Origin: an uncultured Planctomycetia bacterium
Lineage (GTDB): Bacteria > Omnitrophota > Gorgyraeia > Duberdicusellales > 4484-171
DNA: 64,000 bases
Reading direction: 5' to 3'
Assembly: GCA_964629655.1 (NCBI GenBank)
Contig: CAZVQU010000001.1
Coordinates: 420,056 to 484,055, forward strand
Shown: positions 1 to 64,000 of the stretch, one piece after another
How positions within the stretch are numbered: position 1 is the stretch's first letter
Layout of the letters: the number at the start of each line of letters is the position of its first letter
The notes under the pieces: model-generated
Database searches by the model: none
Seen by the model: the letters and a program-made list of their open reading frames with translations, nothing else
What the model was told of the DNA's origin: nothing
Made by a program: the position numbers and the translations under genes

Positions 1-25
1 CCGGTCAATCCTAAAACTGGCATGG

Positions 26-1405
26 CTAATTCATCAACTCTTTGTATACTTCTATATACCTAGCAGCAGCTGCTTCCCAAGAAAAATTAAACTTGGTCAC
101 TTTTTCTAAGACAGCCTGCCACCTATTCTTATCCTTAAATACCTCTTGGGCTTTTGCTATAGCTTTTAGTAAGTCGGAACTATCATAGTTATTGAATGTG
201 AATCCTCCGCCGCCACTAGAAACATCAACAACCGTATCGACTAATCCACCAGTATGATTAGCTAAGGGTAAGGTGGCATACTTATAGCTAATCATCTGAG
301 AAAGACCACAAGGTTCAAACCTTGAAGGCAGTAAAAATACATCTATTCCAGCATATATCTTATGGGCTAAGGCCTCATCAAACTCTAAGACTAAGAAAAA
401 TGAATCTTTAAATTTAGCAGCCTTTTTCTTTAGTATTCTGTGATACCTGGGTTCACCTACGCCTAAAATAACTAATTGGCACTTTGAAGCAATTCCATCT
501 ATAGCCTCTAAGAGTATATCTATACCTTTTTGTTCAGCTAGTCTGCTAACCATACCCGTAAAAAGGACATCCCCATCCTCTTTTAAACCCAGCTCCCTTT
601 GAAGATTGGTTTTATTGATAACTTTATCAGCAAGGCAATCTGGAGAATACTTCTTATATATAAGATTATCTACCTTCGGATCCCAAATAGTATAATCAAT
701 AGCATTAAGAATTCCTATTAAATTCTTACCCTTCTTGCTTAAAATATCCTCTAGACCGCATCCAAATTCAGAAGTCTGTATCTGCTCAGCATAAGTAGGA
801 CTTACTGTAGTCACTATATCTGAAAAGACAATGCCTGCCTTAAGAAGATTTACCTTACCGTAAAATTCAAAGTACTCTTTATCAAAAAACTTATCAGAAA
901 TGCCTAATAGGGGAAATTTCTCCTTTCCTGATAATCCTTGATAGGCAAGATTATGAATAGTTAAAATGCACTTTGTATTTTTAAAAAAGGTATCGTCCTT
1001 ATAAAGGGTCTTAAGATAAACATTCACTAAGGCTGTCTGCCAATCATTACCATGGATGATATCCGGACAAAAATTTACTTTTTTCAAAACTCTAAGCACT
1101 TCTTTACTGTAGTAAGAAAACCTCTCCAGACTATCAGGGTAATCATGCCCATCCTCTCCCACGTAAATAGAATTACGTAAGAAATATTTATCATTCTTGA
1201 TAAAGAAAACCTCTATCGGACCTTGCTTAGTAATGCCAAAGCCGTCATGCATTTCTTGAGGTTTTATGCCCTTATGCATAGGCATGAATACTTTAACCTC
1301 AACTCCGGCCTTAACTAAACTATCAGGCAAAGCAGCGCTAACATCGCCAAGGCCACCGGTTTTAGCATATGGAAATACCTCTGAAGAGCAAAAAACTACT
1401 TTCAT
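26..1405 (-). CDS. glgA: Glycogen synthase (ADP-glucose type, GT5)
   Basis: N-terminal KTGGLGDV nucleotide-sugar motif (YAKTGGLGDVSAALP). Length of 459 aa is typical. The 4-nt ATGA overlap with upstream polA suggests translational coupling. Confidence 0.85.
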   Translation of the reverse strand: MKVVFCSSEVFPYAKTGGLGDVSAALPDSLVKAGVEVKVFMPMHKGIKPQEMHDGFGITKQGPIEVFFIKNDKYFLRNSIYVGEDGHDYPDSLERFSYYSKEVLRVLKKVNFCPDIIHGNDWQTALVNVYLKTLYKDDTFFKNTKCILTIHNLAYQGLSGKEKFPLLGISDKFFDKEYFEFYGKVNLLKAGIVFSDIVTTVSPTYAEQIQTSEFGCGLEDILSKKGKNLIGILNAIDYTIWDPKVDNLIYKKYSPDCLADKVINKTNLQRELGLKEDGDVLFTGMVSRLAEQKGIDILLEAIDGIASKCQLVILGVGEPRYHRILKKKAAKFKDSFFLVLEFDEALAHKIYAGIDVFLLPSRFEPCGLSQMISYKYATLPLANHTGGLVDTVVDVSSGGGGFTFNNYDSSDLLKAIAKAQEVFKDKNRWQAVLEKVTKFNFSWEAAAARYIEVYKELMN

Positions 1406-3909
1406 GCCACCTCCTCCATATCGCCCCAGTTCTTGCCAGCTTTCAGATTAACTTTGACCGGAACAGTTAACTTTATTGCTCCCTCCATATGCTTCTTTAC
1501 AATAATCTTGGCTCTATCTAGCTCATTGCTAACTACATCAAAAACAAGCTCATCGTGAATTTGCATTATCAGCTTTGTTTCCAAACCTTTTTCTACCAGC
1601 TCCTTGTCTATGTTTACCATGGCTACCTTAATGAGATCAGCGCATGAGCCTTGGATAGGAGCATTGGTTGCCTGGCGCCGGGAAAACTCCCGAAGCTGAA
1701 TATTAGCACTATTAATGTCGGGAAGTTTTCTTCTCCGACCTAAAATCGTAGTTACAAAGCCTTCCTTTTCTACCCGTCTACAGGTCTTACTTATATACCC
1801 TTTAACTTTAGGATATCGGTTAAAATAATCATCAATAAAGTTTTGGGCCTCACCCGGAGTAATCTTTAACTCCTTGGAAAGGCCAAAAGAACTCATCCCA
1901 TAAACAATACCAAAATTTACTCTTTTAGCTATATTGCGTTGAAGATCACTTATTTTTTCTGGTTTAATTCCAAAAAGAAGTCCAGCAGTAAAATTGTGAA
2001 TATCTAAATTCTGATCAAAAGCTTGAATTAAATTCTCATCTCCAGATAAATGAGCAAGTATTCTTAACTCAATCTGAGAGTAATCTCCGGAAAGGATATA
2101 GCCGCTGTCAGAAGAAGGAATAAATGCCTTTCTTAAAGCTTGTGAGAACTCACCCTTTACTGGAATACTCTGCAAATTAGGCGAAGAGCTGGAAAGCCTA
2201 CCGGTTTGAGTCCCAGTCTGATTAAATTGAGCATGTAGCATTCCTTCATTTCTATCAACTTCCTCTATCAAAGGAAGAATATATGTTGTTTTTAATTTAT
2301 TTAAATGCCGATACTCTAATATAAATCCGGCTATAGGATACTTGGAGGATAATTTATCTAAAACCTCCTCATTAGTAGAATATCCTGTCTTTGTCCTCTT
2401 TAAAGGCGTTATGCCTAAATCATCAAAGAGTATAGCCGCAAGCTGCTTAGGAGAATTCAGATTGAACCCCTTACCAGCAATCGCAAAAATTTTACCCCTA
2501 AGGTTATCACATTTCTTATCTACTTCTCTTTGCAAGTTTTTAAGGGTTTCTGTCTGGATCTTTACCCCGTGTTTTTGCATCTTGCTAAGTATTGGAATGA
2601 GCGGCATCTCTACCTCATAGAAAAGTCTATCTAGCCCCTCCTCTTTCAACTTAACTGATAATAATCTATAAAGCTGATAAGCAAAATAAGGAGTAGGCTC
2701 TGCCGGTATCTCGGGAAAATGTTCCCCAAGATAGTGAGAAACTAAAGTAGAAAGAGCATAGTCAGGCAGAGCTGATTCAAGCAAATAAGTAGCAATCTTT
2801 ACATCGAAGAAAAGGCCTTTTGCTTCAATACCTTCTAGATTAGTAAGCTGATTCTTAAAGCCATAAGATATCTTCTTTATCCTTTCATCCTCTAATATCT
2901 CTTTTAACATCGAAGTCAAAACCTTATAGACATGCTTTTTATCCTTATCAAAGACAAAAGAGCCCTCGGGTTGGATAAATAGGGACATATCCTCCTTAGC
3001 TAATTGTTCTAGCGCCTTCCTTGACACCCCCTCCTTTACTTCTAAATCTAAATTTAAAGCCGGAGCCGGAAAACTTTTTAAGAAAGCTTTAAACTCTAAC
3101 TCACAAAACATCTCATAAAGTCCTTTTGAATCCGGTTTTTCTATTTTTAAATCTCGACACTTCACTTCTAATCGGGGATAGGCTAATTGGACCAACTCTC
3201 TGCTTAACAAAACCATTTTTTTATTATCGATTAGTATCTTCCGAATCTTAGGAGAAATTTTATCTAGGTTTTTAAAAATATCCTCTACTGAGCCAAACTC
3301 TTTTATCAGTTTAACTGCACCTACCTTGCCTATTCCCTTAGCACCGGGAATATTATCAGTGCTATCTCCGGCTAATGAAAGATAGTCAACCATAAGTTCA
3401 GGGCCAAATCCATACTCTTCTAAAAAATCATCCTTGGTAACAAATTTATCCTTATTGCAATTGTAAACTTGCACCCTACCGGTCTCAATAAGCTGACAAA
3501 GGTCTTTATCTGAGCTAACTACAACAACTGATAGATCATCCTGCTTTGCTTTCTGGCAGAGCGAAGCAATTACATCGTCAGCTTCAAAACCTTTTTTCTC
3601 TACTATCTTTATTCCCAAAGATGTAACTAATTTTTTAATTAGAGGAATTTGTGATTTTAAGTCGTCCGGTAAAGGCGGCCTATTAATCTTATATTCTTTA
3701 AACTTTTCCTGACGAAAAGTCTTCCGCGAAACATCAAAACACATTCCGATATAATCAGGACCGAATTTAGAAATTATCTTGTTTAGTGTCCGGTAAAATC
3801 CATATACCGCGCCTACAGGAAGACCTCTGGAAGTAGAAAGCTTTACGGCAAAGAAAGAACGATAACAAAGGGCTGTACCATCAACCAGATATAATGTTTT
3901 TTTGGACAT
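1402..3909 (-). CDS. polA: DNA polymerase I
   Basis: N-terminal 5'-3' exonuclease/FEN fold (LYLVDGTALCYRSFFA). Pol A motif A (DYSQIELRILAHLS), motif B (RxxAKxVNFGIVYG) and motif C (IHDELVFD) are all present. The Exo I/II/III proofreading motifs are not evident at 835 aa, so the architecture is Taq-like. Confidence 0.9.
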   Translation of the reverse strand: MSKKTLYLVDGTALCYRSFFAVKLSTSRGLPVGAVYGFYRTLNKIISKFGPDYIGMCFDVSRKTFRQEKFKEYKINRPPLPDDLKSQIPLIKKLVTSLGIKIVEKKGFEADDVIASLCQKAKQDDLSVVVVSSDKDLCQLIETGRVQVYNCNKDKFVTKDDFLEEYGFGPELMVDYLSLAGDSTDNIPGAKGIGKVGAVKLIKEFGSVEDIFKNLDKISPKIRKILIDNKKMVLLSRELVQLAYPRLEVKCRDLKIEKPDSKGLYEMFCELEFKAFLKSFPAPALNLDLEVKEGVSRKALEQLAKEDMSLFIQPEGSFVFDKDKKHVYKVLTSMLKEILEDERIKKISYGFKNQLTNLEGIEAKGLFFDVKIATYLLESALPDYALSTLVSHYLGEHFPEIPAEPTPYFAYQLYRLLSVKLKEEGLDRLFYEVEMPLIPILSKMQKHGVKIQTETLKNLQREVDKKCDNLRGKIFAIAGKGFNLNSPKQLAAILFDDLGITPLKRTKTGYSTNEEVLDKLSSKYPIAGFILEYRHLNKLKTTYILPLIEEVDRNEGMLHAQFNQTGTQTGRLSSSSPNLQSIPVKGEFSQALRKAFIPSSDSGYILSGDYSQIELRILAHLSGDENLIQAFDQNLDIHNFTAGLLFGIKPEKISDLQRNIAKRVNFGIVYGMSSFGLSKELKITPGEAQNFIDDYFNRYPKVKGYISKTCRRVEKEGFVTTILGRRRKLPDINSANIQLREFSRRQATNAPIQGSCADLIKVAMVNIDKELVEKGLETKLIMQIHDELVFDVVSNELDRAKIIVKKHMEGAIKLTVPVKVNLKAGKNWGDMEEVA

Positions 3910-3951
3910 CAGGAGTTAGAAATTATAGATTAAATGGCTGGTAAAAGTACC

Positions 3952-4788
3952 TTATTTTTTTTGGGTAATACGAGAAATAACTTCCAAAGCATCCCCGAGT
4001 TTCTTTTCTGCAGATAAATAATCATCGCTTTCTATACAATCCAAAGCAGTCTTAACGTCGCCGAGAATCTTCCTTCTTAAATAGAGTCTTTTTGCTTGTT
4101 TATGAAGCTTTACGGTTTTGTTCAAAATTTCCTCGTCTTCAGGATTTAAAAAGAATATTGCTTCAAATTCTTTTACCGCGGTTTCGTAGTCCTTCTCAAT
4201 AAAGGCTTGATTACCAATATTAAAGCGAAGTTTTGCTTCTTTTATCGCCTCTAGTTTTTCCTGAGAGCTCTTATCAATAATCTCCCTAGACAATTTAGCT
4301 GCTTGCTTCTCTAGCATCTCTCTTTTCACTCTAGGATATATGCCCAATTTAAGAAGGTGCTGACGGGAAACCTCCCACCAATAATCTCCCTCCCGGCCTA
4401 ATTCATATCTCCTCTGCCAATAGTAACTGGCATCCTTTATATTGCCTTTTTTCTCAGCTATAAATGCTAAATTGGTATAGGCTGATAAAAAGCTGGGGTC
4501 GATTTCTAATGTCTTTTTATACATCTCTGCAGCCTGGATAATCTCACCCTGACTCTCGTAAATCACCCCGATATCATTATAGGCCTGGGCATAGTGGGGA
4601 TCTATCTGGACAGCTTTCTGGTACCAAATTAAAGCACCTTCAATATCCCCCAGAGATTGCGCCCTATAACCTTCTTCCCGGTAAGCTTTGGCGTCTTCTT
4701 TCAAAAGAGACTCCGCTTGGGAAGAAAGCAAAGGAAAGATGAACAGGAAGATTACAAGGAAGACCCTCATCGATTTTAACTCTATCAT
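3952..4788 (-). CDS. Secreted TPR-repeat protein
   Basis: N-terminal signal peptide (MRVFLVIFLFIFPLLSSQA). Repeated A/Y-rich 34-residue TPR-like units (AYNDIGVIY, AYTNLAFIA). Confidence 0.6.
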   Translation of the reverse strand: MIELKSMRVFLVIFLFIFPLLSSQAESLLKEDAKAYREEGYRAQSLGDIEGALIWYQKAVQIDPHYAQAYNDIGVIYESQGEIIQAAEMYKKTLEIDPSFLSAYTNLAFIAEKKGNIKDASYYWQRRYELGREGDYWWEVSRQHLLKLGIYPRVKREMLEKQAAKLSREIIDKSSQEKLEAIKEAKLRFNIGNQAFIEKDYETAVKEFEAIFFLNPEDEEILNKTVKLHKQAKRLYLRRKILGDVKTALDCIESDDYLSAEKKLGDALEVISRITQKK

Positions 4789-4818
4789 GAATAAGCAGTT
4801 ATGTCAAGAAAATTCCCT

Positions 4819-6555
4819 CTATTCTATTAGATAAATGTGCTCTATTTGAGAAAAAGCACCGCCGTAAATAGTAGGATAAAGGTTCCCGAACTTATTTCTT
4901 ACCGCATAAATCGAGTAAGGAACCACTGTGTAGATAAGCGGGAGCTGCTCAGCTACTATTTGCTGCCAACGTGAGAATAGAGCTTTTCTCTTCTCTTCAT
5001 CAAGAATTCTAGCAGTCTGATTAAAAATATCTTCAATTTCAACCTCATATTGGTCTAAAGGTTCTTTACTAAGGTTCCACATATGCAGATTGCCCTTGTA
5101 AGACCAGACATTTTTGCCAAAATAAGGTTCAATTCCTCCGGTAAGACCGATTAGAATCATTTCCCAATCAAGAGTAGCCGTTAGCTTACTCACCAGATTA
5201 TTAAAATCAAGAGGTAAAAAGTGTATCTTTACGCCAATTGCCTCTAAGTCTTTTTTGACCAATGTAGCAATTTGGACCCGCTGGGTATTCTCAGCCGGAG
5301 TAAAAAATGTAATCTCTAAAGCTCGGCCTCCCTTATCCTCTAAGATTCCATCTCTATCTCTATCGCTAAAGCCTATATCAAAAAGGATATTTTTTGCTCT
5401 TTTAGAATCATAAGAATACTTCTTAACCTTGTCGCTATAATAATATATATTTGCCGGACTCACCGGAGAATGTTGGGGTATGCCCAACCCATTCATTAAA
5501 ATATCAACAATTTTCTCTCGGTTTATAGCATAAGATAGCGCTTTACGGAAATCTTTATTCTTGAACCACTCTAGCTTATGAGGTTTAACAAAAGGTTTAT
5601 CAGTATGAGGATTAGTGCCTGAATTCTGATTAAGAACTACGAAATTGGACATTAGAGAAGGTCCTGAATTATAAATTGTAAAATTACCCTTGCTTTGATC
5701 CGGCCCTAAGATACCTAGATCTTGAGGCCTTATGGAATAGTGGTCAATCTCACCTTCTAAGAATCTCAACATCGCCGTATCAGGATTAGCAAGAATAACG
5801 AAGAGTATCTTGTCTAAATAAGGGACTTGATTCCGGCAAGAGTCTTTCTTCCAATAAAAAGGATTTCTCTCTAGTATCACTCTTTCTCCGGGAAGATATT
5901 TTGCTAATCTGAAAGGCCCGGTTCCAACAATATCGGCTAGTTTTGTATCTAGCCCCATACTAAAAGTAAACTTACCTTCTGCGACTAAAGAAGCATATTT
6001 ATGAACCGGCAGAATTTCATGAGAAAGAGCACGCAAGAAAGGTGCAAAGGTAAAGGGAAGTGTAAACTTTACTGTATAATCATCAACTCTCTCGACAATT
6101 ATCTTCTCTCCCTCTACAGTAAAAATATCTCTACTGCTAGTAGGAATATCAGGATTATAAATTAAATCATTAAAGGTAAAAACAATATCTTTGGCAGTAA
6201 ATCTCTCGCCGTCATTCCACTTAACGTCTCTGCGCAAATGGAAAATCCACTCCTTTCCGTCATCAGAAGTTTCCCAATTTAAAGCTAAATTTCCTAGCAC
6301 CTCTAAAGTTACCGGATGAGTACGGGTTAAGCCTTCAAAAATATATCCGGTAATTTGAGTAGTCGAAGTTTCTTGGGCAACTATCGGATTAAATGACTTA
6401 GGGTCAGTGATAGTTGAGAGAACTAACTCCCCGCCTCTTTGGCCACAGGCTATTTGATAATCCTCATAAGGCTTCTTAAAAGGCTCGGAAGCTAAAGCCT
6501 GCGGAACCAAGAGCAAAGTGCTTGTTGTTATGATTAAAAATAAATTATTCTTCAT
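4819..6555 (-). CDS. ABC transporter substrate-binding protein, family 5 (peptide/nickel type)
   Basis: Signal peptide. Length of ~578 aa and motifs typical of OppA/DppA-like SBPs (ILERNPFYWKKD, FTLPFTFAPF). No permease or ATPase genes are adjacent. Confidence 0.65.
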   Translation of the reverse strand: MKNNLFLIITTSTLLLVPQALASEPFKKPYEDYQIACGQRGGELVLSTITDPKSFNPIVAQETSTTQITGYIFEGLTRTHPVTLEVLGNLALNWETSDDGKEWIFHLRRDVKWNDGERFTAKDIVFTFNDLIYNPDIPTSSRDIFTVEGEKIIVERVDDYTVKFTLPFTFAPFLRALSHEILPVHKYASLVAEGKFTFSMGLDTKLADIVGTGPFRLAKYLPGERVILERNPFYWKKDSCRNQVPYLDKILFVILANPDTAMLRFLEGEIDHYSIRPQDLGILGPDQSKGNFTIYNSGPSLMSNFVVLNQNSGTNPHTDKPFVKPHKLEWFKNKDFRKALSYAINREKIVDILMNGLGIPQHSPVSPANIYYYSDKVKKYSYDSKRAKNILFDIGFSDRDRDGILEDKGGRALEITFFTPAENTQRVQIATLVKKDLEAIGVKIHFLPLDFNNLVSKLTATLDWEMILIGLTGGIEPYFGKNVWSYKGNLHMWNLSKEPLDQYEVEIEDIFNQTARILDEEKRKALFSRWQQIVAEQLPLIYTVVPYSIYAVRNKFGNLYPTIYGGAFSQIEHIYLIE

Positions 6556-6922
6556 CCGCTAAAGGTGAAGGCTCTTTGGGCGGTGTCGATTCTTCGAGAG
6601 TAGATAGTTCTTGAGTAGCATCTACAGCGAAGTCTTCGGTAATATTCTCGTTTTCAATTTCAGTAGTTAAACTTTCATATTTACCCATCAAAGATCTTCC
6701 TCTTGCTTTGGAAAGATAAGCTAAGGATATCGAAGTAAGGAAAAAACAAACAGCTAAAACTACGGTTACCTTTACAAAGAAAGCGCTAGTCTTGGTGCCA
6801 AAGATTGATTCTACTCCTCCTAAAGCCTCAACAAGGCCTCCACTTCTGCCTCTTTGGATAAGAATCATTCCAATCAAAGCCACCACAACAATAACATGGA
6901 CAATTAAAACTAGATCATACAT
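6545..6922 (-). CDS. secG: Preprotein translocase subunit SecG
   Basis: Two TM helices with a glycine-rich loop (LIQRGRSGGL). The position immediately downstream of tpiA is the conserved one. The C-terminal acidic tail is unusually long. Confidence 0.7.
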   Translation of the reverse strand: MYDLVLIVHVIVVVALIGMILIQRGRSGGLVEALGGVESIFGTKTSAFFVKVTVVLAVCFFLTSISLAYLSKARGRSLMGKYESLTTEIENENITEDFAVDATQELSTLEESTPPKEPSPLADEE

Positions 6923-6970
6923 AATCGTTTCTCTCCTTTAATGAGCACATCCCTAAAGGAATAGTGCGGA

Positions 6971-7729
6971 TTATCCTAAGGAATTTTTAACTATTTCTAC
7001 AAAAGAAGAACTATCTAAAGAAGCTCCTCCTACTAACGCTCCATCGATATCATCCTGCTGCATTAATTCTTTTATATTAGCCGGTTTAACGCTCCCCCCG
7101 TAGAGAATACGCAGATTATCGGCTACCTCTTCTGAGCAATTATCAACTAACCAACCTCGGATAAAACTATGAACTTCTTGAGCTTGCTGAGAGGTTGCAG
7201 TCTTTCCAGTGCCGATTGCCCATACTGGTTCATAAGCAATGATTAAATTTAAAAGCGCATCTTTTTCCAAACCTTCTAAGCCTCCAGCTAACTGGCTCTT
7301 TACAACATCAATAGTCTTGTCCGCTTCACGCTCTTCTAAGGTTTCACCTACGCAAAAAATAGAAATTAAATCTGTCCTTTGAGCTGCCTTTATTCTTTTA
7401 TTTACACTCTCATCACTCTCGTTAAAGTACTTTCTTCTCTCGGAGTGTCCGATAATTACATATTTACAACCGGCATCCTTTAGCATTTCCGGTGAGATTT
7501 CACCAGTAAAAGCACCTGAAGCTTCCCAGTAAACATTCTGAGCTCCTAGAAAGATATTAGAATCTATTAAAAGGTCTGAAACGTCAGAAAGTGCTGTATA
7601 TACCGGGCAAACGATAATCTCTGCCTCTTGAATATCAATAAGCTCTCTCTTTAAGCTATTAACTAGCTCGATTGCTTCCTTAATAGTCTTGTTCATCTTC
7701 CAATTACCAGCAATAACGGGTTTTCTCAT
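6971..7729 (-). CDS. tpiA: Triosephosphate isomerase
   Basis: Canonical N-terminus (VIAGNWKMN). Catalytic motifs IIGHSERR and AYEPVWAIGTG. Confidence 0.92.
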   Translation of the reverse strand: MRKPVIAGNWKMNKTIKEAIELVNSLKRELIDIQEAEIIVCPVYTALSDVSDLLIDSNIFLGAQNVYWEASGAFTGEISPEMLKDAGCKYVIIGHSERRKYFNESDESVNKRIKAAQRTDLISIFCVGETLEEREADKTIDVVKSQLAGGLEGLEKDALLNLIIAYEPVWAIGTGKTATSQQAQEVHSFIRGWLVDNCSEEVADNLRILYGGSVKPANIKELMQQDDIDGALVGGASLDSSSFVEIVKNSLG

Positions 7730-7777
7730 AATTTATTCCTTCCTCATCAATAAGGTTCCTAATAATAACTTATACTT

Positions 7778-8962
7778 CTATTTATCAGCTAGGGCTGCAA
7801 CCCCTGGCAATACCTTACCCTCTAAATACTCTAGAGATGCTCCGCCACCAGTAGAAATATGTGACATTTTACAAGAAAGAGAAAACTTTGCTACTGCAGC
7901 TGCGGTGTCTCCTCCGCCAATAACCGAGGTTGCCCCTGAGACAGCAATAGCTACAGCTAAAGCCTCTGAGCCCCCGGCAAATGCATCTTTTTCAAAAATT
8001 CCTACTGGTCCATTCCAGACAATGGTTTTGGCTTCTCTTATTTTATCACAGAAAAGCTTTATTGTCTTAGGGCCAATGTCAACAGCCATCCAACCGACAT
8101 CAACAGAAGCACCTTCAGTAGTTTTAACATTAGCAGCTTCCTTAATATTGTCAGTGATGACATGATCAACTGGCAAGAGGATCTCAACACCCTTTTTTCC
8201 TGCCTTTTTGAGTATTTTCTCTACCGTTTCAAATGATTCTTCCTCGACGCGAGAAGAACCAACGTCAACGCCTCCAACCTTCATGAAGGTATAAGCCATT
8301 GCCCCGCCTATTAAGAGGCAATCAGCTTTATCAATCATGTTCTCGATAACTGGAATCTTATCAGATACTTTTGCACCGCCAAGTATAAAAATAAAAGGTT
8401 TAGAGCTTGAAGTTAAAACCTTGCTGAAGTACTCTATCTCTTTTTGAACTAAAAACCCTGACACTGACTCAAGATGATGAGTTACTCCTTCAGTAGAAGC
8501 ATGCGAGCGATGACAAGTTCCAAAAGCATCATTAACAAACACATCTCCCAATGCCGCTAATTCCTTAGCAAACTCAGGATCATTTTTTATCTCGGCGGTA
8601 TGGAATCTTAAATTCTCAAGAACCACAACATCGCCTTCACTCATCTGGCTAACAGCAGCTTTAACTGCCTCGCCAACACAATCGTCAAGCAGCCTGACTG
8701 ACTTTTCCAATAACCTGCCTAGGTGCCTAGCTACTGGCCCTAAGCTAAATTCCTTCTTCCTCTCGCCCTTGGGTCTTCCCAGGTGGCTAATTAGAATAAG
8801 CTTTCCGCCGGCTTGGATAATATACTTTAAAGTCTGTAAAGCCTTCTGGATTCTATTGTCATCAGTAATGTTTAGATTCTCATCCAGGGGTACGTTAAAA
8901 TCAACTCTGGTAAGCACACGCTTACCCTTAAGGTCAATATCTTTTACTGATTTTTTATCCAC
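7778..8962 (-). CDS. pgk: Phosphoglycerate kinase
   Basis: RVDFNVP N-terminal motif. Nucleotide-binding loop GGGDTAAAV. Length 394 aa. Confidence 0.92.
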   Translation of the reverse strand: MDKKSVKDIDLKGKRVLTRVDFNVPLDENLNITDDNRIQKALQTLKYIIQAGGKLILISHLGRPKGERKKEFSLGPVARHLGRLLEKSVRLLDDCVGEAVKAAVSQMSEGDVVVLENLRFHTAEIKNDPEFAKELAALGDVFVNDAFGTCHRSHASTEGVTHHLESVSGFLVQKEIEYFSKVLTSSSKPFIFILGGAKVSDKIPVIENMIDKADCLLIGGAMAYTFMKVGGVDVGSSRVEEESFETVEKILKKAGKKGVEILLPVDHVITDNIKEAANVKTTEGASVDVGWMAVDIGPKTIKLFCDKIREAKTIVWNGPVGIFEKDAFAGGSEALAVAIAVSGATSVIGGGDTAAAVAKFSLSCKMSHISTGGGASLEYLEGKVLPGVAALADK

Positions 8963-8980
8963 CTTTTAACTCCGGGCTTC

Positions 8981-9982
8981 TTATTTAACCATATACTTAA
9001 TTAAATCTACGACTCGGCAAGAATAACCCCACTCGTTGTCATACCAAGATAAAATCTTAACCATATCGCCAAAACAAAATGTTTGTTTAGCATCTACTAT
9101 TGAAGATAGTGGATTCTTCTTAAAATCAATAGATACTAACGGCTCGTTGCTTACTCCCATTATTCCTTTCATCTTGCCATTAGCAGCCTCGGTTAAAACC
9201 TTATTTACCTCTTCAGTTGTAGTCTCTTTCCCTAGCTGGAATACAACGTCAACTATAGAAACAGTAGGGGTGGGGACTCTTATTGCTAAACCATCAAGTT
9301 TTCCTTTCAGCTCAGGGATAACTAATCCTACTGCCTTAGCTGCACCAGTTGTAGTTGGTATCATTGAAAGCGCAGCTGCTCTGGCTCTGCGTAAATCAGA
9401 ATGCGGATAATCTAACACCTTTTGGTCATTAGTGTAAGAATGAATCGTAGTCATAAGTCCTTTCTTAATATCAAAAGCATCTTTTAAAGCCTTTGCTACT
9501 GGTGCTATACAATTAGTAGTACACGAAGCGTTAGATACTATATTATCTTTGCCGGCATCGTACTTCTCTTCATTTACCCCTAAAACAAAGGTAGCAACAT
9601 CCCCTTTAGCTGGGGCTGATATTATAACTTTCTTTGCTCCAGCCTTGAGATGTAATCCGGCCTTCTGGGCATCACGGAAAAATCCGGTTGATTCTACTAC
9701 TACCTCTACTCCCAAATCTGCCCAGGGAAGATTAGCAGGATCTCTCTCTGATAAGACTTTAATCTTCTTTCCATCAATCACAAGAGAATCTCCCTCAGCT
9801 TTTACCTCATTGGAAAGAATACCAAAATTTGAGTCATATTTTAGAAGATAAGCTAAGGTAGCTGCATCAGTAAGGTCATTCACAGCTACAATATCAACAT
9901 TTGCTTCACCTCTTTCTAGCGCTGACCTCAACACTAATCTTCCAATTCTACCAAACCCATTAATACCTACTTTTATTCCCAT
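8981..9982 (-). CDS. gap: Glyceraldehyde-3-phosphate dehydrogenase
   Basis: NGFGRIGR Rossmann motif. Active-site ASCTTNC. Confidence 0.92.
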
Positions 9983-10009
9983 TTCTTCCTCCTTTTCTTG
10001 AAATAACCT

Positions 10010-11011
10010 CTAAATTTTTACCTCTCTTAAACATTCACTTGCTAATTCCGGCGGTGTAGAATTTATGTAAAATCCTGTTCCCCACTCAAACCCAGCAATT
10101 TTAGTTAACTTAGGCATAAGTTCAACATGCCAATGGCAAAGTTCATTAGTCTCACCGTTAAGTGGACTAGTGTGGATAATAAAATTGTAAGGCGGATTAT
10201 CTAGTAATACTTTCATCCGTAAAAGAATGTCTTTTAATATTCTTGCGAAGCTATTGATTTGGCCTTCACTGATATCGATAAATGAGTGCTGATGCTTCTT
10301 GGGAACTATGCACATCTCAAATGGTGAACGTGAAGCAAAAGGGCAAAAGGCATAAAAGTCATCATTCTCGCAAATCTGGCGTTTTTGCTCTTTCTTCTCC
10401 TGGTCTATCATGTCACAAAACACACAGCTTTTCTTATCCTCAAAATACCGCTGCATGCCTTCAAGTTCTCCACTAACCCGTCTAGGAACCACCGGTAAAG
10501 ATATAAGTTGAGTATGGCTATGTTCTAGGGAAGCTCCAGCAGCTAAACCGTAATTTTTAAATATCAATACATATTTGAAACGTTTATCTTCACCTAATAC
10601 AAGACTTCTTCTCTTGTAAGCAGTTATTACTCTTTTAATCTCATCAACACTTAAATCAGCCAGCTGCCTATCATGACTAGGGGTCTCTATAATGACCTCA
10701 TGCTGGCCTACCCCCCTCATAATATCAAAAATTCCTCTACTCTTCTTTCCTAAATCAGATACATTTTCTAAAGCTGGATACTTGTTAGGCACTGTTCTGA
10801 TTAACCATCCCGGAGTATCTCCGTCAGTAGCCGAAGGCCTATCAGCATCAACCTCAGGAGGCGTCAGCTTTTCATTACCTTCACAAAAAGGACAAGAGTC
10901 GTTTTCAGCAATAGCATCTTTCTCAGGCTTAAAATCACTGGGCCTTTTTCCCCGTTCAGTAGCAATAATAACCCAACGTCCGATTATAGGATCTTTTCTT
11001 AGTTCTGGCAT
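10010..11011 (-). CDS. galT: Galactose-1-phosphate uridylyltransferase family protein (HIT superfamily GalT-type)
   Basis: Zn-binding CxxC (SCPFCEGNE). His-x-His nucleotidyl-transfer motif (EHSHTQ). Length 333 aa. Confidence 0.65.
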   Translation of the reverse strand: MPELRKDPIIGRWVIIATERGKRPSDFKPEKDAIAENDSCPFCEGNEKLTPPEVDADRPSATDGDTPGWLIRTVPNKYPALENVSDLGKKSRGIFDIMRGVGQHEVIIETPSHDRQLADLSVDEIKRVITAYKRRSLVLGEDKRFKYVLIFKNYGLAAGASLEHSHTQLISLPVVPRRVSGELEGMQRYFEDKKSCVFCDMIDQEKKEQKRQICENDDFYAFCPFASRSPFEMCIVPKKHQHSFIDISEGQINSFARILKDILLRMKVLLDNPPYNFIIHTSPLNGETNELCHWHVELMPKLTKIAGFEWGTGFYINSTPPELASECLREVKI

Positions 11012-11088
11012 ATCTTCTAAATTGGCCTAGAATTCAGTGTTTTTCTGGGAAATTATTATAGCAATCGTAAGGCAAAATGCAAAGGATT

Positions 11089-12288
11089 TTATTGAAGGAT
11101 TAGTTTTAAAAATCTCTTCTTGCCAACCTTAAAAATTGCTCCTTGAGGAGAAATCTTTAAGCTCTGTTCTTTCAAAACAGTAATTACTTTAGCCTCTGAA
11201 TCTAGGAGAGAAATACCTCCTTGAGATAAGAGCCTGCGAGCTTCATTTTTAGAAGCCACCAGCTTCGCATTATGTAGAATCTCTATTATATCTACTGTAG
11301 ATTCTTCTACTTTCAATGTCGGTATCTCTTTAGGCAATTGGCCTTGAGAAAATACCTTTTCGAACTCTTTTCTTTCCTTTGCCCCTCTTCCTTTCGAATG
11401 GTAAAAAGAAACAATACTCTCAGCTAAATCTAGCTTAACCTCTTTAGGATGATTATTTTTTAACTCTTCGGGGTTAAAATCACTAAGAAGCCTGATGTAT
11501 TCCCACATAACCTCATCGGAAATACTCATTATTTTGCCAAACATAGATTTAGAACCCTCGGTTATGCCGATATAATTATTCAAAGACTTTGACATTTTAT
11601 TTTTCCCATCTAAACCTACTAAAATAGGCATAGTAACAATTGCCTGTGGAGATTGCCCGAGGATTTGCTGGAGATGCCGGCCAACAATTAAGTTAAACTT
11701 TTGGTCAGTTCCGCCAAACTCAATATCAGCTTCCATCTTATAAGAATCATACCCTTGTATTAAGGGGTAGATTATTTCTAAAACGGTAAGGGGTTTACCT
11801 TCTTTTATTCTCTTCGAGAAGTCGTCACGCTCTAGTATCCTGGCTATAGTATAAGAAGATAGTAGAGATAAAAACTTAGGCAGTCCTATTTTTTTATACC
11901 AAATGCTATTGTTGATTATCTTGGTCTTCTTTTTGTCTAAAATTTTAAATACTTGCTGGATATAGGTAGCGGCATTGGCTTTGATTTCTCTATCGGTTAA
12001 GACCGGGCGCAAGGTGCTTCTTTGAGAAGGATCCCCTATCTTAGCAGTAAAATCACCTATAATAAGGTAAACCTTATGGCCTAAATCCTGCAGTTTACGT
12101 AATTTTCTAAGAAGTACACTATGTCCTAGGTGGATATCTTTTGCGGTGGGATCAAAGCCAATCTTTAGCTTAAGAGGCTTATTCTTCTTAAAAGAGTTCT
12201 CTAGCTTAAGAGCTAACTCTTTCTCAACAATTAAGTCAACTGCATTCTCTTTTATGAGTTCAAGATGTTGGGATATCTTGCTCTTCAT
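11089..12288 (-). CDS. tyrS: Tyrosine--tRNA ligase
   Basis: Class I HIGH motif (DIHLGH) and KMSKS motif present. C-terminal S4-like domain. Confidence 0.9.
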   Translation of the reverse strand: MKSKISQHLELIKENAVDLIVEKELALKLENSFKKNKPLKLKIGFDPTAKDIHLGHSVLLRKLRKLQDLGHKVYLIIGDFTAKIGDPSQRSTLRPVLTDREIKANAATYIQQVFKILDKKKTKIINNSIWYKKIGLPKFLSLLSSYTIARILERDDFSKRIKEGKPLTVLEIIYPLIQGYDSYKMEADIEFGGTDQKFNLIVGRHLQQILGQSPQAIVTMPILVGLDGKNKMSKSLNNYIGITEGSKSMFGKIMSISDEVMWEYIRLLSDFNPEELKNNHPKEVKLDLAESIVSFYHSKGRGAKERKEFEKVFSQGQLPKEIPTLKVEESTVDIIEILHNAKLVASKNEARRLLSQGGISLLDSEAKVITVLKEQSLKISPQGAIFKVGKKRFLKLILQ

Positions 12289-13828
12289 CTATTTTTGCTG
12301 AAAGACCGATCTTTGCTGAACCTTGATCGATTTTTATTATCTTAACCTTAATCTTCTCGCCGGCCTTAAGCTTCTCCATGGCTTCTTTTTCTATCTCTCC
12401 AGAAAAAACTAAGCCCTCTAAAGCTTCATCTATGCCTACAAACACACCGAAGTTAGTAATCTTGATTACTTCTCCTTCTACGACTTTTCCTATCGGGAAT
12501 TTCTCGAGAATCTGAGGCCAAGGATCTTCCTTTAATTGTTTTATGCCTAGAATAACTTTTTTGTTACTTCGATCTAGGCCTAGAGCTTTCCACTCATAAC
12601 CATGCCCTCTTTTTAAAACTTCTTGGGCCCGAGTAAGCCTCTTGGTCCAAGAAATGTCTTCGTTATAAATTATTCCTTCCAAACCATTATCTAGCTCTAC
12701 ATAGGCACACCCATCACCGAAACCGCTGACTTTACCAGCGATTACGCTATCAATAGTGATTAGCTTCTCTACATCTTCCCAAGGATCTTTCTCTAATTGT
12801 TTTATGCTCAAGGAGATCTTTCTTTCGGCGGAATCAACGCTGATTATCCTTGCCTCTACAGTATCACCAATAGCAAAGGCATCCTGCAAATTGATGAATC
12901 TCTTTGTCCACGAGACTTCGCTTATATGGACTAAACCTTCGATTCCCTTTTCCAGCTCTACGAATATCCCATAATTTTGGATATTAGTGATTCTTCCCTT
13001 AATTAAGGACCCTACCGGGAACTTATCGTCTATTTCTTTCCAAGGATCAGGTGTAGTTTGCTTTAAACCAAGAGAGATTTTGCCCTTCTCCTTATCGAAC
13101 CTTAAAACCATTACTTGGATATCATCTCCGACAGCAACAATCTCTGAAGGATGGGTAATCTTTTTCCAGCTCATATCAGCTATATGAAGAAGCCCGTCTA
13201 CTCCACCTAGGTCAATGAAAGCACCGAAGTTAGTGATACTCTTTACGCGCCCTTTTATTATCTCACCGTCTTTAAGTTCTTCCCAAATCTTCTTGCGAGC
13301 AACTTCCCTCTCTGCCCTAACAGCATCTTTACGAGAAACAATGAAACTGCCCTTAACCTTATTCATCTTTATGATTTGGAACTTAAACACCTTGCTCATC
13401 ACATCTTCATCCTCAAAGGTTCTAAACGAAGACAGGCTCTGAGGAAGAAATCCGTCCACTCCAAAGATATTCACTATATACCCGCCTTTTACTTTGCGCG
13501 AAACCATACCCTCTACCAGGTCTCCCTCTTTGAAACTTTCAACCAGAGTTAACCATCCTTTTGCCTCTCTAGCTCTCTTAAAAGAAAGGACGATTTTTCC
13601 ATCCTCATCTTCAACGTTCTCGACATAGATATCGATCTCTTTTAAGCTTTCTATGTCGACTCCTTTGAACTCATCGCGAAGGATTACCCCCTCAGATTTG
13701 TAGCCGACATCGACTATAACCTCAGTAGGGTTTACGACAATAACCTTGCCAGTTATAATCTCCCCCTCTTTTAATTCCTTGATCGAATCATAGTAAGCAT
13801 TAGCCAATTCTGTAGATACCTTTTCCAT
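12260..13828 (-). CDS. rpsA: 30S ribosomal protein S1
   Basis: Multiple tandem S1 OB-fold repeats (GxV..I..FG.F..L). Length 522 aa. Confidence 0.85.
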   Translation of the reverse strand: MEKVSTELANAYYDSIKELKEGEIITGKVIVVNPTEVIVDVGYKSEGVILRDEFKGVDIESLKEIDIYVENVEDEDGKIVLSFKRAREAKGWLTLVESFKEGDLVEGMVSRKVKGGYIVNIFGVDGFLPQSLSSFRTFEDEDVMSKVFKFQIIKMNKVKGSFIVSRKDAVRAEREVARKKIWEELKDGEIIKGRVKSITNFGAFIDLGGVDGLLHIADMSWKKITHPSEIVAVGDDIQVMVLRFDKEKGKISLGLKQTTPDPWKEIDDKFPVGSLIKGRITNIQNYGIFVELEKGIEGLVHISEVSWTKRFINLQDAFAIGDTVEARIISVDSAERKISLSIKQLEKDPWEDVEKLITIDSVIAGKVSGFGDGCAYVELDNGLEGIIYNEDISWTKRLTRAQEVLKRGHGYEWKALGLDRSNKKVILGIKQLKEDPWPQILEKFPIGKVVEGEVIKITNFGVFVGIDEALEGLVFSGEIEKEAMEKLKAGEKIKVKIIKIDQGSAKIGLSAKIDEEQDIPTS

Positions 13829-13901
13829 TTTTCTTTAGTCCTCCTTAAAAAATTTTTACAATTATCTCCTAAATCACTACATTTGTCAATGGTAAACCTT
13901 T

Positions 13902-14471
13902 TTAAAGGTTTTTTATCTTATCCATGACTTTTCGGGTAATATCCTCATAGTTATCACCCTCCTCTATATTGTCAACTCTAGAAAAAATAACCTTTATTAC
14001 ACCTTTGTTAAAAAACCTCGCTCCCTTAGAAGACTCTTTTCCAACTCCGTAAATTCTTGCCACAACTATAGGGACTTTAGCCTTCCTGCAAAGAAAACCT
14101 ACCCCATTATTAGCTGCTTCCAGGCTAACTCCACGCGTACCCTGGGGAAAAATAGCTAAAGGTTTATTCTTAAGCACCTTGAGCGCTAAACGCACAGCCC
14201 TAATATCATTCTGCCCTCTCTTTAAAGGTGTTAGGCCTATACTCCTAAAGTATGAAGCAGACATCTTGCTGTTAAATAACTCCTGTTTAGCAAGAAAGCT
14301 TACCTTACGCGGAGAAGCAACAGCCAAAAGGGGTGGATCTAAGTTACTTAAGTGGTTTGCGGCTAAGATAAAAGGACCTTTCTTGGGAATAGATCCTTTT
14401 CCTTCTATCTTTAGGGTATAAAATAATTTTAAATAGCAATATACTAAAAAAGCAGATGCCCTATAAATCAT
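13902..14471 (-). CDS. plsC: 1-acyl-sn-glycerol-3-phosphate acyltransferase
   Basis: HX4D acyltransferase motif (ANHLSNLDPP) and FPQGTR motif. Confidence 0.7.
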   Translation of the reverse strand: MIYRASAFLVYCYLKLFYTLKIEGKGSIPKKGPFILAANHLSNLDPPLLAVASPRKVSFLAKQELFNSKMSASYFRSIGLTPLKRGQNDIRAVRLALKVLKNKPLAIFPQGTRGVSLEAANNGVGFLCRKAKVPIVVARIYGVGKESSKGARFFNKGVIKVIFSRVDNIEEGDNYEDITRKVMDKIKNL

Positions 14472-15855
14472 AAACTTTTCTCTTACCTAAAACAACGAGC
14501 CTTTCAGCTTCTTTTCTGCTCTTACTTTCGGCATAAACTCTTACAATTGGCTCTGTCCCGGATTTTCTAAACATAAGCCAGCAATCCTTAGCTATCAACT
14601 TTATTCCATCAAGCGTATTTATCCTTTCGATTTTTTTGCCATGAAGCGAAGTTGGTAATTTCATATCTGACAAACCCTTCCTAATACTTTTTACCGGAAT
14701 AGCTGTACGACTATAGTAATAACGTCCATATTTCTTGTAGAAATTAGCTAAGATAGTATTGAACTTTTTGCCTTCCTCAGCAACCATTTCCAAAAGAAGA
14801 AGAAATGCTGCTGAGCCATCTCTTTCAGGGATATAACCTTTAAAGCCAATCCCTCCGGCCTCTTCTCCGCCGATACAAATAAGATTATTTTTAAATAAAT
14901 TAGATATGTATTTAAAACCTACCGGGGTCTCATAGCAAGCCACTCCTAACGAAAGAGCCACCTTATCAATCACATTGCTACCAACAACTGTTTTAGCAAT
15001 TCCGCCCTTAGCCTTTCGGTTCTTAACCATATGGATAGCTAAAAGAGGTAAGATAACCTGAGCATTTATGTAATTACCGTTACCGTCAACCATAGCAATT
15101 CTGTCAGCATCGCCGTCTAGAACTATCCCCAAATCATACTTTCCTTTTTTCATCTTAGCTATAAGTTCTCCTAAACTACTAGCTATCGGTTCGGGACGAA
15201 TCCCGCCGAAAGAAGGATTAATTTCATTATGCAAGTAATCTATCCTGATGTTGCTTGGGCCTAATACTCTCTCAACAAAATCGTCGCCGGAACCATACAT
15301 TACATCAACCAAGACTTTCAGTTTTAGTTTTTTTATTCTTTTTATATTTATGAATTTTTTTAAGAAATCCATATAATCGACAGTTAAATCTTTTACGGCT
15401 AACAAATTCTTCTTTTTGGCCAAAGCTATATCGATATACTTAAGTTTACTCCTACCTAAAAGGCTTTCCACCTTATCGGTAAGAAACTTATCGGCGGAAC
15501 CGCCCTCAGGGGTCTTAATCTTTAAGCCGTTAAATCTTGCCGGGTTATGAGACGCTGTAATCATAACGCCTAAATCATACTTCTTGTTTCGACAATGGAG
15601 ACTTACGGCCGGAGTAGGCACATCTCTATTCGATAGGGTAACTTTTATTTTATTGGCTGCCAGGACACAACCTACAGTTTGGGCAAATTCTTTGGATAAG
15701 AATCGACGATCATACCCAATAACAACCTTTTTACTCTTAGTCTTTTTGTTCCCTTTTAAGTAATCAGAGATTGCTTGAGAAACAATCTTTATGTTTTCAA
15801 AAGTAAAATCTTCAGCTATAATTGCTCGCCATCCGTCCGTGCCAAACTTAATCAT
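14461..15855 (-). CDS. Phosphoglucomutase/phosphomannomutase family protein
   Basis: Active-site phosphoserine loop TASHNPARFNG. Mg-binding DGDADR. Four-domain length of 464 aa. Confidence 0.8.
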   Translation of the reverse strand: MIKFGTDGWRAIIAEDFTFENIKIVSQAISDYLKGNKKTKSKKVVIGYDRRFLSKEFAQTVGCVLAANKIKVTLSNRDVPTPAVSLHCRNKKYDLGVMITASHNPARFNGLKIKTPEGGSADKFLTDKVESLLGRSKLKYIDIALAKKKNLLAVKDLTVDYMDFLKKFINIKRIKKLKLKVLVDVMYGSGDDFVERVLGPSNIRIDYLHNEINPSFGGIRPEPIASSLGELIAKMKKGKYDLGIVLDGDADRIAMVDGNGNYINAQVILPLLAIHMVKNRKAKGGIAKTVVGSNVIDKVALSLGVACYETPVGFKYISNLFKNNLICIGGEEAGGIGFKGYIPERDGSAAFLLLLEMVAEEGKKFNTILANFYKKYGRYYYSRTAIPVKSIRKGLSDMKLPTSLHGKKIERINTLDGIKLIAKDCWLMFRKSGTEPIVRVYAESKSRKEAERLVVLGKRKVYDL

Positions 15856-15866
15856 TGGTCCTCCTT

Positions 15867-16430
15867 TTAGCTTTTATAAAAATTATGCTCTTGTATGTAA
15901 TTAGCTACTTCTTCCTTGACTAAACCTTTTATCGAAGACCCCTTTTTTACTAATTCCCGTATTTGAGATGAAGATAGCTCTATCTGCCGAATATCTACTA
16001 CTAAATAAGGGCTTCTCTTGTCTAAGGGATATTCCCTGCGATTAGCAACTACTACTTTGACCTCTTTCTTAATATCTTCATAATTCTTCCAAGAAGAAAA
16101 TTCATTTGCTAAGTCTGAACCAATAATAAGATAAAATTCATCCTCGGGATACCTCTTCTTTAATTCCCGAACAGTATCAATAGTAAAAGAAGTACCGCCT
16201 CTTTCTATCTCTAAGTCTAATATTCCAAAAGCCTCATTACCTGAAGTTGCCAATTTTACCATTCCCAACCTTGCCTGTCCATCAACACCGTTGTTTTTTT
16301 TATGCGGAGATGTGCTTGTAGGGACAAAAAAAACCTTATCTAACTTAAGAGCATCCAAAATATCTTGGGCTATGATAAGATGGCCAGTGTGAGGCGGATT
16401 GAATGTTCCTCCGAGTATCCCTATCTTCAT
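15867..16430 (-). CDS. nadD: Nicotinate-nucleotide adenylyltransferase
   Basis: GGTFNPPHTGH (H/T)xGH nucleotidyltransferase motif. Length 187 aa. Confidence 0.8.
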   Translation of the reverse strand: MKIGILGGTFNPPHTGHLIIAQDILDALKLDKVFFVPTSTSPHKKNNGVDGQARLGMVKLATSGNEAFGILDLEIERGGTSFTIDTVRELKKRYPEDEFYLIIGSDLANEFSSWKNYEDIKKEVKVVVANRREYPLDKRSPYLVVDIRQIELSSSQIRELVKKGSSIKGLVKEEVANYIQEHNFYKS

Positions 16431-16432
16431 CT

Positions 16433-17683
16433 CTACTTCCTTATCTGTCCTGTTCCTGTAACTACATACTTATATGTAGTTAATTCCTCTAACCCCATTG
16501 GCCCTCGGGCATGAAGTTTGTCAGTAGAAATTCCGATTTCTGCTCCCAAGCCAAATTGATAACCATCACTAAAACGGGTAGAAATATTACTAAAGCAACA
16601 GGCAGAATCCACCTCTTTTACAAACCTATTAGCATTCCTAAGATCTTTAGTAAGAATGCTATCGGTATGGTGCGAACCATAGAGATTAATATGCTCGATT
16701 GCTTCCTGAACCGACCTTACGATTCTTACTGAAACAATCAAATCAAGGTACTCTGTAGTCCAATCCTTATTATTTGCTTTCTTTATACCGGATAATAGTT
16801 TTACTGTTTTAGAATCCCCTCGCATCTCAACGCCGCATCTATCAAACTCTTTCTTAAGATAGGGTAAAAATTTACTTGCTGAAGATTGGTGGATGAGAAT
16901 AGTCTCAACAGCATTACAGACCGAAGGCCTTTGCGCCTTAGCATTTACACAAATTTTTAAAGCCTGCTTTAAATCAAACTTTTTATCTACATAGATATGG
17001 CATATCCCTTTGTAATGTTTTATTACTGGTATCCGGGAAGTATTGGCAACTTTTCTTATCAGAGCCTCGCCTCCTCTAGGAATAACCAAATCGATATGCT
17101 GATCAGCTCCTAAGAGTTCATTTACTACTTTATGGTCTGTTTTATCAACCACAAAAAATACCGGAAAGTTAATGCCACTCCTTCGCAAAGCTCTTCCCAA
17201 GACTTTACCTATGGCCTTATTAGAGTTTATAGCATTGCCTCCGCCTCTTAATATTCCAATATTAGAGGTTTTAAACAGCAGGCCGACACAATCACTAGTG
17301 ACATTAGGTCTTGCCTCGTAGACGATCAAAACAACGCCTATCGGAACTCTCACCTTCTTAACTACCATCCGATTAGGTCTTTTCCTTGTTAATATAGTCT
17401 CACCGACAGGATCGGCTAAGTGTGCTACTGCCTTTAGAGAAGTACTCATCTCTTCCAAGCGCTTATTGCTTAAAGTAAGCCGGTCAATAAAGTTCTTTTT
17501 TAAGTTCTTCTTAACGGCTTGGGCGATATCTTTCTTATTCTCCCGCAGGATAAATTTCTTCTCATCTTTTAAAGCTTTAGCCATATTTTTAAGAGCCTTA
17601 TTCTTCTGGCCAGTAGTTAACTTTGCTAGATTATAACTAGCGGCTCTGGCTTGTTTTACTAATTTTTTAACGTAGCTACTCAT
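16433..17683 (-). CDS. proA: Gamma-glutamyl phosphate reductase
   Basis: ALDH-like fold. Start moved to the internal ATG (MSSYVKK) at 17683, which removes the 47-nt overlap with proB in the longest ORF. The proB-proA order is conserved. Confidence 0.85.
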   Translation of the reverse strand: MSSYVKKLVKQARAASYNLAKLTTGQKNKALKNMAKALKDEKKFILRENKKDIAQAVKKNLKKNFIDRLTLSNKRLEEMSTSLKAVAHLADPVGETILTRKRPNRMVVKKVRVPIGVVLIVYEARPNVTSDCVGLLFKTSNIGILRGGGNAINSNKAIGKVLGRALRRSGINFPVFFVVDKTDHKVVNELLGADQHIDLVIPRGGEALIRKVANTSRIPVIKHYKGICHIYVDKKFDLKQALKICVNAKAQRPSVCNAVETILIHQSSASKFLPYLKKEFDRCGVEMRGDSKTVKLLSGIKKANNKDWTTEYLDLIVSVRIVRSVQEAIEHINLYGSHHTDSILTKDLRNANRFVKEVDSACCFSNISTRFSDGYQFGLGAEIGISTDKLHARGPMGLEELTTYKYVVTGTGQIRK

Positions 17684-17696
17684 ATTAATCTCTTGT

Positions 17697-18773
17697 TTAT
17701 TTCTTATGATAAGACCAGCCTTGGGCCACCTTAACAAAATCATCCCTATGAATTACTTCCTTGCTAAAACGCTTAGTCTTATTATTCTTAAAATCATCGG
17801 AGCTATAATTAACTAGGCCGCAACCTACGGCTTCTCCTTGGCTACCAACTATTACAACTGCATCACCTTTGTTGAATCCTGGCGTAACTTTTGTAATCCC
17901 AACGCCCAACAGGCTTTTACCTTTATTTAATAGAGCATCTTTAGCGCCGTCATCTATAGTAATTACACCTTTTATTTGTTTACTATCAATCCAGCGTTTA
18001 CGTGATCTTTCAATTTTCTGACTTGGCAAAAAGAGCGTACCAATGCCATCACCTTTTACTATACGTGAAATAACATCTTTTTTCATGCCATTGGCAATTA
18101 TTGTTCTTATTCCCGAAAGATTAGCTTTTGTTGCAGCCATCAATTTTGTATCCATGCCGCCCTTAGTATGGGTCTTGTCCTGTTTCTTAACCAAAGCCTT
18201 TATCCTGTCGTCTATCTGGGTAACTTCCTTAACCAGCCTCTCTCCATCAAGCAAACCTTCTATGTCGGAAAGGATTATCAACTGCCCGGCTCCAATTAAA
18301 TCAGCTACGAATGCTGAAAGACGATCATTGTCACCAATGCCAATCTCCTCATGAGACACAACATCGTTCTCGTTTATTATCGGCATAGCGCCAATAGCTA
18401 GAAGTTTTTCTATAGTCTTTCGAATATTCACAAACCGCCTACGATTATCAAAGTCATCCCAGGTAAGAAGAACTTGAGCACATATTCGTCTATGCTTTTT
18501 AAACTCAGCATTAAACATATCCATCAAGGTAATTTGGCCCAAAGAAGAAATCGCCATAAGCGCATGCACATCCTTAGGCTTCCTCTTTAACTTGAGCTGG
18601 TTTAGGCCGCAAGCAATCGCCCCTGAGCTTACCAAAATAACTTTATAGCCTTCTCGCTCAACCGAAAGGATATCCCCCACCAGTCGCGAGACTAACTTTG
18701 AATTTAGTTTACCCTTGGGAGCAATAACGCTACTTCCGATTTTTACTACAATTTTTTTCGCTTCTTTTGCCAT
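17697..18773 (-). CDS. proB: Glutamate 5-kinase with C-terminal PUA domain
   Basis: Amino-acid kinase fold (VVKIGSS, SDIEGL). C-terminal PUA-like region. Confidence 0.85.
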   Translation of the reverse strand: MAKEAKKIVVKIGSSVIAPKGKLNSKLVSRLVGDILSVEREGYKVILVSSGAIACGLNQLKLKRKPKDVHALMAISSLGQITLMDMFNAEFKKHRRICAQVLLTWDDFDNRRRFVNIRKTIEKLLAIGAMPIINENDVVSHEEIGIGDNDRLSAFVADLIGAGQLIILSDIEGLLDGERLVKEVTQIDDRIKALVKKQDKTHTKGGMDTKLMAATKANLSGIRTIIANGMKKDVISRIVKGDGIGTLFLPSQKIERSRKRWIDSKQIKGVITIDDGAKDALLNKGKSLLGVGITKVTPGFNKGDAVVIVGSQGEAVGCGLVNYSSDDFKNNKTKRFSKEVIHRDDFVKVAQGWSYHKK

Positions 18774-18788
18774 AATATCCGCCTCAGA

Positions 18789-19706
18789 TTACAGCTGGCC
18801 TAAACTTTTAGATATCTTTTTTTTAAGAACCTCAACTGTTTTGGGTTTATTTATTGACATAGCCAGAAACCCCTTCTTAGCCTTCTTTCTATCTATTGTA
18901 TCAATTTTAGTCAACAAGTAAAAAATTTTTTTCGTCTCTAGCAAAGATTCCTCGAATAGGGAAACCTCTTTCTTCAGCTCTTTATAGTCTTCCTCAGCTG
19001 ATAGCTTATCGCTTAACAACAAGAGTATTTTACTACGAAAAATGTGCCTTAAAAATTTATTTTCTGCCAAGTGTAAAGAATCTCTGCTCTTCTTGAAAGG
19101 TGGATTGTCCAAGACTACAAATCTCTCAAACTCATAGTCGCTATTGGCCCAAAAACAAGTGGTAGTAGTAAAAGCATATTCTGCCACCTTACGCTCCTGA
19201 CCGGTCAAGGCATTAAAAAGAGAGGTTTTCCCACTATTGGCAAATCCTAAAATGGCTACATCATTAGGAATACGATAATCTAAGGTTACTTCTTTCTCTT
19301 GGAATCCTTGGGCCGGTACAAGGTAATCACGCTTATAATTGCCCTTGCCGCCTCTTCCGCCCTTGCATATCAGGAATTCTGCGCCTTCGCCAACTAAATC
19401 AGCTATAACTTTATCATCTTCTAAGACTAGTGTCCCTGAAGGAACATTAACAATTAAATCTTCGGCGTCTCTGCCTTTCTGATTTTTCGCCCTTCCTTTA
19501 TCTCCATTAGAAGCAATAAACTTCTTACTGCCTTTAAACTTGCTCAAATCATAGAGATGAAGATTGACTCTTAAAATAACATCTCCACCTTTGCCTCCAT
19601 CTCCTCCGGAAGCAACCACTTTGCGTGAAGAGAGACTGGTCAAAGTTGAACTTCCTTGGCCACCTTTGCCTGAACGAAGATAGATTGTTACCTTATCGAT
19701 TATCAC
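18789..19706 (-). CDS. obg: GTPase Obg/CgtA
   Basis: Gly-rich Obg fold (GGDGGKGGDV, GGRGGKGN). G1 P-loop GFANSGKTSLFNALT. The YAFTTT switch region is present. Short (305 aa) with no extended C-terminal domain. Confidence 0.8.
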   Translation of the reverse strand: MIIDKVTIYLRSGKGGQGSSTLTSLSSRKVVASGGDGGKGGDVILRVNLHLYDLSKFKGSKKFIASNGDKGRAKNQKGRDAEDLIVNVPSGTLVLEDDKVIADLVGEGAEFLICKGGRGGKGNYKRDYLVPAQGFQEKEVTLDYRIPNDVAILGFANSGKTSLFNALTGQERKVAEYAFTTTTCFWANSDYEFERFVVLDNPPFKKSRDSLHLAENKFLRHIFRSKILLLLSDKLSAEEDYKELKKEVSLFEESLLETKKIFYLLTKIDTIDRKKAKKGFLAMSINKPKTVEVLKKKISKSLGQL

Positions 19707-20056
19707 TTTGATGAACTTTGAGAAACCTGCTTGCCAGCAGGTAGGGGCGATGTAACAATGCGGGTAATCTTAATAGCAGTGTAAATCTGACGATGTCCTC
19801 TTTTTATACGATATTTTTTTCTACGCTTGTACTTATAAACTATGACCTTCTTGCCTTTCTTCTCCTCGACTATTTGTGCTTCTACCCTTGCCTTATCAAC
19901 ATAAGGAGTCCCTATTTTCACTTTTTTGCCATCAACTAGAAGAAGAACCTTATCGAAAACGGCCTTATCCTTCTCGCCCTTTATCCTTTGGACTTCAAGG
20001 ATATCGCCCTTTTCTACCAAATATTGCTTTTTATTGATCTCAACTACTGCTAACAT
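19703..20056 (-). CDS. rplU: 50S ribosomal protein L21
   Basis: MLAVVEINKKQY...KRGHRQ matches the L21 family. Start set at the ATG at 20056, although longer TTG/ATG starts exist at 20083 and 20074. It overlaps obg by 4 nt. No rpmA (L27) gene lies between rplU and obg. Confidence 0.8.
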   Translation of the reverse strand: MLAVVEINKKQYLVEKGDILEVQRIKGEKDKAVFDKVLLLVDGKKVKIGTPYVDKARVEAQIVEEKKGKKVIVYKYKRRKKYRIKRGHRQIYTAIKITRIVTSPLPAGKQVSQSSSK

Positions 20057-20136
20057 AGGGTAAGATATTAACATATTGACCAAAATGCGTCAAGCCATAA
20101 AAAAGGGGGAAATTAAAATGGACACATGCCCATTTC

Positions 20137-23100
20137 TCACTCCTCGCTCGCGCAGCGCTCCAGGGAAATAATGTTAAACGTAAGACCGGCAGCATCTTTG
20201 AATTCCTGGACCATGCGCGCACCGAGGATCTGGGTTACGTTCCCAAAACCTCCTGAAATTTCTACGCTGGTCGTTAAATCAATTCCTCCTTTGGTGGCAC
20301 TCAGTGCTGACGATACAGACATCTGTTGATTACCCTCAACGTAATGATACACCGAATCATACTTCGGGGGTAAGTTAGAACGTGAAGGACGCTTTTGCGG
20401 TTCACGCGCAAACGCTAACTGAGGAAACTGAATATCCGGACGACGATTGACTATCTTTAACACTAGATCTGACCTGTCCGTCTGCTCGTCAAGGTATTTC
20501 ATGCGTCCGGGCACATAAAAATACTGCTTACCGGGGACGTTGAGCCGGTTAAAGAACTTTTCTTTACTCATACCTTCAATGGAAAAACCTTCAATCAGGC
20601 TAAAGAATGCGACACCATCTTTTTCCAGCACCCGCTTTACTTCACTAATTAAGACATGCTTATTCTTTAGATACACACCGACGGCGACCGGAACTAATAC
20701 TCCTAAGAATTCACCATCTTCGTAAGGCAGGCCGTTCTCAACATCCCAGAGCTTTAATCTACTGCGAAAATCATGCATAAACCGATCAAACAGCATTTCG
20801 CGGGCTTCAAAGCTTACCGCGTTGATTCTTTGCTTCATCAAGCCATAATTTGGTAAATACAACTCTTCTTTATTGATGAATTGTAATTCAATATTAGGAA
20901 AATTTTCCTGGATATCCTGAACAACAACCCCGGCGCCCACCCCGATAATCAGTAACTTCTTAGGACTTTCCTTTGTCGAGCGGCGATTAAGTTCATCAAG
21001 GAATTGTGAAACTTCCCCTTCAAAAATACGATCATCGACCCAAAGCCCGCGGGTAGTATTATTCATCCCGTAAGGATTCTTAATTGAAGATGAGGCTGCG
21101 CTACCGCCGGTGATACTCAAAGGTTGCTGGTAATCATCACTTTGCTTTATTTCTCCCCGCGGCCGCACATCCCGTAAAGAAATATTCTTAATGACCCTTA
21201 CATATTCCGGCCACCCTCCACCTTGCTCTGCATTCTCAGCGATGTATTTTATGGCTTTACTGTATACCGATGAAAATTGGCTCTGATCGATACTATATTT
21301 ACGCATTAGTAATGCTACCTGAAGGTTCACATCTGCGGAAACTCTGGCACCAATTTCATGATGTTCTGAGTAATGATCATAGGGCTCCAATATGTCATCG
21401 GTCAACCGAGCAGTGGGAACCAGCGACAAGGTACCGTATGTGCCCAACACCTGATTGCGGGCCGATTGAAACTCTTCACTGCTTGTATCCAGTTGCAATA
21501 GTTTCCTTTTGTGCACAGAGGTATCAAACGTTGCCTCCTGTTCGATAAATCCTCCCAGATAATAGAGTTCCGACGGCGTAAGAAAGGTAATAATCCCGGG
21601 AATACTTTCTCCGGAACTTGTTAATAATTGTCGCAGGCGCCGATAGCCAAGAACCCGCTCTAACCATGATAACGTTTGTTCAGTTGGAAAATTAGTATTT
21701 TTTAACACCTCCTTGGCAAGTTCTGTGCGATGATAGGCATAGGTAAGCACTTCCGAGAAATGATGAATAAAGCTAGCCCGGTTCGCCAGCGCAAAACCAA
21801 ATCGATCAGCAAATTCATGATTAACTTGTTTGTCTTTCTCATTGTCAATAACAAATCCTTTATATCCTTGACTATTCTCAAGGATAAGGAACTCATACAA
21901 ATGTGCGATCTCACTACTTAAACTGAATGCACCTCCCTGTATGCTCACTTCCGTAATCATCGCCAATGGTGATTGGAGGGAAATATTGTCACGGTTAAGC
22001 AAACCAGTAGAAAATGATCCACCACCCCAGGGATTACTCATATAAAAATACCATCGATGACGATGCATGAATCCCTTGGGCAATAACGCTAGCACCGAAT
22101 CATCCCATAACCGCAGATACTGCGCATAAGCCAAACCCCAGAGAAAATCTCCTAAATCATCTTGGTTTATTTCCTGCTGTCGTAATATGCCCTTGATTTT
22201 TTCTGCCTCCCGAACAGAACGTGCTCGATTTCCTCCAGGAACAAGCGATTCGTTTAATGCAAGCATTAAAAGATCCTGGACACCCATTGCCTGTATTTCT
22301 CGATCACTATAGTATCCATTCTGTCTTGCTTTGTGACGAATGATGGGAACTACAACTGTATCTATCCATGATTGATACCCGCCAACCATATCACCAGTTA
22401 CCAGACTGATTAAAGCATTTTCTGCCTCAACAGAGGATATTACTTCGTCTCTGGCCAGTCTTACCAGGAGAGAAAGACAACCATGAAAGAGCTTCGTCAT
22501 TTCGTCTTTTCGATCATAATCTTTCATAGTATTGATTTCTCTCATGCGATTAACGTAAGTCTCAACCGTTGCCACACTCGATACGGGCACAACTTCAAAC
22601 AGGACAAACATATTCCAATATTTTCTATACGTATCCACCTGCGCTGCCATCAGCCGCAATATGTCCTCTAAAACTTTAGCATCACCCCTCCACTTATGTG
22701 TCGTTCCCACAAACGCATAAAACAAGCGCTTCATCGAATCATCCTGGCAGGCGACAGGCAACGGAACCACTTTTAAAAGAATTGCTCTTCTTTGAGGAGA
22801 GAGGCGACTTAATTGATGAAAAACTTCGCTAACATAGTAATCAGATATGAGCTTTCTAAAAATAGTAGCAAGACTTACATCGCTTCCCAAAACAGTTTTC
22901 CATATATCAACTCCCCCCGGTACCGACGTTATTTTCCCTTGTGAGAATCCAATGTAATTTAAGGTGGGAATCAAATTGTAACTAATATTCGCTACATGCT
23001 TACTGTTCATCCAGGCATAGGCATCAATGTGATCGAGAACAAATAATTGTTTCTCTAGATTTATCTTGGACAGAGGGGTAATGATGTATTCTTTGAATTT

Positions 23101-25293
23101 CTTAAGTTCTTCTCGTGAATTTATCTCTCCTTCAATACTGATGGCAATCCTTTGCCGAACAACATCATCAAACTCACTAAGCAACGCTTCTTTTTCAACG
23201 GCAATGCGAGCCTGTTCATCCGGATAACGCACATAAATATCAACACCTGATAAATAATGTGACGGTTCGTTCGTTTCCCATGTCTTGTACAAAACATCCT
23301 GCGAGAAGGGAGCATCGGGCGTAACGTTAACTGCAAAAGGCTTGACCGCTAAAGATGTTTTCTCAGCATAGGCGTTAATTTTATCAAATACTGCAACCGG
23401 ATCGATCCCTACAAGATATTCGGTAGTATACGTTTCCTGAATGACCAATTTTACCTTATCGCCTAAGGCAGTTTTGAGCACTCTCCCTGCAGTATCAATA
23501 TTTGCCTTCTTATAATCGCTGAACCCTGCAGCGACGTGCCTACTACCGGCAAAGCCGATGATCTTTGCATGAGGATTCTTTTTTAATATTTCAAAGACAT
23601 GTAAGGCCATCCCTTCATCGACCGTCACTCGCTCTCCCTGAGCATTCGTTACATACCCATACTCATCTCCCATGCCAGGAACGGTTGTATGTGCGGTACG
23701 TGGATCAAAAGCAGTCACCTTGATACCGGCGCTGCGAGCAGCACTGAAAATATCTTCATAGGCCGCAAAAGCTGCTTCAGGAAATCCCACGGGTATGTCG
23801 GAATAAATAATTCCGTCAAGCATCCTTGGGTTACCGCTTTTCATGTAAAGATCGATGTACTCTTGATACTGCTCGTCTATCTCAAGAACGATATCGGTCA
23901 ATCCGCGGTCCCGCATGATACTCATTACATTAACCATGACATTCTTATGATCTACACTGGAATGTTCTTCACCAAGCATAACCACCTGCGCTCCTTGTTC
24001 AAAAAGATCAACGATAGTCTGGGTGATGTTTGTCCGGGCGTTTTGTTCAATGTACTGCATCACTGATGCTTCAGAGGCTAATATCGGCTCGGGCACTGTC
24101 AGCGTAAGTGTTTTAACCGGAGCGATGCTACATGCAGTAAGAAACATCGTTCCCAGTGTGAAGAATGTCCGACGCGTCATGCGTATTGGCGATGAACTCA
24201 CCGAGACATTGAGCCACTCTTCGGAATCAGAAAATCCCAGGCCACCGGAAAAGTACCTCCGTTTGATTTGCCTTCGTTCATAGGGATCGTAATCTTTTCG
24301 TATGTAATTATAAATGCCTTTCTTAAAGGACTCGACATACTGGTCATAAATCGTGTTCTTTATATCTTTGTCTTCTATGTCGATACCGGTTACCTTATTT
24401 TTATCGATGTAATATTGATAAATTGAATTTCTTAATTTCTGCTTAAACCAGGCCGCCAGAATGACCGAATGATATATCTGCCTGAGCCTGGCAAAATGTT
24501 GTTTATGGTTTACTTCCCCTGAGAGTTCGGGAAGGATAGTTTCTTTCATGATGCAGGAAGTCACTTTATTGATTTGCTCGGCCTGGGTAAGTGGCTTCTC
24601 TTGCTGTTCGCTGTGGCGGGAGAGTGCAAGATAATCTTCTTCGAGAAGAACTTTTAAACTGGCGTCGGTAATCATGGCTATGGTTCCGTCTTCGATAACC
24701 TTCGCCTGTCCGGGCACAATCCAGACCTTATTAAACGTATTGACTGGAACGTTTATAGTGGCAGCAAGCTTGTATATCTCTTTATAAGTCATCTCCCAAT
24801 AGTCCTTACCGGTAGCAGTATCCGGATGCATGAATGATGCGATGAGTTGCTTTAATAAGTAATCCTGAGCCAGCATGTCTTTCCCCAGATCAGTGACGCC
24901 TAAGCTATCAGGAATTATCCTGTCCTGTTCATAAGGAGAAAGATTCACCCATAAATCCTGTTCAGGGGTAGTAAGCGCTGCCAGGAAATATTTGATAAGA
25001 TCGGAGGCTTCTTCTTCACTTATTTCATCCTTATCCTGGGTATCAATAACGAACTGAAGTTTAAGTGGGTCCTTGGGATCAAGCTGTATGCCTTTGAGTA
25101 CAGGATAAGAATGGGTATATGAAGGAGCGAGCAACTGTTGAGCTGACGGTAGATCAAGTGCTACAGCATGGGCTTGTTCATCATTTACGCCTAATCGCTG
25201 GACATAGAAATACATGGAGCCTGCTGCAAGACAAACTGCAACATAGAGCCCTATTGCCCTAAAACCAATAGTACCTTTCTTATGGTGAGTCAT
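20137..25293 (-). CDS. Giant (1718 aa) multi-domain membrane/lipoprotein: N-terminal TM segment, internal Tat-type lipoprotein signal, ChaN/Tiki/TraB-like GxxH domain, long helical middle, C-terminal spermidine-synthase-like Rossmann methyltransferase fold
   Basis: Single uninterrupted ORF. TM helix at residues 14-31. TRRTFFTLGTMFLTAC at residue ~372 fits a Tat motif plus lipobox. Paired GxxH motifs (GEEH, GSRH) follow. C-terminal GxGxG (LLIIGVGAGVVVQD) precedes an acidic residue, as in PABS/class I methyltransferases. Confidence 0.6.
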   Translation of the reverse strand: MTHHKKGTIGFRAIGLYVAVCLAAGSMYFYVQRLGVNDEQAHAVALDLPSAQQLLAPSYTHSYPVLKGIQLDPKDPLKLQFVIDTQDKDEISEEEASDLIKYFLAALTTPEQDLWVNLSPYEQDRIIPDSLGVTDLGKDMLAQDYLLKQLIASFMHPDTATGKDYWEMTYKEIYKLAATINVPVNTFNKVWIVPGQAKVIEDGTIAMITDASLKVLLEEDYLALSRHSEQQEKPLTQAEQINKVTSCIMKETILPELSGEVNHKQHFARLRQIYHSVILAAWFKQKLRNSIYQYYIDKNKVTGIDIEDKDIKNTIYDQYVESFKKGIYNYIRKDYDPYERRQIKRRYFSGGLGFSDSEEWLNVSVSSSPIRMTRRTFFTLGTMFLTACSIAPVKTLTLTVPEPILASEASVMQYIEQNARTNITQTIVDLFEQGAQVVMLGEEHSSVDHKNVMVNVMSIMRDRGLTDIVLEIDEQYQEYIDLYMKSGNPRMLDGIIYSDIPVGFPEAAFAAYEDIFSAARSAGIKVTAFDPRTAHTTVPGMGDEYGYVTNAQGERVTVDEGMALHVFEILKKNPHAKIIGFAGSRHVAAGFSDYKKANIDTAGRVLKTALGDKVKLVIQETYTTEYLVGIDPVAVFDKINAYAEKTSLAVKPFAVNVTPDAPFSQDVLYKTWETNEPSHYLSGVDIYVRYPDEQARIAVEKEALLSEFDDVVRQRIAISIEGEINSREELKKFKEYIITPLSKINLEKQLFVLDHIDAYAWMNSKHVANISYNLIPTLNYIGFSQGKITSVPGGVDIWKTVLGSDVSLATIFRKLISDYYVSEVFHQLSRLSPQRRAILLKVVPLPVACQDDSMKRLFYAFVGTTHKWRGDAKVLEDILRLMAAQVDTYRKYWNMFVLFEVVPVSSVATVETYVNRMREINTMKDYDRKDEMTKLFHGCLSLLVRLARDEVISSVEAENALISLVTGDMVGGYQSWIDTVVVPIIRHKARQNGYYSDREIQAMGVQDLLMLALNESLVPGGNRARSVREAEKIKGILRQQEINQDDLGDFLWGLAYAQYLRLWDDSVLALLPKGFMHRHRWYFYMSNPWGGGSFSTGLLNRDNISLQSPLAMITEVSIQGGAFSLSSEIAHLYEFLILENSQGYKGFVIDNEKDKQVNHEFADRFGFALANRASFIHHFSEVLTYAYHRTELAKEVLKNTNFPTEQTLSWLERVLGYRRLRQLLTSSGESIPGIITFLTPSELYYLGGFIEQEATFDTSVHKRKLLQLDTSSEEFQSARNQVLGTYGTLSLVPTARLTDDILEPYDHYSEHHEIGARVSADVNLQVALLMRKYSIDQSQFSSVYSKAIKYIAENAEQGGGWPEYVRVIKNISLRDVRPRGEIKQSDDYQQPLSITGGSAASSSIKNPYGMNNTTRGLWVDDRIFEGEVSQFLDELNRRSTKESPKKLLIIGVGAGVVVQDIQENFPNIELQFINKEELYLPNYGLMKQRINAVSFEAREMLFDRFMHDFRSRLKLWDVENGLPYEDGEFLGVLVPVAVGVYLKNKHVLISEVKRVLEKDGVAFFSLIEGFSIEGMSKEKFFNRLNVPGKQYFYVPGRMKYLDEQTDRSDLVLKIVNRRPDIQFPQLAFAREPQKRPSRSNLPPKYDSVYHYVEGNQQMSVSSALSATKGGIDLTTSVEISGGFGNVTQILGARMVQEFKDAAGLTFNIISLERCASEE

Positions 25294-25466
25294 ACAACTT
25301 ACCTTATATATAAATGTACCATATACAAAGAGTGGTTTTTAGAGTAATGGAAGGATGAAATGAAAGCGTTTACGGAAAAGAATGGGCATGCTTCTATTTT
25401 TGGCTGAATCTGTGGTGAACAAAAAAAATAGAAGCGTTGTCCCTGTTTAATTTATCTAAATCCAGC

Positions 25467-25760
25467 TTAGAATCTAGGCCGGTTTCCCTGGTCAAACCCT
25501 TGCTTAGGCGGTTTGGCCTTATTTACCTTTAAGGCTCTTCCGTTTAAATCTTGACCATCTAAAGTTTCAACTGCTTTCTGAAGCTCTTCGTCAGTCTCAA
25601 AGGCTACAAATCCAAAGCCCTTAGATCTGCCGGTATACTTATCTTTTATTACCTTCACATCTTTTGCCTGAAAACCTTTACCTTCAATAAAGCTCTTTAG
25701 CACATCTTCATCCACGCCATACTCTAAATTGCCTACGTAAATTTTATTCTCTTCGCTCAT
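25467..25760 (-). CDS. RRM-domain RNA-binding protein
   Basis: RNP-2 (IYVGNL) and RNP-1 (KGFGFVAF) motifs. Length 97 aa. Confidence 0.75.
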   Translation of the reverse strand: MSEENKIYVGNLEYGVDEDVLKSFIEGKGFQAKDVKVIKDKYTGRSKGFGFVAFETDEELQKAVETLDGQDLNGRALKVNKAKPPKQGFDQGNRPRF

Positions 25761-25971
25761 CCTGCACTCACCTTTTTAGTTTCTGAAGCCTGTCCCAAAA
25801 ATAAATTCACAAACCCTTAACTCCTTCTCTCCCTGTATCATCCCTCCTATATAAATGGTTATTCGTCTCAAAAGAAAACAAGCACAACACCATACATACT
25901 CATTGTCTTCTGTTATTTTGTTCTATTATATCGTATTTTAACAATATATGACTTAAAAAATATCCTTTGAA

Positions 25972-26196
25972 CTATTTAACCTGCTCAACCTCTTTAACTT
26001 CTGGGACTACCTCTTTTAATCTTTGTTCTATCCCCATTTTGAGAGTATGAGTACTCATTGGACAGCAACCACAAGCGCCAGTTAAGCGAACCTTAACTAT
26101 ACCATCTTCAGTAACATCAACGAGTTCTACATTACCGCCGTCAGCTTGCAAAGCTGGTCTTATTCCCTCTAACGCTTTTTCAACTTTTTCTCTCAT
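25972..26196 (-). CDS. NifU/Nfu-like Fe-S cluster scaffold domain protein
   Basis: 74 aa with a CxxC pair (GACGCCPMS), typical of the NifU C-terminal domain. Confidence 0.65.
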
Positions 26197-26205
26197 ACTA
26201 ACCTC

Positions 26206-28671
26206 CTAATTTAACTTCTTAGCTACCCGGACAGCTTCGACGCCGTCGCTAGCATATCCAGCGCCTAGAGACCGAGCAAAACTCTTGGTTACTACAGCGC
26301 CGCCTACTATGAATCTACAATTTAACCCCTCTTCCTTAGCTTTGTCAACAACTTCCTTCATGCTAACCATTGTGGTGGTCATCAAAGAAGAAAGCCCTAC
26401 TATCGAAGACTTATGGCGTTTAATTTCTTTAATTATCCTTTGAGCTGAAACATCTTTACCTAAATCAACAACGTCAAAACCATGGTTTTTCAACATAAGA
26501 GCCACAATGTTCTTCCCAATATCATGGATATCCCCTCTTACCGTAGCGAGAAGAACAATAGTCTTCTTGCCTCTTGCTAAATCATCCTTTTTAAGATAGG
26601 GTTGGAGCACTTCGAAAGCTATCTTCATAGCTTCAGCACTGGCAATAAGCTGAGGCAAGAAAAATGTCTTTTTGTCAAAAAACTCTCCTACCTTATTAAT
26701 AGCCGGGATCATTGTCTTACGCACAAGCTCACTAGCCTCACAACCCGAAGACACAGCCTCCCTTATAAATCCTCTTATGTCTTCTCTATTGCCTTCGAGG
26801 ATAGCCGTATAAACTTTCAACTTAGGACTATCGGCTATTAGAGACTTTTTTGTGTTTGAAAAACCAGAAAACGAAAGTTTTTCCAAAAATTTAGTGGCAT
26901 TCTTATCTTTCCCCAACAAAAGATTCTCAGCCAACTTTGAATATTTAGCCTTTAGCTTTGAAGGATTAGCAATAGCTAGGCTTAAACCTTTTCTCCTAGC
27001 CAAGGCTAAAAAAACTGAATTAATTAAGGCCCTTTCAGGCATACCAAAGGAAATATTCGAAAGGCCAACAACACTATTGCACTTGAGATTATTAGAAACC
27101 CAAGCTATAGTTTTCAAAGTCTCTAGGGCTGCTTTAGGCTGTGAAGATACAGCTAAAGCCATCGCATCAACGATAATATCATTTTTGGAGAATCCGCTTT
27201 TTTTTGCCTGTTTAAGGATATCGGAAATAATTTTCCTTCTCTGGACAAAAGTCTTAGGCAGGCTTTTGCCCTTAAGAGGAAGAAGAATAAACATTGCTCC
27301 ATATTTAGTAGCTAATGAGAGTAGCTTTTTTAACTTATGCTTCTCACCGCTTATAGAATTAATTAAAGCTCTTCCCGGATAAACTCGCAAAGCTGCCTCT
27401 ATCGCCTCAACCTGAGAAGAATCAATAACCAAAGGAAGGCTAGAGTTAACTGCCAACATATTAATAACACTTTTTAGGGTTTTGATTTCATCTATACCAG
27501 CAGTTCCAACATTAACATCTAAAAGCGAGGCTCCAGCTTTCTCCTGCTCTCTTGCCAAGTGACGAATAAAAGAAGTTCTTCCTTCACGCAATTCTTTCTG
27601 TAAAACCTTCTTGCCGGTAGGATTGATTGCCTCACCGATAATAGTAAAAGATTTCTTGCCTTTAAGAATAACACTTTTTCTGGCAGAACTTAACACGCTA
27701 GGAATCTTCTTCAATGGTACTGTTGGCTTTAGGCCAGAAACTTTTCTTTTTAACCTCTTTATGTGTTCCGGTGTAGTGCCACAGCATCCTCCTAAAAAAC
27801 CTACCCCGGCTGAAACTAATTCCTTGGCGAAAAAAGCAAACTTCTCAGGACCCATATCAAAAGAAGTCTTACCCTTTACCAATTTCGGCATACCAGCGTT
27901 AGGCTTTGCAATAAGAGGAACTTTAGCATAAGGCTTTATTGCTTTGATTAATTTAAGCATCTGCTGAGGACCGGCGGAACAATTACAGCCAACAGCATCA
28001 GCACCTAAACTTTGTAAGATATTTAAAGCTGTCAGAGGATCGGTTCCATTGAGAGTCCGGCCATCTGACTCATAAGTCATTGTTACCATAGTAAACTTAT
28101 CAGTAAGCTCTTTAACCGCTATGAGAGCAGCTCTAGCCTCTTGAATATCCATCATGGTCTCGATACCAAAAATGTCTACCCCGGCTGCGAGCAAACCCCT
28201 TACCTGCTCTTTAAAAATATCAACTACCTCTTCAAACTTAAGCGGCCCGAAAGGCTCTATGAACTTGCCAGTAGGACCAATATCACCAGCCACTAAGGCT
28301 CTACCCTTAACAGCTCTTTTAGCAATTAAGGCAAGCTTTTTATTAACTTCGCTTACATTATAATTACCATAAGCTTTAAGCTTAATCCTATTGGCACCAA
28401 AAGTAGAGGCATAGACTATGTCTGCCCCGGCTTCTTGATAGTCGGTATGGACTGCCGAAACAACCTTAGGATTTTTAAGAGACCAGATTTCAGGTGATAC
28501 CCCTTGGGACATGCCTCTTTTCTGCAACTCGGTCCCGGTAGCTCCATCAAGAACTACAATCTTATTATTTAAGAGTTTGATTTTATTCTTCACTTTCTCC
28601 TTTTTACTGTTTAGATTCAACTCCGGCAACTGCGGTAACTGATTTTTCAGGAATAAGCATATACTCACCAC
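26206..28671 (-). CDS. metH: Methionine synthase core (Hcy-binding, pterin-binding and B12-binding modules; no reactivation domain)
   Basis: Hcy S-methyltransferase domain (VLDGATGTEL, GGCCGTTPEHI). Pterin-binding module. B12-binding DxHxxG motif (GDIHDIGKNIV). The length of 821 aa lacks the AdoMet reactivation module. The true start may be internal or non-ATG, given a 68-nt overlap with the upstream gene. Confidence 0.85.
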   Translation of the reverse strand: MVSICLFLKNQLPQLPELNLNSKKEKVKNKIKLLNNKIVVLDGATGTELQKRGMSQGVSPEIWSLKNPKVVSAVHTDYQEAGADIVYASTFGANRIKLKAYGNYNVSEVNKKLALIAKRAVKGRALVAGDIGPTGKFIEPFGPLKFEEVVDIFKEQVRGLLAAGVDIFGIETMMDIQEARAALIAVKELTDKFTMVTMTYESDGRTLNGTDPLTALNILQSLGADAVGCNCSAGPQQMLKLIKAIKPYAKVPLIAKPNAGMPKLVKGKTSFDMGPEKFAFFAKELVSAGVGFLGGCCGTTPEHIKRLKRKVSGLKPTVPLKKIPSVLSSARKSVILKGKKSFTIIGEAINPTGKKVLQKELREGRTSFIRHLAREQEKAGASLLDVNVGTAGIDEIKTLKSVINMLAVNSSLPLVIDSSQVEAIEAALRVYPGRALINSISGEKHKLKKLLSLATKYGAMFILLPLKGKSLPKTFVQRRKIISDILKQAKKSGFSKNDIIVDAMALAVSSQPKAALETLKTIAWVSNNLKCNSVVGLSNISFGMPERALINSVFLALARRKGLSLAIANPSKLKAKYSKLAENLLLGKDKNATKFLEKLSFSGFSNTKKSLIADSPKLKVYTAILEGNREDIRGFIREAVSSGCEASELVRKTMIPAINKVGEFFDKKTFFLPQLIASAEAMKIAFEVLQPYLKKDDLARGKKTIVLLATVRGDIHDIGKNIVALMLKNHGFDVVDLGKDVSAQRIIKEIKRHKSSIVGLSSLMTTTMVSMKEVVDKAKEEGLNCRFIVGGAVVTKSFARSLGAGYASDGVEAVRVAKKLN

Positions 28672-29227
28672 TTAAGCTAATTCCTAATTGCTCTAACTTT
28701 AAAATATCATAAATGATTTTCTGATTCTCCAATGAGAAATCACCATAACCAGCAGAAAAACGTCTCGAAGTTAACTGTTTGTTTTCTCTAGAAAGTTGCC
28801 GGTTAAAATAATTTATAATCCAGCTAAGTGCATTATCCGTCATCTCACTAGCCACAGCATCAAAAATTACAGCTGCAGTCACATCCTTGCCGGCAGAATC
28901 TCTTGAAATTATTTCAACTATTTTTGAACCAGAAGTGGCTGCCATTAAAAGAACTTCTTTTGAATCAACTAGAAATTTTGCTAAAGACTCACTCTCAAAA
29001 GTAATGCCCTCTGCTAGCACAATCTTAGAAGCTTCTATCTTATTTATAGGAAGTATTACTCCTGCACCCTTTAGCTCAGCAATCTCTAAAGCTTTTTCAA
29101 TGTAGCCTTCAACCTCATCTCTCTGTTTATCGTCAAGTTTAGTTACACCCTTAGCAAACCCAAGACGGCTATATATTCTATCTTTAGGAGGAGAAATGGC
29201 TATCTGGTCAAAATATTCTATCTGCAT
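28604..29227 (-). CDS. Stand-alone methionine synthase reactivation (AdoMet-binding) domain protein
   Basis: 207-aa protein resembling the C-terminal activation domain of MetH (RRFSAGYGDF, LIPEKSVTAV). Encoded immediately upstream of, and overlapping, the metH core. Confidence 0.6.
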   Translation of the reverse strand: MQIEYFDQIAISPPKDRIYSRLGFAKGVTKLDDKQRDEVEGYIEKALEIAELKGAGVILPINKIEASKIVLAEGITFESESLAKFLVDSKEVLLMAATSGSKIVEIISRDSAGKDVTAAVIFDAVASEMTDNALSWIINYFNRQLSRENKQLTSRRFSAGYGDFSLENQKIIYDILKLEQLGISLSGEYMLIPEKSVTAVAGVESKQ

Positions 29228-29267
29228 GTTTTCTAAGGCTATTCTCTTTTTCCAAAAAACTTACATA

Positions 29268-29342
29268 TTGGTTGCCCCGTCTGGACTCGAACCAGAAATA
29301 GCTGATCCAGAATCAGCCGTGCTACCGATTACACCACGGGGC
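29268..29342 (-). tRNA. tRNA-Gln (anticodon CUG)
   Basis: Minus-strand sequence TGCCCCGTGGTGTAATCGGTAGCACGGCTGATTCTGGATCAGCTATTTCTGGTTCGAGTCCAGACGGGGCAACCA. 7-bp acceptor stem UGCCCCG/CGGGGCA. Anticodon loop UUCUGGA. T-arm GGTTCGAGTCC. CCA is encoded. Confidence 0.85.
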
Positions 29343-29431
29343 AAGTTCCTATTATTGTAGTATTTCCAACGGGTTCTGGCAAGCATAATATAGTAATTTC
29401 CATTTGGAGACTGACAAGGCACAAACAGCCA

Positions 29432-29494
29432 AAAACCCTTATAAAATAAGGAAAAAAGGCCTATTTTCCCCTAAAATGAGAAAAACCCTTGAAA
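29432..29494. repeat. Imperfect 20-nt direct repeat (AAAACCCTTaTAAAATAAGG / AAAACCCTTgaAAAATAAGGG) upstream of the plus-strand fibre operon
   Basis: Two copies about 42 nt apart in the 300-bp AT-rich leader, between tRNA-Gln and the first gene of the operon. Confidence 0.35.
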
Positions 29495-29645
29495 AATAAG
29501 GGATAAATGCAATATTGACCTGTAAACATTTTCAAAATATCTTTATTATTACCTTGAAAAAATATAGAAAATATGTTACATTTTAAAGGATACTTGTGTT
29601 TGATGTTGGGAGGCGTCAAAGGCAGATTTTTGATTGGATTTTGGA

Positions 29646-31025
29646 ATGGAAAAAAAGGCACGTTTAGTAACACTTTTATTAATCTGCTTTCTGCTTCCCT
29701 TAAACATTTGGGCTGCAGCAAGCCTCTCAGTGGTTCCTCTCGAAGGAGGCAATAGCCTTCGCTTTGGAAGAATAACCTCCGACAGTACAATAAGCAAACA
29801 AGTCAGGATAAGAATTACTTCTGATTTAGGAGTAAAATACCAGGTCGAACAAAGACTGCTCGAGCCTTTGCGAAATGCTAGAGGCGAATCACTAAATGCT
29901 GATGTCTTTAATTTCTACACCTTAAGGGGCTCAAACCTAACTGGTAGCCTTTACCAAGACACACCTTACAGAGTAGATACTTTCAAAAGAATTCTTTATG
30001 TTTCAGCTGCTGCCGGTACCGGCGATTCTTTTTCAGTTATTTATTCAATTGACCCAAGTAAAATAAACATCTCGGGAAATTTCTTTGGTAGAATTTTATT
30101 TACTTTTACTCCTCTAGGCGCCGGTGGCACCCAAAGAGAAGTTATCCTTAATGTTTACTTTGAAACTGAGAAGAACTTTCAGGTAAGTCTAAGAACATCT
30201 TCTCAAAGCTCCCGAACCTTAAGACTTTCGTCAAGTAAGGATCAATTAGAGGGTTACTTACAAATTAGTGCCGAAGGTTCTTTAGGGCAAAAATACGAAG
30301 TAAAGCAAGTAGTCCAGGAGCCATTTAAAAATGAGAAGGGCGAAGTTATTCCCTTAGAGCTAGTTAAAGTATTCGCATCAAGCAGTAAAGGTCAAACCTA
30401 TGCCTCCTCTCCCACTCCTCTGGCTAGAAAGACTCTCCTGATATACGGTTCCGAGGCCCGAGGAGAAGGCGATGAAATCGTAGTTAACTTTTCTGTCAAC
30501 ACTGAAGACTTTGAAGAATTGCCGAGCGGTCATTTTAAAGCCCTAGTATTATATAATATCGAATCTCTGGGCTCTTTGATAAAAAGACTACCAGTAGATA
30601 TATCTTTAGAGATAAAGCCGATATTTGATATCGAAGTCGTCTCTGAATCTGTGGGGGGCTTATATTTTCGAAACTTAAAGCCCGACTCAGGATTAATAGA
30701 AAAAGAAATAATCATTAAAGTCCAAACTAATCTCAATCGGCCTTACAACGTTGTCCAAAATCTAAACACTCCGCTTGCTAATCAAAGCGGAAATACTATT
30801 CCTTTGCAATCCTTCCGCTTAAGAGAAGAAGAAAGTAAAGATAATCCAGGAAATATAATTTTTTCTCAATATACTCCTTTAAATTTAGGAGATACTAGAG
30901 TTTTTGCTTCTAATTCAACCGGTGATTCTTCAGAATTCAAAATCATTTATTCTTTGGAGGTTCCAAGGGACATGGTTGGCGGGGACTACTTTACAGGATT
31001 AAACTACTCTCTAGTAGAGAAATAA
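29646..31025 (+). CDS. Secreted protein with three tandem pilin-like (spore-coat-U/Csu-like) domains; candidate tip adhesin or fibre subunit
   Basis: Start set at the ATG at 29646 (MEKKARLVTLLLICFLLPLNIWAAAS signal peptide). The ORF-track start at 29634 is a TTG. Three ~140-aa repeats each carry a conserved core: LGVKYQVEQRLLEPLRNARGESL, LGQKYEVKQVVQEPFKNEKGEVIPL and LNRPYNVVQNLNTPLANQSGNTIPL. Confidence 0.6.
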   Translation: MEKKARLVTLLLICFLLPLNIWAAASLSVVPLEGGNSLRFGRITSDSTISKQVRIRITSDLGVKYQVEQRLLEPLRNARGESLNADVFNFYTLRGSNLTGSLYQDTPYRVDTFKRILYVSAAAGTGDSFSVIYSIDPSKINISGNFFGRILFTFTPLGAGGTQREVILNVYFETEKNFQVSLRTSSQSSRTLRLSSSKDQLEGYLQISAEGSLGQKYEVKQVVQEPFKNEKGEVIPLELVKVFASSSKGQTYASSPTPLARKTLLIYGSEARGEGDEIVVNFSVNTEDFEELPSGHFKALVLYNIESLGSLIKRLPVDISLEIKPIFDIEVVSESVGGLYFRNLKPDSGLIEKEIIIKVQTNLNRPYNVVQNLNTPLANQSGNTIPLQSFRLREEESKDNPGNIIFSQYTPLNLGDTRVFASNSTGDSSEFKIIYSLEVPRDMVGGDYFTGLNYSLVEK

Positions 31026-31058
31026 ATTATAAAACCAAAAAAAAGGAGGTGAATTGGT

Positions 31059-31685
31059 GTGAAAAAATTGATTGCAGCCTTAATGTTAATCTCACTTGTA
31101 AGTTCAGCGAGTATTTGTTCAGCAGGAACTACTGCTAGTGTAGGTGTTCAGGCTACTGTTCCACAACAGTTGGAGCTAAGTAGCTGGATTCGCTATGCTC
31201 CTCCGGGAGTTGATCCTTACGGAACAGGCTCAGGGGATGCCGCAAGCTTAGACTTTGGTACTCTTGCCTTTGATGATACCTATCATACATGGACAGCCTC
31301 GAAATACTTTACTGTATTTCTTCTGGCTAGCTCATCAGGAAGGCCCTATAGGATTGAACAGACAAATACAGGTTTTGTTCTTGGCAGCACTACTCTTGAT
31401 AACAACTTGATTTTGACTCCTGACTATCAGTCAGGTGACGAGATAGTATCAGGAACTGCTCAAGGAAGCATACCTTCAGGAGACAGTTTCGGTGCTAAGA
31501 CATTAGCTTTGGGAACCAACAAGATAATCTACAATGGCACCTCAGGGCTATCAAGAATAGCAAGAGCATACTATGGTCTAGCTACAGGGGATGCTGGTGA
31601 GCCCTCGGGGGCAGAACCAATCACTGGAGACCAAATCTCAGGAACATATGCGGGAACAATAACTTTTTCTGTTGTTCTCCAATAA
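31059..31685 (+). CDS. Secreted single-domain pilin-like subunit (spore coat protein U / CsuA/B-like)
   Basis: GTG start at 31059, preceded by an AAGGAGGTG RBS. Signal peptide. The RPYRIEQ core is shared with the repeats of the upstream protein. Gly/Ser/Thr-rich. The C-terminal alternating strand GTYAGTITFSVVLQ is characteristic of SCPU-domain donor-strand pilins. Confidence 0.55.
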   Translation: MKKLIAALMLISLVSSASICSAGTTASVGVQATVPQQLELSSWIRYAPPGVDPYGTGSGDAASLDFGTLAFDDTYHTWTASKYFTVFLLASSSGRPYRIEQTNTGFVLGSTTLDNNLILTPDYQSGDEIVSGTAQGSIPSGDSFGAKTLALGTNKIIYNGTSGLSRIARAYYGLATGDAGEPSGAEPITGDQISGTYAGTITFSVVLQ

Positions 31686-31842
31686 AGTTAAGTTGTAGAG
31701 ACATAGTACAAAACTTTTAAAGAAATCTACTACACAAAGATGGCCACCGGTAGATTATCCAGATTAACACAGATATTCTGTGTTAATCTCGGTTTTAAAA
31801 ATACTGTGGCCGTCTTTGTGTATAGTACAAAGAAGGAGATAA

Positions 31843-32640
31843 GTGCTTAAGAAAACTATTTTCCTATTTTTACTGTTTTTGTTGCCTTTCTCATCGTTTG
31901 CCTTAAGGATTGATAACCCTAAGATCAAACTCCAACTTTCTCCAAGCGACAATTACAGTGGAACTATTATTGTAGACAACCCCTCTAGTGATGAAGTCTC
32001 GGTAAAGACATACTTAGAAGACTTTACCTATGTCACTCCTTTTGATGGCGCTAAAGAGTTTTATGCTCAGGGCACAACAAAAGCATCCCTTTCGAAATGG
32101 ATAACCTTTTCTCCTCGAGAGTTCACATTGCAACCTTTTTCACGCCGAAGAGTTAATTTTTCAATAAGTCCTAAGTCTTCTTTCAATTCTGTTCGTTGTG
32201 GAGTTCTATTCTTTGAGACATCTATCGGAACTACCTATGAGAATGGCAAGGCGATAAATGTTGTGGGCAGAATCGGTTCTTTATTCTTTGTTGAACCAAA
32301 AAATAAGAGCAAGCGAGCAACTTTCACTAGTATTAAAGGCCTCTCTCATTCTTTAACCGGTGATTTTACTAACTCCGGTAATTCATTTATCCATGCTCAA
32401 GGCACATCCTATACCATAGATAACGAAGGCATGGTTAAAGATAGAAGTGTTTTAGAAGAAAGTTACCTTTTACCTAATGATAGTACCAAATTGCAAATGG
32501 CTTTATCTAGCGATTTAGCACCTGGCACTTACACGATGGTAATTACTTTTGATTTAGAGGAGGATGATTCTTTGGTTAAAGAAATTGATTTCTCTCTCTC
32601 AGGTTCAGGAAAAGTTACCGTCTTAGATGAGAGAAATTAA
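31843..32640 (+). CDS. Putative periplasmic PapD-like fibre chaperone
   Basis: Signal peptide (MLKKTIFLFLLFLLPFSSFA). N-terminal LRIDNPKIKL...GTIIVDNPSSDEVSV resembles the first β-strands and conserved Arg of Ig-fold pilus chaperones. The ~240-aa mature length fits two Ig-like lobes. Its stop overlaps the downstream start (TAATG). Confidence 0.45.
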   Translation: MLKKTIFLFLLFLLPFSSFALRIDNPKIKLQLSPSDNYSGTIIVDNPSSDEVSVKTYLEDFTYVTPFDGAKEFYAQGTTKASLSKWITFSPREFTLQPFSRRRVNFSISPKSSFNSVRCGVLFFETSIGTTYENGKAINVVGRIGSLFFVEPKNKSKRATFTSIKGLSHSLTGDFTNSGNSFIHAQGTSYTIDNEGMVKDRSVLEESYLLPNDSTKLQMALSSDLAPGTYTMVITFDLEEDDSLVKEIDFSLSGSGKVTVLDERN

Positions 32641-35516
32641 TGCCGAAAAAAATCAAAATTCTTTTATTGTTTGTAGTTTTTTTATTTTGCTTCTCCTCTA
32701 TTCTCTATCCCCAATCTCGCTCTTGTAGGTATTTATTAGAGCTGGGTAAGTGGGAATTAAGAGACGACAACTACGAAAAAGCCCTCCATTACTTTCAAAT
32801 TGCTCAATTAATAGATCCCGAATCAAAGGAAGCCCTGTCTTATATTAACTTAATAAAACGGGCGCTTGAAGGCAGAATTATCCGTGATGAGATCTATGAC
32901 GAAGAAGAGATTGCCAGCTCAACAGAATCTATTCTGGAAGGAAAAAGCAAAGATAAAGAAAAGCAACGAGAAGTAATAAGTGATACTCTGACTTCTTGGG
33001 AGAAAAAAATAGCTGGAGGGAAAAAAGATCAGGAAAAAATTACTGTCTTCCCCCCTCTATACCTTAAAACTATCCAAGAGATCGAGGAAGAAAAAGGAAT
33101 CAAAGAAATAAAAGATACGGAAAAAGTAAAAAGAAAAGTAGCTCCTCATAAGAAAAAAACAGCTAAAAAAGAAGAAATAATCTACCTTACCTCTGAAACT
33201 AGGGATGAATTCCCTCTAACCATAAAAATCGCCCCCGGTGAATCATTCAAAATTGACTCTGAAACCTTAAAAAGATTTCTGATAGTCTCTCCGGGAGTAA
33301 TTAAAGTAGATAAGCTTGCCATTAATGCCTTGGGCGTCACTGCTGCCAGCCTCGGCTCTTCATTCTTACATGTTTGGGATGACGTCGGCAGGTGGACCTT
33401 TAATATAAAAATTATCCCTCCACGAGTAGTAGTGAAAACCGAACAACTTTGGGAAAAGCCTGATGGCTTTAAATTCATGTATAGTGCTGACTACAGCCAA
33501 TATTACAGAGGTGATAAGTTTGCTGACATGGAAAGGCAAACACTCACCTATGATGAAGGAGCAGCTATCGTCGGACCAACCCCCTATGGGGAGTTAGATG
33601 CTTCTGTAAATTGGTCACGGCTTAATAAGCAAAAGGAAGTAACCGGCTATACTGTAGGCTTAAGCGAAGGGCGTTTCTTGAATTTTAAAGATTTTTATAT
33701 CCGTGGTTTTGATTTTAGAGAAACTTTCTCGTCTTTATCATTCCCAGGAGAAACCTTAAAGGGTGTAGTCTTTAGATCACCGGCTTTTCATGAAAAAATC
33801 GAATATACTCTGCTTTACGGGCGACAAAAGCAATACTCATCAGGAATCATCTCTCCAGGGGTTATCGAAGAAGAAGACTCTTATATTGAAGGCTTACGGC
33901 TGAGCTTGTTCCCGCATAATAAACATAAGTTTTTCTTTAACTATGCTCACGGATTTGGCGAAGACAGAGAAGATTATCTTAAAGACGAGGTTTTCTCTTT
34001 CCAAAGTGAGCACAATTTCGGAAATCTTGATATCATAACTGAAGTAGCTTCAGATAAAGACTCTATAGGAGCCAACTTCTCTTCAAAAATCCAGATGCCC
34101 AAACTTAACTTAAATCTTTCTTTTCGCGATATCGAGAAGGATTTTGTTACTATCTCAGGTAGACCGCCTAACACCGGAGAAATTGGAGCTATCGCTGGTC
34201 TCGATTGGAATCCAAACGATAAGGTCTCCCTAAACTCAAGCCTAGATGTCTATAGAGATAGAGAGTTTTTTAATCCTGAAAACGAAAATGACCCTAATTT
34301 TAATTGGAATAATTATTTGAATATACGCTTATCACCCACTTCGAACTTAGCTACAAGTCTGTATTATATTAATTCTCCAGGCCTTCTCTCACCCCAAAGA
34401 AGTTTAAATGCCACTACTACCTATAGCAAAAGGTTTAACTGTAACCTCTTTGGTGATAGATCAATTAATACATTCCTTGGCTACAATTACCAGAGGAGCA
34501 TTAATCCCCTTTCACCGACCTCTGACTACAGACGTGACGGCATACTTAGCGGCTTACGCCTTCAATTAGCCGGAGACCTATATTATTACCTTAACTATAA
34601 CTTCTCCTGGGTAGATGAACTCTATACTGGTGAGGAATCAAAACCTTCGGTTACTGAGACCGGATTAGACTTCTACCACACCTTTAATCCTAATTTATCT
34701 TCTAACTTACGCTTAAGTTACCGTGATGAAGAGAATGCATCTGCTCTACACTCCTTCCTCTCTGGAGAAGATAGCCTCGAAGGAAGCCTAAACCTTACTT
34801 ACAGCCCTAAAAAAGGTGCTGAATTCTTCCTTGATGGAAGAGTAAGAAATGTCTGGGCCGAGAATGCTGGCACAGAAGAGTTTATCGAAGCTGACATACG
34901 ACTAGGAGCACGCTTATCCTGGGACAACTTCTTCAGCTGGTCACCGGAGACAACAATACAAGGTTTTGTATTCAAAGACTCTAATGGTAACGGGGAAAAA
35001 GATGATGATGAAATTGGAATACCTGGAGTAGAAATAATTGCCGGCCCTAAAAAAGTTACCAGCACCAAAAGTGGAAAATTTACTACTACAGTAAAGGCAA
35101 AAAGGATAATTGCTAATATCAACTTTAATAGTGCACCTAAAGGCTATATTTTAACTACTCCGGCATCTTTTAATTTAGATACCTCTACTGGCGAAAAACA
35201 TAACATAAATTTTGGCATATCTCCTCAATCAGGAATATACGGAGTTGTTTTTTACGACTCTAACGGAAATAATAAGCTGGATAAAAAAGATACTACTATT
35301 TCGGGAGTAAAGATAATCCTCAATCAGAAGAAAAAAACAGTTACCAATAGCGAAGGTGTTTATTTCTTCGGTGGTATTCCTACCGGAACCCATAGCTTAA
35401 CCTTTGATGTTAATTCTATACCTTTAGAATATTTGCCTAAGGTCTCGATAAAAAAAGAGGTAGATGTTTCTGAAGGACTTACCTACACCTACCATATCCC
35501 CTTGCAAAAGAAATAA
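32640..35516 (+). CDS. Large outer-membrane assembly-platform-like protein: TPR + CpaC/secretin-type N-terminal domain + Tyr/Asn/Ser-rich β-barrel-like region + two C-terminal CnaB/SdrD-B-like β-sandwich domains (usher analogue?)
   Basis: Signal peptide. TPR helix pair. A K/E-rich linker. GESFKIDSETLKRFLIVSPGVIKVD...LGSSFLHVWDDVGRWTFNIKI matches the pilus-formation N-domain found at the N-terminus of CpaC-type secretins. About 450 aa of alternating-polarity β-strands end in Y/F/W-rich strands. Two C-terminal repeats (GFVFKDSNGNGEKDDDEIGIPGVEI, GVVFYDSNGNNKLDKKDTTISGVKI) follow. Confidence 0.55.
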   Translation: MPKKIKILLLFVVFLFCFSSILYPQSRSCRYLLELGKWELRDDNYEKALHYFQIAQLIDPESKEALSYINLIKRALEGRIIRDEIYDEEEIASSTESILEGKSKDKEKQREVISDTLTSWEKKIAGGKKDQEKITVFPPLYLKTIQEIEEEKGIKEIKDTEKVKRKVAPHKKKTAKKEEIIYLTSETRDEFPLTIKIAPGESFKIDSETLKRFLIVSPGVIKVDKLAINALGVTAASLGSSFLHVWDDVGRWTFNIKIIPPRVVVKTEQLWEKPDGFKFMYSADYSQYYRGDKFADMERQTLTYDEGAAIVGPTPYGELDASVNWSRLNKQKEVTGYTVGLSEGRFLNFKDFYIRGFDFRETFSSLSFPGETLKGVVFRSPAFHEKIEYTLLYGRQKQYSSGIISPGVIEEEDSYIEGLRLSLFPHNKHKFFFNYAHGFGEDREDYLKDEVFSFQSEHNFGNLDIITEVASDKDSIGANFSSKIQMPKLNLNLSFRDIEKDFVTISGRPPNTGEIGAIAGLDWNPNDKVSLNSSLDVYRDREFFNPENENDPNFNWNNYLNIRLSPTSNLATSLYYINSPGLLSPQRSLNATTTYSKRFNCNLFGDRSINTFLGYNYQRSINPLSPTSDYRRDGILSGLRLQLAGDLYYYLNYNFSWVDELYTGEESKPSVTETGLDFYHTFNPNLSSNLRLSYRDEENASALHSFLSGEDSLEGSLNLTYSPKKGAEFFLDGRVRNVWAENAGTEEFIEADIRLGARLSWDNFFSWSPETTIQGFVFKDSNGNGEKDDDEIGIPGVEIIAGPKKVTSTKSGKFTTTVKAKRIIANINFNSAPKGYILTTPASFNLDTSTGEKHNINFGISPQSGIYGVVFYDSNGNNKLDKKDTTISGVKIILNQKKKTVTNSEGVYFFGGIPTGTHSLTFDVNSIPLEYLPKVSIKKEVDVSEGLTYTYHIPLQKK

Positions 35517-35780
35517 TTACTTTATTAACGCAGTCTTTAAAAGGACTCTCTGGCCCTCTCGGGTTACCTCCTCTATAGCTATTACTCTTTCCTCTTCGAC
35601 TATGACCCCATACTCAACCTCTTCGCTGGCCTCATCAACCTCTGTCGGTATAACAAATTCTTCATTAATCTCAACCCTTTGAGGAATAGTAAAAGAAGCT
35701 CTAACGACGGTAGTATTGCCAGCTAACACAGAAATAGGGATAATGACTAACAGCACAGAGATTAAAACATACTTACTCAT
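35517..35780 (-). CDS. Small secreted acidic protein
   Basis: 87 aa with signal peptide (MSKYVLISVLLVIIPISVLA) and a Glu/Val-rich C-terminus. Convergent with and abutting the plus-strand operon. Confidence 0.4.
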   Translation of the reverse strand: MSKYVLISVLLVIIPISVLAGNTTVVRASFTIPQRVEINEEFVIPTEVDEASEEVEYGVIVEEERVIAIEEVTREGQRVLLKTALIK

Positions 35781-36012
35781 CTTGGCCTCCTTTCTTATCC
35801 TTCATCTCTAACTTCAAATCCTGGATTATTTGTTTTTTCAGCCAAAGATCCTTAGACACATGGACTATCTCTTTAATTACATGAGAACGGGCAACTTTCT
35901 TTCCGATTGCAAAATAGAGATCTTTTACTATCTTATCGAGAAAATCCAGCTCCTCCCTATTTATGAAGGAAACTACTTTGAAAAGGATTTGTTTTTTGCT
36001 ATGTTCTTTCAT
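35773..36012 (-). CDS. Small putative DNA-binding protein (ribbon-helix-helix-like)
   Basis: 79 aa. An N-terminal alternating hydrophobic strand (KQILFKVVSF) is followed by two predicted helices. Its stop overlaps the start of the downstream small secreted protein by 8 nt. Confidence 0.3.
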   Translation of the reverse strand: MKEHSKKQILFKVVSFINREELDFLDKIVKDLYFAIGKKVARSHVIKEIVHVSKDLWLKKQIIQDLKLEMKDKKGGQDE

Positions 36013-36071
36013 TTTTCTAAAATTAAAAAAGCCCTTTTAAGGCACACTCGATACCTAAAAAGGGCTACAAT

Positions 36072-36100
36072 AAAAAAACCCTAAGGCAACTATCTTAGGG
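36072..36100 (-). terminator. Rho-independent terminator (minus-strand orientation)
   Basis: Hairpin CCCTAAG-(8 nt loop)-CTTAGGG at 36079-36100. On the minus strand it is followed by a run of seven T (plus-strand A-run 36072-36078). Confidence 0.5.
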
Positions 36101-36436
36101 TTTACTAACTCCCCCCTTTGGGTAACCCCTCTATCCTGGCAGGACAGGTGGTTTTGCGTCTCCCAATTACTCGGGATTTGCCTTTGTCCGAAGAGACCTA
36201 ATTGTCAATCAGCTTACAATTAATTGATAACACATTTTTTGCAAAAAAACAAGTATATAAAAGGATAAAATTGCTTTTTTGCACTTTTACATTTAGACTA
36301 AAAAACCCAATACCTGATTGCCTTTTTTACTCTAGCTATGTTAGAAATGGGGGTTCTGGGAAAGATTTTACCTCAAAGCTGTGGGAAAAAATACCAGAAA
36401 GGTACTCATTCGGAAGTAGAGGGAGAGCAGAAAAAC

Positions 36437-36610
36437 CTACCAGCAATTCTCTCTAATCCACTCATCAGCCCGCTCAATTGCTTTCCAGGTATTATAGGCA
36501 TCATCAGCTAAACCCTTGCCAATGCCCCCTACTCCCATCTTTACTGTTTGACAACCGCTTACGACTACAAGAAAGACAAAAGAAAGTAAGCCTAAAATCA
36601 CCCTACGCAT
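36437..36610 (-). CDS. Small putative lipoprotein (57 aa)
   Basis: Read manually. MRRVILGLLSFVFLVVVSGCQTVKMG... has a lipobox (VVSGC). The ATG overlaps the last codons of gltX. It is below the 60-aa cut-off of the ORF track. Confidence 0.3.
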   Translation of the reverse strand: MRRVILGLLSFVFLVVVSGCQTVKMGVGGIGKGLADDAYNTWKAIERADEWIRENCW

Positions 36611-37916
36611 CAAAACCTCCTTGTTTCCAATAATTAATCAATCTACTTAACCTTTGACAAACTTTATCTTTCCCTAAAACTTCCATTGTCTCAAATAATC
36701 CCGGGCCAATTCTCTTTCCGGTTAAAGCAATGCGAGTAGGATGAACCAAATCTTTCATCTTCAACCCTAAATCTCCAATTGTAGCTCTAAACTCTTTTTC
36801 GATTGCCTCGGTATTAAACTCCTTAATCCCACTTAATCTTTTTATCAAAGCCTTAATCTCTTTTGAAAAATTTCTTTCTAGAATGCCTTTTGTATCTTCA
36901 CTATAGCTAAACTCATCATAAAAGCAAAATCGAGCCCAGTCAACTAAATCCGATAGTTTAAAAATCCTTCCTTGGAAAAGAGCAGCAACCTTCTCTAGAT
37001 AGCTTCTTTCTACCCCTTGGGGAAGAAAATCTTGAGTCTTTAAAAAACTTTCGACTAAATCAGTGAGCTCTTCTACTTTCATTGCCTTTATATACTCAGC
37101 GTTTACCCAATTGAGCTTATCGAGAGAGAATATTGCTCCGGTTTTATTAACATTCTTTACCTCAAAGATACTCTTCGCTTCGTCTAAAGAAAATATCTCT
37201 TTATTATCTCCCGGTGACCAACCTAAAAGCAAGAGATAATTAGCTATAGCCTTAGATAAATAACCCATTTCTTTGTACTCTCTGATTGAAGTTGCCCCAA
37301 ATCTCTTGGAAAGTCTTCCTCCTCCCGGAGATAAAATTAACGGAGCATGAGCAAATTGGGGCACTTTGAAACCTAACCCTTTATACATTAAAATTTGCTT
37401 AGGAGTATTAGATATATGATCCTCGCCTCTTATTACGCAACTTATCTTCATCAGGGCATCGTCAATGCAACAGCTAAAGTTATAAGTTGGAGAGTTATCG
37501 CTCTTTATGATTACTTCTTCGCTCTTAGGCAACTCAGTAAAGGTAATTTTTCCACGGATTAGATCATCTATTACTACACTCTGAAAATCATACTTAAAAA
37601 ATATTGCTCCCTCTTTATGATAAGCTTTGCCTTCTTTAACTAGCTTATTGGCATATTCAAGGTAAATATCAAAACGCTTAGACTGGTAGTGAATCTCATC
37701 CCAATCCATACCCAGCCATTTTATGCTTTCTAAGATCTCATCGAGGTATTCTTTCTTAGAACGCTCTAAATCAGTATCTTCGACTCGTAGAATAAATTCA
37801 CCACCGATATGCTTAGCATAAAGCCAATTAAATATACAGGTACGTGCTCCGCCAATATGTAAATACCCCGTAGGAGAAGGGGCAAATCTTACTCTTAAAC
37901 CATTTGAATTACTCAT
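36603..37916 (-). CDS. gltX: Glutamate--tRNA ligase
   Basis: RFAPSPTGYLHIGGARTCIFNWL HIGH-region signature. KMSKS-like LSKR. Start set at the internal ATG (MSNSNGLRVRF). Confidence 0.85.
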   Translation of the reverse strand: MSNSNGLRVRFAPSPTGYLHIGGARTCIFNWLYAKHIGGEFILRVEDTDLERSKKEYLDEILESIKWLGMDWDEIHYQSKRFDIYLEYANKLVKEGKAYHKEGAIFFKYDFQSVVIDDLIRGKITFTELPKSEEVIIKSDNSPTYNFSCCIDDALMKISCVIRGEDHISNTPKQILMYKGLGFKVPQFAHAPLILSPGGGRLSKRFGATSIREYKEMGYLSKAIANYLLLLGWSPGDNKEIFSLDEAKSIFEVKNVNKTGAIFSLDKLNWVNAEYIKAMKVEELTDLVESFLKTQDFLPQGVERSYLEKVAALFQGRIFKLSDLVDWARFCFYDEFSYSEDTKGILERNFSKEIKALIKRLSGIKEFNTEAIEKEFRATIGDLGLKMKDLVHPTRIALTGKRIGPGLFETMEVLGKDKVCQRLSRLINYWKQGGFDA

Positions 37917-39849
37917 CTTTGATCCTTTCTGAAAATTCATCAAAATCGATCTTAAGTTTACTTAATACTTCACGGGCGTCTTCTGTGTTATTAGTCTTTA
38001 TATATATTTTAGCCAACAGTTTTTTGACGGCAGAGAAATCTCGATTAAAAAGCAGACTACTCCGGCAATGCGAGAATGCTCTTTCATAATCTTTGTTTTT
38101 GTAATAAATCTTTCCTAAAAGATAATGGCTTTCATAGTGGTTGGGTAAAACTTCTAATACTTCCTCTAAATACATCTCACTATTATTATAAAATTTTAGC
38201 ATATATAAAACATAAGCCATATTGTAAAGTCCATCCATATTCGGAGATTTAAGCTTTAGGTTGTTAACCAAGTCCACCTTTTTCGGACTTTTTAGCCTAA
38301 AATTGACTAAATAAGGCTTTAGGCTCTTTTCAATTAATTCTTCTTTTACAAAAATAATACCGTCTTTACCGAAATATACGCACTTAAACCCCTCCTGGTA
38401 GATAAACTTTATCAAAGGAGGCGGGGTAGTTCTTATATAGCTGATGATAAAACCCTGTAATTTATATTTATCGAGGGCCTCTTTAAAAGCTTCTTTATTT
38501 CCTTCAAGGATTTTTCTGTAGAAAGTAAAAAATTCCGAACCGTAGACCTCACCCCGGCCATCAATAAAAACTTTTCTCTGGGGGTAGAAATTAAATATCA
38601 AATAAGATCCCGAATTAAAATCATTAAACATCCTCTCCGGCAAATTAACCTTATTCATGAACTCACCCATACCTTCTTGGTATACCCCTCTGCCCTGACC
38701 CAAGGCAATGCTTTCGATAGAAACTACATTATCCTTGCCTAAATAACTTCTTCCTAAACCATAAAGACGAGTAATTGCCTTAACTACACCTATGTTGATC
38801 CAGATAATAATAAAAAGTAGTATTAGCCTTACTAACAAAAAGCTTTTTTCTCTAATTATTTTACGAGTTAAAAAATCCTTAATATACTCGTATCTATCTA
38901 CAAACACAACAATTCCCACCGGAACTAAAAAGTATAAATTTCTTATAGAATTTATAGAAAATAACACAACAAATAACCAAAGCCCTATGTAGAAAGGCCT
39001 TAGCTTCTTGGGAAAAGCGAAACACAACCCGGTGAATATTAAGTATTTAAAAAATATAATTCTCTCCGAAAAAACCTTAAACGGACTAGTTAATTCCTGA
39101 ATGTAGCTGTAAAACACCTTCTGCTCACCTGAAAGAATATCTCCAATAACCTTAAAAGGGTAAATCAGAGTTTTGATCGGCTGGGGATTAATCAGACAGG
39201 CAAAAAGTGAAAATAAGAAGACAACTTTCACTGTATTATAAAAGCTTTTTTCAGTTTCTTGCATGTTAATTCTTTCCAATAATAGATAAATTAGCAAAAT
39301 CACCGGACCCAAAAAGAAGAATCCGTGGATATTTACCCAGAAAAGCTGGATGAAAGGAAGAAAAAAAAGAAATTTTTTCTTTTTAAAAATAAAAGGGATT
39401 AAAAATAAAATTAGAAAAAGAAAACTAAAATTATCTGGCCTTAAAGTGAATCTTGAAAAAGATATCTGAAGCCCGTAAAAAACAAGAAAGAAACTCACTA
39501 CCCAGTCAACCTTAAAAGCTATAAATACCAATAGTAAAAAGGCTAGACCAAAAACTGCGCCTTTTAAAAAGAAAAGCCCGTTGATTCCAAAATTATTATA
39601 GAAGAAATAAATAAAGACTTGATAAAACCACTCGTGGTTCACCCACTTTTGCCCCTCCTTAGTAAAGGAAAAAACATCCTCTTTGAGAACTTCTCCTTGG
39701 GTAACTATATGTTCTCCGCTTTTTACGTGAAAAAGATAATCCAAACCAGTGAGATTATAAGAACTATTTAAAAAAAGTAAAGCAAACAGTATAAACACGG
39801 CCGGTAATTTTAAGAATCCTATTATTTTGGTCACAATTCTTGATGCCAT
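37909..39849 (-). CDS. Polytopic membrane protein with C-terminal TPR repeats (possible GT-C/PMT-like glycosyltransferase or O-antigen-ligase-like)
   Basis: About 10-12 hydrophobic helices over the first ~400 aa. The C-terminal ~150 aa have TPR-like repeats (YNMAYVLYMLKFYNNSEMYLEEVLEV, LLGKIYYKNKDYERAFSHC). Confidence 0.5.
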   Translation of the reverse strand: MASRIVTKIIGFLKLPAVFILFALLFLNSSYNLTGLDYLFHVKSGEHIVTQGEVLKEDVFSFTKEGQKWVNHEWFYQVFIYFFYNNFGINGLFFLKGAVFGLAFLLLVFIAFKVDWVVSFFLVFYGLQISFSRFTLRPDNFSFLFLILFLIPFIFKKKKFLFFLPFIQLFWVNIHGFFFLGPVILLIYLLLERINMQETEKSFYNTVKVVFLFSLFACLINPQPIKTLIYPFKVIGDILSGEQKVFYSYIQELTSPFKVFSERIIFFKYLIFTGLCFAFPKKLRPFYIGLWLFVVLFSINSIRNLYFLVPVGIVVFVDRYEYIKDFLTRKIIREKSFLLVRLILLFIIIWINIGVVKAITRLYGLGRSYLGKDNVVSIESIALGQGRGVYQEGMGEFMNKVNLPERMFNDFNSGSYLIFNFYPQRKVFIDGRGEVYGSEFFTFYRKILEGNKEAFKEALDKYKLQGFIISYIRTTPPPLIKFIYQEGFKCVYFGKDGIIFVKEELIEKSLKPYLVNFRLKSPKKVDLVNNLKLKSPNMDGLYNMAYVLYMLKFYNNSEMYLEEVLEVLPNHYESHYLLGKIYYKNKDYERAFSHCRSSLLFNRDFSAVKKLLAKIYIKTNNTEDAREVLSKLKIDFDEFSERIKDE

Positions 39850-39874
39850 AGTAAATCAGCTCACTTTTATATAG

Positions 39875-40405
39875 TTATACAGATTCTTCCCCTTTATCTA
39901 AAGCCTTTAGGTTTTGGTTTACGGTATTTTTGTTCTTAAATGTTTCTTTCAAAGCATTAATTAAGGTTTGCTTTTTAAAGATGCCCGGGCTTAAAGAAAG
40001 AAGCGCCCCTAAAGCAACTACATTTGCTACCTTTATATTACCGCAATCAAGGGCTATTTTGTTCAAAGGTAAACTAGCTCCTTTAATATTATCGAATGAA
40101 AACTTACCGCTTATAAGATCGGAGTTAAGAATGATAATGCTCCCCTTTTTGAGCTTACTTTTAAACTTATCCAAAGATGGTTGATTAAAAATCAGGGCTA
40201 CGTCCGGACGGTTTTCGAAAGGGGAAGCTATCGGTGAATCAGAGATCTTTACACAACAATGCGCAGTGCCTCCACGCATCTCAGCACCATAAGAAGGAAA
40301 AAAAGTTGTATGCCTACCCTCTTTAAGGGCAGCTTTGGCTAAAAACTTACCTAAGCTCATTATGCCTTGACCGCCAAAACCGGAAATTAAAATCTCTACT
40401 TCCAT
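39875..40405 (-). CDS. porG: 2-oxoacid:ferredoxin oxidoreductase gamma subunit
   Basis: 176 aa. GFGGQG motif, typical of POR/VOR/KOR gamma subunits. Confidence 0.75.
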   Translation of the reverse strand: MEVEILISGFGGQGIMSLGKFLAKAALKEGRHTTFFPSYGAEMRGGTAHCCVKISDSPIASPFENRPDVALIFNQPSLDKFKSKLKKGSIIILNSDLISGKFSFDNIKGASLPLNKIALDCGNIKVANVVALGALLSLSPGIFKKQTLINALKETFKNKNTVNQNLKALDKGEESV

Positions 40406-41139
40406 TATTCTTTAATAACCCCTAAAGGAAATTCTTTTACCATCTCCTCATCAATCCATTTTACTGCTTCAATCGGAGTCATCTTCCAAATAGTAGGACA
40501 AGGACTTAAAACCTCTACTAGGGAAAAGCCCTTCTTTTCTATTTGGTTAATAAATGCTCTCTTGATATATTGATAAGTCTGCTTAACTCCTTGAGGTTTA
40601 CTTATTGAGCTACGAACAAGATAATTTACACCTTTTAAAGGCGCTAACAACTCACTTACCCTCAAAGGCCAACCTTCACCAAAAGCCGGATTCCTACCCC
40701 AAGGGGTAGTAGTTGTCTTCTGACCGAGGATAGTAGTTGGAGCCATTTGTCCTCCGGTCATCCCATAGCAGGCATTATTTACAAAAATACAGGTTAAGTT
40801 CTCTCCTCTATTTGCTGCATGCAAAGTCTCAGCAATACCAATAGAAGCTAGATCTCCATCACCTTGATAGGTAAATACTGTCAAGTTAGGATGAGACCTC
40901 TTTATCCCGGTAGCAACAGCTAAGGCCCGACCATGAGCAGCTTCGGAAACATCAAAATCCCAGTAATTATACGCTAGGACTGCACAGCCAACCGGAGCGA
41001 TACCTACGACCTTCTCTTTTAAACCCAACTCATCTATTGCTTGAGCCACTAAACGATGCAGGGTTCCATGGCCACAACCAGAGCAATAGTGAGTATTTAC
41101 ATCGCGTAAAGATTCTGGTGGTGAGAATTCATTGTTCAT
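40405..41139 (-). CDS. porB: 2-oxoacid:ferredoxin oxidoreductase beta subunit (TPP-binding)
   Basis: Cys-rich N-terminus (CSGCGHG) and TPP-binding GDG...N motif (YQGDGDLASIG). 1-nt overlap with the gamma subunit gene. Confidence 0.85.
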   Translation of the reverse strand: MNNEFSPPESLRDVNTHYCSGCGHGTLHRLVAQAIDELGLKEKVVGIAPVGCAVLAYNYWDFDVSEAAHGRALAVATGIKRSHPNLTVFTYQGDGDLASIGIAETLHAANRGENLTCIFVNNACYGMTGGQMAPTTILGQKTTTTPWGRNPAFGEGWPLRVSELLAPLKGVNYLVRSSISKPQGVKQTYQYIKRAFINQIEKKGFSLVEVLSPCPTIWKMTPIEAVKWIDEEMVKEFPLGVIKE

Positions 41140-42191
41140 AGGTTTTTCTTTATAGCTCTTGCAATCTCTTTTGCCTGGGGTATTCCTCCTCCGGCTTTAC
41201 CTAAAAAAGAAATTTCTTTATTAGGCAGGACCAACCTCACATCCTCAACCATCTGACCTAAAGACTGCTCTACAACCAATATCTTTTTTGCTCCCTTAGC
41301 TATTTCTCTCAAACCCTTCCCGGGATAAGGCCAAAGGCTTATCGGCCGAAATAATCCGGCCTTTATCTTTTGCTTCCTTAAAATATCTACTGCTTCAAAA
41401 GCAATCCTTGCTTGAGAACCATAAGAGATAATTAAATACTTAGCATCTTTGATCTTGTAGGTAGAGAATTTTTGTTCACTCTTTTTTATTTTCTCCCACT
41501 TTTCTCTCAACTTATCATTGTGCTTCTGGAGCACTTTGTCTCCTAGGAGCAGAGACATTACGGCATTAGCCGATCTTTTTTTAGCCCCGGTTAAAGCCCA
41601 GGGTTTTTTCGGTAACTTCTTCTTAAACACTCTCTCAAAAGATAACTCAACTGGTTCCATCATCTGCCCGATTATCGCATCAGCTAAGACTAAAACCGGA
41701 TTCCTATAGTAATCAGCTAAATCAAAAGCAAGGATAACTAGTTTTACTGCTTCCTCTACGCTCCAAGGCGCTAGGACCGGTGTAAAATAATCTCCATGCC
41801 CGCCGCCCCGGGTAGCCTGAAAATAATCACTCTGGCTGGAATCAATATTGCCCAGGCCAGGGCCTCCACGCATTACATTGATTATAACTGCCGGAAGTTG
41901 GCATCCAGCTAAATAAGAAATACCTTCCTGCTTCAAAGATATCCCTGGGCTCGAAGAAGATGTCATTGCCCTAACCCCTGAAACTGAGGCACCAAAAACC
42001 ATATTAATAGCCGCTATCTCGCTCTCAGCCTGGACAAAAGCCCTTTTCTCTTGCCTCATCCTCTTAGCCATATAAGCTGTTAGCTCATTTTGGGGAGTTA
42101 TTGGGTATCCAGCATAAAACTTACAGCCTGCTCTAACAGCAGCTTCTCCCATTGCCTCATTCCCACTCATTAATTTTATATTTCTTCTCAT
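41136..42191 (-). CDS. porA: 2-oxoacid:ferredoxin oxidoreductase alpha subunit
   Basis: MSGNEAMGEAAVRAGCKFYAGYPITPQNE N-terminal signature of the POR/KOR alpha subunit. Confidence 0.8.
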   Translation of the reverse strand: MRRNIKLMSGNEAMGEAAVRAGCKFYAGYPITPQNELTAYMAKRMRQEKRAFVQAESEIAAINMVFGASVSGVRAMTSSSSPGISLKQEGISYLAGCQLPAVIINVMRGGPGLGNIDSSQSDYFQATRGGGHGDYFTPVLAPWSVEEAVKLVILAFDLADYYRNPVLVLADAIIGQMMEPVELSFERVFKKKLPKKPWALTGAKKRSANAVMSLLLGDKVLQKHNDKLREKWEKIKKSEQKFSTYKIKDAKYLIISYGSQARIAFEAVDILRKQKIKAGLFRPISLWPYPGKGLREIAKGAKKILVVEQSLGQMVEDVRLVLPNKEISFLGKAGGGIPQAKEIARAIKKNL

Positions 42192-42397
42192 TCTTCTATT
42201 TCAACACAGTTATCCGGACAAATTAAAAAACAAAACCCACATCGGCTGCATTTAGCGCCTTTTTTAAAATTAGCAAACTTAACCCCTCTCTTGTTCAAGG
42301 TTGAAGAAAGATTTAAACTCTTTAGGGGACAGCAAAAAATACAAAGTTCGCACCCTTTACACTTATCTTTGACTATCTTTACTTTAGACATGAGCAT
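42188..42397 (-). CDS. porD: 2-oxoacid:ferredoxin oxidoreductase delta subunit (2x[4Fe-4S] ferredoxin)
   Basis: 69 aa with two CxxCxxCxxxCP motifs (CKGCELCIFCCP, CSRCGFCFLICP). Confidence 0.75.
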   Translation of the reverse strand: MLMSKVKIVKDKCKGCELCIFCCPLKSLNLSSTLNKRGVKFANFKKGAKCSRCGFCFLICPDNCVEIEE

Positions 42398-44252
42398 TGT
42401 CTTGTAATAACTTCTTTACCCTCTCAGCTAGGAAAGAAGCACCTAATCCATAGATATCAAAAAGTTTTTCCCTTTTCCCTGCTGGAATAAACTCATCAGG
42501 AAAACCAACCCTTACCACCCTCACCTTATCAAGAAGATTTTCATTCTCACAAAACTCTAAAACTGCCGATCCAAATCCGCAATCTAAGACCCCTTCTTCA
42601 ACGGTGACAATTAAATCAAATTTATTAACCAATTTCTTCAATAGATTTTCATCCAACGGCTTTATAAAGCGAGCGTTTACTAAAGATGCACTGAGGCCCT
42701 CTTCTTTTAATAAAGAAACACACTCACCGGCTGGTTTCACCATTGAACCTAAAGCAATTATACAAACGTCTTCGCCCTCACTTATAACTTGTGACTTACC
42801 TAACTTAATCGGCTCTCTATTACCCAAGGAGTAAGCATAGCCTTTAGGGTAACGGATGCTTACTGGTGAAGAAAGCCCTAATGAAAACTCTAACATATCT
42901 TCCAGCTCCTCCTTATCCTTGGGAGCCATACACACCATATTAGGTACTAACCTTAAATACCCTATATCAAATACACCGTGATGGGTCGGTCCGTCCTCTC
43001 CGACTACCCCCCCTCTATCTACTGCAAATACTACATTCAAATCTTGCAAGGCAACATCATGAAGTATCTGATCAAAGGCTCGCTGCAAGAATGTAGAATA
43101 GACAGCTACAACTGGTTTTAGTCCCTGCTTAGCCAGACCACTAGCAAAACCAACTGCATGGGGTTCGGCAATGCCTAAATCAAACAGCCTCTCGGGAAAC
43201 TCTTCCTGAAATAGATAAAGACCAGTTCCTTTAGGCATGGCTGCGGTTATAGCCATAATTCTCTTATCATCTTTAGCTAGATTCTTGAGCTTCTTAGCAA
43301 AAACTTCACTAAAATCATCACCGGCTCTAGGTTTAGGCTTACCATTAGCAACATTAAAAGAAGAAACTCCATGAAAATTCTCAGGATTCTCTTCAGAAAA
43401 CTTATATCCTTTACCCTTCTTAGTAACTATATGCAGAATCTTAGGTCCTTTCAGGGAAACAACATTATTCAAAGTCGGAATCAATACATCTAAATTATGT
43501 CCATCAATAGGACCAAAATAACGAAACCCTAACTCTTCAAAGAACAACCCTGGAACAACTAAGCCTTTAACCGTTTCTTCAAACTTCCTGGCTCTTTTAA
43601 CCAATCTCTTCATTAAAGAGAAGTGAGTTAAGAATTTCTCTAACTCATCTTTGATCCGATTATAAACAGGGGCTGATATAATTTTAGTAAGATGATTGCT
43701 CAAGGCACCGACTGAAGGAGAGATGCTCATCTCATTATGGTTAACAATTACCAGGATATCACTTTGTGAGTGGCCAGATGAATTTAAGGCTTCAAAACAC
43801 ATCCCTCCAGTTAAAGACCCGTCACCAACAACGGCAATAGTCTTAGAGCTATCTTCTTTTAACCGTTTTGCCTCTGCGATTCCCTGAGCCCAAGAGATAG
43901 CCGTAGAAGCATGTCCGGATATATAAACGTCATATACAGATTCCTTGTGGTTAGGAAAACCACTAATCCCTTCATACTCCCTTAAATTAAGAAAAGTATT
44001 TTTTCTGCCGGTAACAATTTTGTGAGCGTAGGTTTGATGGCCAACATCAAATACAAGAGAGTCCTTAGGCAAATCCAGACAAACCCCCAGAGCGACACAA
44101 AGCTCTACCGCCCCTAAGGATGACGCCAGATGGCCCCCTCTCCTCGACACCACCTTAACAATCAAATCTCTTATTTCTTGATTAAGGGTTTTTAGCTCTT
44201 CTGGGGTTAGTTTCTTTAAATCTTCTGGAGAGTTAACTCTTTCTAAAATCAT
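42384..44252 (-). CDS. dxs: 1-deoxy-D-xylulose-5-phosphate synthase
   Basis: GGHLASSLGAVEL N-terminal signature. TPP-binding GDG motif. Transketolase-like domains. Length 622 aa. Confidence 0.9.
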   Translation of the reverse strand: MILERVNSPEDLKKLTPEELKTLNQEIRDLIVKVVSRRGGHLASSLGAVELCVALGVCLDLPKDSLVFDVGHQTYAHKIVTGRKNTFLNLREYEGISGFPNHKESVYDVYISGHASTAISWAQGIAEAKRLKEDSSKTIAVVGDGSLTGGMCFEALNSSGHSQSDILVIVNHNEMSISPSVGALSNHLTKIISAPVYNRIKDELEKFLTHFSLMKRLVKRARKFEETVKGLVVPGLFFEELGFRYFGPIDGHNLDVLIPTLNNVVSLKGPKILHIVTKKGKGYKFSEENPENFHGVSSFNVANGKPKPRAGDDFSEVFAKKLKNLAKDDKRIMAITAAMPKGTGLYLFQEEFPERLFDLGIAEPHAVGFASGLAKQGLKPVVAVYSTFLQRAFDQILHDVALQDLNVVFAVDRGGVVGEDGPTHHGVFDIGYLRLVPNMVCMAPKDKEELEDMLEFSLGLSSPVSIRYPKGYAYSLGNREPIKLGKSQVISEGEDVCIIALGSMVKPAGECVSLLKEEGLSASLVNARFIKPLDENLLKKLVNKFDLIVTVEEGVLDCGFGSAVLEFCENENLLDKVRVVRVGFPDEFIPAGKREKLFDIYGLGASFLAERVKKLLQDNAHV

Positions 44253-44608
44253 TTTTGATCAGGGATAACAGTATTTACAAAACTCTCTACTATTTTTTTA
44301 TCTCTTTCGGCAATTTCATAAAACTCTATACCAGTATCCCAAATATTAGCTTCGCTATTCTCGGAATCAGATTTTTCTACTACCCAGACTATTCTGCCCT
44401 TGCAAATTATCTGGGCACCACCTAAAAAAACCTCTAATCCCACAAAAGAGGAAATATCCAAGCTTTCCTCAATTATGACCCTTACTCCTCCAGCTCCAAT
44501 ATTTTCGGTATTTGAAATAAGAGTATGTTCTGAAGGAGCGTGAACGATTATTTTACAGGGAAAATTAGCTCTTACGAAATTTCTTTTCTCTACACCATCC
44601 CAAGCCAT
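44249..44608 (-). CDS. PilZ-domain protein (c-di-GMP receptor type)
   Basis: RxxxR (RNFVRANF) and DxSxGG-like (ENIGAGGVRV) c-di-GMP-binding motifs. Length 119 aa. Confidence 0.6.
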   Translation of the reverse strand: MAWDGVEKRNFVRANFPCKIIVHAPSEHTLISNTENIGAGGVRVIIEESLDISSFVGLEVFLGGAQIICKGRIVWVVEKSDSENSEANIWDTGIEFYEIAERDKKIVESFVNTVIPDQK

Positions 44609-44620
44609 ATTAAACCTCGC

Positions 44621-45412
44621 TTATTTGCTTAAATCCTCTTTTTTATATTCAACCCTCTCTATAGATAAAGCTCTTCCGCTCTCCTCATCCACCTCGATTA
44701 ACACTGCCTGCATCCGAACATCACCCTGAGCCAAATTGAACCGTACAGGCATATTAGTAATAAATCTATCGATGATCTGATGTTTTTCTCTACCCAAAAC
44801 AGAATCACAGCTTCCAGTCATTCCCACATCAGTAATATAAGCAGTAAAATTATCTATTATTCTTTCATCAGCTGTCGGTATATGCGTATGTGTCCCTATA
44901 ACCGCACTTACTTTCCCGGAAAGAAAATGTCCAAGAGCTACCTTCTCGCTAGTTGCTTCTGCGTGCATATCAACAAAAACTATCTTAGCTTCTTTCTTTA
45001 CATCTTCCAGGATACTTTTTATTGCTTTGAAAGGGCAATCAACCGGTTGCATGAATACCCGACCCATAAGATTAATAACCCCTATTTTTACGCCTGAGGC
45101 TTGCTTTATTATATACCCTCTACCAGCAGAAGACTCTCCATAATTTAAAGGCCTTATTAAATCCCGAGTGTCCAGAACCTCTCTGGACTCTTTCTTTTTA
45201 AAAATATGGTCCCCACTGGTGACTACATCTATTCCAGCACTAAAAATATCTTCAGCTGTATCAGAAGTTATGCTTGAACCTCCGGCAGCATTCTCACCAT
45301 TAGCTATAATAAAATCTAGCCTTAAATCCTTTCTAACCGAAGGAAGGATCTCTTTGAGGTAATTTCTGGCAGGTTTACCAACAATGTCACCGATAAATAA
45401 TATCCTAATCAT
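44621..45412 (-). CDS. ymdB: YmdB-family metallophosphoesterase (TIGR00282; 2',3'-cAMP phosphodiesterase-like)
   Basis: MIRILFIGDIVGKPAR N-terminus. GENAAGG and GDH motifs. Its position immediately downstream of rny is conserved. Confidence 0.7.
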   Translation of the reverse strand: MIRILFIGDIVGKPARNYLKEILPSVRKDLRLDFIIANGENAAGGSSITSDTAEDIFSAGIDVVTSGDHIFKKKESREVLDTRDLIRPLNYGESSAGRGYIIKQASGVKIGVINLMGRVFMQPVDCPFKAIKSILEDVKKEAKIVFVDMHAEATSEKVALGHFLSGKVSAVIGTHTHIPTADERIIDNFTAYITDVGMTGSCDSVLGREKHQIIDRFITNMPVRFNLAQGDVRMQAVLIEVDEESGRALSIERVEYKKEDLSK

Positions 45413-45477
45413 AATTTATCTATTTTATACCCTATTTATTGGTTCTACAAATAAAATAAAGGTCCTCTAAAAACCCC

Positions 45478-47034
45478 TTATTTAGCGTAATCTACAGCCC
45501 TAGTTTCTCTAATCACAGTAATCTTTATGTTGCCAGGGTAATCTAGCTCCTGCTCTAATTTCTTCTTTATCTCATGAGCAAGAAGGCTAATTTCATCATC
45601 TTTTACCTTCCCGGGCTGAACGATAACTCTTACTTCTCTTCCGGCCTGGATAGCAAAACTCTTATCTACCCCATCAAAAGAATTAGCAGTTGTCTCAAGC
45701 TGTCTCAACCGCTTTACGTAAGTCTCTAGGGTTTCACGCCTAGCTCCCGGACGGGATGCTGAAATAGCATCAGCTACTAGCGCTAGCAAGGAAAGTAAGG
45801 ACTTAAATTCTGCCTCTTCGTGATGAGCTTCGGCAGCATTTATAACTATCTCGTTTTCCCCATACCGCTTTAATAAATCAGCTCCTATTTGAGCATGAGT
45901 CCCTTCTACCTGATGATCAATAGCTTTACCAATATCATGAAGCAACCCGGCTCTCTTAGCTATGCGGGCATCTAAATCTAGTTCTGCTGCCAAAGTACTC
46001 ATAATAATAGAGACTTCTTTTGAATGTTGAAGGGCATTTTGGCCAAAACTAGTACGGTACTTCAATTTACCTAATAACTTTATCAGCTCTGGATGCAGAT
46101 TATGTATTCCAACATCAAATGCTGCGGCCTTTCCTTCTTCTAGAAGCTTTTTATCAAACTCCTGCTTAGTCTTCTCTACTATCTCTTCTATCCTTGCCGG
46201 ATGAATTCTACCATCCTGAACTAATTTTTCTAATGACAGGCGAGCGACTTCTCTGCGAATAGGATCAAAGCCAGACACGCTTACTGCCTCCGGTGTATCG
46301 TCAATAATAAGATCAACGCCAGTCATCATCTCAAACATTCTTATATTACGGCCTTCCCTGCCAATAATTCTTCCCTTTATCTCATCATTAGGCAGAGAAA
46401 CTACGCTTACCGTAGTCTCGGTAGTGTGCTCGACCGCGCATCTTTGAATAGACTGAGAAATTATCTCTTTTGCTTTGGCTTCGGCCTCTTCTTTAACAGC
46501 CTCCTCCATATCCCTAACCATCTTAGCTTTATCCCCTCTTAACTCTTCTTCATACCGTTTGAGTAATAGCTCTCTTGCCTCCTGAGGGGTTAAAGAAGAA
46601 ATTCTTTTTAACTTCTCTTTTTCCTCTTCAATCAAGTTGCCCAAAGCTTTATTCTTATTCTCTACCTCTAAGGATATTTTTTTAACATCATCCTCGCTCC
46701 GACGCAACTCTCTCTCTTTGCTCTCAATAAAATCTAGCCTTTTTTCTAAATTCTCGTCTCTCTGCAGGAGGCGCTTCTCTAGCTGATTTAGATCTTCTTT
46801 TTTAGAAGAATTTTGCCTCTCAAAATCAACTCTTAACTTATAGAGCAACTCCTTTCCATCCAACTCTGCTTTTCTTCTAATCTCCTCAGTCTTAAATTTA
46901 GCTTCCTTTAGTATCTTTTCTGCATCTTCTTTAGATTTTTTCAATTTACTTTTTTCAACAACTTTACCTAACCACCAACCTAAAAGTAGCCCAACGACAA
47001 CGCCAGACAGTATGTAAATAATAGTAGTAATCAT
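45478..47034 (-). CDS. rny: Ribonuclease Y
   Basis: N-terminal TM anchor. Coiled-coil. KH domain ([12 protein letters not shown]). HD domain (LLHDIGKA). Length 518 aa. Confidence 0.85.
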
Positions 47035-47093
47035 ACGCCCTCCTTATAGACGGATATTAACGCTACTGGTACTTTGCAGCGATAATTTATCTC

Positions 47094-47675
47094 TTAAACA
47101 ATAACTTTTTCGCTAACGATTGTATCGACTTTCTGATCCCAGGAAAGATTTGTAGGAAGGTTTTCTAGAATTTGGAATTCAAAGGCAATGCCTACCTTTT
47201 TAGTAGGCGTAGTTATGTTTTGCAAGAAGCGGTCGTAGAAACCAGCACCTCTGCCCAGCCTGTTCTTTTCTTTGTCAAAAGCCAAACCAGGAACAACTAC
47301 CATATCTATCTCTTTAATGTCCACTTCTTTTGTTCTTTCCGTATCTGGTTGCATAACTCCCCTAGATCCGGGAATAAAATCCTGATCTAAATTTGTAATC
47401 TCAAAGATACGTAAATTTTTTGCCTCTAAATCCATTACTGGAAAACAGAATCGTTTGTTTCCTAAATCTCTCCTAACCTTACTCAAAATGTCTACTTCCC
47501 CGCGTAAGGGATAGTAGACCATAATCACTTTTGCTTTTTTATATAAAGGTAGCTCTGATAATTTATCCTCAACATTTTTGCTCCTCCTTTTAATCTCATT
47601 CTTAGTCAAAGACAAAAGACGTTCTAACAATTTCTGTCTTACTTCTTGTTTCTCTCTCTCTAACACCATTTCCAT
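47094..47675 (-). CDS. 5-formyltetrahydrofolate cyclo-ligase
   Basis: 193 aa. MTHFS-like motifs (YYPLRGEVD, VVPGLAFDKEKNRLGRGAGFYDRFL). Confidence 0.65.
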   Translation of the reverse strand: MEMVLEREKQEVRQKLLERLLSLTKNEIKRRSKNVEDKLSELPLYKKAKVIMVYYPLRGEVDILSKVRRDLGNKRFCFPVMDLEAKNLRIFEITNLDQDFIPGSRGVMQPDTERTKEVDIKEIDMVVVPGLAFDKEKNRLGRGAGFYDRFLQNITTPTKKVGIAFEFQILENLPTNLSWDQKVDTIVSEKVIV

Positions 47676-47715
47676 AATCTTTATTATGCTTTTTTTTAGA
47701 ACAAACCGACCTAAA

Positions 47716-47760
47716 ATACTCTTTAACTTGTGGTAGGATTATACCACCTAAATCTTTAAA
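47716..47760 (-). promoter_or_regulatory. Putative sigma-70 promoter with extended -10 (TGgTATAAT) upstream of the MTHFS gene
   Basis: Minus-strand GGTGGTATAAT (plus strand ATTATACCACC at ~47738-47748). Weak -35 TAGATT at 17-nt spacing. Confidence 0.3.
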
Positions 47761-47819
47761 AATCTATGGAAATTTTGTGGTCTAAAACCCTTGTTTTTCC
47801 TTGTTTCTTAGCTTAAAAC

Positions 47820-48632
47820 CTACTTTTGACAAAGAAACCCTACTGCTTGCTGAGAATACTTAACCTTCTTAAATCCTGCTTTCTTTAGCCTTTTTTCTAC
47901 TTGAGCCGGAAAATCAAAGCCCTGCTTCACCTTATACAAAGGAGTATAGTGAAACATTCTCCGACCCGGCTTTAACACCCTGATCAGTTGCTGATAAAAA
48001 TCTTGGGAAAACAGCTCACCGGCTAATTTAAAAGTAGGCGGATCGTGAATAATGCAATCAAAACAATCATTTTTAAACTCACCTATTCCCAAAGCTACAT
48101 CAGCCATGCGAATCTCAATATTTTCAGCGCTAAATAGCTCTTGGGATAAAGGGTTTATTTGGGCTAAATCACGAATATTCTCATCTTTCTCGAAAGTAAT
48201 TACTTTTTTTCCTTTTTTGGCTGCTAGAATAGCTGTATAGCCCGGCCCCATACAAGTATCTAAAACATCTCCATAGGGCTTTAGGAGATTTATCTTGTTT
48301 TTAGTATCTTTTTCAGGGGAACTTAGCCGATGCATCGGAACAGAGCTAATAGAAATCGTAGGCCAGTCAGAAGTAGGCACTAATTTATAGAATTTATTGG
48401 TATCTTCGGAGAAAAAAGCAATCTTCCTAACTCCTTGACTATCTAGTAGATAGCAAAAGTTATCCTTAAAACTCTCGTTTAAATCTAAGATTATTCGATC
48501 ACTAAAAATAGCCTTATCTTCTTCTCGTATAGCTTCAACTTCTTTTTGGCCAAAATTTACTATTAGAAGAAAAGGCTCATTTTTCCTTCTCTTTTTTATG
48601 TAATCAACCTCTTTTTTGGTAATAATCATCAA
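47820..48632 (-). CDS. SAM-dependent methyltransferase with DPPT motif IV (possible RNA m2G/m6A-type methyltransferase)
   Basis: Motif I (VLDTCMGPGYTAI). Motif IV (IIHDPPTF), resembling the (D/N)PP(Y/F) amino-methyltransferase motif. Confidence 0.45.
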   Translation of the reverse strand: MMIITKKEVDYIKKRRKNEPFLLIVNFGQKEVEAIREEDKAIFSDRIILDLNESFKDNFCYLLDSQGVRKIAFFSEDTNKFYKLVPTSDWPTISISSVPMHRLSSPEKDTKNKINLLKPYGDVLDTCMGPGYTAILAAKKGKKVITFEKDENIRDLAQINPLSQELFSAENIEIRMADVALGIGEFKNDCFDCIIHDPPTFKLAGELFSQDFYQQLIRVLKPGRRMFHYTPLYKVKQGFDFPAQVEKRLKKAGFKKVKYSQQAVGFLCQK

Positions 48633-48765
48633 GATAATTATAGAGAAAACATAGCTTTTTACAATAAAAAAAATAAATTTAAATTCCTTGACAACTAATC
48701 CTTCAGCTATAAAATATAAAAGTAGTTGAAAATATTAACTTTTTAAACAAAAGGAGGGTACTCGG

Positions 48766-49032
48766 ATGAACAAAACTGGATTAATAGAAGCAGTAGCTGT
48801 GAAGACAGCCACTAAGAAAGAGGCTCAGGATATAGTAGATACTATCTGGGATACAATCAAAGGTAGTCTCAAAAAGCAAGAAGATGTTGCTATTTCTGGT
48901 TTCGGTACTTTCAAGGTAAAACAGACAAAAGCAAGAATGGGAAGAAATCCCAAGACAGGCGAAACAATTCAAATTCCAGCTAAGAAGAAAGTAGCCTTTA
49001 GAGTATCAAAAGAACTAAAATCCCTTCTATAA
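48766..49032 (+). CDS. hupB: DNA-binding protein HU
   Basis: 88 aa. GFGTFKV...R.GRNPKTGE arm signature. RBS AAGGAGGG upstream. Confidence 0.85.
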   Translation: MNKTGLIEAVAVKTATKKEAQDIVDTIWDTIKGSLKKQEDVAISGFGTFKVKQTKARMGRNPKTGETIQIPAKKKVAFRVSKELKSLL

Positions 49033-49050
49033 TTAAGGGTTTTATAAAAA

Positions 49051-49085
49051 AGAGGGTATACTCGTTAAAGTATACCCTCTTTTTA
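49051..49085. terminator. Bidirectional rho-independent terminator between hupB (+) and the rsmB-like gene (-)
   Basis: 11-bp stem AGAGGGTATAC/GTATACCCTCT with an 8-nt loop. Flanked by T-runs on both strands (TTTTAT on the plus strand and, read on the minus strand, TTTTTATAAA). Confidence 0.55.
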
Positions 49086-49106
49086 TGTCTTCTTTATTCC
49101 TTCTAT

Positions 49107-50054
49107 CTACACTGAAATCTTCTTTATTTTAGCGATAAAAAAACCTTCCATAGTATCATCAGGAATAATTCTTCTAGCTAAGCGCAAAGACGGAGAGAAT
49201 TTTTTATCTTTCCATTGCAATAAACCCTCCCTTGCATTCTTTAAGGGAAGCTCTATTGGTAAAATCTCTAGCTTTTCTTTGAATTTATTAACAAACCAAT
49301 CAATAACACCTTCATTCTCCTCGGGAGAAAAGGTGCAAGTAGAATAAACCAAGGTTCCTCCTTCATTCAAAGCCAAAAATGCAGAGTGAAGAAGTTTCTT
49401 TTGCTTATGTACCATTTCTTTAACCTTTCTCTGCTTCCAGTATTTAAAGCTCTTGGGGTTAGTGGTAAGGAAACGCCCTTCTGATGAACAAGGTACATCA
49501 GCTAATATCTTATCAAAATATTCGGGAAATTTCTTCCTAACCCAGATGCTATCTAATAATATAACCTTGGTTGATTTAATGCCTTGGGTCGTAAGATTAG
49601 CTAACAGTTTATAGTAACGGGGACGGGCTTTTTCTATGGCTGTGACTTCTGCTTGGGGAGCAAGAGAAGAAATTTGAGTAGTTTTAGCTCCCGGTGCAGC
49701 ACACAAATCAAGGATTTTATTTTTATTTTCAGGCTCAAGATAAAGTACCGGCAACATACTCGATAGATTCTGGACATAAACTAAGCCTTCTGTGTAGATT
49801 TTAGTTTTCTGAAAATCCCTTAAAGGTGTATTCAGCAGAAACGCGCCTTGGGGAAAAGGCAACTCCTTATACTTCACCCTTTGATTCACTAAGAGTTTTC
49901 TCAAAGTTTGTAAATCAGTCTTTAAATAATTTATCCTAAAGGTAGTCTTCTTCTTAGCTAAAAAAGTACTGGCTACGCGGGTAAAGCTAGAAGGGTAAAT
50001 CTCCTTTAACTTAAGTAGAAACTCTTGTGGCAACTTATAAATTCCGTCTCTCAT
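49107..50054 (-). CDS. RsmB/NOP2/Sun-family RNA m5C methyltransferase
   Basis: SAM motif DLCAAPGAKTT. Catalytic Cys motifs DVPCSSEG and TCT. Length 315 aa, with no NusB domain. Confidence 0.7.
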   Translation of the reverse strand: MRDGIYKLPQEFLLKLKEIYPSSFTRVASTFLAKKKTTFRINYLKTDLQTLRKLLVNQRVKYKELPFPQGAFLLNTPLRDFQKTKIYTEGLVYVQNLSSMLPVLYLEPENKNKILDLCAAPGAKTTQISSLAPQAEVTAIEKARPRYYKLLANLTTQGIKSTKVILLDSIWVRKKFPEYFDKILADVPCSSEGRFLTTNPKSFKYWKQRKVKEMVHKQKKLLHSAFLALNEGGTLVYSTCTFSPEENEGVIDWFVNKFKEKLEILPIELPLKNAREGLLQWKDKKFSPSLRLARRIIPDDTMEGFFIAKIKKISV

Positions 50055-50097
50055 TCTTTATTTCCTCTAATTACCATACCATAATAAATAAATCCTG

Positions 50098-51126
50098 TCA
50101 CTTCTCTAAAAGATATTCGGCTCTTAATTGGCCACAGGCAGCGTTAATATCCTGGCCCCGCGATTTCCTGAGAGTAAAAAATACGCCTCTTCTCTTTAGC
50201 TCTTGGCTAAAGATATCTACTGTCTCTTTATCAGGAGCTTTTAATTCAGAAGATGCTCCATTATAAGGGATTAAATTGGCTTTAGCATTAATTCTATTAA
50301 GTAGCTTTGCTAACTTCTTAGCATCATCTATACCAGTATTTATCCCCTCTATTAGGACACATTCAAAGGTAACCGGATCTTTAGAATCTTTGCTAAATTC
50401 TCTAATTGCCGGGATCAGTTCCTCTATTGGGTATTTTTTGTTAATCGGCATTAGTTTATTACGGATCTCATTATCAGCTGAATGTAGGGATACTGAGAGC
50501 TTTACCCCTAATTTCAATTTAGCTAATTTCTTAATCTCTGGGCAAAGACCACAAGTCGATAGGGATATTTTTCGTTTTGAAAAATTAATGCCTGCTGAAT
50601 CCATTAATATATTTATACTCTTAATAGTATTTTCAAAGTTATCTAAGGGTTCTCCGATACCCATAAAAACTATATTAGTTATCTTGCCGGGAGCCTTTAA
50701 GCCAGAAACGCTTAAATACTGGTTTACAATCTCGCCGGCAGTTAAGTTCCTCTTAAAGCCCTTTTCTCCACTGGCGCAAAACAAACATTTAAATTTACAA
50801 CCGACTTGGGTTGAAACACAGAGGGTATTCCTTGCCTTCTCAGGAATTACTACTGCCTCAATGGCTAAGTCATCCCTTAACTTAAATAAAAACTTCTCAG
50901 TTCTATCCGGGGATTTTTCTTTCTTCACAAGGCTTAATCTAAGAATGGAGAAATTCTCCTTTAAAAACTCTCTGGTCTTCTTAGAAAGATTGCTCATCAA
51001 ATCAAAATCTTGGACTCTCTTTGCATAAACCCATTCAAAGACTTGCCGGGCAGTGTAGGCAGGATAACCTTTTATCTTTAGAAAATCTTGCAGTTCTCCA
51101 AGAGTATAATTTTTTAAATCTTGCAT
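50098..51126 (-). CDS. rlmN: 23S rRNA (adenine2503-C2)/tRNA methyltransferase, radical SAM
   Basis: CxxxCxxC (CKFKCLFCASG). MGIGEPLDN motif. C-terminal Cys. Length 342 aa. Confidence 0.85.
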   Translation of the reverse strand: MQDLKNYTLGELQDFLKIKGYPAYTARQVFEWVYAKRVQDFDLMSNLSKKTREFLKENFSILRLSLVKKEKSPDRTEKFLFKLRDDLAIEAVVIPEKARNTLCVSTQVGCKFKCLFCASGEKGFKRNLTAGEIVNQYLSVSGLKAPGKITNIVFMGIGEPLDNFENTIKSINILMDSAGINFSKRKISLSTCGLCPEIKKLAKLKLGVKLSVSLHSADNEIRNKLMPINKKYPIEELIPAIREFSKDSKDPVTFECVLIEGINTGIDDAKKLAKLLNRINAKANLIPYNGASSELKAPDKETVDIFSQELKRRGVFFTLRKSRGQDINAACGQLRAEYLLEK

Positions 51127-51162
51127 AAGTGTGCTATTACCTTTATTTATTGTTGAATTTGC

Positions 51163-52191
51163 TTAAGCTTTATGCGGTTGGATTATTACTTTAAGCGAAT
51201 CTTCCCCTTTAGCAACAAGGCTAAACCCTAACCCTGCCTCGGCAAGGCTTAATTTGTGCGTAATCATCTTACCCACAGGCACTGCGCCACTACGAATCAA
51301 CTCCATTGCCACAATGGCATCTTGGGGACTATTACCATAAGAAGGCATAATTTTTATACCATTACGCCAAAAATCATTGACCGGAACAGGAAGAATAACC
51401 CCTGGCTCTGTAGGGGCAAAACATAGTATAGTTCCTCCTCGATCAACAGATTGCAAGGCCTGCTGGAAAGCTGATAAGGCTGAAGTACAAATAATTACAA
51501 GATCAGCAAGCCTGCCTTGATTAATCTGGCTCAAACGGGCCGGAACATCTTCTTTAGCAGATATTACTGAATCAGCTCCGAACTCCTTTGCCATCTTTAA
51601 ACGATGTTGGTTTACATCGGTAACTATTATCCGCTGGGCCCCTGTGGCCCGGGCTAAGAGCAAATGAATTAACCCTGAGATACCACCTCCGAGAATTAAT
51701 ACATCTTGGCCGGACTTTAGATTAGCTTCCCTTTGGCCCCGGACTACGCAGGCTAAAGGTTCAATAAAGGTTGCTTCTTCAAATGATATCTCATCCGGCA
51801 GGAGAAAGGTTCCTCTATCAACATTAATTGCCGGTACCTGTATGTATTGTGCAAAACCGCCGGGGAAAAAGTTCGTGGTATGCAGGGTCTGGCAAGCAGT
51901 ATGATAACCATTCAAACAATATCGACAAGTATTACAGGGAACATGGTGGGAGACACAGACTCTATCCCCTTGTTTGAAGCGGGTAATGCCTTCTCCGACT
52001 CCAACTACCTCACCAGCAACCTCATGGCCTAAAACAAGAGGGGCTTTTTTAATGCGGTACCACTGCATCACATCACTGCCGCAAATACCGCTAGCCTGTA
52101 CCTTTACCAAAAGCTCTCCTGCACCGATAGTTGGTGTAGGCAATTCCTCTAGCCGGACATCATTATTATTGTAATACATTGCGACCTGCAT
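51163..52191 (-). CDS. Zn-dependent alcohol dehydrogenase (MDR family; sorbitol/threonine dehydrogenase-like)
   Basis: GHEVAGEVVGVG Zn motif. Structural-Zn Cys cluster (CNTCRYCLNGYHTAC). Rossmann GGGISG. Confidence 0.7.
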   Translation of the reverse strand: MQVAMYYNNNDVRLEELPTPTIGAGELLVKVQASGICGSDVMQWYRIKKAPLVLGHEVAGEVVGVGEGITRFKQGDRVCVSHHVPCNTCRYCLNGYHTACQTLHTTNFFPGGFAQYIQVPAINVDRGTFLLPDEISFEEATFIEPLACVVRGQREANLKSGQDVLILGGGISGLIHLLLARATGAQRIIVTDVNQHRLKMAKEFGADSVISAKEDVPARLSQINQGRLADLVIICTSALSAFQQALQSVDRGGTILCFAPTEPGVILPVPVNDFWRNGIKIMPSYGNSPQDAIVAMELIRSGAVPVGKMITHKLSLAEAGLGFSLVAKGEDSLKVIIQPHKA

Positions 52192-52203
52192 ATAATTTTT
52201 CTC

Positions 52204-53067
52204 CTAAACAGATTGTTTACTGGCTACAGCACCACTCTTAATGCTATTAAATAATTCCTGTGCTTGATCAACCGTAGCATTTTCGTGTATGATTGCCTGT
52301 AGGCCTCTTGCTACTGCTACAGGATTAGGACTCTGCCAGACATTCCTTCCTAAGTTAATGCCAATAGCTCCTTTTTGCATGCCATCATAAACAAACTCAA
52401 AGACCTCACGTTCGGTCTTACATTTAGGCCCGCCAGCCATAACTACTGGCACCGGACAACCATCTACAACCTTATCAAAATCTTCACACCAATATGTTTT
52501 TACTATTCGCGCACCTAATTCTGCTGCAATGCGACAGCATAGGCCAAGATATCTGGCATCTCGTTTCTCCAGCTCTTTGCCTACAGCAGTAACTGCCATA
52601 ACCGGAATTCCATACCTCTCACACTCATTTACGAGACGGGCAAGATTTAGCAGTGTTTGACGTTCATAGTCGCTGCCAATAAAAACTGAAATCCCTACGG
52701 CAGCAGCGTTAAGGCGAACAACCTCCTCTACCGATGTGGTAATCTCTTCATTAGCTAAATCCTTACCTACCATGCTAGTGCCTCCAGATACCCTAAGGAT
52801 AATCGGTTTACTACCAATAGGGTCTATTGCTGAACGTAAGACCCCTCTAGTTGCAAAAAGGGCATCGCAAAAGGGAAGGAGAGGCTTAATGGTCTCTCCT
52901 GGTTTCTCCAAACACCTAGTAGGCCCTTGAAAATAACCATGGTCAATAGGCAAGAAAAAACAATGGCCGTCAGATTTGATAACTTGATTTAAACGATTTT
53001 GCATTCCCCAATCCATCTTTACACCTCCTAATGAGCACATCCCAAAGGGATAGTGCGAATTATCCAT
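52204..53067 (-). CDS. DhnA-family class I aldolase (FBP aldolase Ia / LsrF / ADH-synthase family, DeoC-like TIM barrel)
   Basis: DhnA/LsrF-type N-terminus (GHCFFLPIDHGYFQGP). Length ~270-287 aa. 8-nt overlap with the upstream ALDH gene. Confidence 0.6.
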   Translation of the reverse strand: MDNSHYPFGMCSLGGVKMDWGMQNRLNQVIKSDGHCFFLPIDHGYFQGPTRCLEKPGETIKPLLPFCDALFATRGVLRSAIDPIGSKPIILRVSGGTSMVGKDLANEEITTSVEEVVRLNAAAVGISVFIGSDYERQTLLNLARLVNECERYGIPVMAVTAVGKELEKRDARYLGLCCRIAAELGARIVKTYWCEDFDKVVDGCPVPVVMAGGPKCKTEREVFEFVYDGMQKGAIGINLGRNVWQSPNPVAVARGLQAIIHENATVDQAQELFNSIKSGAVASKQSV

Positions 53068-54550
53068 ACCAATAATTTACTAATGGTTTTGAGTCCTTAG
53101 TAGTATCTACTATGACATTTTTAAGATTTGTATACTCTAACAAACCTTGATCACCTAGTTCTTTACCGAATCCACTTTGCTTAAATCCACCATAAGTGAG
53201 CTGATTAAAAAACATGCCGTAAGTATTGATCCAAATCGTACCGGCATTAACTTTATTAGCTATATTTTTAGCCTTCTCAATATCTTTTGACCAAATACAA
53301 CCAGCAAGAGCAAAATCACTTCGGTTTGCCAATTCAATCGCTTCTTCTACCTTTGAAAATTTACTTATACAGACTACCGGACCAAAAATTTCTTCTTGAA
53401 AGATTGGCTCATCAGGTGAAACTCCCCCGAACACCGTAGGCTCAAAAAAGAACCCTTTTTCTAATCCCTCTTGGGAAGGGATTTTACCGCCCAATAATAA
53501 CTTTACACCACTGGCTTTAGCTTTCTCTGCATACTCAATAACTTTTTCTCTTTGCCATTGTGAAGCCAAAGGCCCCATTTGAGTTTCAAAGTCTAAACCA
53601 TTGCCTAACTTAATAGCTTTTGCTTTTTTAACAAACCCTTCGACGAATTTATCGTAAATGCTATCTTGCACTAAGATTCTTGACATCGCCGTACACATTT
53701 GCCCTTGATTCAAAAATATAGAGCACAAGGAACCATTAACTGCTAATTCCAAATCAGCATCTTTTAAAATAATACTAGCAGATTTACCTCCTAGCTCCAT
53801 AATCAACTTTTTTACATTTTTAGATGAATACTCTAAGATCTTTTTACCCACAATATTTGAACCAGTAAATGAAATCATATCTACTCGCTTATCTGAACAT
53901 AGTGGCTCACCGGCTTCCTCGCCTGGACCAGGCATGACATTAACCACTCCTTTAGGTAAACCTGCTTCATTGATAATCTTTGCTAACTCCAAAGCTGTAA
54001 GCGGGGTTAAACTTGAAGGTTTCAAAATAACTGCGTTTCCAGCTGCTAAGCTCTGAGCCAACTTCCAGGAAGCAATTAACAGTGGGTAGTTCCAGGGGAC
54101 AATCAAACCGACTACTCCTCTTGCCTGAGGTAGAAGCCGGGCTTTTGCCGATGAAACTTGGGATTTTACCTCTATGGTCTCCTCTTTTAGAATCCTTTCA
54201 AGATTATTACCGAAATATTTAAAAGTTTCAGCTGCAGAAGGTATATCCATAAAAGTTGATTCCTTAAGCGGCTTACCCGTATTTAAAGTCTCCAGTTCGG
54301 CCAATTCACCGCACTTTTCCAAAATACCTTGAGATATCTTAAGCAGGAATTCTTTTCTTTGTGCTAAGGAAATATCTCGCCAAGGCCCTTTATCAAAGGC
54401 ATCACGTGCAGCTTTAATTGCTAGATTCACATCTTCCCGAGAAGCTAAACTAACCTCAGCTATAGTTTCACCGGTAGCAGGATTAATTATTTTATTTTTA
54501 AATTTAGAATCCTTAAATTCTCCGTTAATGAATAAATTATAGGTTTTCAT
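53060..54550 (-). CDS. NAD(P)-dependent aldehyde dehydrogenase
   Basis: ALDH catalytic motifs ELGGKSA and GQMCTA. Length 496 aa. Confidence 0.85.
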   Translation of the reverse strand: MKTYNLFINGEFKDSKFKNKIINPATGETIAEVSLASREDVNLAIKAARDAFDKGPWRDISLAQRKEFLLKISQGILEKCGELAELETLNTGKPLKESTFMDIPSAAETFKYFGNNLERILKEETIEVKSQVSSAKARLLPQARGVVGLIVPWNYPLLIASWKLAQSLAAGNAVILKPSSLTPLTALELAKIINEAGLPKGVVNVMPGPGEEAGEPLCSDKRVDMISFTGSNIVGKKILEYSSKNVKKLIMELGGKSASIILKDADLELAVNGSLCSIFLNQGQMCTAMSRILVQDSIYDKFVEGFVKKAKAIKLGNGLDFETQMGPLASQWQREKVIEYAEKAKASGVKLLLGGKIPSQEGLEKGFFFEPTVFGGVSPDEPIFQEEIFGPVVCISKFSKVEEAIELANRSDFALAGCIWSKDIEKAKNIANKVNAGTIWINTYGMFFNQLTYGGFKQSGFGKELGDQGLLEYTNLKNVIVDTTKDSKPLVNYWYG

Positions 54551-55554
54551 CTTATTTTAACCTGCTTAAATAACTCGAATAAGCGCTTAAACGGTACATA
54601 CCAGCGAGACAACTGCCCTAGCTGACCTTTTAACTTCATTTTTCCTTGAGTAACAGCCACAAAAGGATCTACCTTGCCCAGAAAAACTAATTCCCAAATG
54701 TCCTCTGAAGCTGAAATTACAAAAGGTGCATTAAGATCAAATTCTAATTTTTTTATCTTTCCTTTTTCAAAAATAAATCTATACGATTTGTTGTCCTCGT
54801 CCAAGCTTATGGCTAACTCCAGAGTTAGGTCTAGCTCTTGGCCCTTTTTACTAATAAGCTCATCCTTATTAACCAACTCTACGATTGCCTGCACATGCTC
54901 TTTAGAAAACATCTTATAGCTGTCAGTTTTTTGGGTTAAATCCTGCTTCAAAGCCTTGTCTAAATCATCTAAAACTTCTCTTTTGAATAATCTAGCAACA
55001 CTGGCAATTTTTACTGCCTCTTCTAAAGTTTCAATCAAATCAAAACCATCCTTGAAACTTTGGCCTATGCTAATTACGCCATGATTTTTAATTACCGCTA
55101 GGTTATTAGATTTTAAAGCTTCAATTACTAACTCTGGTTTAGTCATACTTGGAGTTTCCTGCACAACAGCTTTTACATTGCCTAAATAGACTTGGGACTC
55201 AAAGGTTAAATTTTTAAGGTCAGAACATACAGAAAAATAGCCGTTGGCTAAAGGTGGATGGCAATGGATTACTGCTTTGGCTTCAAAACTCTCATAAATT
55301 AATCTATGCATAGGGAATTCTGTACTCAAACGATTGTTTTTTAAATCTTTCTCATTATTAAGATTAATTTTAATAATGTCTTCGGGTTTTAATTGGCCTA
55401 GGGATGTCCCGGTAGCCGTGATAAGAATATTGTCTTTGTCTAACCGGGCGCTTAAATTCCCTGACTTAGCAACTGCCAAATGCAGGTTTTGTAATTTCTC
55501 ACCGATTGCAATTATTTTTCGCTTTAACTGTTTTTCTCGGCCTAATACCATCAT
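54547..55554 (-). CDS. Class II aldolase/adducin-family protein fused to a C-terminal SCP2-like domain
   Basis: The N-terminal ~200 aa have class II aldolase signatures (HCHPP His cluster, GNLSAR). The C-terminal ~110 aa end in an SCP2-type motif (GKMKLKGQLGQLSRW). Confidence 0.55.
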   Translation of the reverse strand: MMVLGREKQLKRKIIAIGEKLQNLHLAVAKSGNLSARLDKDNILITATGTSLGQLKPEDIIKINLNNEKDLKNNRLSTEFPMHRLIYESFEAKAVIHCHPPLANGYFSVCSDLKNLTFESQVYLGNVKAVVQETPSMTKPELVIEALKSNNLAVIKNHGVISIGQSFKDGFDLIETLEEAVKIASVARLFKREVLDDLDKALKQDLTQKTDSYKMFSKEHVQAIVELVNKDELISKKGQELDLTLELAISLDEDNKSYRFIFEKGKIKKLEFDLNAPFVISASEDIWELVFLGKVDPFVAVTQGKMKLKGQLGQLSRWYVPFKRLFELFKQVKIR

Positions 55555-56504
55555 CTTACCTCTAGATATATATGCTTAGTAATAAACTTATTAGGAGTTA
55601 TATCAAATGCCGGATAATAAGCCTTTGCACCTTTGGGGGCAAGAGCTACCCCTTGATAGGTTGTAAGTTCCTTGTCCGGTCTTATTTCAATTTTTATATC
55701 TTCCCCAGTCTTTGCACCAGATAACGGAGCACAAAGCACATAAAAAGGAATTTTAAAGTATCTAGCTATCAAGGCAATCTGGTAAGTTCCAACTTTATTA
55801 GCAATATCCCCATTCCCAGCTAAATTATCTGAACCAACTATGACTTTATCAATTTTTCTCTCACTCATTACCTGCGCAACCATATTATCAGTTATTACTG
55901 TAACGTCAAAGCCTGAACGCATAAGCTCCCAGGCAGTAAGCCTTGAACCTTGTAAATAAGGTCGGGTCTCAGTAGCGAAAAAACGTAACTTCTTACCCTT
56001 AGCTTGGGCAAAATCAGCTATTAGAGGCAGGAGGCCGCTAATATTACAATGGGTAAGAACCACATCGCCACCTTTGAGTAATTTAGAAGCTTGTTTTGCT
56101 TGTTTAATCCGGGAATTTTTTAACATCTCTAAAAAACCCAATATAGCCTTATCCAGAGGCATACCTGCTTTATGCCAGCCTAAAACCATATTAGTTAAAT
56201 ATTTAAACGAAAGAGTGGGTCGAGTCGAGTTTATTGCTTTAGCAACCTTAGACAATGTAGGAGAAAGATTCTTCTTACTTTTATTATTCTTAATAACCAG
56301 AAGAAATATATACATAACTAAGATGACCTGTCCAACAGCCCGGGTTTTCATCTGGCGTATCGCCGAACAAGCTTGTAAGTAGTTTTTAGCCTTTATATAT
56401 TTTTCTTTCTGAGGCAATGAAGTCTCATCGAGTATATGAATAGTGTTACCCTTTAATTTAATTGGCCAAAATAAAGGTGAGTATTTTATATTTTTCTTAA
56501 CCAT
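55551..56504 (-). CDS. eIF-2B alpha/beta/delta-family sugar-phosphate isomerase (MtnA / ribose-1,5-bisphosphate isomerase-like)
   Basis: THCNISG, ETRPYLQGSRLTAWEL, VIVGSDNLAGNGDIANKVGTYQIA and FYVLCAP match the MtnA/e2b2 family. Confidence 0.75.
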   Translation of the reverse strand: MVKKNIKYSPLFWPIKLKGNTIHILDETSLPQKEKYIKAKNYLQACSAIRQMKTRAVGQVILVMYIFLLVIKNNKSKKNLSPTLSKVAKAINSTRPTLSFKYLTNMVLGWHKAGMPLDKAILGFLEMLKNSRIKQAKQASKLLKGGDVVLTHCNISGLLPLIADFAQAKGKKLRFFATETRPYLQGSRLTAWELMRSGFDVTVITDNMVAQVMSERKIDKVIVGSDNLAGNGDIANKVGTYQIALIARYFKIPFYVLCAPLSGAKTGEDIKIEIRPDKELTTYQGVALAPKGAKAYYPAFDITPNKFITKHIYLEVR

Positions 56505-56516
56505 CTTTTACACATT

Positions 56517-57140
56517 CTAGTTTTTAAGTTTTGCAATAATACTACAATAATTCCCAAATCTTTTACTTGGAATCATTACGCATCTTAATCCCACCGTATA
56601 ATAAGTTTTAACCCGCAAAGGTTTAAAACCAGCCTGAGATAAAAAACCAAGCCAGACTTCTAAAGACCTGTAAAAATGGCCTAAATCACGGTTAATAATC
56701 GTTTTAGAGAAAGGCAATTCCAAATAAAAATATCCGTTAGGCTTCAGGGATTTATTCACAAAATTGAAAGCAGTAGTTGGACATTCTACATGCTCAAAGA
56801 TATCGAAGGCAGTTACGACATCAAACTTCCCATCAAAAGGTATCCCCTCATTTATATCGCAGCATTTTATACGTTCTGGTCTAGAAACTATATTTTTAGC
56901 ATTTCCTACGGCGTATTCCGAAATATCTAATCCATGCACCTCAAAGTCTCTTTCAATTATCTTTATAAAAAATCCTAAGGCACATCCTATATCTAGTATT
57001 TTTCCTGAAGAAACCATTTCTTTTAGAATCTTTATTCTTCTTTTCCAGAATATTTTTGACCGTAAACCTTCGTAACCAAAAATATAGTTTGAATCTTTGC
57101 CCATGTAATATTCCCTAACGTATTTATTTTTAACCTTCAT
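56517..57140 (-). CDS. Class I SAM-dependent methyltransferase
   Basis: Motif I ILDIGCALGFF. An acidic residue at the end of β2 (HGLDISE). Confidence 0.6.
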   Translation of the reverse strand: MKVKNKYVREYYMGKDSNYIFGYEGLRSKIFWKRRIKILKEMVSSGKILDIGCALGFFIKIIERDFEVHGLDISEYAVGNAKNIVSRPERIKCCDINEGIPFDGKFDVVTAFDIFEHVECPTTAFNFVNKSLKPNGYFYLELPFSKTIINRDLGHFYRSLEVWLGFLSQAGFKPLRVKTYYTVGLRCVMIPSKRFGNYCSIIAKLKN

Positions 57141-57172
57141 AACTTCTGTCTAATCACCATTACAATAAATTT

Positions 57173-58063
57173 TCATTGGCTAAATATGTTAAAGAAGTTT
57201 TTCTGGGTAATTTTTTCCTTAACCTTATCTTCTAAAGTATCTAAGATCTCTAAATTTTTTTGTAAGTTTCCAGATACCGGATAGTCTGAACCCCAAAGAA
57301 TATGGTCTTGGCCAAATAAATCTAAAGCCAACTTGACATTGCCAGAAGATGCCCCGGATGTATCTACATATACTTCTTTTAGAATCTGGGAAGGTAACCT
57401 GCCTAAATCCTTAACTATCTTTCTTTCCCGTAGCATCATATAGACCCGATCGAACCTATTGCTTAGAAAAGGGACAACTCCGCCTAAGGACGCCAGAATA
57501 AACTTGACCTTGAATTTATCAAGTACCCCTTGCATCATAAGAAGCCCTAGAAAGGTAGATATATCCAAGCTGTACTCTAAAACCGGCATAAGCAAAGGAT
57601 CTTTTATCCGACTATAGCCAATAGGATTAATTGTCTGTGAATGAACAAAAATTGGCAAGTCATGCTTCTGGGCTGCTTCAAATAAAGGAAAGAGCTTATC
57701 GACTATAAACTCACCATTATAACTTGAGGCTAGATTTATTGCTCTAAACCCTCTGCTCTTTAATTCGGCTAACTCTAGGGAAATATTGTTTAAGTTTTCT
57801 ACATCAACCAGGCAAGCTGCGATTATCTTAGAATTCTCTTTTAAAATCTTCTCTGATTCCCTATTGTAGATTTCACTAACCCTTTTAAAACCACCCAATT
57901 TAAAATGGGCATCCGTAGAAGGATAGACTAAAAGGGCCTTATCAATGTTGTTACTATCTAAGAACTCATAGAGCTTATCCTTATCGGCCCAAATACCCTT
58001 GTAAAAAGTAGTATGCTCTGAGAGTTCTTGGGGAATAAAATGGATATGGCTATCAGCTAACAT
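57173..58063 (-). CDS. Amidohydrolase-2 family metal-dependent hydrolase (TIM barrel)
   Basis: N-terminal DSHIH metal-binding motif. Length ~296 aa. Asp near the C-terminus (WGSDYP). Confidence 0.5.
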   Translation of the reverse strand: MLADSHIHFIPQELSEHTTFYKGIWADKDKLYEFLDSNNIDKALLVYPSTDAHFKLGGFKRVSEIYNRESEKILKENSKIIAACLVDVENLNNISLELAELKSRGFRAINLASSYNGEFIVDKLFPLFEAAQKHDLPIFVHSQTINPIGYSRIKDPLLMPVLEYSLDISTFLGLLMMQGVLDKFKVKFILASLGGVVPFLSNRFDRVYMMLRERKIVKDLGRLPSQILKEVYVDTSGASSGNVKLALDLFGQDHILWGSDYPVSGNLQKNLEILDTLEDKVKEKITQKNFFNIFSQ

Positions 58064-58066
58064 AAC

Positions 58067-59527
58067 CTATACGTGCTTTTCTCCCTTAACAGCGCCCTCT
58101 TCCCACTTAGTTACGCCCTTCATTACATCTTGGAAGCATAGCTTAGCTAAGGGGTCAAAATTACTAGTCATAATCCTCTGGATTCGACCCGGCTTTGAGA
58201 AGAATTCTCTCATGCACCAGGCGCCTAATCTTCCGTAATCATCCAATTTGAGGTGTTCGGTGGCCATTACCGGATGTAGGAAATCCCACTTAAGAAAATC
58301 TATTTTTTTAGGATCAATCTCACCCTTCTTTATCCTCTGTCTCCAAATTGGAGAGTTCGGTGCCGGAGTAACATAACCTACCCACAAGATATCCGGATCA
58401 ACCTGATCAGTAAATTCAAATCTCTGCTTTATGATAGCTTCGGTGTCACCATCAAAGCCCATCATAATATCAGCAACAATAGCAATATTGTTCTTTCGCA
58501 AAATCTCAATGGTCTTCTTTATCTGTTCAATAGTTATTCCCTTAGCAATTTTCTTTAATTCTGAAGCAGTAGTAACCTCAATGCCGAATACGCCGGTAAA
58601 CAAACCGGACTCTCTCATCAAAGGCAAAATCTCTTCACAATTAACCCAATCAATAGCCCTGCCTAAAGAAACCCATTTAATTGGGTTTTCTTTTTCTAGC
58701 TTTAACCGACAGAACTTCTCTACTCTTTCTGGGTCAACATTAAAATTATCATCCTGGATTACTACTACTTTTACCCCATACTCTTTATGAAGTACTTCTA
58801 GCTCTTCAATTACTCTCTCTGGAGACTTTGCCCGCCATTTTAAGAAATCTTCCGGATGGCGCGGATCATACTGATCCCACTCATAACAAAAAGTACAAGC
58901 TGAAGGGCATCCTCGCGAAGTTACCATCTCAACAAATGGCTTCCAATGAGTATGACCAACATACTTATCCATAGGGAATAAATCATATGCCGGAAGTGGT
59001 AACTTATCTAAATCTGTATTCAAAAGTCTATGTGGCCCCATAACTGCCTTACCCTCTACTCTTGAACTTACTCCGGCAATATCCTTTATCTCTTCTGACT
59101 TCCCTATCTTATTAATTAAATCACAAAAGGCCTCTTCTTCGCCCATAACTACATAGTCAATAGCTGGGTTACTATCCAAAGTAAATACTGGCATTGAAGA
59201 ATACCATAAGCCTCCGGCAATTATCTTGGTATCGGGGAGAACTTCCTTTATTGACTTTGCTGACTGGTTAAAGTAATGAAGAATAGCAAATCCTCCATAG
59301 GAATGAAGCATGTCTCCGAGGACAACTATATCCGGATTCTTTTCTTTCACTTTTTTAATCATTTCCTCGTTTTCTATTTCTAAGGCTTTACAATCTAAAA
59401 CCTCTAAATCCTTATACCCTTTTTCTCTAGCATAAGCAGCCCATTGAGCATAAAGCTGGTTAGGCCCTAAGTGTTTACCGTGTGTTGCCCAAGCGCCCGA
59501 CTTCGGTGTTAAAAATAAAATTTGCAT
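58067..59527 (-). CDS. Class B radical SAM enzyme with N-terminal cobalamin-binding domain
   Basis: B12-binding Rossmann-like N-terminal domain (IVVLGDMLHSYGG). CxxxCxxC (RGCPSACTFC) at ~residue 210. Length 486 aa. Confidence 0.8.
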   Translation of the reverse strand: MQILFLTPKSGAWATHGKHLGPNQLYAQWAAYAREKGYKDLEVLDCKALEIENEEMIKKVKEKNPDIVVLGDMLHSYGGFAILHYFNQSAKSIKEVLPDTKIIAGGLWYSSMPVFTLDSNPAIDYVVMGEEEAFCDLINKIGKSEEIKDIAGVSSRVEGKAVMGPHRLLNTDLDKLPLPAYDLFPMDKYVGHTHWKPFVEMVTSRGCPSACTFCYEWDQYDPRHPEDFLKWRAKSPERVIEELEVLHKEYGVKVVVIQDDNFNVDPERVEKFCRLKLEKENPIKWVSLGRAIDWVNCEEILPLMRESGLFTGVFGIEVTTASELKKIAKGITIEQIKKTIEILRKNNIAIVADIMMGFDGDTEAIIKQRFEFTDQVDPDILWVGYVTPAPNSPIWRQRIKKGEIDPKKIDFLKWDFLHPVMATEHLKLDDYGRLGAWCMREFFSKPGRIQRIMTSNFDPLAKLCFQDVMKGVTKWEEGAVKGEKHV

Positions 59528-59562
59528 CTGACCTTCCTCCTTTTTTTACTTAAAATGTTAAA

Positions 59563-60330
59563 CTATTTTCCCGGGTGATTTTGTTTAAACGGTATCACTG
59601 GCTTCTTCCAAGGCGTTTGCTGGTTTATCACTGCTAACTCTAAAGGGCAGGTGTTGCCGCTTTGAGTAAGAGCAAACAAAACTGTATCAGCTATTGCCTC
59701 CGGCTCCATTAATCTTCCCTCTTCTTGCGATATATCTTTTAGCTTACCGGTTAAGGGGGTTCTGGTTACTCCCGGAAATATTGAAGTAACTTTAATCCCA
59801 AAATCGCGCATCTCCCAGAAAAGCCCCTTAGCAAAAGCTCTCAGGGCGACTTTTAAAGAAGTATAAACTATGAAGTTGCGCGGTGGAGGATCAACCATAA
59901 CTGAACCACTGGTAATATTTACAATATGTCCGCCGCCAGCATCTTTCATCTGATTAACAACTAAGCGCGAAAGCATAACGTAGCTATAATAATTTGTGTA
60001 CATGATTTTTTCTACATCCTCTACTGGCTGCTGCCAAAAAGGATGTTGGCTTGAGACTCCGGCCCCATTAACAACAACATCAATTCTCCCAAATTTCTCT
60101 AAGGTCTTACTGACTAAATTCTCTAAATTACTCTGCTTGGTAACATCACACTTTATGCATAATACTTTATCTTTTTCAGGAAGTGCTTTCTTGATATCTT
60201 CTAGGATCTCCTCTCTTCTTGCGGCAAGAACAAGGCTAGCGCCTTGAGCGGCTAACTTGTTAACTACACTTTTGCCAATCCCACCGCTTGCTCCAGTTAC
60301 AATGCAAACTTTCTCCCTTAACTTACCCAT
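59563..60330 (-). CDS. Short-chain dehydrogenase/reductase (SDR)
   Basis: TGASGGIGKSV cofactor motif. NGAG. YxxxK (YTSLK). Confidence 0.8.
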   Translation of the reverse strand: MGKLREKVCIVTGASGGIGKSVVNKLAAQGASLVLAARREEILEDIKKALPEKDKVLCIKCDVTKQSNLENLVSKTLEKFGRIDVVVNGAGVSSQHPFWQQPVEDVEKIMYTNYYSYVMLSRLVVNQMKDAGGGHIVNITSGSVMVDPPPRNFIVYTSLKVALRAFAKGLFWEMRDFGIKVTSIFPGVTRTPLTGKLKDISQEEGRLMEPEAIADTVLFALTQSGNTCPLELAVINQQTPWKKPVIPFKQNHPGK

Positions 60331-60339
60331 ACTTCCTCC

Positions 60340-61833
60340 CTACTTTTTAATATCCTTATTTTTAGATATACTTTTAATTCTATCTTGAGATATAATAGTC
60401 GTCCCCCAGGATTTTCCTGCGTGTATTTCCAAAACTATTTTTTCATCTGTCTCTTGTAATATAATTCCTTCAATCATCCGCCCGTTTTTCAGGTAGATCT
60501 TATCAAAAAGGGCTATTTTTCTAAAAGATAAATCAGTTGTTTTTTCTAAACGAGTAATATCTTTATCAATAAACCCTGAGTAATCAGACAATGACCTTGC
60601 TTCTTCTAAAGCCATTAAAGCCTCTATTTTATTCCCCAAGTTTTCTTCAATTCTGGAAAGAGTTAGGTGCGCCGGCCTCCAAGAAGGGTGGTGCTTTATA
60701 ATATCCTCTACGATCTTCTTTGCCTTACTATTATCACCAACCGCGCTATAAGAATAAGCTATGCTATTAAGAATATTGATATCATCAGGAATGATTTCAA
60801 GTTTCTTGCGGCAATTTTCTATTTCTATGTAATATTCTTTCATTGCCTCTTCTTTCTTACCCTGTTGAGTGTAAATATCTCCTAAATCATTATGAATGTA
60901 GAGGTATCCAGGTAAATATTCAAGTATTTTTTTATACTCTACTAAAGCCTTATCAAGTAGTCCCTCGTCGCGATAAAGACTTGCCAAGCTGTAATTAAAA
61001 TTAAGATTATCCGGTAAAATCTCTAATGCATTTTTTAGATGAACAATTGCTTCGCTATAATCCTCGATATTCATAAGGGCAAGACCTAAACTATTATGGA
61101 GATAACTATTCTCGGAATCGATGAGTAAACCGGATTTATATTCGGAAATAGCTTTTTCATAATTGCCTTTTTTATAATAAAGATCGCCTAAAAGAATTCT
61201 GGCTAAAAGAAAATCGGATTTTATCTGTAAAACTTCTTTTAATAATTCTTCAGCCTGAACATAATTGTTATCAGCGATATAAAAACGGCTTAAAAAATAA
61301 TATGGTTGGATATAATTTGGGCCAATTTTTAAAGCTTTATTTAGCAGAAGATAAGCTTCCGCTTTATCGCCAGCCGAATAAGCTTCAATGCCTTCGTTTA
61401 CGCAAAATAGTATATATCCAGAGTAGACCTCTTCGTGAAGGCCTTTTATCGCTGCCTCAGCTGGAAATTCGGCTTCAGCTCTTTTAAGAAGGCTAAGCGC
61501 CTCTTTATACATCTGTCTATTCAAATATATCCGGCCAAGGGCAGAATAAACATTCGCATTTTTGGGTTGAGTTTGAATTGAATTTTTATATTCTTTGATT
61601 GCAGCATCTTCATCCTCTAATTTCATATAAACGTTAGCCAAATTAGAATAGAGAACAGAAGAAGATTCAACCTTTAGGGCTTTCTGAAAATACGATATTG
61701 CTTCTTCATACAAATCCTGCTTGAAGCAACCAACGCCTTTATTATTAAGAAAAGCGGCTAAGTGAGGCTTGCTAGTATACGCTAAAACTAGCAACAGGAT
61801 AAAAACGAGCGACCACTCAATTATTCTCTTCAT
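60340..61833 (-). CDS. Secreted TPR-repeat protein
   Basis: Signal peptide or TM anchor. At least 8 TPR-like repeats (AISYFQKAL, AIKEYKNSIQ, and others). Confidence 0.6.
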   Translation of the reverse strand: MKRIIEWSLVFILLLVLAYTSKPHLAAFLNNKGVGCFKQDLYEEAISYFQKALKVESSSVLYSNLANVYMKLEDEDAAIKEYKNSIQTQPKNANVYSALGRIYLNRQMYKEALSLLKRAEAEFPAEAAIKGLHEEVYSGYILFCVNEGIEAYSAGDKAEAYLLLNKALKIGPNYIQPYYFLSRFYIADNNYVQAEELLKEVLQIKSDFLLARILLGDLYYKKGNYEKAISEYKSGLLIDSENSYLHNSLGLALMNIEDYSEAIVHLKNALEILPDNLNFNYSLASLYRDEGLLDKALVEYKKILEYLPGYLYIHNDLGDIYTQQGKKEEAMKEYYIEIENCRKKLEIIPDDINILNSIAYSYSAVGDNSKAKKIVEDIIKHHPSWRPAHLTLSRIEENLGNKIEALMALEEARSLSDYSGFIDKDITRLEKTTDLSFRKIALFDKIYLKNGRMIEGIILQETDEKIVLEIHAGKSWGTTIISQDRIKSISKNKDIKK

Positions 61834-61864
61834 AGTAAATTGTTTATGCTACTGACTTTTAGTT

Positions 61865-62989
61865 TCAGTTAACTATTTTTCTTAAGTTGGAACCGAGAAA
61901 AAATATGCTTATACCGACTACAATGAATAAAGCCTTAAACCCTGCTATCGATACTAGCAATCCTCCTAAAAAAGCACCCAGGCCTCCAAAGCTAAAACGT
62001 AAAGCGCTATTTAAACTTGAAGCATCACGTAAAATCCTATCAGGGAATAAGGTAAGATGGGATGCTAATCCAACATGAGTAAGAGCCATGCCTGCACCCC
62101 ACAAGGTTATCATTAAAAAAATTAGCTTATAATTTCCTATAAAGACAAGAGAAAAAGCAAATGCACTCATTAGGACAAAACCAATGCTGCTTATCTTGAT
62201 ATTTCCGAAACGAGTACTTAAAAAGCCTCCGGAAAATTCGAATACTATCGCAGCTAGAGTGGAAACGGTAAAAACTGAACTTATAACTATTTGGGATAGC
62301 GAAAAACTCTCACTCAAATAAATACCTAAACGTTGCTGTAAGCCGTGGTAAAGGAGGCTTCCTAACATAACTACGATAAAAAAATTAACTGCTTTTTTAT
62401 CTTTTAAGGTATCAAGATAACTTATCTTGAATTTATCCACCCTGAAATCAAAGTCTTCTAGTCGAGTGAGTACTAAAATAAATACCAGCAAGCTTGCAAT
62501 TGATGGTATTAGATAAAGCCGTAAGGGAAAGTCGGAAAAGAATCCGCTTAAGAACACACTGATTAAGTTTGAAATATAAGAAAAAGCAAAAAACACCCCG
62601 ATAGATTTTGCTTTATCCTTAATAGGGATAACCTTGCCGATAGTTATAAGAACCAAAGGCACAAAACTACAACCAAAACAACCCATAAGAAATCTAGACA
62701 TAAAGGCCTGCTCTATGCTCTTTGATAAACTAAACCAAAGAGAAGATAAAAAGAATCCTAAAGTTGTAATCAGAAGAATCTTTCTCACCCTGACTATCCT
62801 GGTAAAAGGACCCCAAATAAGGGCGAATACTCCATAAGGAAGCATATAAAGCCAAGTGAGTGGCAAAGCATGATCCTTAGCTATCCCAAAGTAAACAGCT
62901 ATCGATGGTATTAGAGCTGCCGTAGCCGCAACACCAAAGGATATCACAAAAAACATCAGGCAAAAGATGTAAAAACTTATCTTGGACAT
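61865..62989 (-). CDS. MFS transporter
   Basis: About 12 TM helices. Length 374 aa. Confidence 0.65.
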   Translation of the reverse strand: MSKISFYIFCLMFFVISFGVAATAALIPSIAVYFGIAKDHALPLTWLYMLPYGVFALIWGPFTRIVRVRKILLITTLGFFLSSLWFSLSKSIEQAFMSRFLMGCFGCSFVPLVLITIGKVIPIKDKAKSIGVFFAFSYISNLISVFLSGFFSDFPLRLYLIPSIASLLVFILVLTRLEDFDFRVDKFKISYLDTLKDKKAVNFFIVVMLGSLLYHGLQQRLGIYLSESFSLSQIVISSVFTVSTLAAIVFEFSGGFLSTRFGNIKISSIGFVLMSAFAFSLVFIGNYKLIFLMITLWGAGMALTHVGLASHLTLFPDRILRDASSLNSALRFSFGGLGAFLGGLLVSIAGFKALFIVVGISIFFLGSNLRKIVN

Positions 62990-63417
62990 TATTCTTTTTC
63001 TATAATTTCCTTAAATCTCTTTAAATTATCTTGAGAATGCTTATTTATTAACTCCTCAACCTGAGAATCAGTATATTTGGCCTTAACGTCCATGGTAAAA
63101 TCCTGAATCCAAGTCATCTCAATCCCACCATCTACATCTCTATAGAGCCAGATAATCTTCATATACTGGAAAGGAAACATCGGCTCTACCTTACAAGCAT
63201 AAGCGAACTTATCATCCTTAAAAAGCAAACGATAAGACTTCCAGCTATTTCCATTCTTATGGGTGAGTTGAAAAGTAATCTTATTGTCTTTAGTTTCTAA
63301 AACATCTGACGCTGTATATTCGTCAAACAACTCTTTCCAACGGGAAATATCATTACTAATATCAAATACCAACTCATATGGTGCATTGATTATGATTGAA
63401 TTTGCTGTATGTGCCAT
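62989..63417 (-). CDS. SRPBCC-fold protein (polyketide cyclase/dehydrase-like, Polyketide_cyc2)
   Basis: 142 aa, with a ...W...YK pattern. Its stop is coupled to the downstream MFS start (1-nt overlap). Confidence 0.45.
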   Translation of the reverse strand: MAHTANSIIINAPYELVFDISNDISRWKELFDEYTASDVLETKDNKITFQLTHKNGNSWKSYRLLFKDDKFAYACKVEPMFPFQYMKIIWLYRDVDGGIEMTWIQDFTMDVKAKYTDSQVEELINKHSQDNLKRFKEIIEKE

Positions 63418-63441
63418 AAGCCTCCTTTTTTTAAAAAATAA

Positions 63442-63927
63442 TTACAAAACCGCAACTACTCTTGCCCAAGCAGCGCCGGTATTTATTATTCTTACCGGAA
63501 AACAAATAACTTTAAATCCAAAATTCGGCAATTTATCTAAATTAGCTAACCGCTCAATATGAGCAAACTCTCTTTTTCTACCGTGAAAATGCGCTGGCCA
63601 AAGATGCCTAGGATCTTTATTTTTCATAAAATCCTTGATCATAAACTTATAAGGTCTGTCAATGCCCATAGTATCTACTCCAAATATCTTTATTCCTTTA
63701 TCAAGAAGATAATCTATGGCTGATGAGTTTATACCTGGGTAATCACTAAAATATTTAGGTGTCCCGTGTAAATGGTCGGAACCAGTATGTATAAGAACAA
63801 TATCCAGAGGCTTTAAAGTATAACCTATCTTCTCTACAGCAATTTTTAAGTCTTCGGCCCCAATAATCTCCTCTGACCTTTTACCGGTAAGGTCTAGCTT
63901 TACACCATCGCAGTTACACCACTCCAA
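63442..63927 (-). CDS. Cyclase-family protein (kynurenine formamidase-like); N-terminus probably extends beyond the ORF-track start
   Basis: Motifs typical of the central and C-terminal part of cyclase-family proteins are present (IVLIHTGSDH, KIFGVDTMGID). The N-terminal HxGTHxDxPxH motif is not present, so the true start probably lies upstream toward the window edge. Confidence 0.5.
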   Translation of the reverse strand: MEWCNCDGVKLDLTGKRSEEIIGAEDLKIAVEKIGYTLKPLDIVLIHTGSDHLHGTPKYFSDYPGINSSAIDYLLDKGIKIFGVDTMGIDRPYKFMIKDFMKNKDPRHLWPAHFHGRKREFAHIERLANLDKLPNFGFKVICFPVRIINTGAAWARVVAVL

Positions 63928-64000
63928 AGGTATCTCATCAGCTGTTTTTGAAGGCCTACCCTCAGACTTACTCCCGTAATGGAAGGAATAATCAAGGTGA

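Follow-up and report, generated by a model that had tools for sequence, protein, structure and literature searches.

A five-gene cluster of an uncultured Omnitrophota bacterium that may encode a donor-strand-type surface fibre

CFA/I fimbriae, of the class 5 or alternative type, are built with the chaperone CfaA, the major pilin CfaB, the usher CfaC and the two-domain tip subunit CfaE. In chaperone-usher pili, tip subunits with more than one domain are normal; FimH, PapG and CfaE each have two. A donated N-terminal strand also joins the beta-sandwich subunits of Bacillus TasA fibres and of archaeal bundling pili or threads, and TasA is accompanied by TapA, which can be read as a small accessory protein donating nothing but a strand. 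In the WxL clusters of Firmicutes no polymer has been reported, and current views are that the proteins assemble into a complex at the surface (PMC9772566, PMC10599100). For that system, AlphaFold-multimer predicts that a hairpin strand of the WxL-interacting protein (WxLIP) completes the beta-sandwich of the WxL protein in parallel (PMC10599100).

In this report, we describe a cluster of five genes, A to E, located in a window of 64,000 nucleotides (the whole stretch of DNA that was analysed) from an uncultured Omnitrophota bacterium, a diderm. We propose, with moderate confidence, that the cluster encodes a chaperone-assisted, donor-strand-type surface fibre that would work in a chaperone-usher-like manner with different protein families. 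The cluster is not described in the literature we searched on Omnitrophota pili and ushers, on TTHA1873 and on donor-strand systems in Omnitrophica and Deinococcus.

The first ORF, A, extends from 29634 to 31025 on the plus strand with a TTG start (463 aa). An ATG at 29646 yields a 459-aa protein instead, and this start is used by all homologues, which begin with MEKK and are about 459 aa long. It is also the start in an earlier note on this DNA, whose coordinates for the two ORFs A and B (29646-31685) hold; ORF B occupies 31059-31685 on the same strand (208 aa). The order A-B-C-D and then E is kept in all seven loci that reach far enough, at identities down to 31-34%, and gene E is found at the same position in 7/7 loci that run beyond D. 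The A family comprises at least 473 clusters at 50% identity, and the B family 35 clusters at 90% identity as found in one word-indexed search.

Domain structure of proteins A and B

Gene A (29646-31025, plus strand) encodes a secreted protein of 459 aa with a signal peptide (aa 1-24; cleavage site of the A-x-A type) and three tandem Ig-like domains of about 140-150 aa. These repeats are 150, 149 and 136 aa long and correspond to positions 29718-30167 (repeat 1, aa 25-174), 30168-30614 (repeat 2, aa 175-323) and 30615-31022 (repeat 3, aa 324-459). Smith-Waterman scores between the thirds of A are 89-117, against 29-30 +/- 5 for shuffled sequences (z 12-18; 300 shuffles), and comparison of family profiles with hhalign gave E-values of 1.3e-21 for repeats 1 and 2, 3.7e-19 for repeats 1 and 3 and 2.2e-17 for repeats 2 and 3. 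The earlier note's observation of three tandem repeats of about 140 aa is thus well founded.

No family in Pfam or NCBIfam corresponds to A, and a PDB sequence search with A was negative. An AlphaFold model of the protein (pLDDT 88.9) consists of three all-beta, Ig-like domains, and its top PDB match in Foldseek is 3f85, an engineered trimer of the CfaB pilin complemented by donor strands in cis (E = 2.3e-14). The next matches are 3f83 and 3f84, which are CfaE-CfaB and CfaB-CfaB fusions. Many further matches of the model are unrelated tandem Ig arrays of a generic kind, among them integrin legs and AgI/II (E = 1e-10 to 1e-8).

The repeats differ in how they begin and end. Repeat 1 opens directly with its own A strand, without an N-terminal extension, and DSSP places its strands at E25-31 ... 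E144-156 and E164-174. The last of these, a G-like strand (REVILNVYFET, aa 164-174; 30135-30167, plus strand), is followed by the linker EKN and then by the first strand of repeat 2. It aligns with its equivalent in repeat 2 and, in the extended and global modes of hhalign, with the N-terminal extension of B. Repeat 1 is the most conserved of the three (mean top-residue frequency 0.50; 11 columns at or above 90%) and has a conserved loop of its own, RGSN..GSLYQD (aa 94-105). Repeat 2 is the least conserved (mean top-residue frequency 0.37), and is therefore probably a spacer. By DSSP, its strands E295-307 and E310-323 form a two-residue hairpin, so that the terminal, G-like strand (LIKRLPVDISLEIK, aa 310-323; 30573-30614, plus strand) belongs to its own domain; a proline and the first strand of repeat 3 come after it. 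Repeat 3 ends directly after the strand GDYFTGLNYSLVEK and is 13-14 aa shorter than repeats 1 and 2. Its last DSSP strands (E446-450/E452-458) lie at the C-terminus of A, which is conserved across all homologues.

Gene B (31059-31685, plus strand) encodes a secreted single-domain protein of 208 aa. Its AlphaFold model (pLDDT 89.4) is all-beta and Ig-like and ends after the strand GTYAGTITFSVVLQ. Because repeat 3 and B both stop after the penultimate strand, they lack a last strand, and the structural check suggested in the earlier note, of complete folds versus folds needing a donor, separates repeats 1 and 2, which are complete, from repeat 3 and B. Foldseek matches of B in the PDB are weak (best E = 1.2e-3, TM 0.33-0.43) but include many subunits of donor-strand fibres, from four different systems: CfaB, a Pyrobaculum bundling pilin, CS20, the PapG pilin domain, PapA, TasA and FimI. 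Neither B nor its divergent homologues match a Pfam or NCBIfam family at E <= 1-10, and the PDB sequence search was negative.

Mature B starts with an N-terminal extension (aa 24-38, TTASVGVQATVPQQL; 31128-31172, plus strand) that is conserved as strongly as the core. The near-invariant columns are V30, A32, V34, P35, L38 and L40, of which V30, A32 and V34 alternate. In the monomer model no DSSP strand precedes E39-47, the extension included. Cleavage follows a nearly invariant alanine (A22), as is typical of signal peptidase I, and the cysteine at position 20 is not conserved in the family. We propose, from the model and the alignments, that aa 24-38 are a donor strand and that B is a polymerising subunit. 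At one other locus (L009), a B-type domain with its extension sits after a GH26 domain; therefore, this extension can also occur away from a free N-terminus.

The relation between the A repeats and B becomes detectable only when profiles are broadened. Pairwise comparisons are not significant (z <= 1), and profiles of 20 sequences are marginal (hhalign E = 1.3e-3 to 0.05). With broad profiles, built from 158 A-family and about 40 B-family sequences, B aligns with repeat 1 at E = 3e-6 (117 columns), with repeat 2 at 2.9e-6 (44 columns) and with repeat 3 at 9.3e-6 (117 columns), always in the same register. The scores of 38-42 lie above those of column-shuffled B (8.6-18.0 in 40 comparisons), of reversed B (10-13) and of family C, an unrelated Ig-like family of the same operon (18-30, over short stretches). 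The alignment of repeats against B that the earlier note suggested as a check thus detects homology (E = 3e-6 to 9e-6 with broad profiles). In the hhalign register, the strands of the AlphaFold models of A and B coincide one for one, so the shared motif is not merely compositional, which had been named in that note as the refuting outcome.

The core motif itself reads KYQVEQ...PLRNARGE in repeat 1, KYEVKQ...PFKNEKGEVIPL in repeat 2, PYNVVQ...PLANQSGNTIPL in repeat 3 and RPYRIEQT in B. What the A repeats and B have in common is the first half only, P/K-Y-x-[VI]-x-Q; the second half of the core, which the earlier note had assigned to both proteins, is not shared with B. The terminal strand of repeat 2 aligns with the mature N-terminus of B (TASVGVQATVPQQLELSSW) in an alignment of 140 columns (local E = 7.5e-6, global E = 1.2e-7) that spans this strand, the proline linker and the A strand. 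Comparison of repeat 3 with B (E = 9.3e-6 over 117 columns; global E = 1.2e-7 over 140 columns when the preceding strand is included) shows the C-terminal domain of the large protein A to be the same domain as the small protein B.

These profile comparisons support a shared ancestry of the A repeats and B, with three homologous Ig-like domains in A, and they indicate that the extension of B is homologous to the strands that complete repeats 1 and 2 in cis. Since repeats 1 and 2 have an extra strand that is missing in repeat 3 and B and that aligns with the B extension, A can be read as a row of pilin domains complemented in cis with a single acceptor domain left open, repeat 3 being the proposed acceptor groove, and B as a donor-plus-acceptor subunit. 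This arrangement fits the suggestion in the earlier note of a pre-assembled three-domain array or tip, as repeats 1 and 2 are complete, repeat 3 is open and the B extension resembles the completing strand. The accompanying suggestion that A arose by triplication of the subunit gene stands only as far as common descent with B is concerned. Because the three repeats resemble one another far more than they resemble B, the sequences indicate that the A-type domain was triplicated after its divergence from B, and the triplication is ancient because all full-length A relatives among the best 150 of at least 473 clusters have three domains.

Proteins encoded by genes C, D and E

Gene C (31843-32640, plus strand) encodes a secreted protein of 265 aa with two Ig-like domains and without a transmembrane helix; it ends in ...SGSGKVTVLDERN, with no hydrophobic segment. 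In hhalign, the C family aligns with seven plasmid-borne WxLIP proteins with a probability of 95.7% and E = 9.1e-9, over 210 columns across both domains. By this profile evidence, C is a homologue of WxLIP (DUF916 PGBD plus DUF3324 HBD), the Gram-positive WxL-interacting protein. Pfam hits of the C family below the gathering score agree in naming WxLIP_PGBD (17 of 35 members, best E = 1.5e-5) and also include fn3_5 (22 of 35); a few members match the ASH, HYDIN or Cep192 Ig-like families, and PapD_N and PapD_C are absent from the hits of the 35 members at E <= 0.1. Family members are 250-290 aa long, compared with 337-365 aa for WxLIP (PMC10599100). The names that they carry include DUF916 in one source and 'P pilus assembly chaperone PapD' in another. 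The only PDB profile match of C is a weak one to the fimbrial chaperone EcpB (E = 0.0037) at profile positions 93-167, a range that covers a hairpin at aa 121-152 (VLFFE...GRIGSLFFVEP). We propose that C is a periplasmic chaperone, and this hairpin is a candidate donor strand.

Gene D (32640-35516, plus strand), whose start shares a single base with the stop of C, encodes a secreted protein of 958 aa. A TPR region (aa ~26-75) and a charged linker are followed by a 'pilus formation protein N-terminal' domain (aa 194-256), a beta-rich central region of ~530 aa that belongs to no known family (aa ~260-790) and two Ig-like domains of the SdrD_B/CarboxypepD_reg type (aa ~790-958). Among D homologues, Pfam finds T2SS-T3SS_pil_N in 6/6 (best E = 5.3e-8), SdrD_B in 6/6 (best E = 1.6e-15) and TPR_2 in 5/6. 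Usher identity was considered for D and rejected at the sequence level: the Usher family (PF00577) gave no Pfam match at E <= 1 for D and five homologues, and a D-family profile run against 177,635 PDB sequences at E <= 10 retrieved no PapC, FimD or other usher. In that search, only OmpG matched the central part (E = 0.5). From its sequence character, D is probably an outer-membrane barrel but not an usher, and we propose it as the outer-membrane assembly platform.

Gene E (35517-35780, minus strand) is convergent with D and abuts its stop codon. The 87-aa secreted product consists of a signal peptide, NTTVVRASFTIPQRVEIN, an acidic linker and, at the C-terminus, a conserved strand, RVLLKTALIK. 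The segment NTTVVRASFTIPQRVEIN resembles the N-terminal extension of B, and E has no Ig domain. Residues 2-20 of mature E align with residues 2-20 of mature B with an hhalign score of 21.8 and E = 0.0033 (at most 12.7 in 30 shuffles); the similarity covers these 19 residues only and has the same register from the signal-peptide cleavage site. The copy of E at locus L005 is matched by the B profile at E = 6e-6. We propose that E is a donor-only subunit acting as a terminator, anchor or primer. A 79-aa ORF upstream of E (35773-36012, minus strand) overlaps it by 8 bases and is kept beside E in the window and at three other loci (L001, L003 and L004). It has no signal peptide and no Pfam match above noise. 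This ORF is possibly a small cytoplasmic regulator, and its membership in the system is uncertain.

Likeness to described systems and alternative readings

Several features of the cluster are like those of chaperone-usher pili. Secondary structure and alignments point to Ig-like subunits that lack the last strand (repeat 3 of A, and B), with an N-terminal extension to supply it, and to a tip subunit, A, that has an acceptor domain but no extension. In addition, the cluster has a periplasmic two-Ig partner (C), a large outer-membrane protein with extra beta-sandwich domains (D), each so placed by prediction, and an operon organisation. However, no component could be placed in the sequence families of chaperone-usher systems: the chaperone-like C is of WxLIP descent, D carries a TPR and a secretin-type 'pil_N' domain in place of an usher N-terminal domain, and A, B and divergent B homologues match none of the pilin families (Fimbrial PF00419, CblD/CFA-I type, SCPU and others) in Pfam or NCBIfam. 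A donor-only mini-protein, E, stands in place of a terminator of the PapH or FimI type. Thus, the assignment to a chaperone-usher pilus in the earlier note is not borne out, since there is no usher (PF00577), no match to PapD_N or PapD_C and none to a fimbrial pilin family, and C is a WxLIP homologue. Nor is a multi-domain subunit unusual in such pili, as that note had held, because two-domain tips are normal there. What is unusual in A is that its extra domains copy the pilin fold and carry their complementing strand in cis; to our knowledge, such tip copies are known only from engineered constructs.

The WxL clusters share with this locus C, which is homologous to WxLIP over both Ig domains, and the pairing of a small single-domain secreted protein (B) with a large one (A) that has a related C-terminal domain. 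An N-terminal strand linked to its domain through an unstructured stretch is another common feature, as is a two-Ig partner with a strand predicted to complete the partner's beta-sandwich (PMC9772566, PMC10599100). The locus differs in its diderm host, the added outer-membrane protein D, the lack of an LPXTG partner, the lack of a transmembrane helix in C and the upstream domains of A, which are copies of the same fold; moreover, WxL proteins are described as peptidoglycan-bound and not as fibres. We rejected membership of A and B in the WxL domain family (PF13731, two W-x-L motifs), as Pfam gave no hit for A, B or eight divergent B homologues. In several hhalign set-ups, comparison of B and the A repeats with nine small WxL proteins from Enterococcus, Bacillus, Lactiplantibacillus and Lactococcus plasmids gave E = 0.03-0.12, within the range of shuffled controls, and a divergent B subgroup with a literal W-T-[LI] motif also stayed at noise level. 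By eye, some motifs of A and B are collinear with those of WxL proteins: an N-terminal strand, an FG motif, an aromatic-x-aliphatic motif and a C-terminal Y...L.[WFY].[LV]. A relation of A and B to WxL domains is a lead, not a finding.

The best fold matches of B also include TasA (8aur) and the Pyrobaculum bundling pilin (7ueg), though weakly (E = 5e-3 to 5e-2), and their N-terminal strand donation is like that proposed here, with E as the would-be analogue of TapA. In those systems, however, neither a periplasmic chaperone nor an outer-membrane component is dedicated to assembly, and there is no sequence similarity to the cluster. Uncharacterised plasmid clusters of Deinococcus (for example NC_012529.1, 88-92 kb; NZ_CP140100.1, 12-18 kb) contain a C-like gene (hhalign E = 7.3e-27) directly upstream of a CarboxypepD_reg protein of 839-1090 aa and beside small secreted beta-rich proteins. 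The latter have no detected similarity to B or the A repeats, the central region of D has none to the large Deinococcus protein, with which only the C-terminal Ig domains of D align (E = 4.4e-6), and there is no three-domain protein. One of the Deinococcus C-like genes is annotated 'FimB/Mfa2 family fimbrial subunit', and for this reason the type V pili of Bacteroidota (FimA/Mfa), with subunits that arise from lipoprotein precursors through proteolytic maturation, were considered; they were rejected, as the conserved lipobox cysteine is absent in the B family and the cleavage site of A is A-x-A.

Three readings other than a fibre of the proposed kind have to be weighed. That the cluster encodes a WxL-type surface complex is rather unlikely in our view, and would mean that A and B are each stabilised 1:1 by a strand of C, as has been proposed for the large WxL, small WxL and WxLIP proteins of Firmicutes, and displayed at the outer membrane via D, and that the N-terminal strand of B rearranges within its own domain without donation to a neighbour. 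The full-length homology of C with WxLIP (E = 9.1e-9) speaks for such a complex, and the minimal logic of a WxL cluster is matched, namely a small single-domain protein, a large protein with a homologous C-terminal domain and a two-Ig partner (PMC9772566). Polymerisation has not been described for WxL proteins, and the GH26-B fusion at L009 indicates that the extension can be internal. However, A and B are not detectably WxL domains, given no Pfam WxL match and hhalign values at noise level (E = 0.03-0.12), and C is without the transmembrane anchor that tethers WxLIP. It is not obvious what a donor-only protein such as E would do in a complex of this kind, and the homology of the B extension with the strands of A that complete a preceding domain is the signature of inter-subunit complementation.

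Another proposal is an ordinary multi-Ig adhesin without strand complementation, in which A would be a protein of the surface or periplasm with Ig domains in tandem, B, C and D would be neighbouring genes for Ig-like and barrel folds, and the common core would be the product of a common fold and an old duplication. We regard this as improbable. It would account for the many unrelated tandem Ig arrays matched by the A model (E = 1e-10 to 1e-8) and for the lack of a known family for A and B, but not for the strict synteny of five genes across distant relatives, nor for a last strand that is systematically missing in exactly repeat 3 and B, both with conserved C-termini. The near-invariance of the B extension, which is unstructured, and the kinship of C with strand-donating partners also count against it. 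Finally, a divergent but genuine member of the chaperone-usher family, whether classical, alternative or archaic, is very improbable. The EcpB-like profile of C (E = 0.0037), the CfaB-type best structural matches of A and B and the PapD name given to one C-family member by a source would suit it; yet Pfam gives no hit to Usher, PapD_N, PapD_C or a fimbrial pilin family, even at E <= 1, neither PapC nor FimD is retrieved from the PDB sequences by the D profile, and C is demonstrably closer to WxLIP.

Proposed fibre assembly and its significance

In the donor-strand fibre that we propose, B would be the repeating subunit, with its free N-terminal extension supplying the missing last strand to a neighbour. 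A, as the proposed tip or acceptor-only subunit, would be the first (distal) one, with three copies of the B-type fold fused head to tail. Copies 1 and 2 would be completed in cis, copy 1 having no extension of its own, and copy 3 would be open for the first B. The conserved copy 1 may carry a binding site, and the poorly conserved copy 2 may act as a spacer. C, soluble and periplasmic, would use a strand of its hairpin (aa 121-152) to keep the open groove of A and B covered until assembly, and D would be the platform or pore in the outer membrane. E, which offers a donor extension and lacks an acceptor domain, would therefore terminate the chain or anchor it. The analysis shows the repeats of A and their homology with B, the lack of a last strand in repeat 3 and B, the homology of the B extension with the strands acting in cis, the kinship of C with WxLIP and the kept gene order. 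Strand exchange and polymerisation are inferred, as are the places of the proteins in the cell and what D and E do; an open groove and a docked B extension are predicted from secondary structure and alignments.

A broader interpretation, which we offer tentatively as possible, is that the cluster is the diderm founder of a new class of donor-strand fibres that bridges WxL/WxLIP clusters and chaperone-usher pili. Such a class would combine a true periplasmic chaperone of the WxLIP type, an outer-membrane assembly pore that is not an usher, a natural three-pilin tip self-complemented in cis and a peptide-sized terminator consisting only of a donor strand. If so, WxL clusters would themselves be assembly systems based on strand complementation, and the principle would have arisen or spread independently of the usher family.

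Whatever the model, two sizeable unannotated families, A and B, gain a fold, a domain structure and a testable role. If the donor-strand model holds, the three-domain protein A would be the equivalent in nature of the pilin fusions, complemented in cis, that serve structural work and vaccine design, and with E a fibre would be terminated or anchored by a new and very simple means. WxLIP-type proteins outside Firmicutes would gain a first functional hypothesis, that of a periplasmic chaperone, within a machinery that shares no family with ushers, and the poorly understood WxL clusters would be tied to a pilus-like assembly logic. Omnitrophota is a phylum of mostly host-dependent nanobacteria, and donor-strand assembly would extend to these organisms, in which attachment structures are likely central to the lifestyle.

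Organization of the gene cluster

The cluster under study comprises four ORFs on the plus strand, A (29634/29646-31025), B (31059-31685), C (31843-32640) and D (32640-35516), and a convergent gene of 87 aa, E (35517-35780, minus strand), which abuts the stop of D. A-B-C-D is the sole plus-strand gene block in the 64-kb window, whose GC content is ~38%, and a tRNA-Gln (CTG) gene (29269-29343, minus strand) separates the upstream minus-strand genes from the cluster's promoter region. The nearest relatives are metagenome-assembled genomes (MAGs) of Candidatus Omnitrophota. The order A-B-C-D followed by E is kept in the window and at related loci L001-L005 and L010, at identities as low as 31-34%, and E occupies the same convergent position at each of the seven loci long enough to include it.

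The start of E is overlapped by a 79-aa ORF (35773-36012, minus strand) that lacks a signal peptide and is conserved at L001 (14806-15045), L003 (14405-14644) and L004 (8072-8311), always on the minus strand. A search for a family match to this ORF found none; a role as a small regulator of these genes is conceivable. Elsewhere in the window, a 1718-aa protein (20137-25293, minus strand) starts with a membrane or signal segment and contains a ChaN/Tiki-type haem-binding-uptake domain (aa 434-532, Pfam E 2e-9), outside of which it lacks annotation; its C-terminal region appears methyltransferase-like by eye. L003 and L004 come from MAGs whose A proteins share 83-84% identity with that of the window. 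These two bins carry the label 'uncultured Planctomycetia bacterium', and Omnitrophota is the label of all other relatives; the former is probably a taxonomic mislabel. At L007 (10001-10891), in a complete Omnitrophota chromosome, the A homologue enters a masked stretch (X) after repeat 2.

Repeats of A and their kinship with B

An earlier note described A (459/463 aa) as three tandem repeats that share a core motif with B (208 aa). The repeats R1, R2 and R3 (aa 25-174, 175-323 and 324-459) are beyond doubt: local alignments among them score 89-117, compared with about 29 +/- 5 for shuffled sequences (z 12-18), and profile-profile comparisons give E values of 1e-17 to 1e-21. The motif is present in all three repeats, but only its first half, P/K-Y-x-[VI]-x-Q, occurs in B. 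Pairwise comparisons of B with the repeats score at chance level, and profiles of 20 sequences reach a best E value of 1.3e-3. With broad profiles (158 A-family sequences, and about 40 B-family sequences that include divergent copies from related loci), hhalign matches B to R1, R2 and R3 with E values of 3e-6, 2.9e-6 and 9.3e-6, and the alignments with R1 and R3 extend over 117 columns in one register. These comparisons score 38-42, as against 8.6-18 for column-shuffled B profiles (40 comparisons), 10-13 for reversed B, and 18-30, over short stretches, for the unrelated Ig-like family C. Because the strands of the AlphaFold models of A and B coincide in this alignment, and in view of the controls, the likeness is homology and not shared composition.

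An exhaustive HMM search for the A family yielded 473 clusters (50% identity, E <= 1e-3). Among the best 150 relatives, every full-length protein gives a single unbroken match to the entire three-domain profile, and the shorter proteins are fragment-like. This makes the triplication an ancient and fixed feature of the family.

Terminal strands and gene E

Both AlphaFold models are confident (pLDDT 88.9 for A and 89.4 for B), and that of A consists of three all-beta domains. Its best match in the PDB, 3f85 (E 2.3e-14), is an engineered chain of three fused CfaB pilins, each of which receives its donor strand in cis from the next one; the CfaE-CfaB and CfaB-CfaB fusions rank behind it. Matches to B are weak (best E 1.2e-3, TM 0.33-0.43), the top ones including CfaB, an archaeal bundling pilin, CS20, the PapG pilin domain, PapA and TasA, with FimI lower.

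On the question of whether each repeat folds completely, the models and alignments divide the repeats. R1 (150 aa) and R2 (149 aa) each close with one further strand (aa 164-174 and 310-323), and R3 (136 aa) ends directly after the equivalent of their penultimate strand, GDYFTGLNYSLVEK; B stops at the same point, GTYAGTITFSVVLQ. Only a two-residue turn separates the terminal strand of R2 from the preceding one, so that it is a hairpin partner inside its own domain. In B, 15 residues lie between the signal-peptide site and the first modelled strand. This extension (aa 24-38), the proposed donor strand, has no regular structure in the model, and its V30, A32, V34 and P35 are nearly invariant. 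When the unit was redefined as the terminal strand of R2 plus R3 and realigned to mature B, the local alignment reached the third residue of B (140 columns, E 7.5e-6; global E 1.2e-7), and RLPVDISLEIKPIFDIEV was paired with TASVGVQATVPQQLELSS. The evolutionary unit is therefore strand plus domain: within A, the strand closes, in cis, the domain that comes before it, and in B no domain comes before it. Mature A starts straight at the first strand of R1, without an extension.

Homologues of E are secreted proteins of 85-89 aa, encoded on the minus strand at L001 (14544-14813), L002 (9769-10032), L003 (14146-14412), L004 (7816-8079), L005 (15757-16014) and L010 (13944-14165). After its signal peptide, E carries NTTVVRASFTIPQRVEIN, which can be aligned with the N-terminus of mature B residue for residue (score 21.8, E 0.0033; 30 shuffles <= 12.7), and the B profile matches the L005 copy of E (E 6e-6). 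An acidic linker and a short, conserved strand at the C-terminus make up the remainder, without an Ig domain; E is possibly a donor-strand-only terminator or anchor. Thus, three protein types are present: acceptor-only A, donor-plus-acceptor B and donor-only E.

Some loci have two B paralogues; copies lie at L010 (8605-9228 and 9296-9922, plus strand), L009 (5880-6455) and L002 (5525-6121). A divergent B subgroup (P0061, L009 and L010a) has a literal W-T-[LI] where the PY-x-I motif sits, and TLTLTP at its end; these resemble the two WxL motifs, without statistical support. Directly upstream of the A homologue at L009 lies a 521-aa protein (2861-4426, plus strand) in which a glycoside hydrolase family 26 domain (Pfam E 1.4e-7) is joined to a B-type domain at the C-terminus (B profile E 7e-28). 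An extension-like NIKVNVHIP follows a Pro/Gly linker in this protein; therefore, the extension can be internal. The fusion would be an enzyme-carrying subunit.

C, D and the type of assembly

D begins with a signal peptide, TPR and a charged linker. A 'pilus formation protein N-terminal' domain, known from the start of Tad-type secretins, is detected in six of six homologues (best E 5.3e-8), and a core of about 530 beta-rich residues without a known family precedes two C-terminal SdrD_B/CarboxypepD_reg beta-sandwich domains. D has no similarity to ushers, yet by analogy its periplasmic N-domain, large barrel-like core and two C-terminal beta-sandwiches may correspond to theirs. The chaperone-usher pilus assumed in the earlier note does not hold in the family sense, since by sequence neither D qualifies as an usher nor the subunits as pilins of that family; true membership is very improbable.

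The secreted protein C has two Ig-like domains and lacks a transmembrane helix. Its family has only sub-threshold Pfam matches (fn3_5 in 22 of 35 members, WxLIP_PGBD/DUF916 in 17 of 35), and the sole PDB match of its profile is the fimbrial chaperone EcpB (E 0.0037, profile positions 93-167), over a stretch that covers the hairpin at aa 121-152. Firmicutes WxL clusters encode a small WxL protein, a large one whose WxL domain is C-terminal, and WxLIP, which consists of DUF916 and DUF3324 plus a transmembrane helix; an AlphaFold-multimer prediction has a WxLIP hairpin strand complete the WxL beta-sandwich in parallel (PMC9772566, PMC10599100). For comparison, WxL clusters were taken from plasmids in five genera; both domains of the C family are covered by its alignment with seven WxLIP proteins (probability 95.7%, E 9.1e-9), and the equivalent of the WxLIP hairpin in C, VLFFE...GRIGSLFFVEP, falls inside the EcpB-matched stretch. 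The main rival is a WxL-type surface complex that does not polymerise. The cluster shares with WxL systems one homologous component, C, and the same cluster logic, but it lacks a WxL domain, a membrane anchor and the monoderm context; A and B have no Pfam match as WxL domains (hhalign E 0.03-0.12), and we consider such a complex possible but doubtful. Collinear motifs of A or B and WxL are seen by eye only. Less likely again is a plain multi-Ig adhesin, which we consider improbable; besides the pilin fusions, generic tandem-Ig proteins match A in the PDB.

On Deinococcus plasmids, C-like genes (hhalign E 7.3e-27) adjoin genes for large CarboxypepD_reg proteins ('carboxypeptidase regulatory-like', 839-1090 aa) and small, beta-rich secreted proteins (L011, 6863-12548, Deinococcus sp. 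AB2017081 plasmid; L012, 7357-11744, Deinococcus deserti plasmid 2). The pairing of a chaperone-like with a large protein is therefore not limited to one phylum, and these clusters are possibly a sister system in Deinococcota. The annotation of one Deinococcus C homologue as 'FimB/Mfa2 family fimbrial subunit' seems to be a misnomer.

No description of the A-E cluster was found in the searchable literature. The best-supported model, to which we give roughly even chances from sequence comparison and monomer models, is a chaperone-assisted donor-strand surface fibre that would work like a chaperone-usher pilus. B would form the polymer, C would serve as periplasmic cap, D as outer-membrane platform and E as terminator or anchor; A would be the distal tip, naturally complemented in cis. 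Repeats 1 and 3 of A are more conserved than repeat 2, and a loop, RGSN..GSLYQD (RGSNLTGSLYQD, aa 94-105, window positions 29925-29960), is highly conserved in the A family in repeat 1 only, and marks a candidate site for ligand binding by the distal domain. This pattern suggests that A is built of a binding head (R1), a spacer (R2) and an assembly domain (R3).

Follow-up and report, generated by a model that had tools for sequence, protein, structure and literature searches.

Organization of the locus

The window, i.e., the whole 64,000-nucleotide stretch of DNA analysed here, contains an operon of four genes, in the order g463, g208, g265 and g958, and beyond its end, on the opposite strand, two small genes (s87 and s79) and a riboswitch aptamer (Table 1). 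The first-pass annotation had assigned a 958-residue protein to positions 32640-35516 (forward strand, ATG start), and both coordinates and length proved exactly right. This reading frame shares one base, at 32640, with that of g265, to which g958 is translationally coupled. The gene order is a direct observation, and it is kept, with a slot for g208 in second place, in all 45 related loci that have upstream DNA; the genes flanking the cassette vary between loci, and the g958 family was found solely in Omnitrophota-type genomes.

Table 1. Features of the fibre-cassette candidate and its surroundings (positions in the window)
Feature	Position	Strand	Description and basis
g463	29634..31025	+	Secreted, three homologous ~140-aa domains; candidate tip subunit (ORF, hhalign)
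g208	31059..31685	+	Secreted, ~208 aa; candidate polymerising major subunit (locus slot, family alignment)
Long hairpin between g208 and g265	31731..31822	+	RNA folding, shuffles
g265	31843..32640	+	Two beta-sandwich domains; PapD/WxLIP-like chaperone candidate (AF2, Foldseek)
g958 signal peptide	32640..32711	+	aa 1-24, MPKKIKILLLFVVFLFCFSSILYP; AF2 helix at 4-17
g958 TPR-like helical hairpin	32712..32873	+	aa 25-78 (Pfam, family profile, AF2)
g958 K/E-rich disordered linker	32874..33173	+	aa 79-178 (composition, pLDDT)
g958 N-domain	33174..33419	+	aa 179-260; small beta domain of PF13629 'pilus formation protein N-terminal' type
g958 barrel core	33423..34949	+	aa 262-770; ~26 predicted antiparallel amphipathic strands (DSSP on AF2 model)
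g958 C-terminal domains 1 and 2	34950..35513	+	aa 771-862, 863-958; SdrD_B/CarboxypepD_reg-type sandwiches, DxNGNG-type loops
s87	35517..35780	-	Small secreted protein; convergent, abuts g958 stop codon (ORF)
s79	35773..36012	-	Small, probably cytoplasmic; between riboswitch and s87 (ORF)
Terminator-like hairpin	36076..36103	-	Directly past aptamer; 10-bp stem, then U run
c-di-GMP-I (GGC variant) riboswitch aptamer	36117..36191	-	Upstream of s79-s87; RF03167

Architecture of g958

The order of domains in g958 is observed directly and recurs in 30 homologues (a word-indexed set with 35-100% identity and near full-length coverage), a check that the first reading had called for; moreover, a nearly complete g958 profile is matched by most of the best 150 representatives of clusters formed at 50% identity. 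Behind the signal peptide, whose removal by signal peptidase is inferred, a TPR segment had been proposed. A TPR-like unit is indeed present, but as a single repeat or hairpin and not as an array: on residues 30-61 the Pfam TPR_2 score is 14.7 bits (cut-off 27), with E<=0.01 in 9/30 family members, designed consensus TPRs are aligned by the family profile with every repeat weak (i-E 0.02-0.2), and helices span residues 25-41, 45-58 and 63-76 of the AF2 model. Part of the family lacks the unit altogether, matches there beginning at profile positions ~170-190. The low-complexity linker said to follow it is as described, with 38% K+E, 48% charged residues, and pLDDT below 50 at 79-105 and 126-177 (i.e., over most of its length).

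The next domain had been likened to the N-terminal domain of the secretins CpaC and RcpA. For g958 alone the match to PF13629 (T2SS-T3SS_pil_N) is sub-threshold (residues 194-256, 16.8 bits, E 0.0057, cut-off 23), but the assignment holds across the family: 25 of the 30 homologues match (top E 4.2e-8), nine of the 30 have a precomputed match, and some bear the NCBI name 'pilus assembly protein N-terminal domain-containing'. A near-invariant motif, GSTFLHVWDxxGRWTF, marks the domain. That the N-domain, taken over all homologues, falls into one Pfam family with that of the Tad secretins, and that it aligns weakly with the N-terminal part of RcpA, is the case for regarding g958 as a divergent outer-membrane component of the secretin or Tad-pilus type. 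We find this reading scarcely credible: a profile of the N-domain alone reaches RcpA among PDB sequences at just E 0.7; Pfam finds no Secretin domain in g958 or its 30 homologues, in agreement with the initial claim that no secretin C-domain follows; the core is modelled as a single-chain barrel and not as a multimeric, ring-forming secretin gate; and neither the cassette nor its flanks contain Tad or type IV pilus genes. A secretin-like N-domain does not make g958 a secretin relative.

The core had been described as beta-rich, with amphipathic strands full of Tyr, Asn and Ser, and composition and model agree. These three residues make up 24.0% of positions 262-770 (19.7% of the whole protein), hydrophobicity alternates along the strands, and DSSP finds 26 consecutive long antiparallel strands between residues 276 and 766 of the AF2 model, mostly at pLDDT 86-96, so that the barrel left to structure prediction in the first-pass annotation is now predicted with high confidence as a core of ~26 strands. 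Short turns of 2-5 residues alternate with longer loops of at most 18 residues, and the model contains no inserted plug domain. According to this model, the core would be a large barrel resembling outer-membrane pores; its closure, the size of its lumen and any occlusion by the N-domain are not established, and its membrane topology is inferred.

When the g958 model was compared with the PDB using Foldseek, the 11 top matches were all FimD/PapC ushers (E 4.9e-20 to 2.1e-14), in alignments that span ~800 columns and include the flanking domains, with TM-scores of just 0.3-0.47. No similarity of sequence or profile accompanies this likeness: Pfam Usher (PF00577), PapC_N and PapC_C match neither g958 nor any of its 30 homologues, and the hhalign probability for five E. 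coli ushers is 0.3%. The earlier suggestion of a new outer-membrane conduit architecture is nevertheless supported, in that a barrel is predicted and its nearest folds are outer-membrane translocation pores, ushers first.

TonB-dependent receptors (Cir, PqqU, FepA, BtuB) and Occ/OprD porins also appear in the fold search (E 5e-10 to 1e-7), and domains of the CarboxypepD_reg type are known from SusC-like transporters as well; g958 might accordingly be a channel for solutes or nutrients, or else a TonB-dependent-like receptor, whose neighbours are unrelated surface or periplasmic binding proteins. This is improbable, given that the receptor and porin matches are ~10 orders of magnitude poorer than those to ushers, that Plug and TonB_dep_Rec Pfam matches and a TonB box were not found in g958 or its 30 homologues, that the CarboxypepD_reg/SdrD_B-type domains of g958 are C-terminal rather than N-terminal, and that its frame overlaps g265 in strict synteny with two secreted orphans.

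The two C-terminal repeats, originally compared to CnaB and SdrD-B domains, are well supported: both pass the SdrD_B threshold (48.5 bits in two stretches, cut-off 29.7), SdrD_B is present in 30/30 homologues, and the family profile matches the crystal structure of SdrD (10ps_A, E 4.6e-7), placing them with the prealbumin-like SdrD B repeats and CarboxypepD_reg domains. Only four residues lie between the end of the last barrel strand (766) and the first strand of domain 1 (771). Because this linker is so short, the C-terminal domains and the N-domain are placed on the same side of the membrane, inferred to be the periplasm; following a barrel and probably periplasmic, the repeats differ from their Gram-positive counterparts, which build a stalk on the surface of the cell wall. 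Domains of the SdrD_B and CnaB types are characteristic of extracellular adhesins, and in intimin and invasin a periplasmic domain, a barrel and Ig-like C-terminal domains succeed one another in the same order. One could on these grounds picture g958 as a self-exporting adhesin of the inverse-autotransporter type, passing its two SdrD_B-type calcium-loop domains through its own barrel to the cell surface with the N-terminal part left in the periplasm. We hold this to be very improbable: the link from 766 to 771 is too short for a return through the pore, 26 strands far exceed the 12 of inverse autotransporters, the passenger would consist of just two small domains, and the neighbouring chaperone-like and subunit-like genes would go unexplained.

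Candidate chaperone and subunits

The product of g265 (265 aa), a secreted protein assigned to the periplasm, is modelled with high confidence (pLDDT 93.7, pTM 0.83) as a two-sandwich protein. WxLIP proteins (DUF916-DUF3324) are surface anchors of Gram-positive bacteria, not pilus chaperones; one of them is its top Foldseek match in the PDB (9i1y_A, 2e-12), followed by the chaperone CfaA (4y2o_A, 5.7e-10, TM 0.66), with FimC, EcpB, YadV, Caf1M, SafB, CsuC and DraB among further matches. The predicted fold is thus common to the secreted PapD-like chaperones (CfaA, FimC, EcpB, Caf1M, CsuC; TM up to 0.66), than which g265 is ~40 residues longer and whose conserved cleft residues Arg8 and Lys112 have no established equivalents in it; unlike WxLIP, g265 has no C-terminal transmembrane helix in its sequence.

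At the level of sequence, evidence for a chaperone is marginal. EcpB is the sole PDB sequence match of the family profile (E 0.013, F1-G1 region), an hhalign comparison with six E. coli chaperones is in register but reaches a probability of only 15% (E 0.0017), PapD_N and PapD_C gave no Pfam match, and weak WxLIP_PGBD matches occur in 22/46 family members (top 1.5e-5); JGI names one homologue 'P pilus assembly chaperone PapD', and NCBI names another 'DUF916'. In WxL clusters, where, as here, a small partner protein is paired with a large one, WxLIP is predicted to complete the sandwich of its partner with an inserted strand (PMC10599100). Donation of a strand to an incomplete sandwich is a mode common to both kinds of structure nearest to g265.

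In g463, both the repeats and the shortened last domain are direct observations. Its 463 residues form three domains that match one another in hhalign at 99.5, 99.2 and 98.2% probability; a strand-like segment of ~20 residues trails domains 1 and 2 (REVILNVYFE and LPVDISLEIK) and is missing from domain 3, all 40 of 40 orthologues stopping 3-4 residues past aGnYxxxIxYSLxE. The g208 slot is occupied at every locus by one or two ORFs of ~200-240 aa (a few are shorter), is duplicated in some genomes, and is the fastest-evolving slot of the cassette (mean column identity 31%). All members nevertheless have a signal peptide and, at the N-terminus, a strand of alternating pattern, xFxVSATVPxA (in the window, GTTASVGVQATVP), and stop 2-3 residues past GxYxGTLTVTAT, both terminal strands being conserved above the family average. 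The C-terminal strand resembles the ending of g463 (G-x-aromatic-x... type). Neither g208 nor g463 has a Pfam or PDB sequence match (nor g463 an NCBIfam match), a WxL-domain match, or a detectable relation to any pilin family in profile and sequence searches, or to the other. Judged from sequence alone, without a structure model of any subunit, g208 and the last g463 domain appear to be incomplete folds. Fast evolution and duplication are typical of exposed major subunits.

Evidence of polymerisation is absent, and the barrel might instead house a partner, with g463 or g208 in or on it as a fixed surface complex (e.g., an adhesin or receptor) and g265 acting as a single-use delivery chaperone. 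LptD-LptE and MtrB-MtrA, 26-strand barrels with a partner, offer the model for such an arrangement, and the ~26 strands of g958 without a plug would suit it, since so wide a barrel usually needs filling of its lumen. Furthermore, the WxLIP protein that g265 most resembles holds a surface partner and feeds no polymer (PMC10599100). We consider a housed partner unlikely, however: neither LptD nor MtrB is among the 50 best PDB matches of the g958 model, in which ushers take the first 11 places; an N-domain and two C-terminal sandwiches around the barrel constitute the usher layout; the rapid divergence and duplication of g208 suit a repeated, exposed subunit; and its conserved N-terminal strand would be left without an obvious role.

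Resemblance to chaperone-usher systems

It is the conserved gene context that sharpens the 'conduit' reading of g958 to that of an usher-like platform for fibre assembly. Ushers have the same order of parts (an N-terminal periplasmic domain, a single-chain barrel and two C-terminal sandwiches) and are likewise encoded near genes for two-domain chaperones and subunits. They differ in having 24 strands and a plug after strand 6, whereas g958 has ~26 and none; their terminal domains are not of the PF13629 and SdrD_B types, and the TPR hairpin and K/E linker are additional to the usher-like parts. WxL clusters, for their part, differ from this cassette, which includes an outer-membrane barrel. We judge the cassette to be either a sequence-orphan analogue of the chaperone-usher pathway or a relative that has diverged from it to an extreme degree, and most likely a previously undescribed fibre-building cassette conserved within Omnitrophota, an uncultured phylum of nanobacteria. 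That g958 is the outer-membrane platform for assembly and secretion in such an Omnitrophota-specific chaperone-usher-like fibre (pilus) system is, in our view, probable, without experimental data on any component.

If so, all four operon proteins would be exported by Sec, and periplasmic g265 would capture subunits by lending the beta strand absent from g208 and from the last g463 domain. On the analogy of the N-terminal domain of ushers, the PF13629-type N-domain of g958 is inferred to be the docking site that accepts chaperone-subunit complexes; the conserved N-terminal strand of an incoming g208 would then displace the chaperone strand, thereby joining subunits. The fibre would thread through the ~26-strand barrel with the three-domain g463 first, as its tip, its base being held by the two SdrD_B-type sandwiches much as by the C-terminal domains of FimD, and the TPR hairpin and K/E linker may provide an optional periplasmic tether. 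Strand complementation and the role given to every domain are inferences, and strand exchange remains one because no structure of a subunit or complex was modelled.

Riboswitch, convergent genes and intergenic hairpin

The riboswitch is directly observed: RF03167 scores 60.3 bits in the window (gathering score 59, E 1e-11), and a c-di-GMP-I or c-di-GMP-I-GGC aptamer occupies the same place in 18 of the 22 related loci scanned. The terminator-like hairpin is probably its expression platform, with the direction of switching (on or off) not determined. Cyclic di-GMP is a general signal for adhesion and biofilm formation, and conservation of its riboswitch beside the cassette counts in favour of the fibre reading.

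Of the two genes downstream, s79 matched no family and is confined to the window's clade; s87 has orthologues at the same position in most loci. The mature N-terminus of s87 (GNTTVVRASFTIPQRVEIN) is similar to that of g208 (GTTASVGVQATVPQQLELS), and hhalign of the two mature families aligns positions 1-23 on 1-23 (P 8.7e-4; controls 0.08-0.29). With a model of the g208 N-terminus run over 6619 ORFs, s87-like ORFs rank just below the g208 family, the window's own s87 not being ranked. Having just the g208-like N-terminal strand, and under control of the riboswitch, s87 would probably modulate fibre growth by capping or anchoring, a role that is inferred.

Within the operon, the hairpin between g208 and g265 (arms 31731-31747 and 31806-31822) has a folding energy of -55.7 kcal/mol (z = -8.25), and none of 200 shuffles was as stable; by inference, it may set the ratio of subunit to machinery. 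Two close relatives preserve its outer stem, the inner hairpin having been lost from one of them.

Predicted structure of g958 and its likeness to ushers

The overall evidence best fits a chaperone-usher-like fibre assembly system, whose strand exchange and fibre secretion are inferred, and in which g958, the 958-residue product of the last of four plus-strand genes (the other genes of the window being almost all on the minus strand), would be the outer-membrane platform. The open reading frame was called exactly as in the first-pass annotation. Its structure was predicted by AlphaFold2 from an alignment of 30 homologues (coordinates were not inspected; strand data come from DSSP), and the model has a mean pLDDT of 79, with most of the core at 86–96. 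About 26 consecutive long antiparallel strands span residues 276–766, and the short turns (2–5 residues) between them alternate with longer loops of up to 18 residues (the longest at 397–414). As modelled, this loop pattern is the one expected of an outer-membrane barrel whose two ends both face the periplasm; and because the longest connection is only 18 residues, the predicted barrel would contain no inserted domain. The last strand is followed after only four residues by the first C-terminal sandwich, and therefore the N-domain and the C-terminal domains share one side of the membrane, which we infer to be the periplasm.

When the model was compared with the PDB by Foldseek, the first 11 places were all taken by the ushers FimD and PapC (E 4.9e-20 to 2.1e-14); the alignments with the full-length ushers span about 800 columns at TM-scores of 0.3–0.47, and TonB-dependent receptors and porins ranked about ten orders of magnitude behind. 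Common to ushers and g958 are an N-terminal periplasmic-type domain before the barrel and two beta-sandwiches after it, but the flanking domains of g958 belong to Pfam families other than those of the usher (PF13629-like at the N-terminus and SdrD_B at the C-terminus). Moreover, the usher barrel has 24 strands and a plug between strands 6 and 7, whereas that predicted for g958 has about 26 strands and no plug. At the sequence level, Usher (PF00577), PapC_N and PapC_C gave no match in g958 at E≤1 or in 30 homologues at E≤0.01; hhalign against five E. coli ushers (FimD, EcpC, HtrE, YehB and ElfC) reached a probability of 0.3%; and neither NCBIfam nor Pfam searches of g958 offered a route to a known usher. 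There was a weak NCBIfam match to GSU2204 (E 0.0014), far below its cut-off.

Because three defining features of ushers failed, namely membership of the sequence family, a count of 24 strands and a plug, g958 is not a member of the usher family; the relation of its system to chaperone-usher pathways is one of functional analogy, drawn from predicted folds and synteny. The main rival to fibre assembly is that g958 forms a barrel which houses a partner protein, like LptD or MtrB, and this cannot be excluded. A TonB-dependent receptor was rejected, there being no match to the N-terminal plug (PF07715) or to TonB_dep_Rec (PF00593) in g958 or in 30 homologues and only a second-tier likeness in fold; an inverse autotransporter was likewise considered and rejected.

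The first-pass annotation had described g958 as a TPR segment, a charged linker, a secretin-type N-domain, a beta-rich core and CnaB-like repeats, without a secretin C-domain. Much of this stands: residues 79–178 are 38% K+E and modelled as disordered; the core (residues 262–770) consists of amphipathic strands with 24% Y+N+S; SdrD_B (PF17210) matches two stretches of g958 at 48.5 bits against a gathering score of 29.7, and is matched in 30/30 relatives; and both a homologue look-up and a profile search returned numerous proteins with the same domain order. Secretin (PF00263) is absent from g958 and from 30 homologues, on which ground we also reject the possibility that g958 is itself a secretin (CpaC/RcpA). 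Support for the N-domain comes from the family: PF13629 reaches only 16.8 bits in g958 (residues 194–256), below the cut-off of 23, but 25 of 30 homologues match it (best 4.2e-8); RcpA in the PDB is matched by the g958 N-domain only at E 0.7. The TPR segment shrinks to one TPR-like hairpin. There is no array of at least three motifs above the Pfam threshold in g958, which has a single unit at 14.7 bits (TPR_2) against a cut-off of 27. The family profile aligns, each repeat only weakly, to designed consensus TPRs, and the model places three helices in this region (25–41, 45–58 and 63–76). Part of the family lacks both hairpin and linker.

A putative chaperone and putative subunits

A scan of species-representative genomes yielded 53 loci, all from metagenome-assembled genomes (MAGs). 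The three-domain gene g463, a slot of about 200 residues (g208 in the window), g265 and g958 occur in this order in 45/45 loci with upstream DNA, and because the order is kept while the flanks differ, we regard the cassette as a functional unit. None of the four operon proteins matched PHROGs.

The stop codon of g265 overlaps the start of the g958 gene, and its product would act as the strand-donating chaperone. In its AlphaFold2 model (pLDDT 93.7) there are two sandwich domains, whose fold is matched by WxLIP first and then by CfaA, FimC, EcpB, YadV, Caf1M, SafB, CsuC and DraB (Foldseek), with TM-scores of up to 0.66 for CfaA, FimC, EcpB and Caf1M. WxLIP has been predicted to complete the sandwich of its partner by a donated strand (PMC10599100). 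The g265 sequence shows a signal peptide but no hydrophobic helix at its C-terminus, and as modelled the protein fits the description of a PapD-like chaperone: two Ig-like domains arranged as an L, secretion and no membrane anchor. Among 46 members of the g265 family, PapD_N and PapD_C (PF00345, PF02753) had no match at E≤0.1; the sole PDB sequence match of the family profile was the chaperone EcpB, over the F1–G1 strands and marginal (E 0.013), and hhalign against E. coli chaperones gave a 15% probability, again marginal but in register.

The protein g463 comprises three homologous domains (hhalign probabilities of 98–99.5% between domains), and a strand-like stretch about 20 residues long follows each of the first two. 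No such stretch follows domain 3: 40/40 orthologues end 3–4 residues past a conserved aGnYxxxIxYSL strand. Judged from its sequence, which has no N-terminal extension and an incomplete last domain, g463 may be the tip subunit. The secreted, fast-evolving g208, which is duplicated in some genomes, would be the polymerising subunit; what it conserves is a strand of alternating pattern at the N-terminus and, at the very end of the protein, a GxYxGTLTVTAT strand. Pilin subunits have an incomplete Ig fold and an N-terminal extension; for g208 and g463, such subunit features are inferences from sequence alone, and no pilin family (including SCPU, DUF4402, Fimbrial and WxL) was found in either protein with Pfam, NCBIfam or PDB sequence profiles. 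A suspected relationship between g208 and the g463 domains was unsupported by hhalign (0.5–8% probability).

In six loci (L013, L014, L015, L039, L053 and L056), the slot flanked by the g463 and g265 orthologues contains a tandem pair of paralogous g208-type genes instead of the single gene of the window, which suggests major and minor subunit variants. In classical pilus operons, stem-loops after pilin genes determine how much subunit is made relative to the machinery. A very stable plus-strand hairpin (−55.7 kcal/mol, z = −8.25) separates the g208 gene from the g265 gene and, by analogy, could have this role; its outer stem recurs in two close relatives, and one of them has lost the inner hairpin.

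A c-di-GMP riboswitch and a small secreted protein

Convergent to g958, the minus strand carries in order an aptamer, a terminator-like hairpin and two small orphan open reading frames, s79 and s87 (see table). Because the stop codons of s87 and g958 abut, read-through from the riboswitch would run antisense into g958.

Coordinates of features in and around the cassette
Feature	Position	Strand	Remarks
tRNA gene	29272-29343	-	Rfam 61.9 bits
g463	29634-31025	+
g208	31059-31685	+
Stable hairpin	31731-31822	+
g265	31843-32640	+
g958	32640-35516	+	958 aa
s87, 87-aa secreted ORF	35517-35780	-	stop codon abuts g958 stop
s79, 79-aa ORF	35773-36012	-	only in window's clade; no family match
Terminator-like hairpin	36076-36103	-	after aptamer
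c-di-GMP-I-GGC riboswitch aptamer	36117-36191	-	RF03167 60.3 bits vs gathering score 59 (Rfam clan CL00126); no ligand-binding data
1718-aa ORF	20137-25293	-	ChaN/Tiki haem-binding-type domain

An RF01051 or RF03167 aptamer (35–75 bits) occupies the same position, preceding an s87-like open reading frame, in 18/22 related loci scanned, and an s87-like frame is found at this position in most loci. Two loci (L022 and L050) possess the cassette and an s87-like frame; no c-di-GMP riboswitch was detected in them at the gathering threshold.

The features of s87 are a signal peptide, an N-terminal strand like that of g208, an acidic linker and, at the C-terminus, a conserved strand (...LLKTxVxK). The mature N-termini of s87 and g208 align in register (hhalign P 8.7e-4, versus 0.08–0.29 for controls), and with signal peptides kept the hhalign probability is 94%.

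A proposed fibre assembly system in Omnitrophota

The Omnitrophota are widespread, uncultured and ultra-small, and are thought to be attached to or to prey on other cells; most descriptions of chaperone-usher pili come from Proteobacteria and a few other phyla. If real, a conserved fibre system overlooked by current annotation would be a strong candidate for the means of attachment to a host, and it adjoins a conserved c-di-GMP riboswitch. It would also bring the PVC group within the reach of the chaperone-usher principle, here realised with parts of different domain families, and it makes two questions testable: how a barrel of the size of g958 is gated without a plug, and whether WxLIP and PapD-like chaperones have a common origin. 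The main genomic survey of Omnitrophota treats no pili other than the type IV and Tad kinds (PMC10066038), and our literature search found no paper linking Omnitrophota to usher-type pili and none on this cassette.

A more far-reaching proposal, which we put forward as possible but rather doubtful, is that these genes constitute a complete donor-strand pilus pathway of Omnitrophota, either independent of the proteobacterial chaperone-usher pathway or diverged from it beyond sequence recognition. It would combine an usher that has about 26 strands and no plug (its N-domain of secretin type, its C-terminal domains of SdrD_B type), a WxLIP-related chaperone, orphan subunits and a riboswitch-controlled ‘strand-only’ protein, s87, whose N-terminal strand, resembling that of g208, would be inserted into the last subunit, such that the fibre is stopped, anchored or released according to the level of c-di-GMP. 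If this were true, one principle of strand donation would link Gram-positive WxL surface complexes with Gram-negative chaperone-usher pili, and the system would be the first case of direct control of pilus termination by a c-di-GMP riboswitch.

Distribution and genomic surroundings

Depositors labelled the 53 loci as Omnitrophota, Planctomycetia/Planctomycetales or Elulimicrobium. With the barrel alone as profile, we retrieved 13 proteins, all from Omnitrophota and of the same architecture; an exhaustive search with the g958 profile was, beyond the family, swamped by SdrD_B repeat proteins, and does not fix the breadth outside Omnitrophota. A cluster look-up of ten distant representatives returned no names. 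Several genomes under non-Omnitrophota names (e.g., L040 and the ‘uncultured Planctomycetia/Planctomycetales’ loci) contain the full cassette, and one carrier, Candidatus Elulimicrobium, is placed by NCBI in the Patescibacteria group; such labels reflect either misassignments or true occurrence outside Omnitrophota.

One locus on a complete chromosome (L010; CP070807.1, 263424–277547) has a match to g958 that begins only at residue 251. Its deposited protein (P0019) is marked partial, an s87-like frame follows, and no g463 or g265 orthologue was found upstream of the match; this copy may be truncated or decaying.

In the window, the cassette is flanked by housekeeping genes (metH-like, gltX, POR subunits and dxs). 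The 1718-aa frame has as its sole Pfam match the ChaN/Tiki-type domain (aa 434–532, 38 bits), the remainder being unannotated. One frame overlapping a minus-strand gene excepted, long open reading frames on the plus strand (250 aa or more) are confined to the cassette; GC skew rises locally to about 0 at the cassette, and the tRNA gene lies directly upstream on the opposite strand.

Follow-up and report, generated by a model that had tools for sequence, protein, structure and literature searches.

A five-gene cluster of an Omnitrophota-like bacterium as a candidate DHAP shunt extended by an LsrF-type thiolase and a zinc dehydrogenase

A cluster of five genes, G1 to G5, was analyzed in a DNA stretch of 64,000 nucleotides (the window). 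On the basis of genomic context and chemistry, we tentatively read this cluster as an extended DHAP shunt for 5'-deoxynucleoside by-products of SAM, to which an oxidative, CoA-dependent branch has been added. The inputs would be the 5'-deoxyadenosine that radical SAM enzymes release and, probably, methylthioadenosine as well; from these a phosphorylase, encoded beside the isomerase gene in relatives and not in the window, would free 5-deoxy- or 5-methylthio-ribose-1-phosphate. G1 would convert these compounds to the ribulose-1-phosphate form. In the canonical branch a, G2 would cleave the ketose-1-phosphate into DHAP and acetaldehyde or (methylthio)acetaldehyde, and G3 would convert the aldehyde to the acid. 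In the oxidative, thiolytic branch b, G5 would use NAD+ to oxidize the C4 methyl-carbinol of 5-deoxyribulose-1-phosphate to 3-hydroxy-2,4-pentanedione-5-phosphate (P-HPD), and G4, acting like E. coli LsrF, would transfer the acetyl group of P-HPD to CoA, yielding DHAP and acetyl-CoA. As branch b gives acetyl-CoA, free acetaldehyde would be avoided and a thioester conserved. The substrates, the flux direction and how the two branches share the work are those that we infer from context and chemistry; the family assignments, the intact catalytic residues and the conservation of the G4/G5 pair and the five-gene set are observed. If this reading is correct, deoxy-sugar waste of SAM enzymes is recycled to DHAP and acetyl-CoA in an Omnitrophota-like anaerobe. 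In the literature, we found no publication describing an oxidative CoA-dependent extension of the DHAP shunt.

Results

Layout of the gene cluster

An ORF listing of the window revealed five minus-strand ORFs at exactly the limits given by the first-pass annotation (Table 1). All five have strong Pfam matches and are therefore regarded as genes rather than chance ORFs, which confirms the annotation in this respect. The genes had also been described as tightly overlapping. This is true of G1/G2 and G2/G3, which share a 4-nt ATGA overlap each, but not of the other two junctions: G4 starts at ATG 53016, with AGGAGG located 7 nt upstream and a length in agreement with homologues (260-283 aa), hence 43 nt lie between G3 and G4, and G4 and G5 are spaced by 12 nt. 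G1-G5 belong to a longer run of co-directional genes separated by short gaps (50098-64000). A promoter and terminator scan revealed sites no more frequently than in shuffled sequence; operon limits are thus not defined. The reported absence of kinase and phosphorylase genes from the window holds as far as the searches reach: neither was detected by Pfam scans covering nearly all ORFs of 100 aa or more, four of which had no Pfam match of any kind, and tblastn with the phosphorylase of relatives as query gave no match.

Table 1. Genes of the cluster and their conserved upstream neighbors
Gene	Coordinates	Strand	Length	Assignment	Pfam match or remark
G1	55551-56504	minus	317 aa	MtnA-like (5-substituted) ribose-1-phosphate isomerase	IF-2B, 1.9e-56
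G2	54547-55554	minus	335 aa	Class II metal-dependent aldolase with C-terminal SCP2-like domain	Aldolase_II, 9.8e-33
G3	53060-54550	minus	496 aa	NAD(P)-dependent non-acylating aldehyde dehydrogenase	Aldedh, 6.5e-169
G4	ORF 52204-53067; revised 52204-53016	minus	287 aa; revised 270 aa	LsrF-type DHAP-releasing thiolase, DeoC/DhnA fold	DeoC/LacD, 1.1e-27
G5	51163-52191	minus	342 aa	Zn-dependent secondary-alcohol dehydrogenase, Tdh/polyol-dehydrogenase type, probably NAD+-specific	ADH_N + ADH_zinc_N
SAM methyltransferase	56517-57140	minus			Conserved upstream neighbor
Amidohydro_2	57173-58063	minus			Conserved upstream neighbor
B12-binding radical SAM enzyme	58067-59527	minus			Conserved upstream neighbor
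SDR	59563-60330	minus			Conserved upstream neighbor

Isomerase, aldolase and aldehyde dehydrogenase

G1 reached 243 and 227 bits with the NCBIfam MtnA models, short of their equivalog cut-offs (271 and 279), and passed the eIF-2B_rel subfamily model (204 against 186). The ribose-1,5-bisphosphate isomerase model (123 bits) and aIF-2B (70 and 62 bits) scored lower, and the best PDB matches were MtnA of T. maritima (184 bits) and B. subtilis (160 bits). G1 keeps the catalytic Cys, in THCN, and the catalytic Asp, in GSDN. Hence, the description as an MtnA-like isomerase made at first reading stands; the missed equivalog cut-offs and the lack of the 5-7 residue loop that follows the Cys in MtnA count against the role proposed here.

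G2 consists of an Aldolase_II domain (residues 13-184) and a weakly matching SCP2 domain (247-313, E 1.2e-4), a fusion shared by over 120 homologues, the majority of them from Omnitrophota. Its earlier identification as a class II aldolase was corroborated by the intact metal-binding and catalytic residues, a Glu and three His as in FucA and DrdA. The AF2 model (pLDDT 85.9) matched, with its N-terminal domain, FucA with a TM-score normalized by target length of 0.85 and DrdA with 0.76-0.77. G3 remained under all NCBIfam equivalog cut-offs, the best being BADH (534 against 669), and its best PDB matches were betaine-aldehyde and class 1/2 aldehyde dehydrogenases.

An LsrF-type protein and its dehydrogenase partner

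G4 had been annotated as a DhnA-family class I aldolase, which is correct at the superfamily level. More specifically, it is of LsrF type: it passed the NCBIfam P-HPD thiolase (LsrF) model NF006081 with 358 bits (cut-off 297) and failed the ADH-synthase model with 188 bits (cut-off 299). An FBP-aldolase/ADH-synthase type enzyme was ruled out by these two results, which also make the suggested function as a second aldolase forming 6-deoxy-5-ketofructose-1-phosphate (DKFP) unlikely. G4 shares 47% identity with E. coli LsrF and retains D57, H58, K203, G226, G227, G253, and R254, with N in place of D251 and L in place of M252. The Asn at the Asp251 position and an identity of only 47% count against an LsrF-like role.

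The best NCBIfam matches of G5 were Tdh (194 bits) and IolM (175 bits), both under cut-off, and sorbitol dehydrogenases and Tdh were its best PDB matches. The catalytic Cys/His/Glu, the GxGxxG...TD motif, and the four Cys of the structural zinc recur in 59 orthologues of G5. The Asp after the second strand of the nucleotide-binding fold suggests use of NAD+ and an oxidative role.

The LsrF-like gene and the dehydrogenase gene are adjacent in 70 of the 73 assessable loci, which belong to Omnitrophota, Planctomycetota, Chloroflexota, Thermodesulfobacteriota, Nitrospirota, Zixibacteria, Ignavibacteria, and others; family members with 74-93% identity were found across strictly anaerobic phyla. Furthermore, the dehydrogenase also adjoins LsrF-like proteins that are 50, 48, and 44% identical to G4, and their dehydrogenases, compared for two of the three, are 55% identical to G5. 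Across phyla, G5 thus stays with the LsrF-like gene as its fixed partner and is not, as had been thought, a free-standing aldehyde-processing enzyme. Together with the LsrF type of G4, this turns the presumed two aldolases into one aldolase and a dehydrogenase/thiolase pair. Such pairs of an "AI-2 thiolase" and a zinc dehydrogenase are very widespread and unstudied, and databases label them as quorum-sensing machinery.

Related loci

All five genes occur together, in permuted order, in 16 of the 82 LsrF-carrying loci covered by this comparison, with identities of G1-G3 down to 35-37%. In six of these 16 loci, a nucleoside phosphorylase gene lies directly upstream of the isomerase gene. A PNP_UDP_1 phosphorylase gene overlaps the isomerase gene start in L044, L047, L055, L060, and L068, and in the separately fetched loci L087 and L088 the overlap is 4 nt. 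With PNP_UDP_1 upstream of isomerase and aldolase in six loci, the trio that defines the DHAP shunt is complete in relatives. The shunt logic proposed in the first-pass annotation is supported in part; the presumed second aldolase is of LsrF type.

The four upstream neighbors listed in Table 1 are likewise found ahead of the five genes in L001, L003, L007, L010, L012, L037, L044, L055, L076, L087, and L089; in the window, the methyltransferase gene sits where relatives have the PNP_UDP_1 phosphorylase gene. The cluster is flanked by two radical SAM genes, the B12-binding one upstream and rlmN downstream. Additionally, an acetate kinase gene is located directly upstream of the LsrF gene in L025, and the LsrF/dehydrogenase pair is followed by an AMP-forming ligase gene in L042, L044, L047, and L055. 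The flanking radical SAM genes, the kinase, and the ligase provide circumstantial support for the proposed pathway.

Discussion

One link between G1 and the G4/G5 pair is pure chemistry: oxidation of 5-deoxyribulose-1-phosphate (CH2OP-CO-CHOH-CHOH-CH3) at C4 gives CH2OP-CO-CHOH-CO-CH3, which is P-HPD, the compound named in the NCBIfam title of the G4 family. P-HPD is the established substrate of LsrF (Marques 2014, as cited in PMC7828210). In most phyla, the pair is found among unrelated genes with neither isomerase nor phosphorylase nearby; the 5-deoxypentose substrate is thus tied to it only via the Omnitrophota-type clusters and the chemistry. Furthermore, the redundancy of branches a and b for 5-deoxyribulose-1-phosphate counts against our reading, as do the model scores of the relatives' phosphorylase given below, which make ordinary ribonucleosides a possible source.

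G1-G3 might form a plain DHAP shunt, with the LsrF-like protein and the dehydrogenase as an independent housekeeping module acting on another phosphorylated ketose. The solitary pairs of most phyla accord with such a module. In Omnitrophota, synteny extends over the whole region, rlmN included, so the linkage could be inherited; part of this synteny may indeed be inherited rather than functional. We nevertheless consider an unrelated neighbor unlikely, since the five genes co-occur despite permutation, insertions of toxin-antitoxin and defense genes, and the low G1-G3 identities, and since the product of G1 is one oxidation away from the known LsrF substrate. Moreover, several further phyla also have a class II aldolase gene next to the pair (L006, L011, L025, L030, L069, L084, L094), and L038 has one as an aldolase-SDR fusion.

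Quite unlikely is the catabolism of nucleoside ribose, in which ribose-1-phosphate from a uridine or purine-nucleoside phosphorylase would be converted by G1 to ribulose-1-phosphate, by G2 to DHAP and glycolaldehyde and by G3 further to glycolate, or by G5 and G4 to DHAP and glycolyl-CoA. It would fit the phosphorylase of the relatives, which scored best with uridine phosphorylase (122 bits) and DeoD (109) and not with MTAP (28), all below cut-off, and which keeps a "VHL" motif resembling the "FHL" of E. coli uridine phosphorylase, the His of which contacts the 5'-OH. It would also fit the weak match of G2 to the haloarchaeal ribulose-1-phosphate aldolase model (65 bits, cut-off 300; the L084 aldolase reached 119 bits) and the promiscuity of the methionine-salvage pathway towards ribose described in a review (PMC6302742). 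On the other hand, G1 resembles MtnA far more than it does ribose-1,5-bisphosphate isomerase, acetyl-CoA is a useful central metabolite and glycolyl-CoA is not, and the nearest characterized relatives of G5 (Tdh, butanediol dehydrogenase) oxidize methyl carbinols. Besides, a mutase of the phosphoglucomutase/phosphomannomutase family encoded in the window could already send ribose-1-phosphate to the pentose phosphate pathway. With ribose as substrate, the reactions of G2 and G3 would correspond to those that end the haloarchaeal non-carboxylating pentose bisphosphate pathway.

A cycle in which DHAP catalyzes the conversion of aldehydes to acyl-CoA appears very unlikely. Here, the aldolase would join an aldehyde, for example acetaldehyde, to DHAP, the dehydrogenase would oxidize C4, and the LsrF-like protein would release acyl-CoA and DHAP; the three enzymes would jointly equal a CoA-acylating aldehyde dehydrogenase, the isomerase only feeding the same intermediate. 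Loci of unrelated phyla (L006, L011, L025, L030, L084, L094) that have LsrF, dehydrogenase, and class II aldolase genes with neither an isomerase nor a kinase gene, and the reported free reversibility of the DrdA reaction in vivo (PMC6079011) speak for it. So does L038, where an aldolase-SDR fusion (NF006196, 998 bits, cut-off 831) directly follows the LsrF-like gene and replaces the Zn-dehydrogenase, as fusions usually join consecutive steps. However, single-enzyme acylating aldehyde dehydrogenases are common, which makes the benefit doubtful, G3 would be redundant, and about 60 loci contain the pair with no aldolase gene alongside.

A route to aromatic amino-acid precursors, with G4 making or using DKFP from a 5-deoxy sugar as a DhnA-type aldolase/transaldolase and G5 making the 5-keto group, is highly improbable. 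In favor, G4 has the fold of M. jannaschii ADH synthase and is about 35% identical to it (151 bits), conversion of 5-deoxyribulose-1-phosphate to DKFP was proposed for this archaeon (PMC6079011), and the aldolase/dehydrogenase/LsrF triad of L006 lies 2.6 kb upstream of trpEGDCF. Against this stand the model scores of G4 and the six carbons of DKFP as compared to five in the isomerase product; in more than 90 loci, moreover, neither dehydroquinate synthase II nor other aromatic-pathway genes were recurrent neighbors. Genuine degradation of autoinducer-2, with G4 cleaving P-HPD from phospho-AI-2 as in E. coli, would agree with the LsrF equivalog model, the database names of homologues, and the reading of a Syntrophobacter fumaroxidans homologue in a transcriptome paper (PMC10787695), but is extremely improbable given that LsrK, LsrG, the LsrACDB transporter, and LsrR are absent from the window and from all of the more than 90 loci examined and that the constant partner is a dehydrogenase, which the Lsr pathway does not use.

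Comparison with known systems

The DHAP shunt, or 5-deoxyribose disposal pathway, comprises DrdK or MtnP, DrdI/MtnA, and DrdA/Ald2 (Beaudoin 2018, PMC6079011; also North 2017). The cluster shares with it an isomerase of the MtnA family with a class II aldolase after it, in relatives preceded by a phosphorylase, the expected products DHAP and a two-carbon aldehyde, and a proposed role in disposing of by-products of radical SAM enzymes and polyamines. It differs in that the window lacks kinase and phosphorylase, the aldolase carries an SCP2-like domain, and an aldehyde dehydrogenase and the thiolase/dehydrogenase pair always stand beside the shunt genes; acetyl-CoA and NADH, not free aldehyde, are the predicted extra products.

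M. jannaschii ADH synthase (MJ0400) has the DhnA-type TIM-barrel Schiff-base fold common to G4, and a link to 5-deoxyribulose-1-phosphate was likewise proposed for its DKFP route, whereas G4 fails its model, the dehydroquinate synthase II partner is absent, and the carbon count does not fit. Bifunctional proteins of the RhaEW/YuxG type (NCBIfam PRK08324 series), to which the L038 fusion belongs, also combine a class II aldolase and a dehydrogenase for 6-deoxy- or 5-deoxy-ketose-1-phosphate chemistry, but the window encodes two separate proteins with a dehydrogenase of the Zn/MDR and not the SDR type.

Tdh with Kbl, which yields glycine and acetyl-CoA, and IolM with IolN of Thermotoga inositol catabolism form a beta-dicarbonyl compound that then undergoes retro-Claisen cleavage. 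As proposed for G5 and G4, a medium-chain Zn dehydrogenase oxidizes a hydroxyl beta to a carbonyl or carboxyl group and an enzyme encoded by a neighboring gene cleaves the C-C bond; Tdh and IolM are also the two best family matches of G5, both below cut-off. Their substrates are an amino acid and inositol instead of a ketose phosphate, and the PLP-dependent Kbl and the hydrolase IolN are unrelated to LsrF.

G4 has the same fold as LsrF, the CoA-dependent P-HPD thiolase of the E. coli/Salmonella Lsr system (Marques 2014; structures 3GKF and 4P2V), and it keeps the Lys that forms the Schiff base, the Asp that acts as general base, and the residues that bind the phosphate. Outside an Lsr operon context, with a dehydrogenase partner in place of LsrK and LsrG, G4 would carry out the identical reaction, P-HPD + CoA to DHAP + acetyl-CoA, on P-HPD that would derive from a 5-deoxy sugar phosphate and not from AI-2.

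Organization of the gene cluster

An ORF listing of the window recovered, with identical boundaries, the five minus-strand genes that the first-pass annotation had described as a cluster. These genes, designated G1 to G5, each matched a Pfam family with E-values between 1e-24 and 1e-169. The tight overlap ascribed to all of them was found for G1/G2 and G2/G3, which share 4 nt each (ATGA), but not for G3/G4 and G4/G5. The predicted start codon of G4 is most likely the ATG at position 53016, because AGGAGG is located 7 nt upstream and the resulting protein fits the length of 260-283 aa seen in hundreds of homologues; with this start, the gap between G3 and G4 is 43 nt. The spacer between G4 and G5 comprises 12 nt and contains GGAG.

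G1 to G5 are enclosed by a co-directional array reaching from rlmN to the window end. A scan for consensus promoters and terminators returned sites no more numerous than in shuffled sequence; therefore, operon limits cannot be set by this means. An Rfam scan of the whole window revealed one tRNA and a distant c-di-GMP riboswitch only; a SAM, SAH or cobalamin riboswitch upstream, which would tie the cluster to SAM metabolism, was absent.

Positions of genes and features in the window and in comparison loci (L numbers) of relatives carrying LsrF-like genes
Feature	Sequence	Position	Strand	Remarks
G1, MtnA-like isomerase	window	55551-56504	-	Pfam IF-2B
G2, class II aldolase	window	54547-55554	-	Pfam Aldolase_II, weak SCP2
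G3, aldehyde dehydrogenase	window	53060-54550	-	Pfam Aldedh
G4, LsrF-type protein	window	52204-53067	-	extent as ORF; Pfam DeoC/LacD
G5, Zn-dehydrogenase	window	51163-52191	-	Pfam ADH_N, ADH_zinc_N
rlmN	window	50098-51126	-	
SAM-dependent methyltransferase	window	56517-57140	-	directly upstream of G1
Upstream array	window	56517-64000	-	in order outward: SAM methyltransferase, Amidohydro_2, B12-binding radical SAM enzyme, SDR, TPR protein, MFS transporter, SRPBCC polyketide cyclase, PF04199 cyclase (cut by window end)
Triose-phosphate isomerase/PGK/GAPDH	window	6971-9982	-	DHAP use
1718-aa ORF	window	20137-25293	-	sole Pfam match ChaN/Tiki haem-binding domain, residues 434-532
MetH, B12-dependent methionine synthase	window	26206-28671	-	
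Plus-strand block	window	29634-35516	+	sole plus-strand block of the region
87-aa ORF	window	35517-35780	-	downstream of RF03167 aptamer; hydrophobic N-terminus
79-aa ORF	window	35773-36012	-	downstream of RF03167 aptamer
c-di-GMP-I-GGC riboswitch aptamer	window	36117-36191	-	RF03167, 60.3 bits, gathering score 59
2-oxoacid:ferredoxin oxidoreductase	window	39875-42191	-	three subunits
DXS	window	42384-44252	-	
Class II aldolase/short-chain dehydrogenase fusion	L038	10850-12871		673 aa, directly after LsrF-like gene
Genes beside distant LsrF-like gene	L092	3950-8837		second DeoC-family gene, acetyl-CoA carboxylase carboxyltransferase subunits, phosphofructokinase
Toxin-antitoxin and defence genes	L001/L002	12140-15478		within or just after the cluster
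Toxin-antitoxin and defence genes	L087	11026-12699, 15096-15735		within or just after the cluster

The genes upstream of G1 look like a small-molecule biosynthetic cluster. The B12-binding radical SAM enzyme is BchE-like (200 bits, cut-off 481) and would itself generate 5'-deoxyadenosine. The Amidohydro_2 protein had been considered as a nucleoside deaminase; this was dropped, since its resemblance is weak and directed to decarboxylases of the ACMSD/IDCase/LigW type. The upstream array and the salvage genes are conserved together across Omnitrophota, and an ACP and a ketosynthase are added to the array in relatives. The slot occupied by the methyltransferase holds a methyltransferase also in L076; neither a methyltransferase nor a phosphorylase is found there in L001 and L007. 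In L044, L047, L055, L060, L068, and L087, this slot is taken by a PNP_UDP_1 nucleoside phosphorylase gene.

Elsewhere in the window, the plus-strand block contains three ORFs without a Pfam match (463, 208, and 265 aa) and ends with a 958-aa protein carrying an SdrD_B-like C-terminal domain; it possibly encodes a surface or outer-membrane system. DXS, MetH, triose-phosphate isomerase/PGK/GAPDH, and the 2-oxoacid:ferredoxin oxidoreductase are housekeeping functions that bear on the pathway proposed below; the last of these points to an anaerobic lifestyle of the host.

Isomerase G1, aldolase G2, and aldehyde dehydrogenase G3

The DHAP shunt proceeds from a kinase or phosphorylase via an MtnA/DrdI-type isomerase with catalytic Cys and Asp to a class II metal-dependent aldolase of the FucA/DrdA/Ald2 type. 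G1 is predicted to be such an isomerase. Its best family models are those of MtnA with 243 and 227 bits, slightly below the equivalog cut-offs of 271 and 279, and it passed the subfamily model eIF-2B_rel. A PDB search identified MtnA of T. maritima (184 bits) and B. subtilis (160 bits) as the best solved relatives. The Cys of a THCN motif and the Asp of a GSDN motif align with the catalytic residues of B. subtilis MtnA, which we take to be C160 and D240, and 5-7 residues are missing from the loop following the catalytic Cys. Both residues and the shortened loop are common to all 13 cluster isomerases compared. A role as eIF2B translation-factor subunit, the possibility against which the first-pass annotation had set its reading, is contradicted by these catalytic residues and by low scores with aIF-2B models (70 and 62 bits) and eIF2B structures (≤59 bits). 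G1 is also not a ribose-1,5-bisphosphate isomerase (TIGR00511, 123 bits, cut-off 314; PDB structures, 87-93 bits); the archaeal AMP-RuBisCO salvage pathway was thus rejected, its partner genes for RuBisCO and AMP phosphorylase being absent from the window.

G2 retains the Glu and three His residues of FucA and DrdA and would accordingly be classed, by residues and fold, as a putative aldolase of the FucA/DrdA/Ald2 type. An AlphaFold model built from 39 homologues (pLDDT 85.9) superposes with its N-domain on T. thermophilus FucA with a TMt (TM-score normalised by target length) of 0.85 and on B. thuringiensis DrdA (6BTD/6BTG) with 0.76-0.77. Residues 218-329 form a separate alpha/beta C-domain in agreement with the SCP2 Pfam match; a fold search with the model, dominated by the aldolase domain, returned no independent match for it. 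G2 reaches no NCBIfam equivalog cut-off; therefore, aldolase, dehydratase, and epimerase activities are indistinguishable by sequence. G3 is a predicted generic non-acylating aldehyde dehydrogenase. The subfamilies of G1 and G2 have more than 120 members each at >63% identity and are essentially restricted to MAGs labelled Omnitrophota.

LsrF-type protein G4 and dehydrogenase G5

G4 is a member of NCBIfam NF006081 (LsrF, 3-hydroxy-5-phosphonooxypentane-2,4-dione thiolase) with 358.3 bits at a cut-off of 297, and BLASTP revealed 47% identity to E. coli LsrF across 262 residues. In LsrF, Lys203 forms the Schiff base, phosphate is bound by His58, Gly226, Gly227, Gly253, and Arg254, and a role is also described for Asp57 (PMC2728841). 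An alignment showed that all seven residues are present in G4, and they are invariant in 77 family members; substitutions in G4 are Asp251 to Asn and Met252 to Leu. By model membership and active-site residues G4 is thus LsrF-type, and CoA-dependent acetyl transfer from 3-hydroxy-2,4-pentanedione-5-phosphate (P-HPD) is its predicted activity. The model of archaeal class I FBP aldolase gave 123 bits (cut-off 430). A DKFP pathway with G4 as ADH synthase is contradicted by the model scores (TIGR01949, 188 bits, cut-off 299; NF005556, 199 bits, cut-off 241), by the neighbours, among which no conserved dehydroquinate synthase II partner occurs, and by the carbon count. Degradation or processing of autoinducer-2 (AI-2) was rejected as well, since LsrK, LsrG, LsrACDB, and LsrR are wholly absent from the window and from the recurrent neighbours in more than 90 loci.

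In G5, a Zn-dependent medium-chain dehydrogenase, both zinc sites are present, as is the Asp residue of NAD-type enzymes. Among characterised proteins it is closest to Tdh, IolM, sorbitol dehydrogenases, and butanediol dehydrogenase; an equivalog cut-off was not reached. It is similar to L-threonine 3-dehydrogenase but not a member of that family (NF003808, 194 bits, cut-off 380; TIGR00692, 190 bits, cut-off 458).

Distribution of the LsrF/dehydrogenase pair

A scan with one genome per species identified at least 581 relatives of G4. All of them are metagenome-assembled genomes, for which taxon labels are used as deposited; two archaea-binned contigs are included. The best 80 of these at least 581 relatives share 74-89% identity across phyla and are labelled Omnitrophota, Planctomycetia, Chloroflexota/Anaerolineae/Dehalococcoidia, Syntrophales, Desulfobacterales, Nitrospirae, Ignavibacteria, Zixibacteria, Brocadiales, Saganbacteria, Latescibacterota, Verrucomicrobiota, and Elusimicrobiota. 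Neighbourhood statistics refer to these 80 loci and to a small number of distant ones; ORFs were called and clustered in 86 loci. In 70 loci, an orthologue of G5 adjoins the LsrF-like gene. Of the 12 exceptions, nine are truncated at a contig end, so that three true exceptions are left, among them L038. No other neighbour family was frequent in the loci examined; the pair therefore constitutes a self-standing two-gene module in most phyla.

In L038, from an Anaerolineales MAG, a bifunctional protein stands in for the usual Zn-dehydrogenase and matches NF006196 with 998 bits (cut-off 831), which hints that NF006196 fusion proteins in general may act together with LsrF-type thiolases.

A search of 1.84 billion cluster representatives with G4 returned only 190 at E ≤1e-30. 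Beyond G4's own cluster, full-length neighbours have 50, 48, and 44% identity, followed by ADH-synthase-like proteins at ≤39%. Since a Zn-dehydrogenase gene is adjacent or one gene off at all three distant LsrF-like representatives (55% identity to G5 in the two of the three compared), the pairing extends as far as the remotest LsrF-like proteins sampled, and it is the Lsr context of enterobacteria that looks exceptional. One of the three loci also encodes a 188-aa class II aldolase. In L092, the locus with 50% identity to G4, a 186-aa ORF sits between the LsrF-like gene and its Zn-dehydrogenase gene.

The complete set of G1 to G5 co-occurs in 16 loci (L001-L004, L007, L010, L012, L037, L043, L044, L047, L052, L055, L060, L068, L076). 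The aldehyde dehydrogenase gene is relocated behind the G5 orthologue in six of these, and in four of the 16 the G1-G3 proteins have 35-37% identity to those of the window. The cluster is intact also in the separately fetched loci L087/L088, despite an inserted SLFN/AlbA gene and a MazE/PIN pair. Genes inserted in relatives are of the types ParE/PhD, HEPN AbiU2, SLFN-AlbA, and MazE/PIN, the metabolic genes being retained. A divergent cluster type (L012, L037, L043, L052) encodes a 157-167 aa protein with a weak IF-2B match (Pfam E 6e-5) between isomerase and aldolase, and a class IV aminotransferase gene lies upstream of the isomerase gene in L012, L037, L052, and L076; the cluster of the window has neither.

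The first-pass annotation had noted that the window lacks a kinase or phosphorylase gene. We also found no enzyme forming a pentose-1-phosphate in the 64 kb, neither among the window genes nor by a tblastn search with the phosphorylase of relatives. In L044, L047, L055, L060, L068, and L087/L088, a gene encoding a 249-aa PNP_UDP_1 phosphorylase overlaps the isomerase start. Phosphorylase, isomerase, and class II aldolase are the defining set of the DHAP shunt (PMC6079011); this trio is therefore complete in these loci.

Proposed pathway and alternatives

Family assignments, catalytic residues, and gene linkage are the observations from which every substrate named here is predicted. G1 would convert 5-deoxyribose-1-phosphate to 5-deoxyribulose-1-phosphate (CH2OP-CO-CHOH-CHOH-CH3) as an MtnA/DrdI-type isomerase. 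Oxidation of the C4 hydroxyl group of this product gives CH2OP-CO-CHOH-CO-CH3, which is P-HPD, and dehydrogenases of the G5 type oxidise methyl carbinols and polyol secondary alcohols. Tdh and IolM, the two best family matches of G5, each make a beta-dicarbonyl which is cleaved by a neighbouring enzyme via retro-Claisen chemistry; Tdh together with Kbl yields glycine and acetyl-CoA, and the partner of IolM is IolN. E. coli LsrF converts P-HPD and CoA to DHAP and acetyl-CoA (Marques 2014, cited in PMC7828210). Because of the identity of the C4 oxidation product with the LsrF substrate, the type of G5, and the analogy to Tdh and IolM, we propose a route via G1, G5, and G4 that would yield DHAP, acetyl-CoA, and NADH.

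In parallel, the canonical route via G1 and G2 is predicted to convert 5-deoxyribose-1-phosphate or methylthioribose-1-phosphate to DHAP and an aldehyde, from which G3 would form the acid. The aldolase branch may handle methylthioribulose-1-phosphate, which lacks a methyl carbinol at C4; such a division of labour between the aldolase and thiolase branches is purely inferential. The specific chemistry of G5 and G4 is less certain than the processing of a phosphorylase-derived pentose-1-phosphate by the cluster.

An acyl-CoA cycle is a less likely alternative: DHAP would act catalytically, and LsrF, dehydrogenase, and class II aldolase would together convert an aldehyde to its acyl-CoA. This triad recurs in several phyla, the class II aldolase adjoining the LsrF/dehydrogenase pair outside the Omnitrophota in L006, L011, L025, L030, L069, L084, and L094, and both this recurrence and the aldolase-dehydrogenase fusion of L038 agree with such a cycle. 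At L025 an aldehyde dehydrogenase gene also lies beside the pair, with an acetate kinase gene upstream. Alternatively, ordinary ribonucleosides may be degraded. The phosphorylase of relatives is not MTAP-like and looks closer to uridine phosphorylase or DeoD, so ribose-1-phosphate and ribulose-1-phosphate may be the real substrates, in the manner of the final reactions of the haloarchaeal pentose bisphosphate pathway. Finally, the LsrF/dehydrogenase pair may have a housekeeping function of its own, unrelated to the shunt genes and linked to them only through descent in Omnitrophota; rlmN is conserved downstream, so part of the synteny is inherited. An alternative synthesis of DXP from acetyl-CoA and DHAP followed by reduction was rejected for this organism, since a canonical DXS gene in the window makes it unneeded.

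Discussion

Radical SAM enzymes form their largest sets in strict anaerobes, and the disposal of inhibitory 5'-deoxyadenosine by these organisms is understood only in part. The authors who described the DHAP shunt concluded that further disposal routes must exist (PMC6079011). With the proposed route via G1, G5, and G4, the cluster is a concrete candidate: two added enzymes would turn the shunt intermediate into acetyl-CoA instead of toxic acetaldehyde. The proposal also provides a first functional hypothesis for the strongly conserved LsrF/dehydrogenase pair, with its at least 581 LsrF-like relatives.

Current annotation assigns this pair to quorum sensing. An LsrF homologue of Syntrophobacter fumaroxidans was read as an AI-2 receptor from annotation alone (PMC10787695), a case which shows that the present label has a practical cost. 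We tentatively raise a broader idea, which we consider rather unlikely as a whole: the pair, in many cases joined by a class II aldolase, might be an ancient and near-ubiquitous module of strict anaerobes that converts 5-deoxy-pentulose-1-phosphate to DHAP and acetyl-CoA, with its substrate formed either from 5'-deoxyadenosine or by trapping acetaldehyde on DHAP in an aldol reaction. The radical SAM by-product would then be removed chiefly by this module in the organisms richest in radical SAM enzymes, and the AI-2-degrading LsrF of enterobacteria would be a late recruit from it. If true, the name 'AI-2 thiolase' given to hundreds of proteins in anaerobes would be uninformative on quorum sensing.

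We found no published link of LsrF-type enzymes to 5-deoxy sugars in a search that left most subscription journals outside its coverage, so that one may have been missed. The literature on 5-deoxyribulose and that on 5-deoxyribose since 2021 likewise yielded no dehydrogenase for 5-deoxyribulose-1-phosphate and no oxidative or thiolytic route. As judged from sequence, the part of the cluster comprising isomerase, aldolase, and aldehyde oxidation is of the known DHAP-shunt kind; what appears to be new is the LsrF/dehydrogenase branch attached to these genes.
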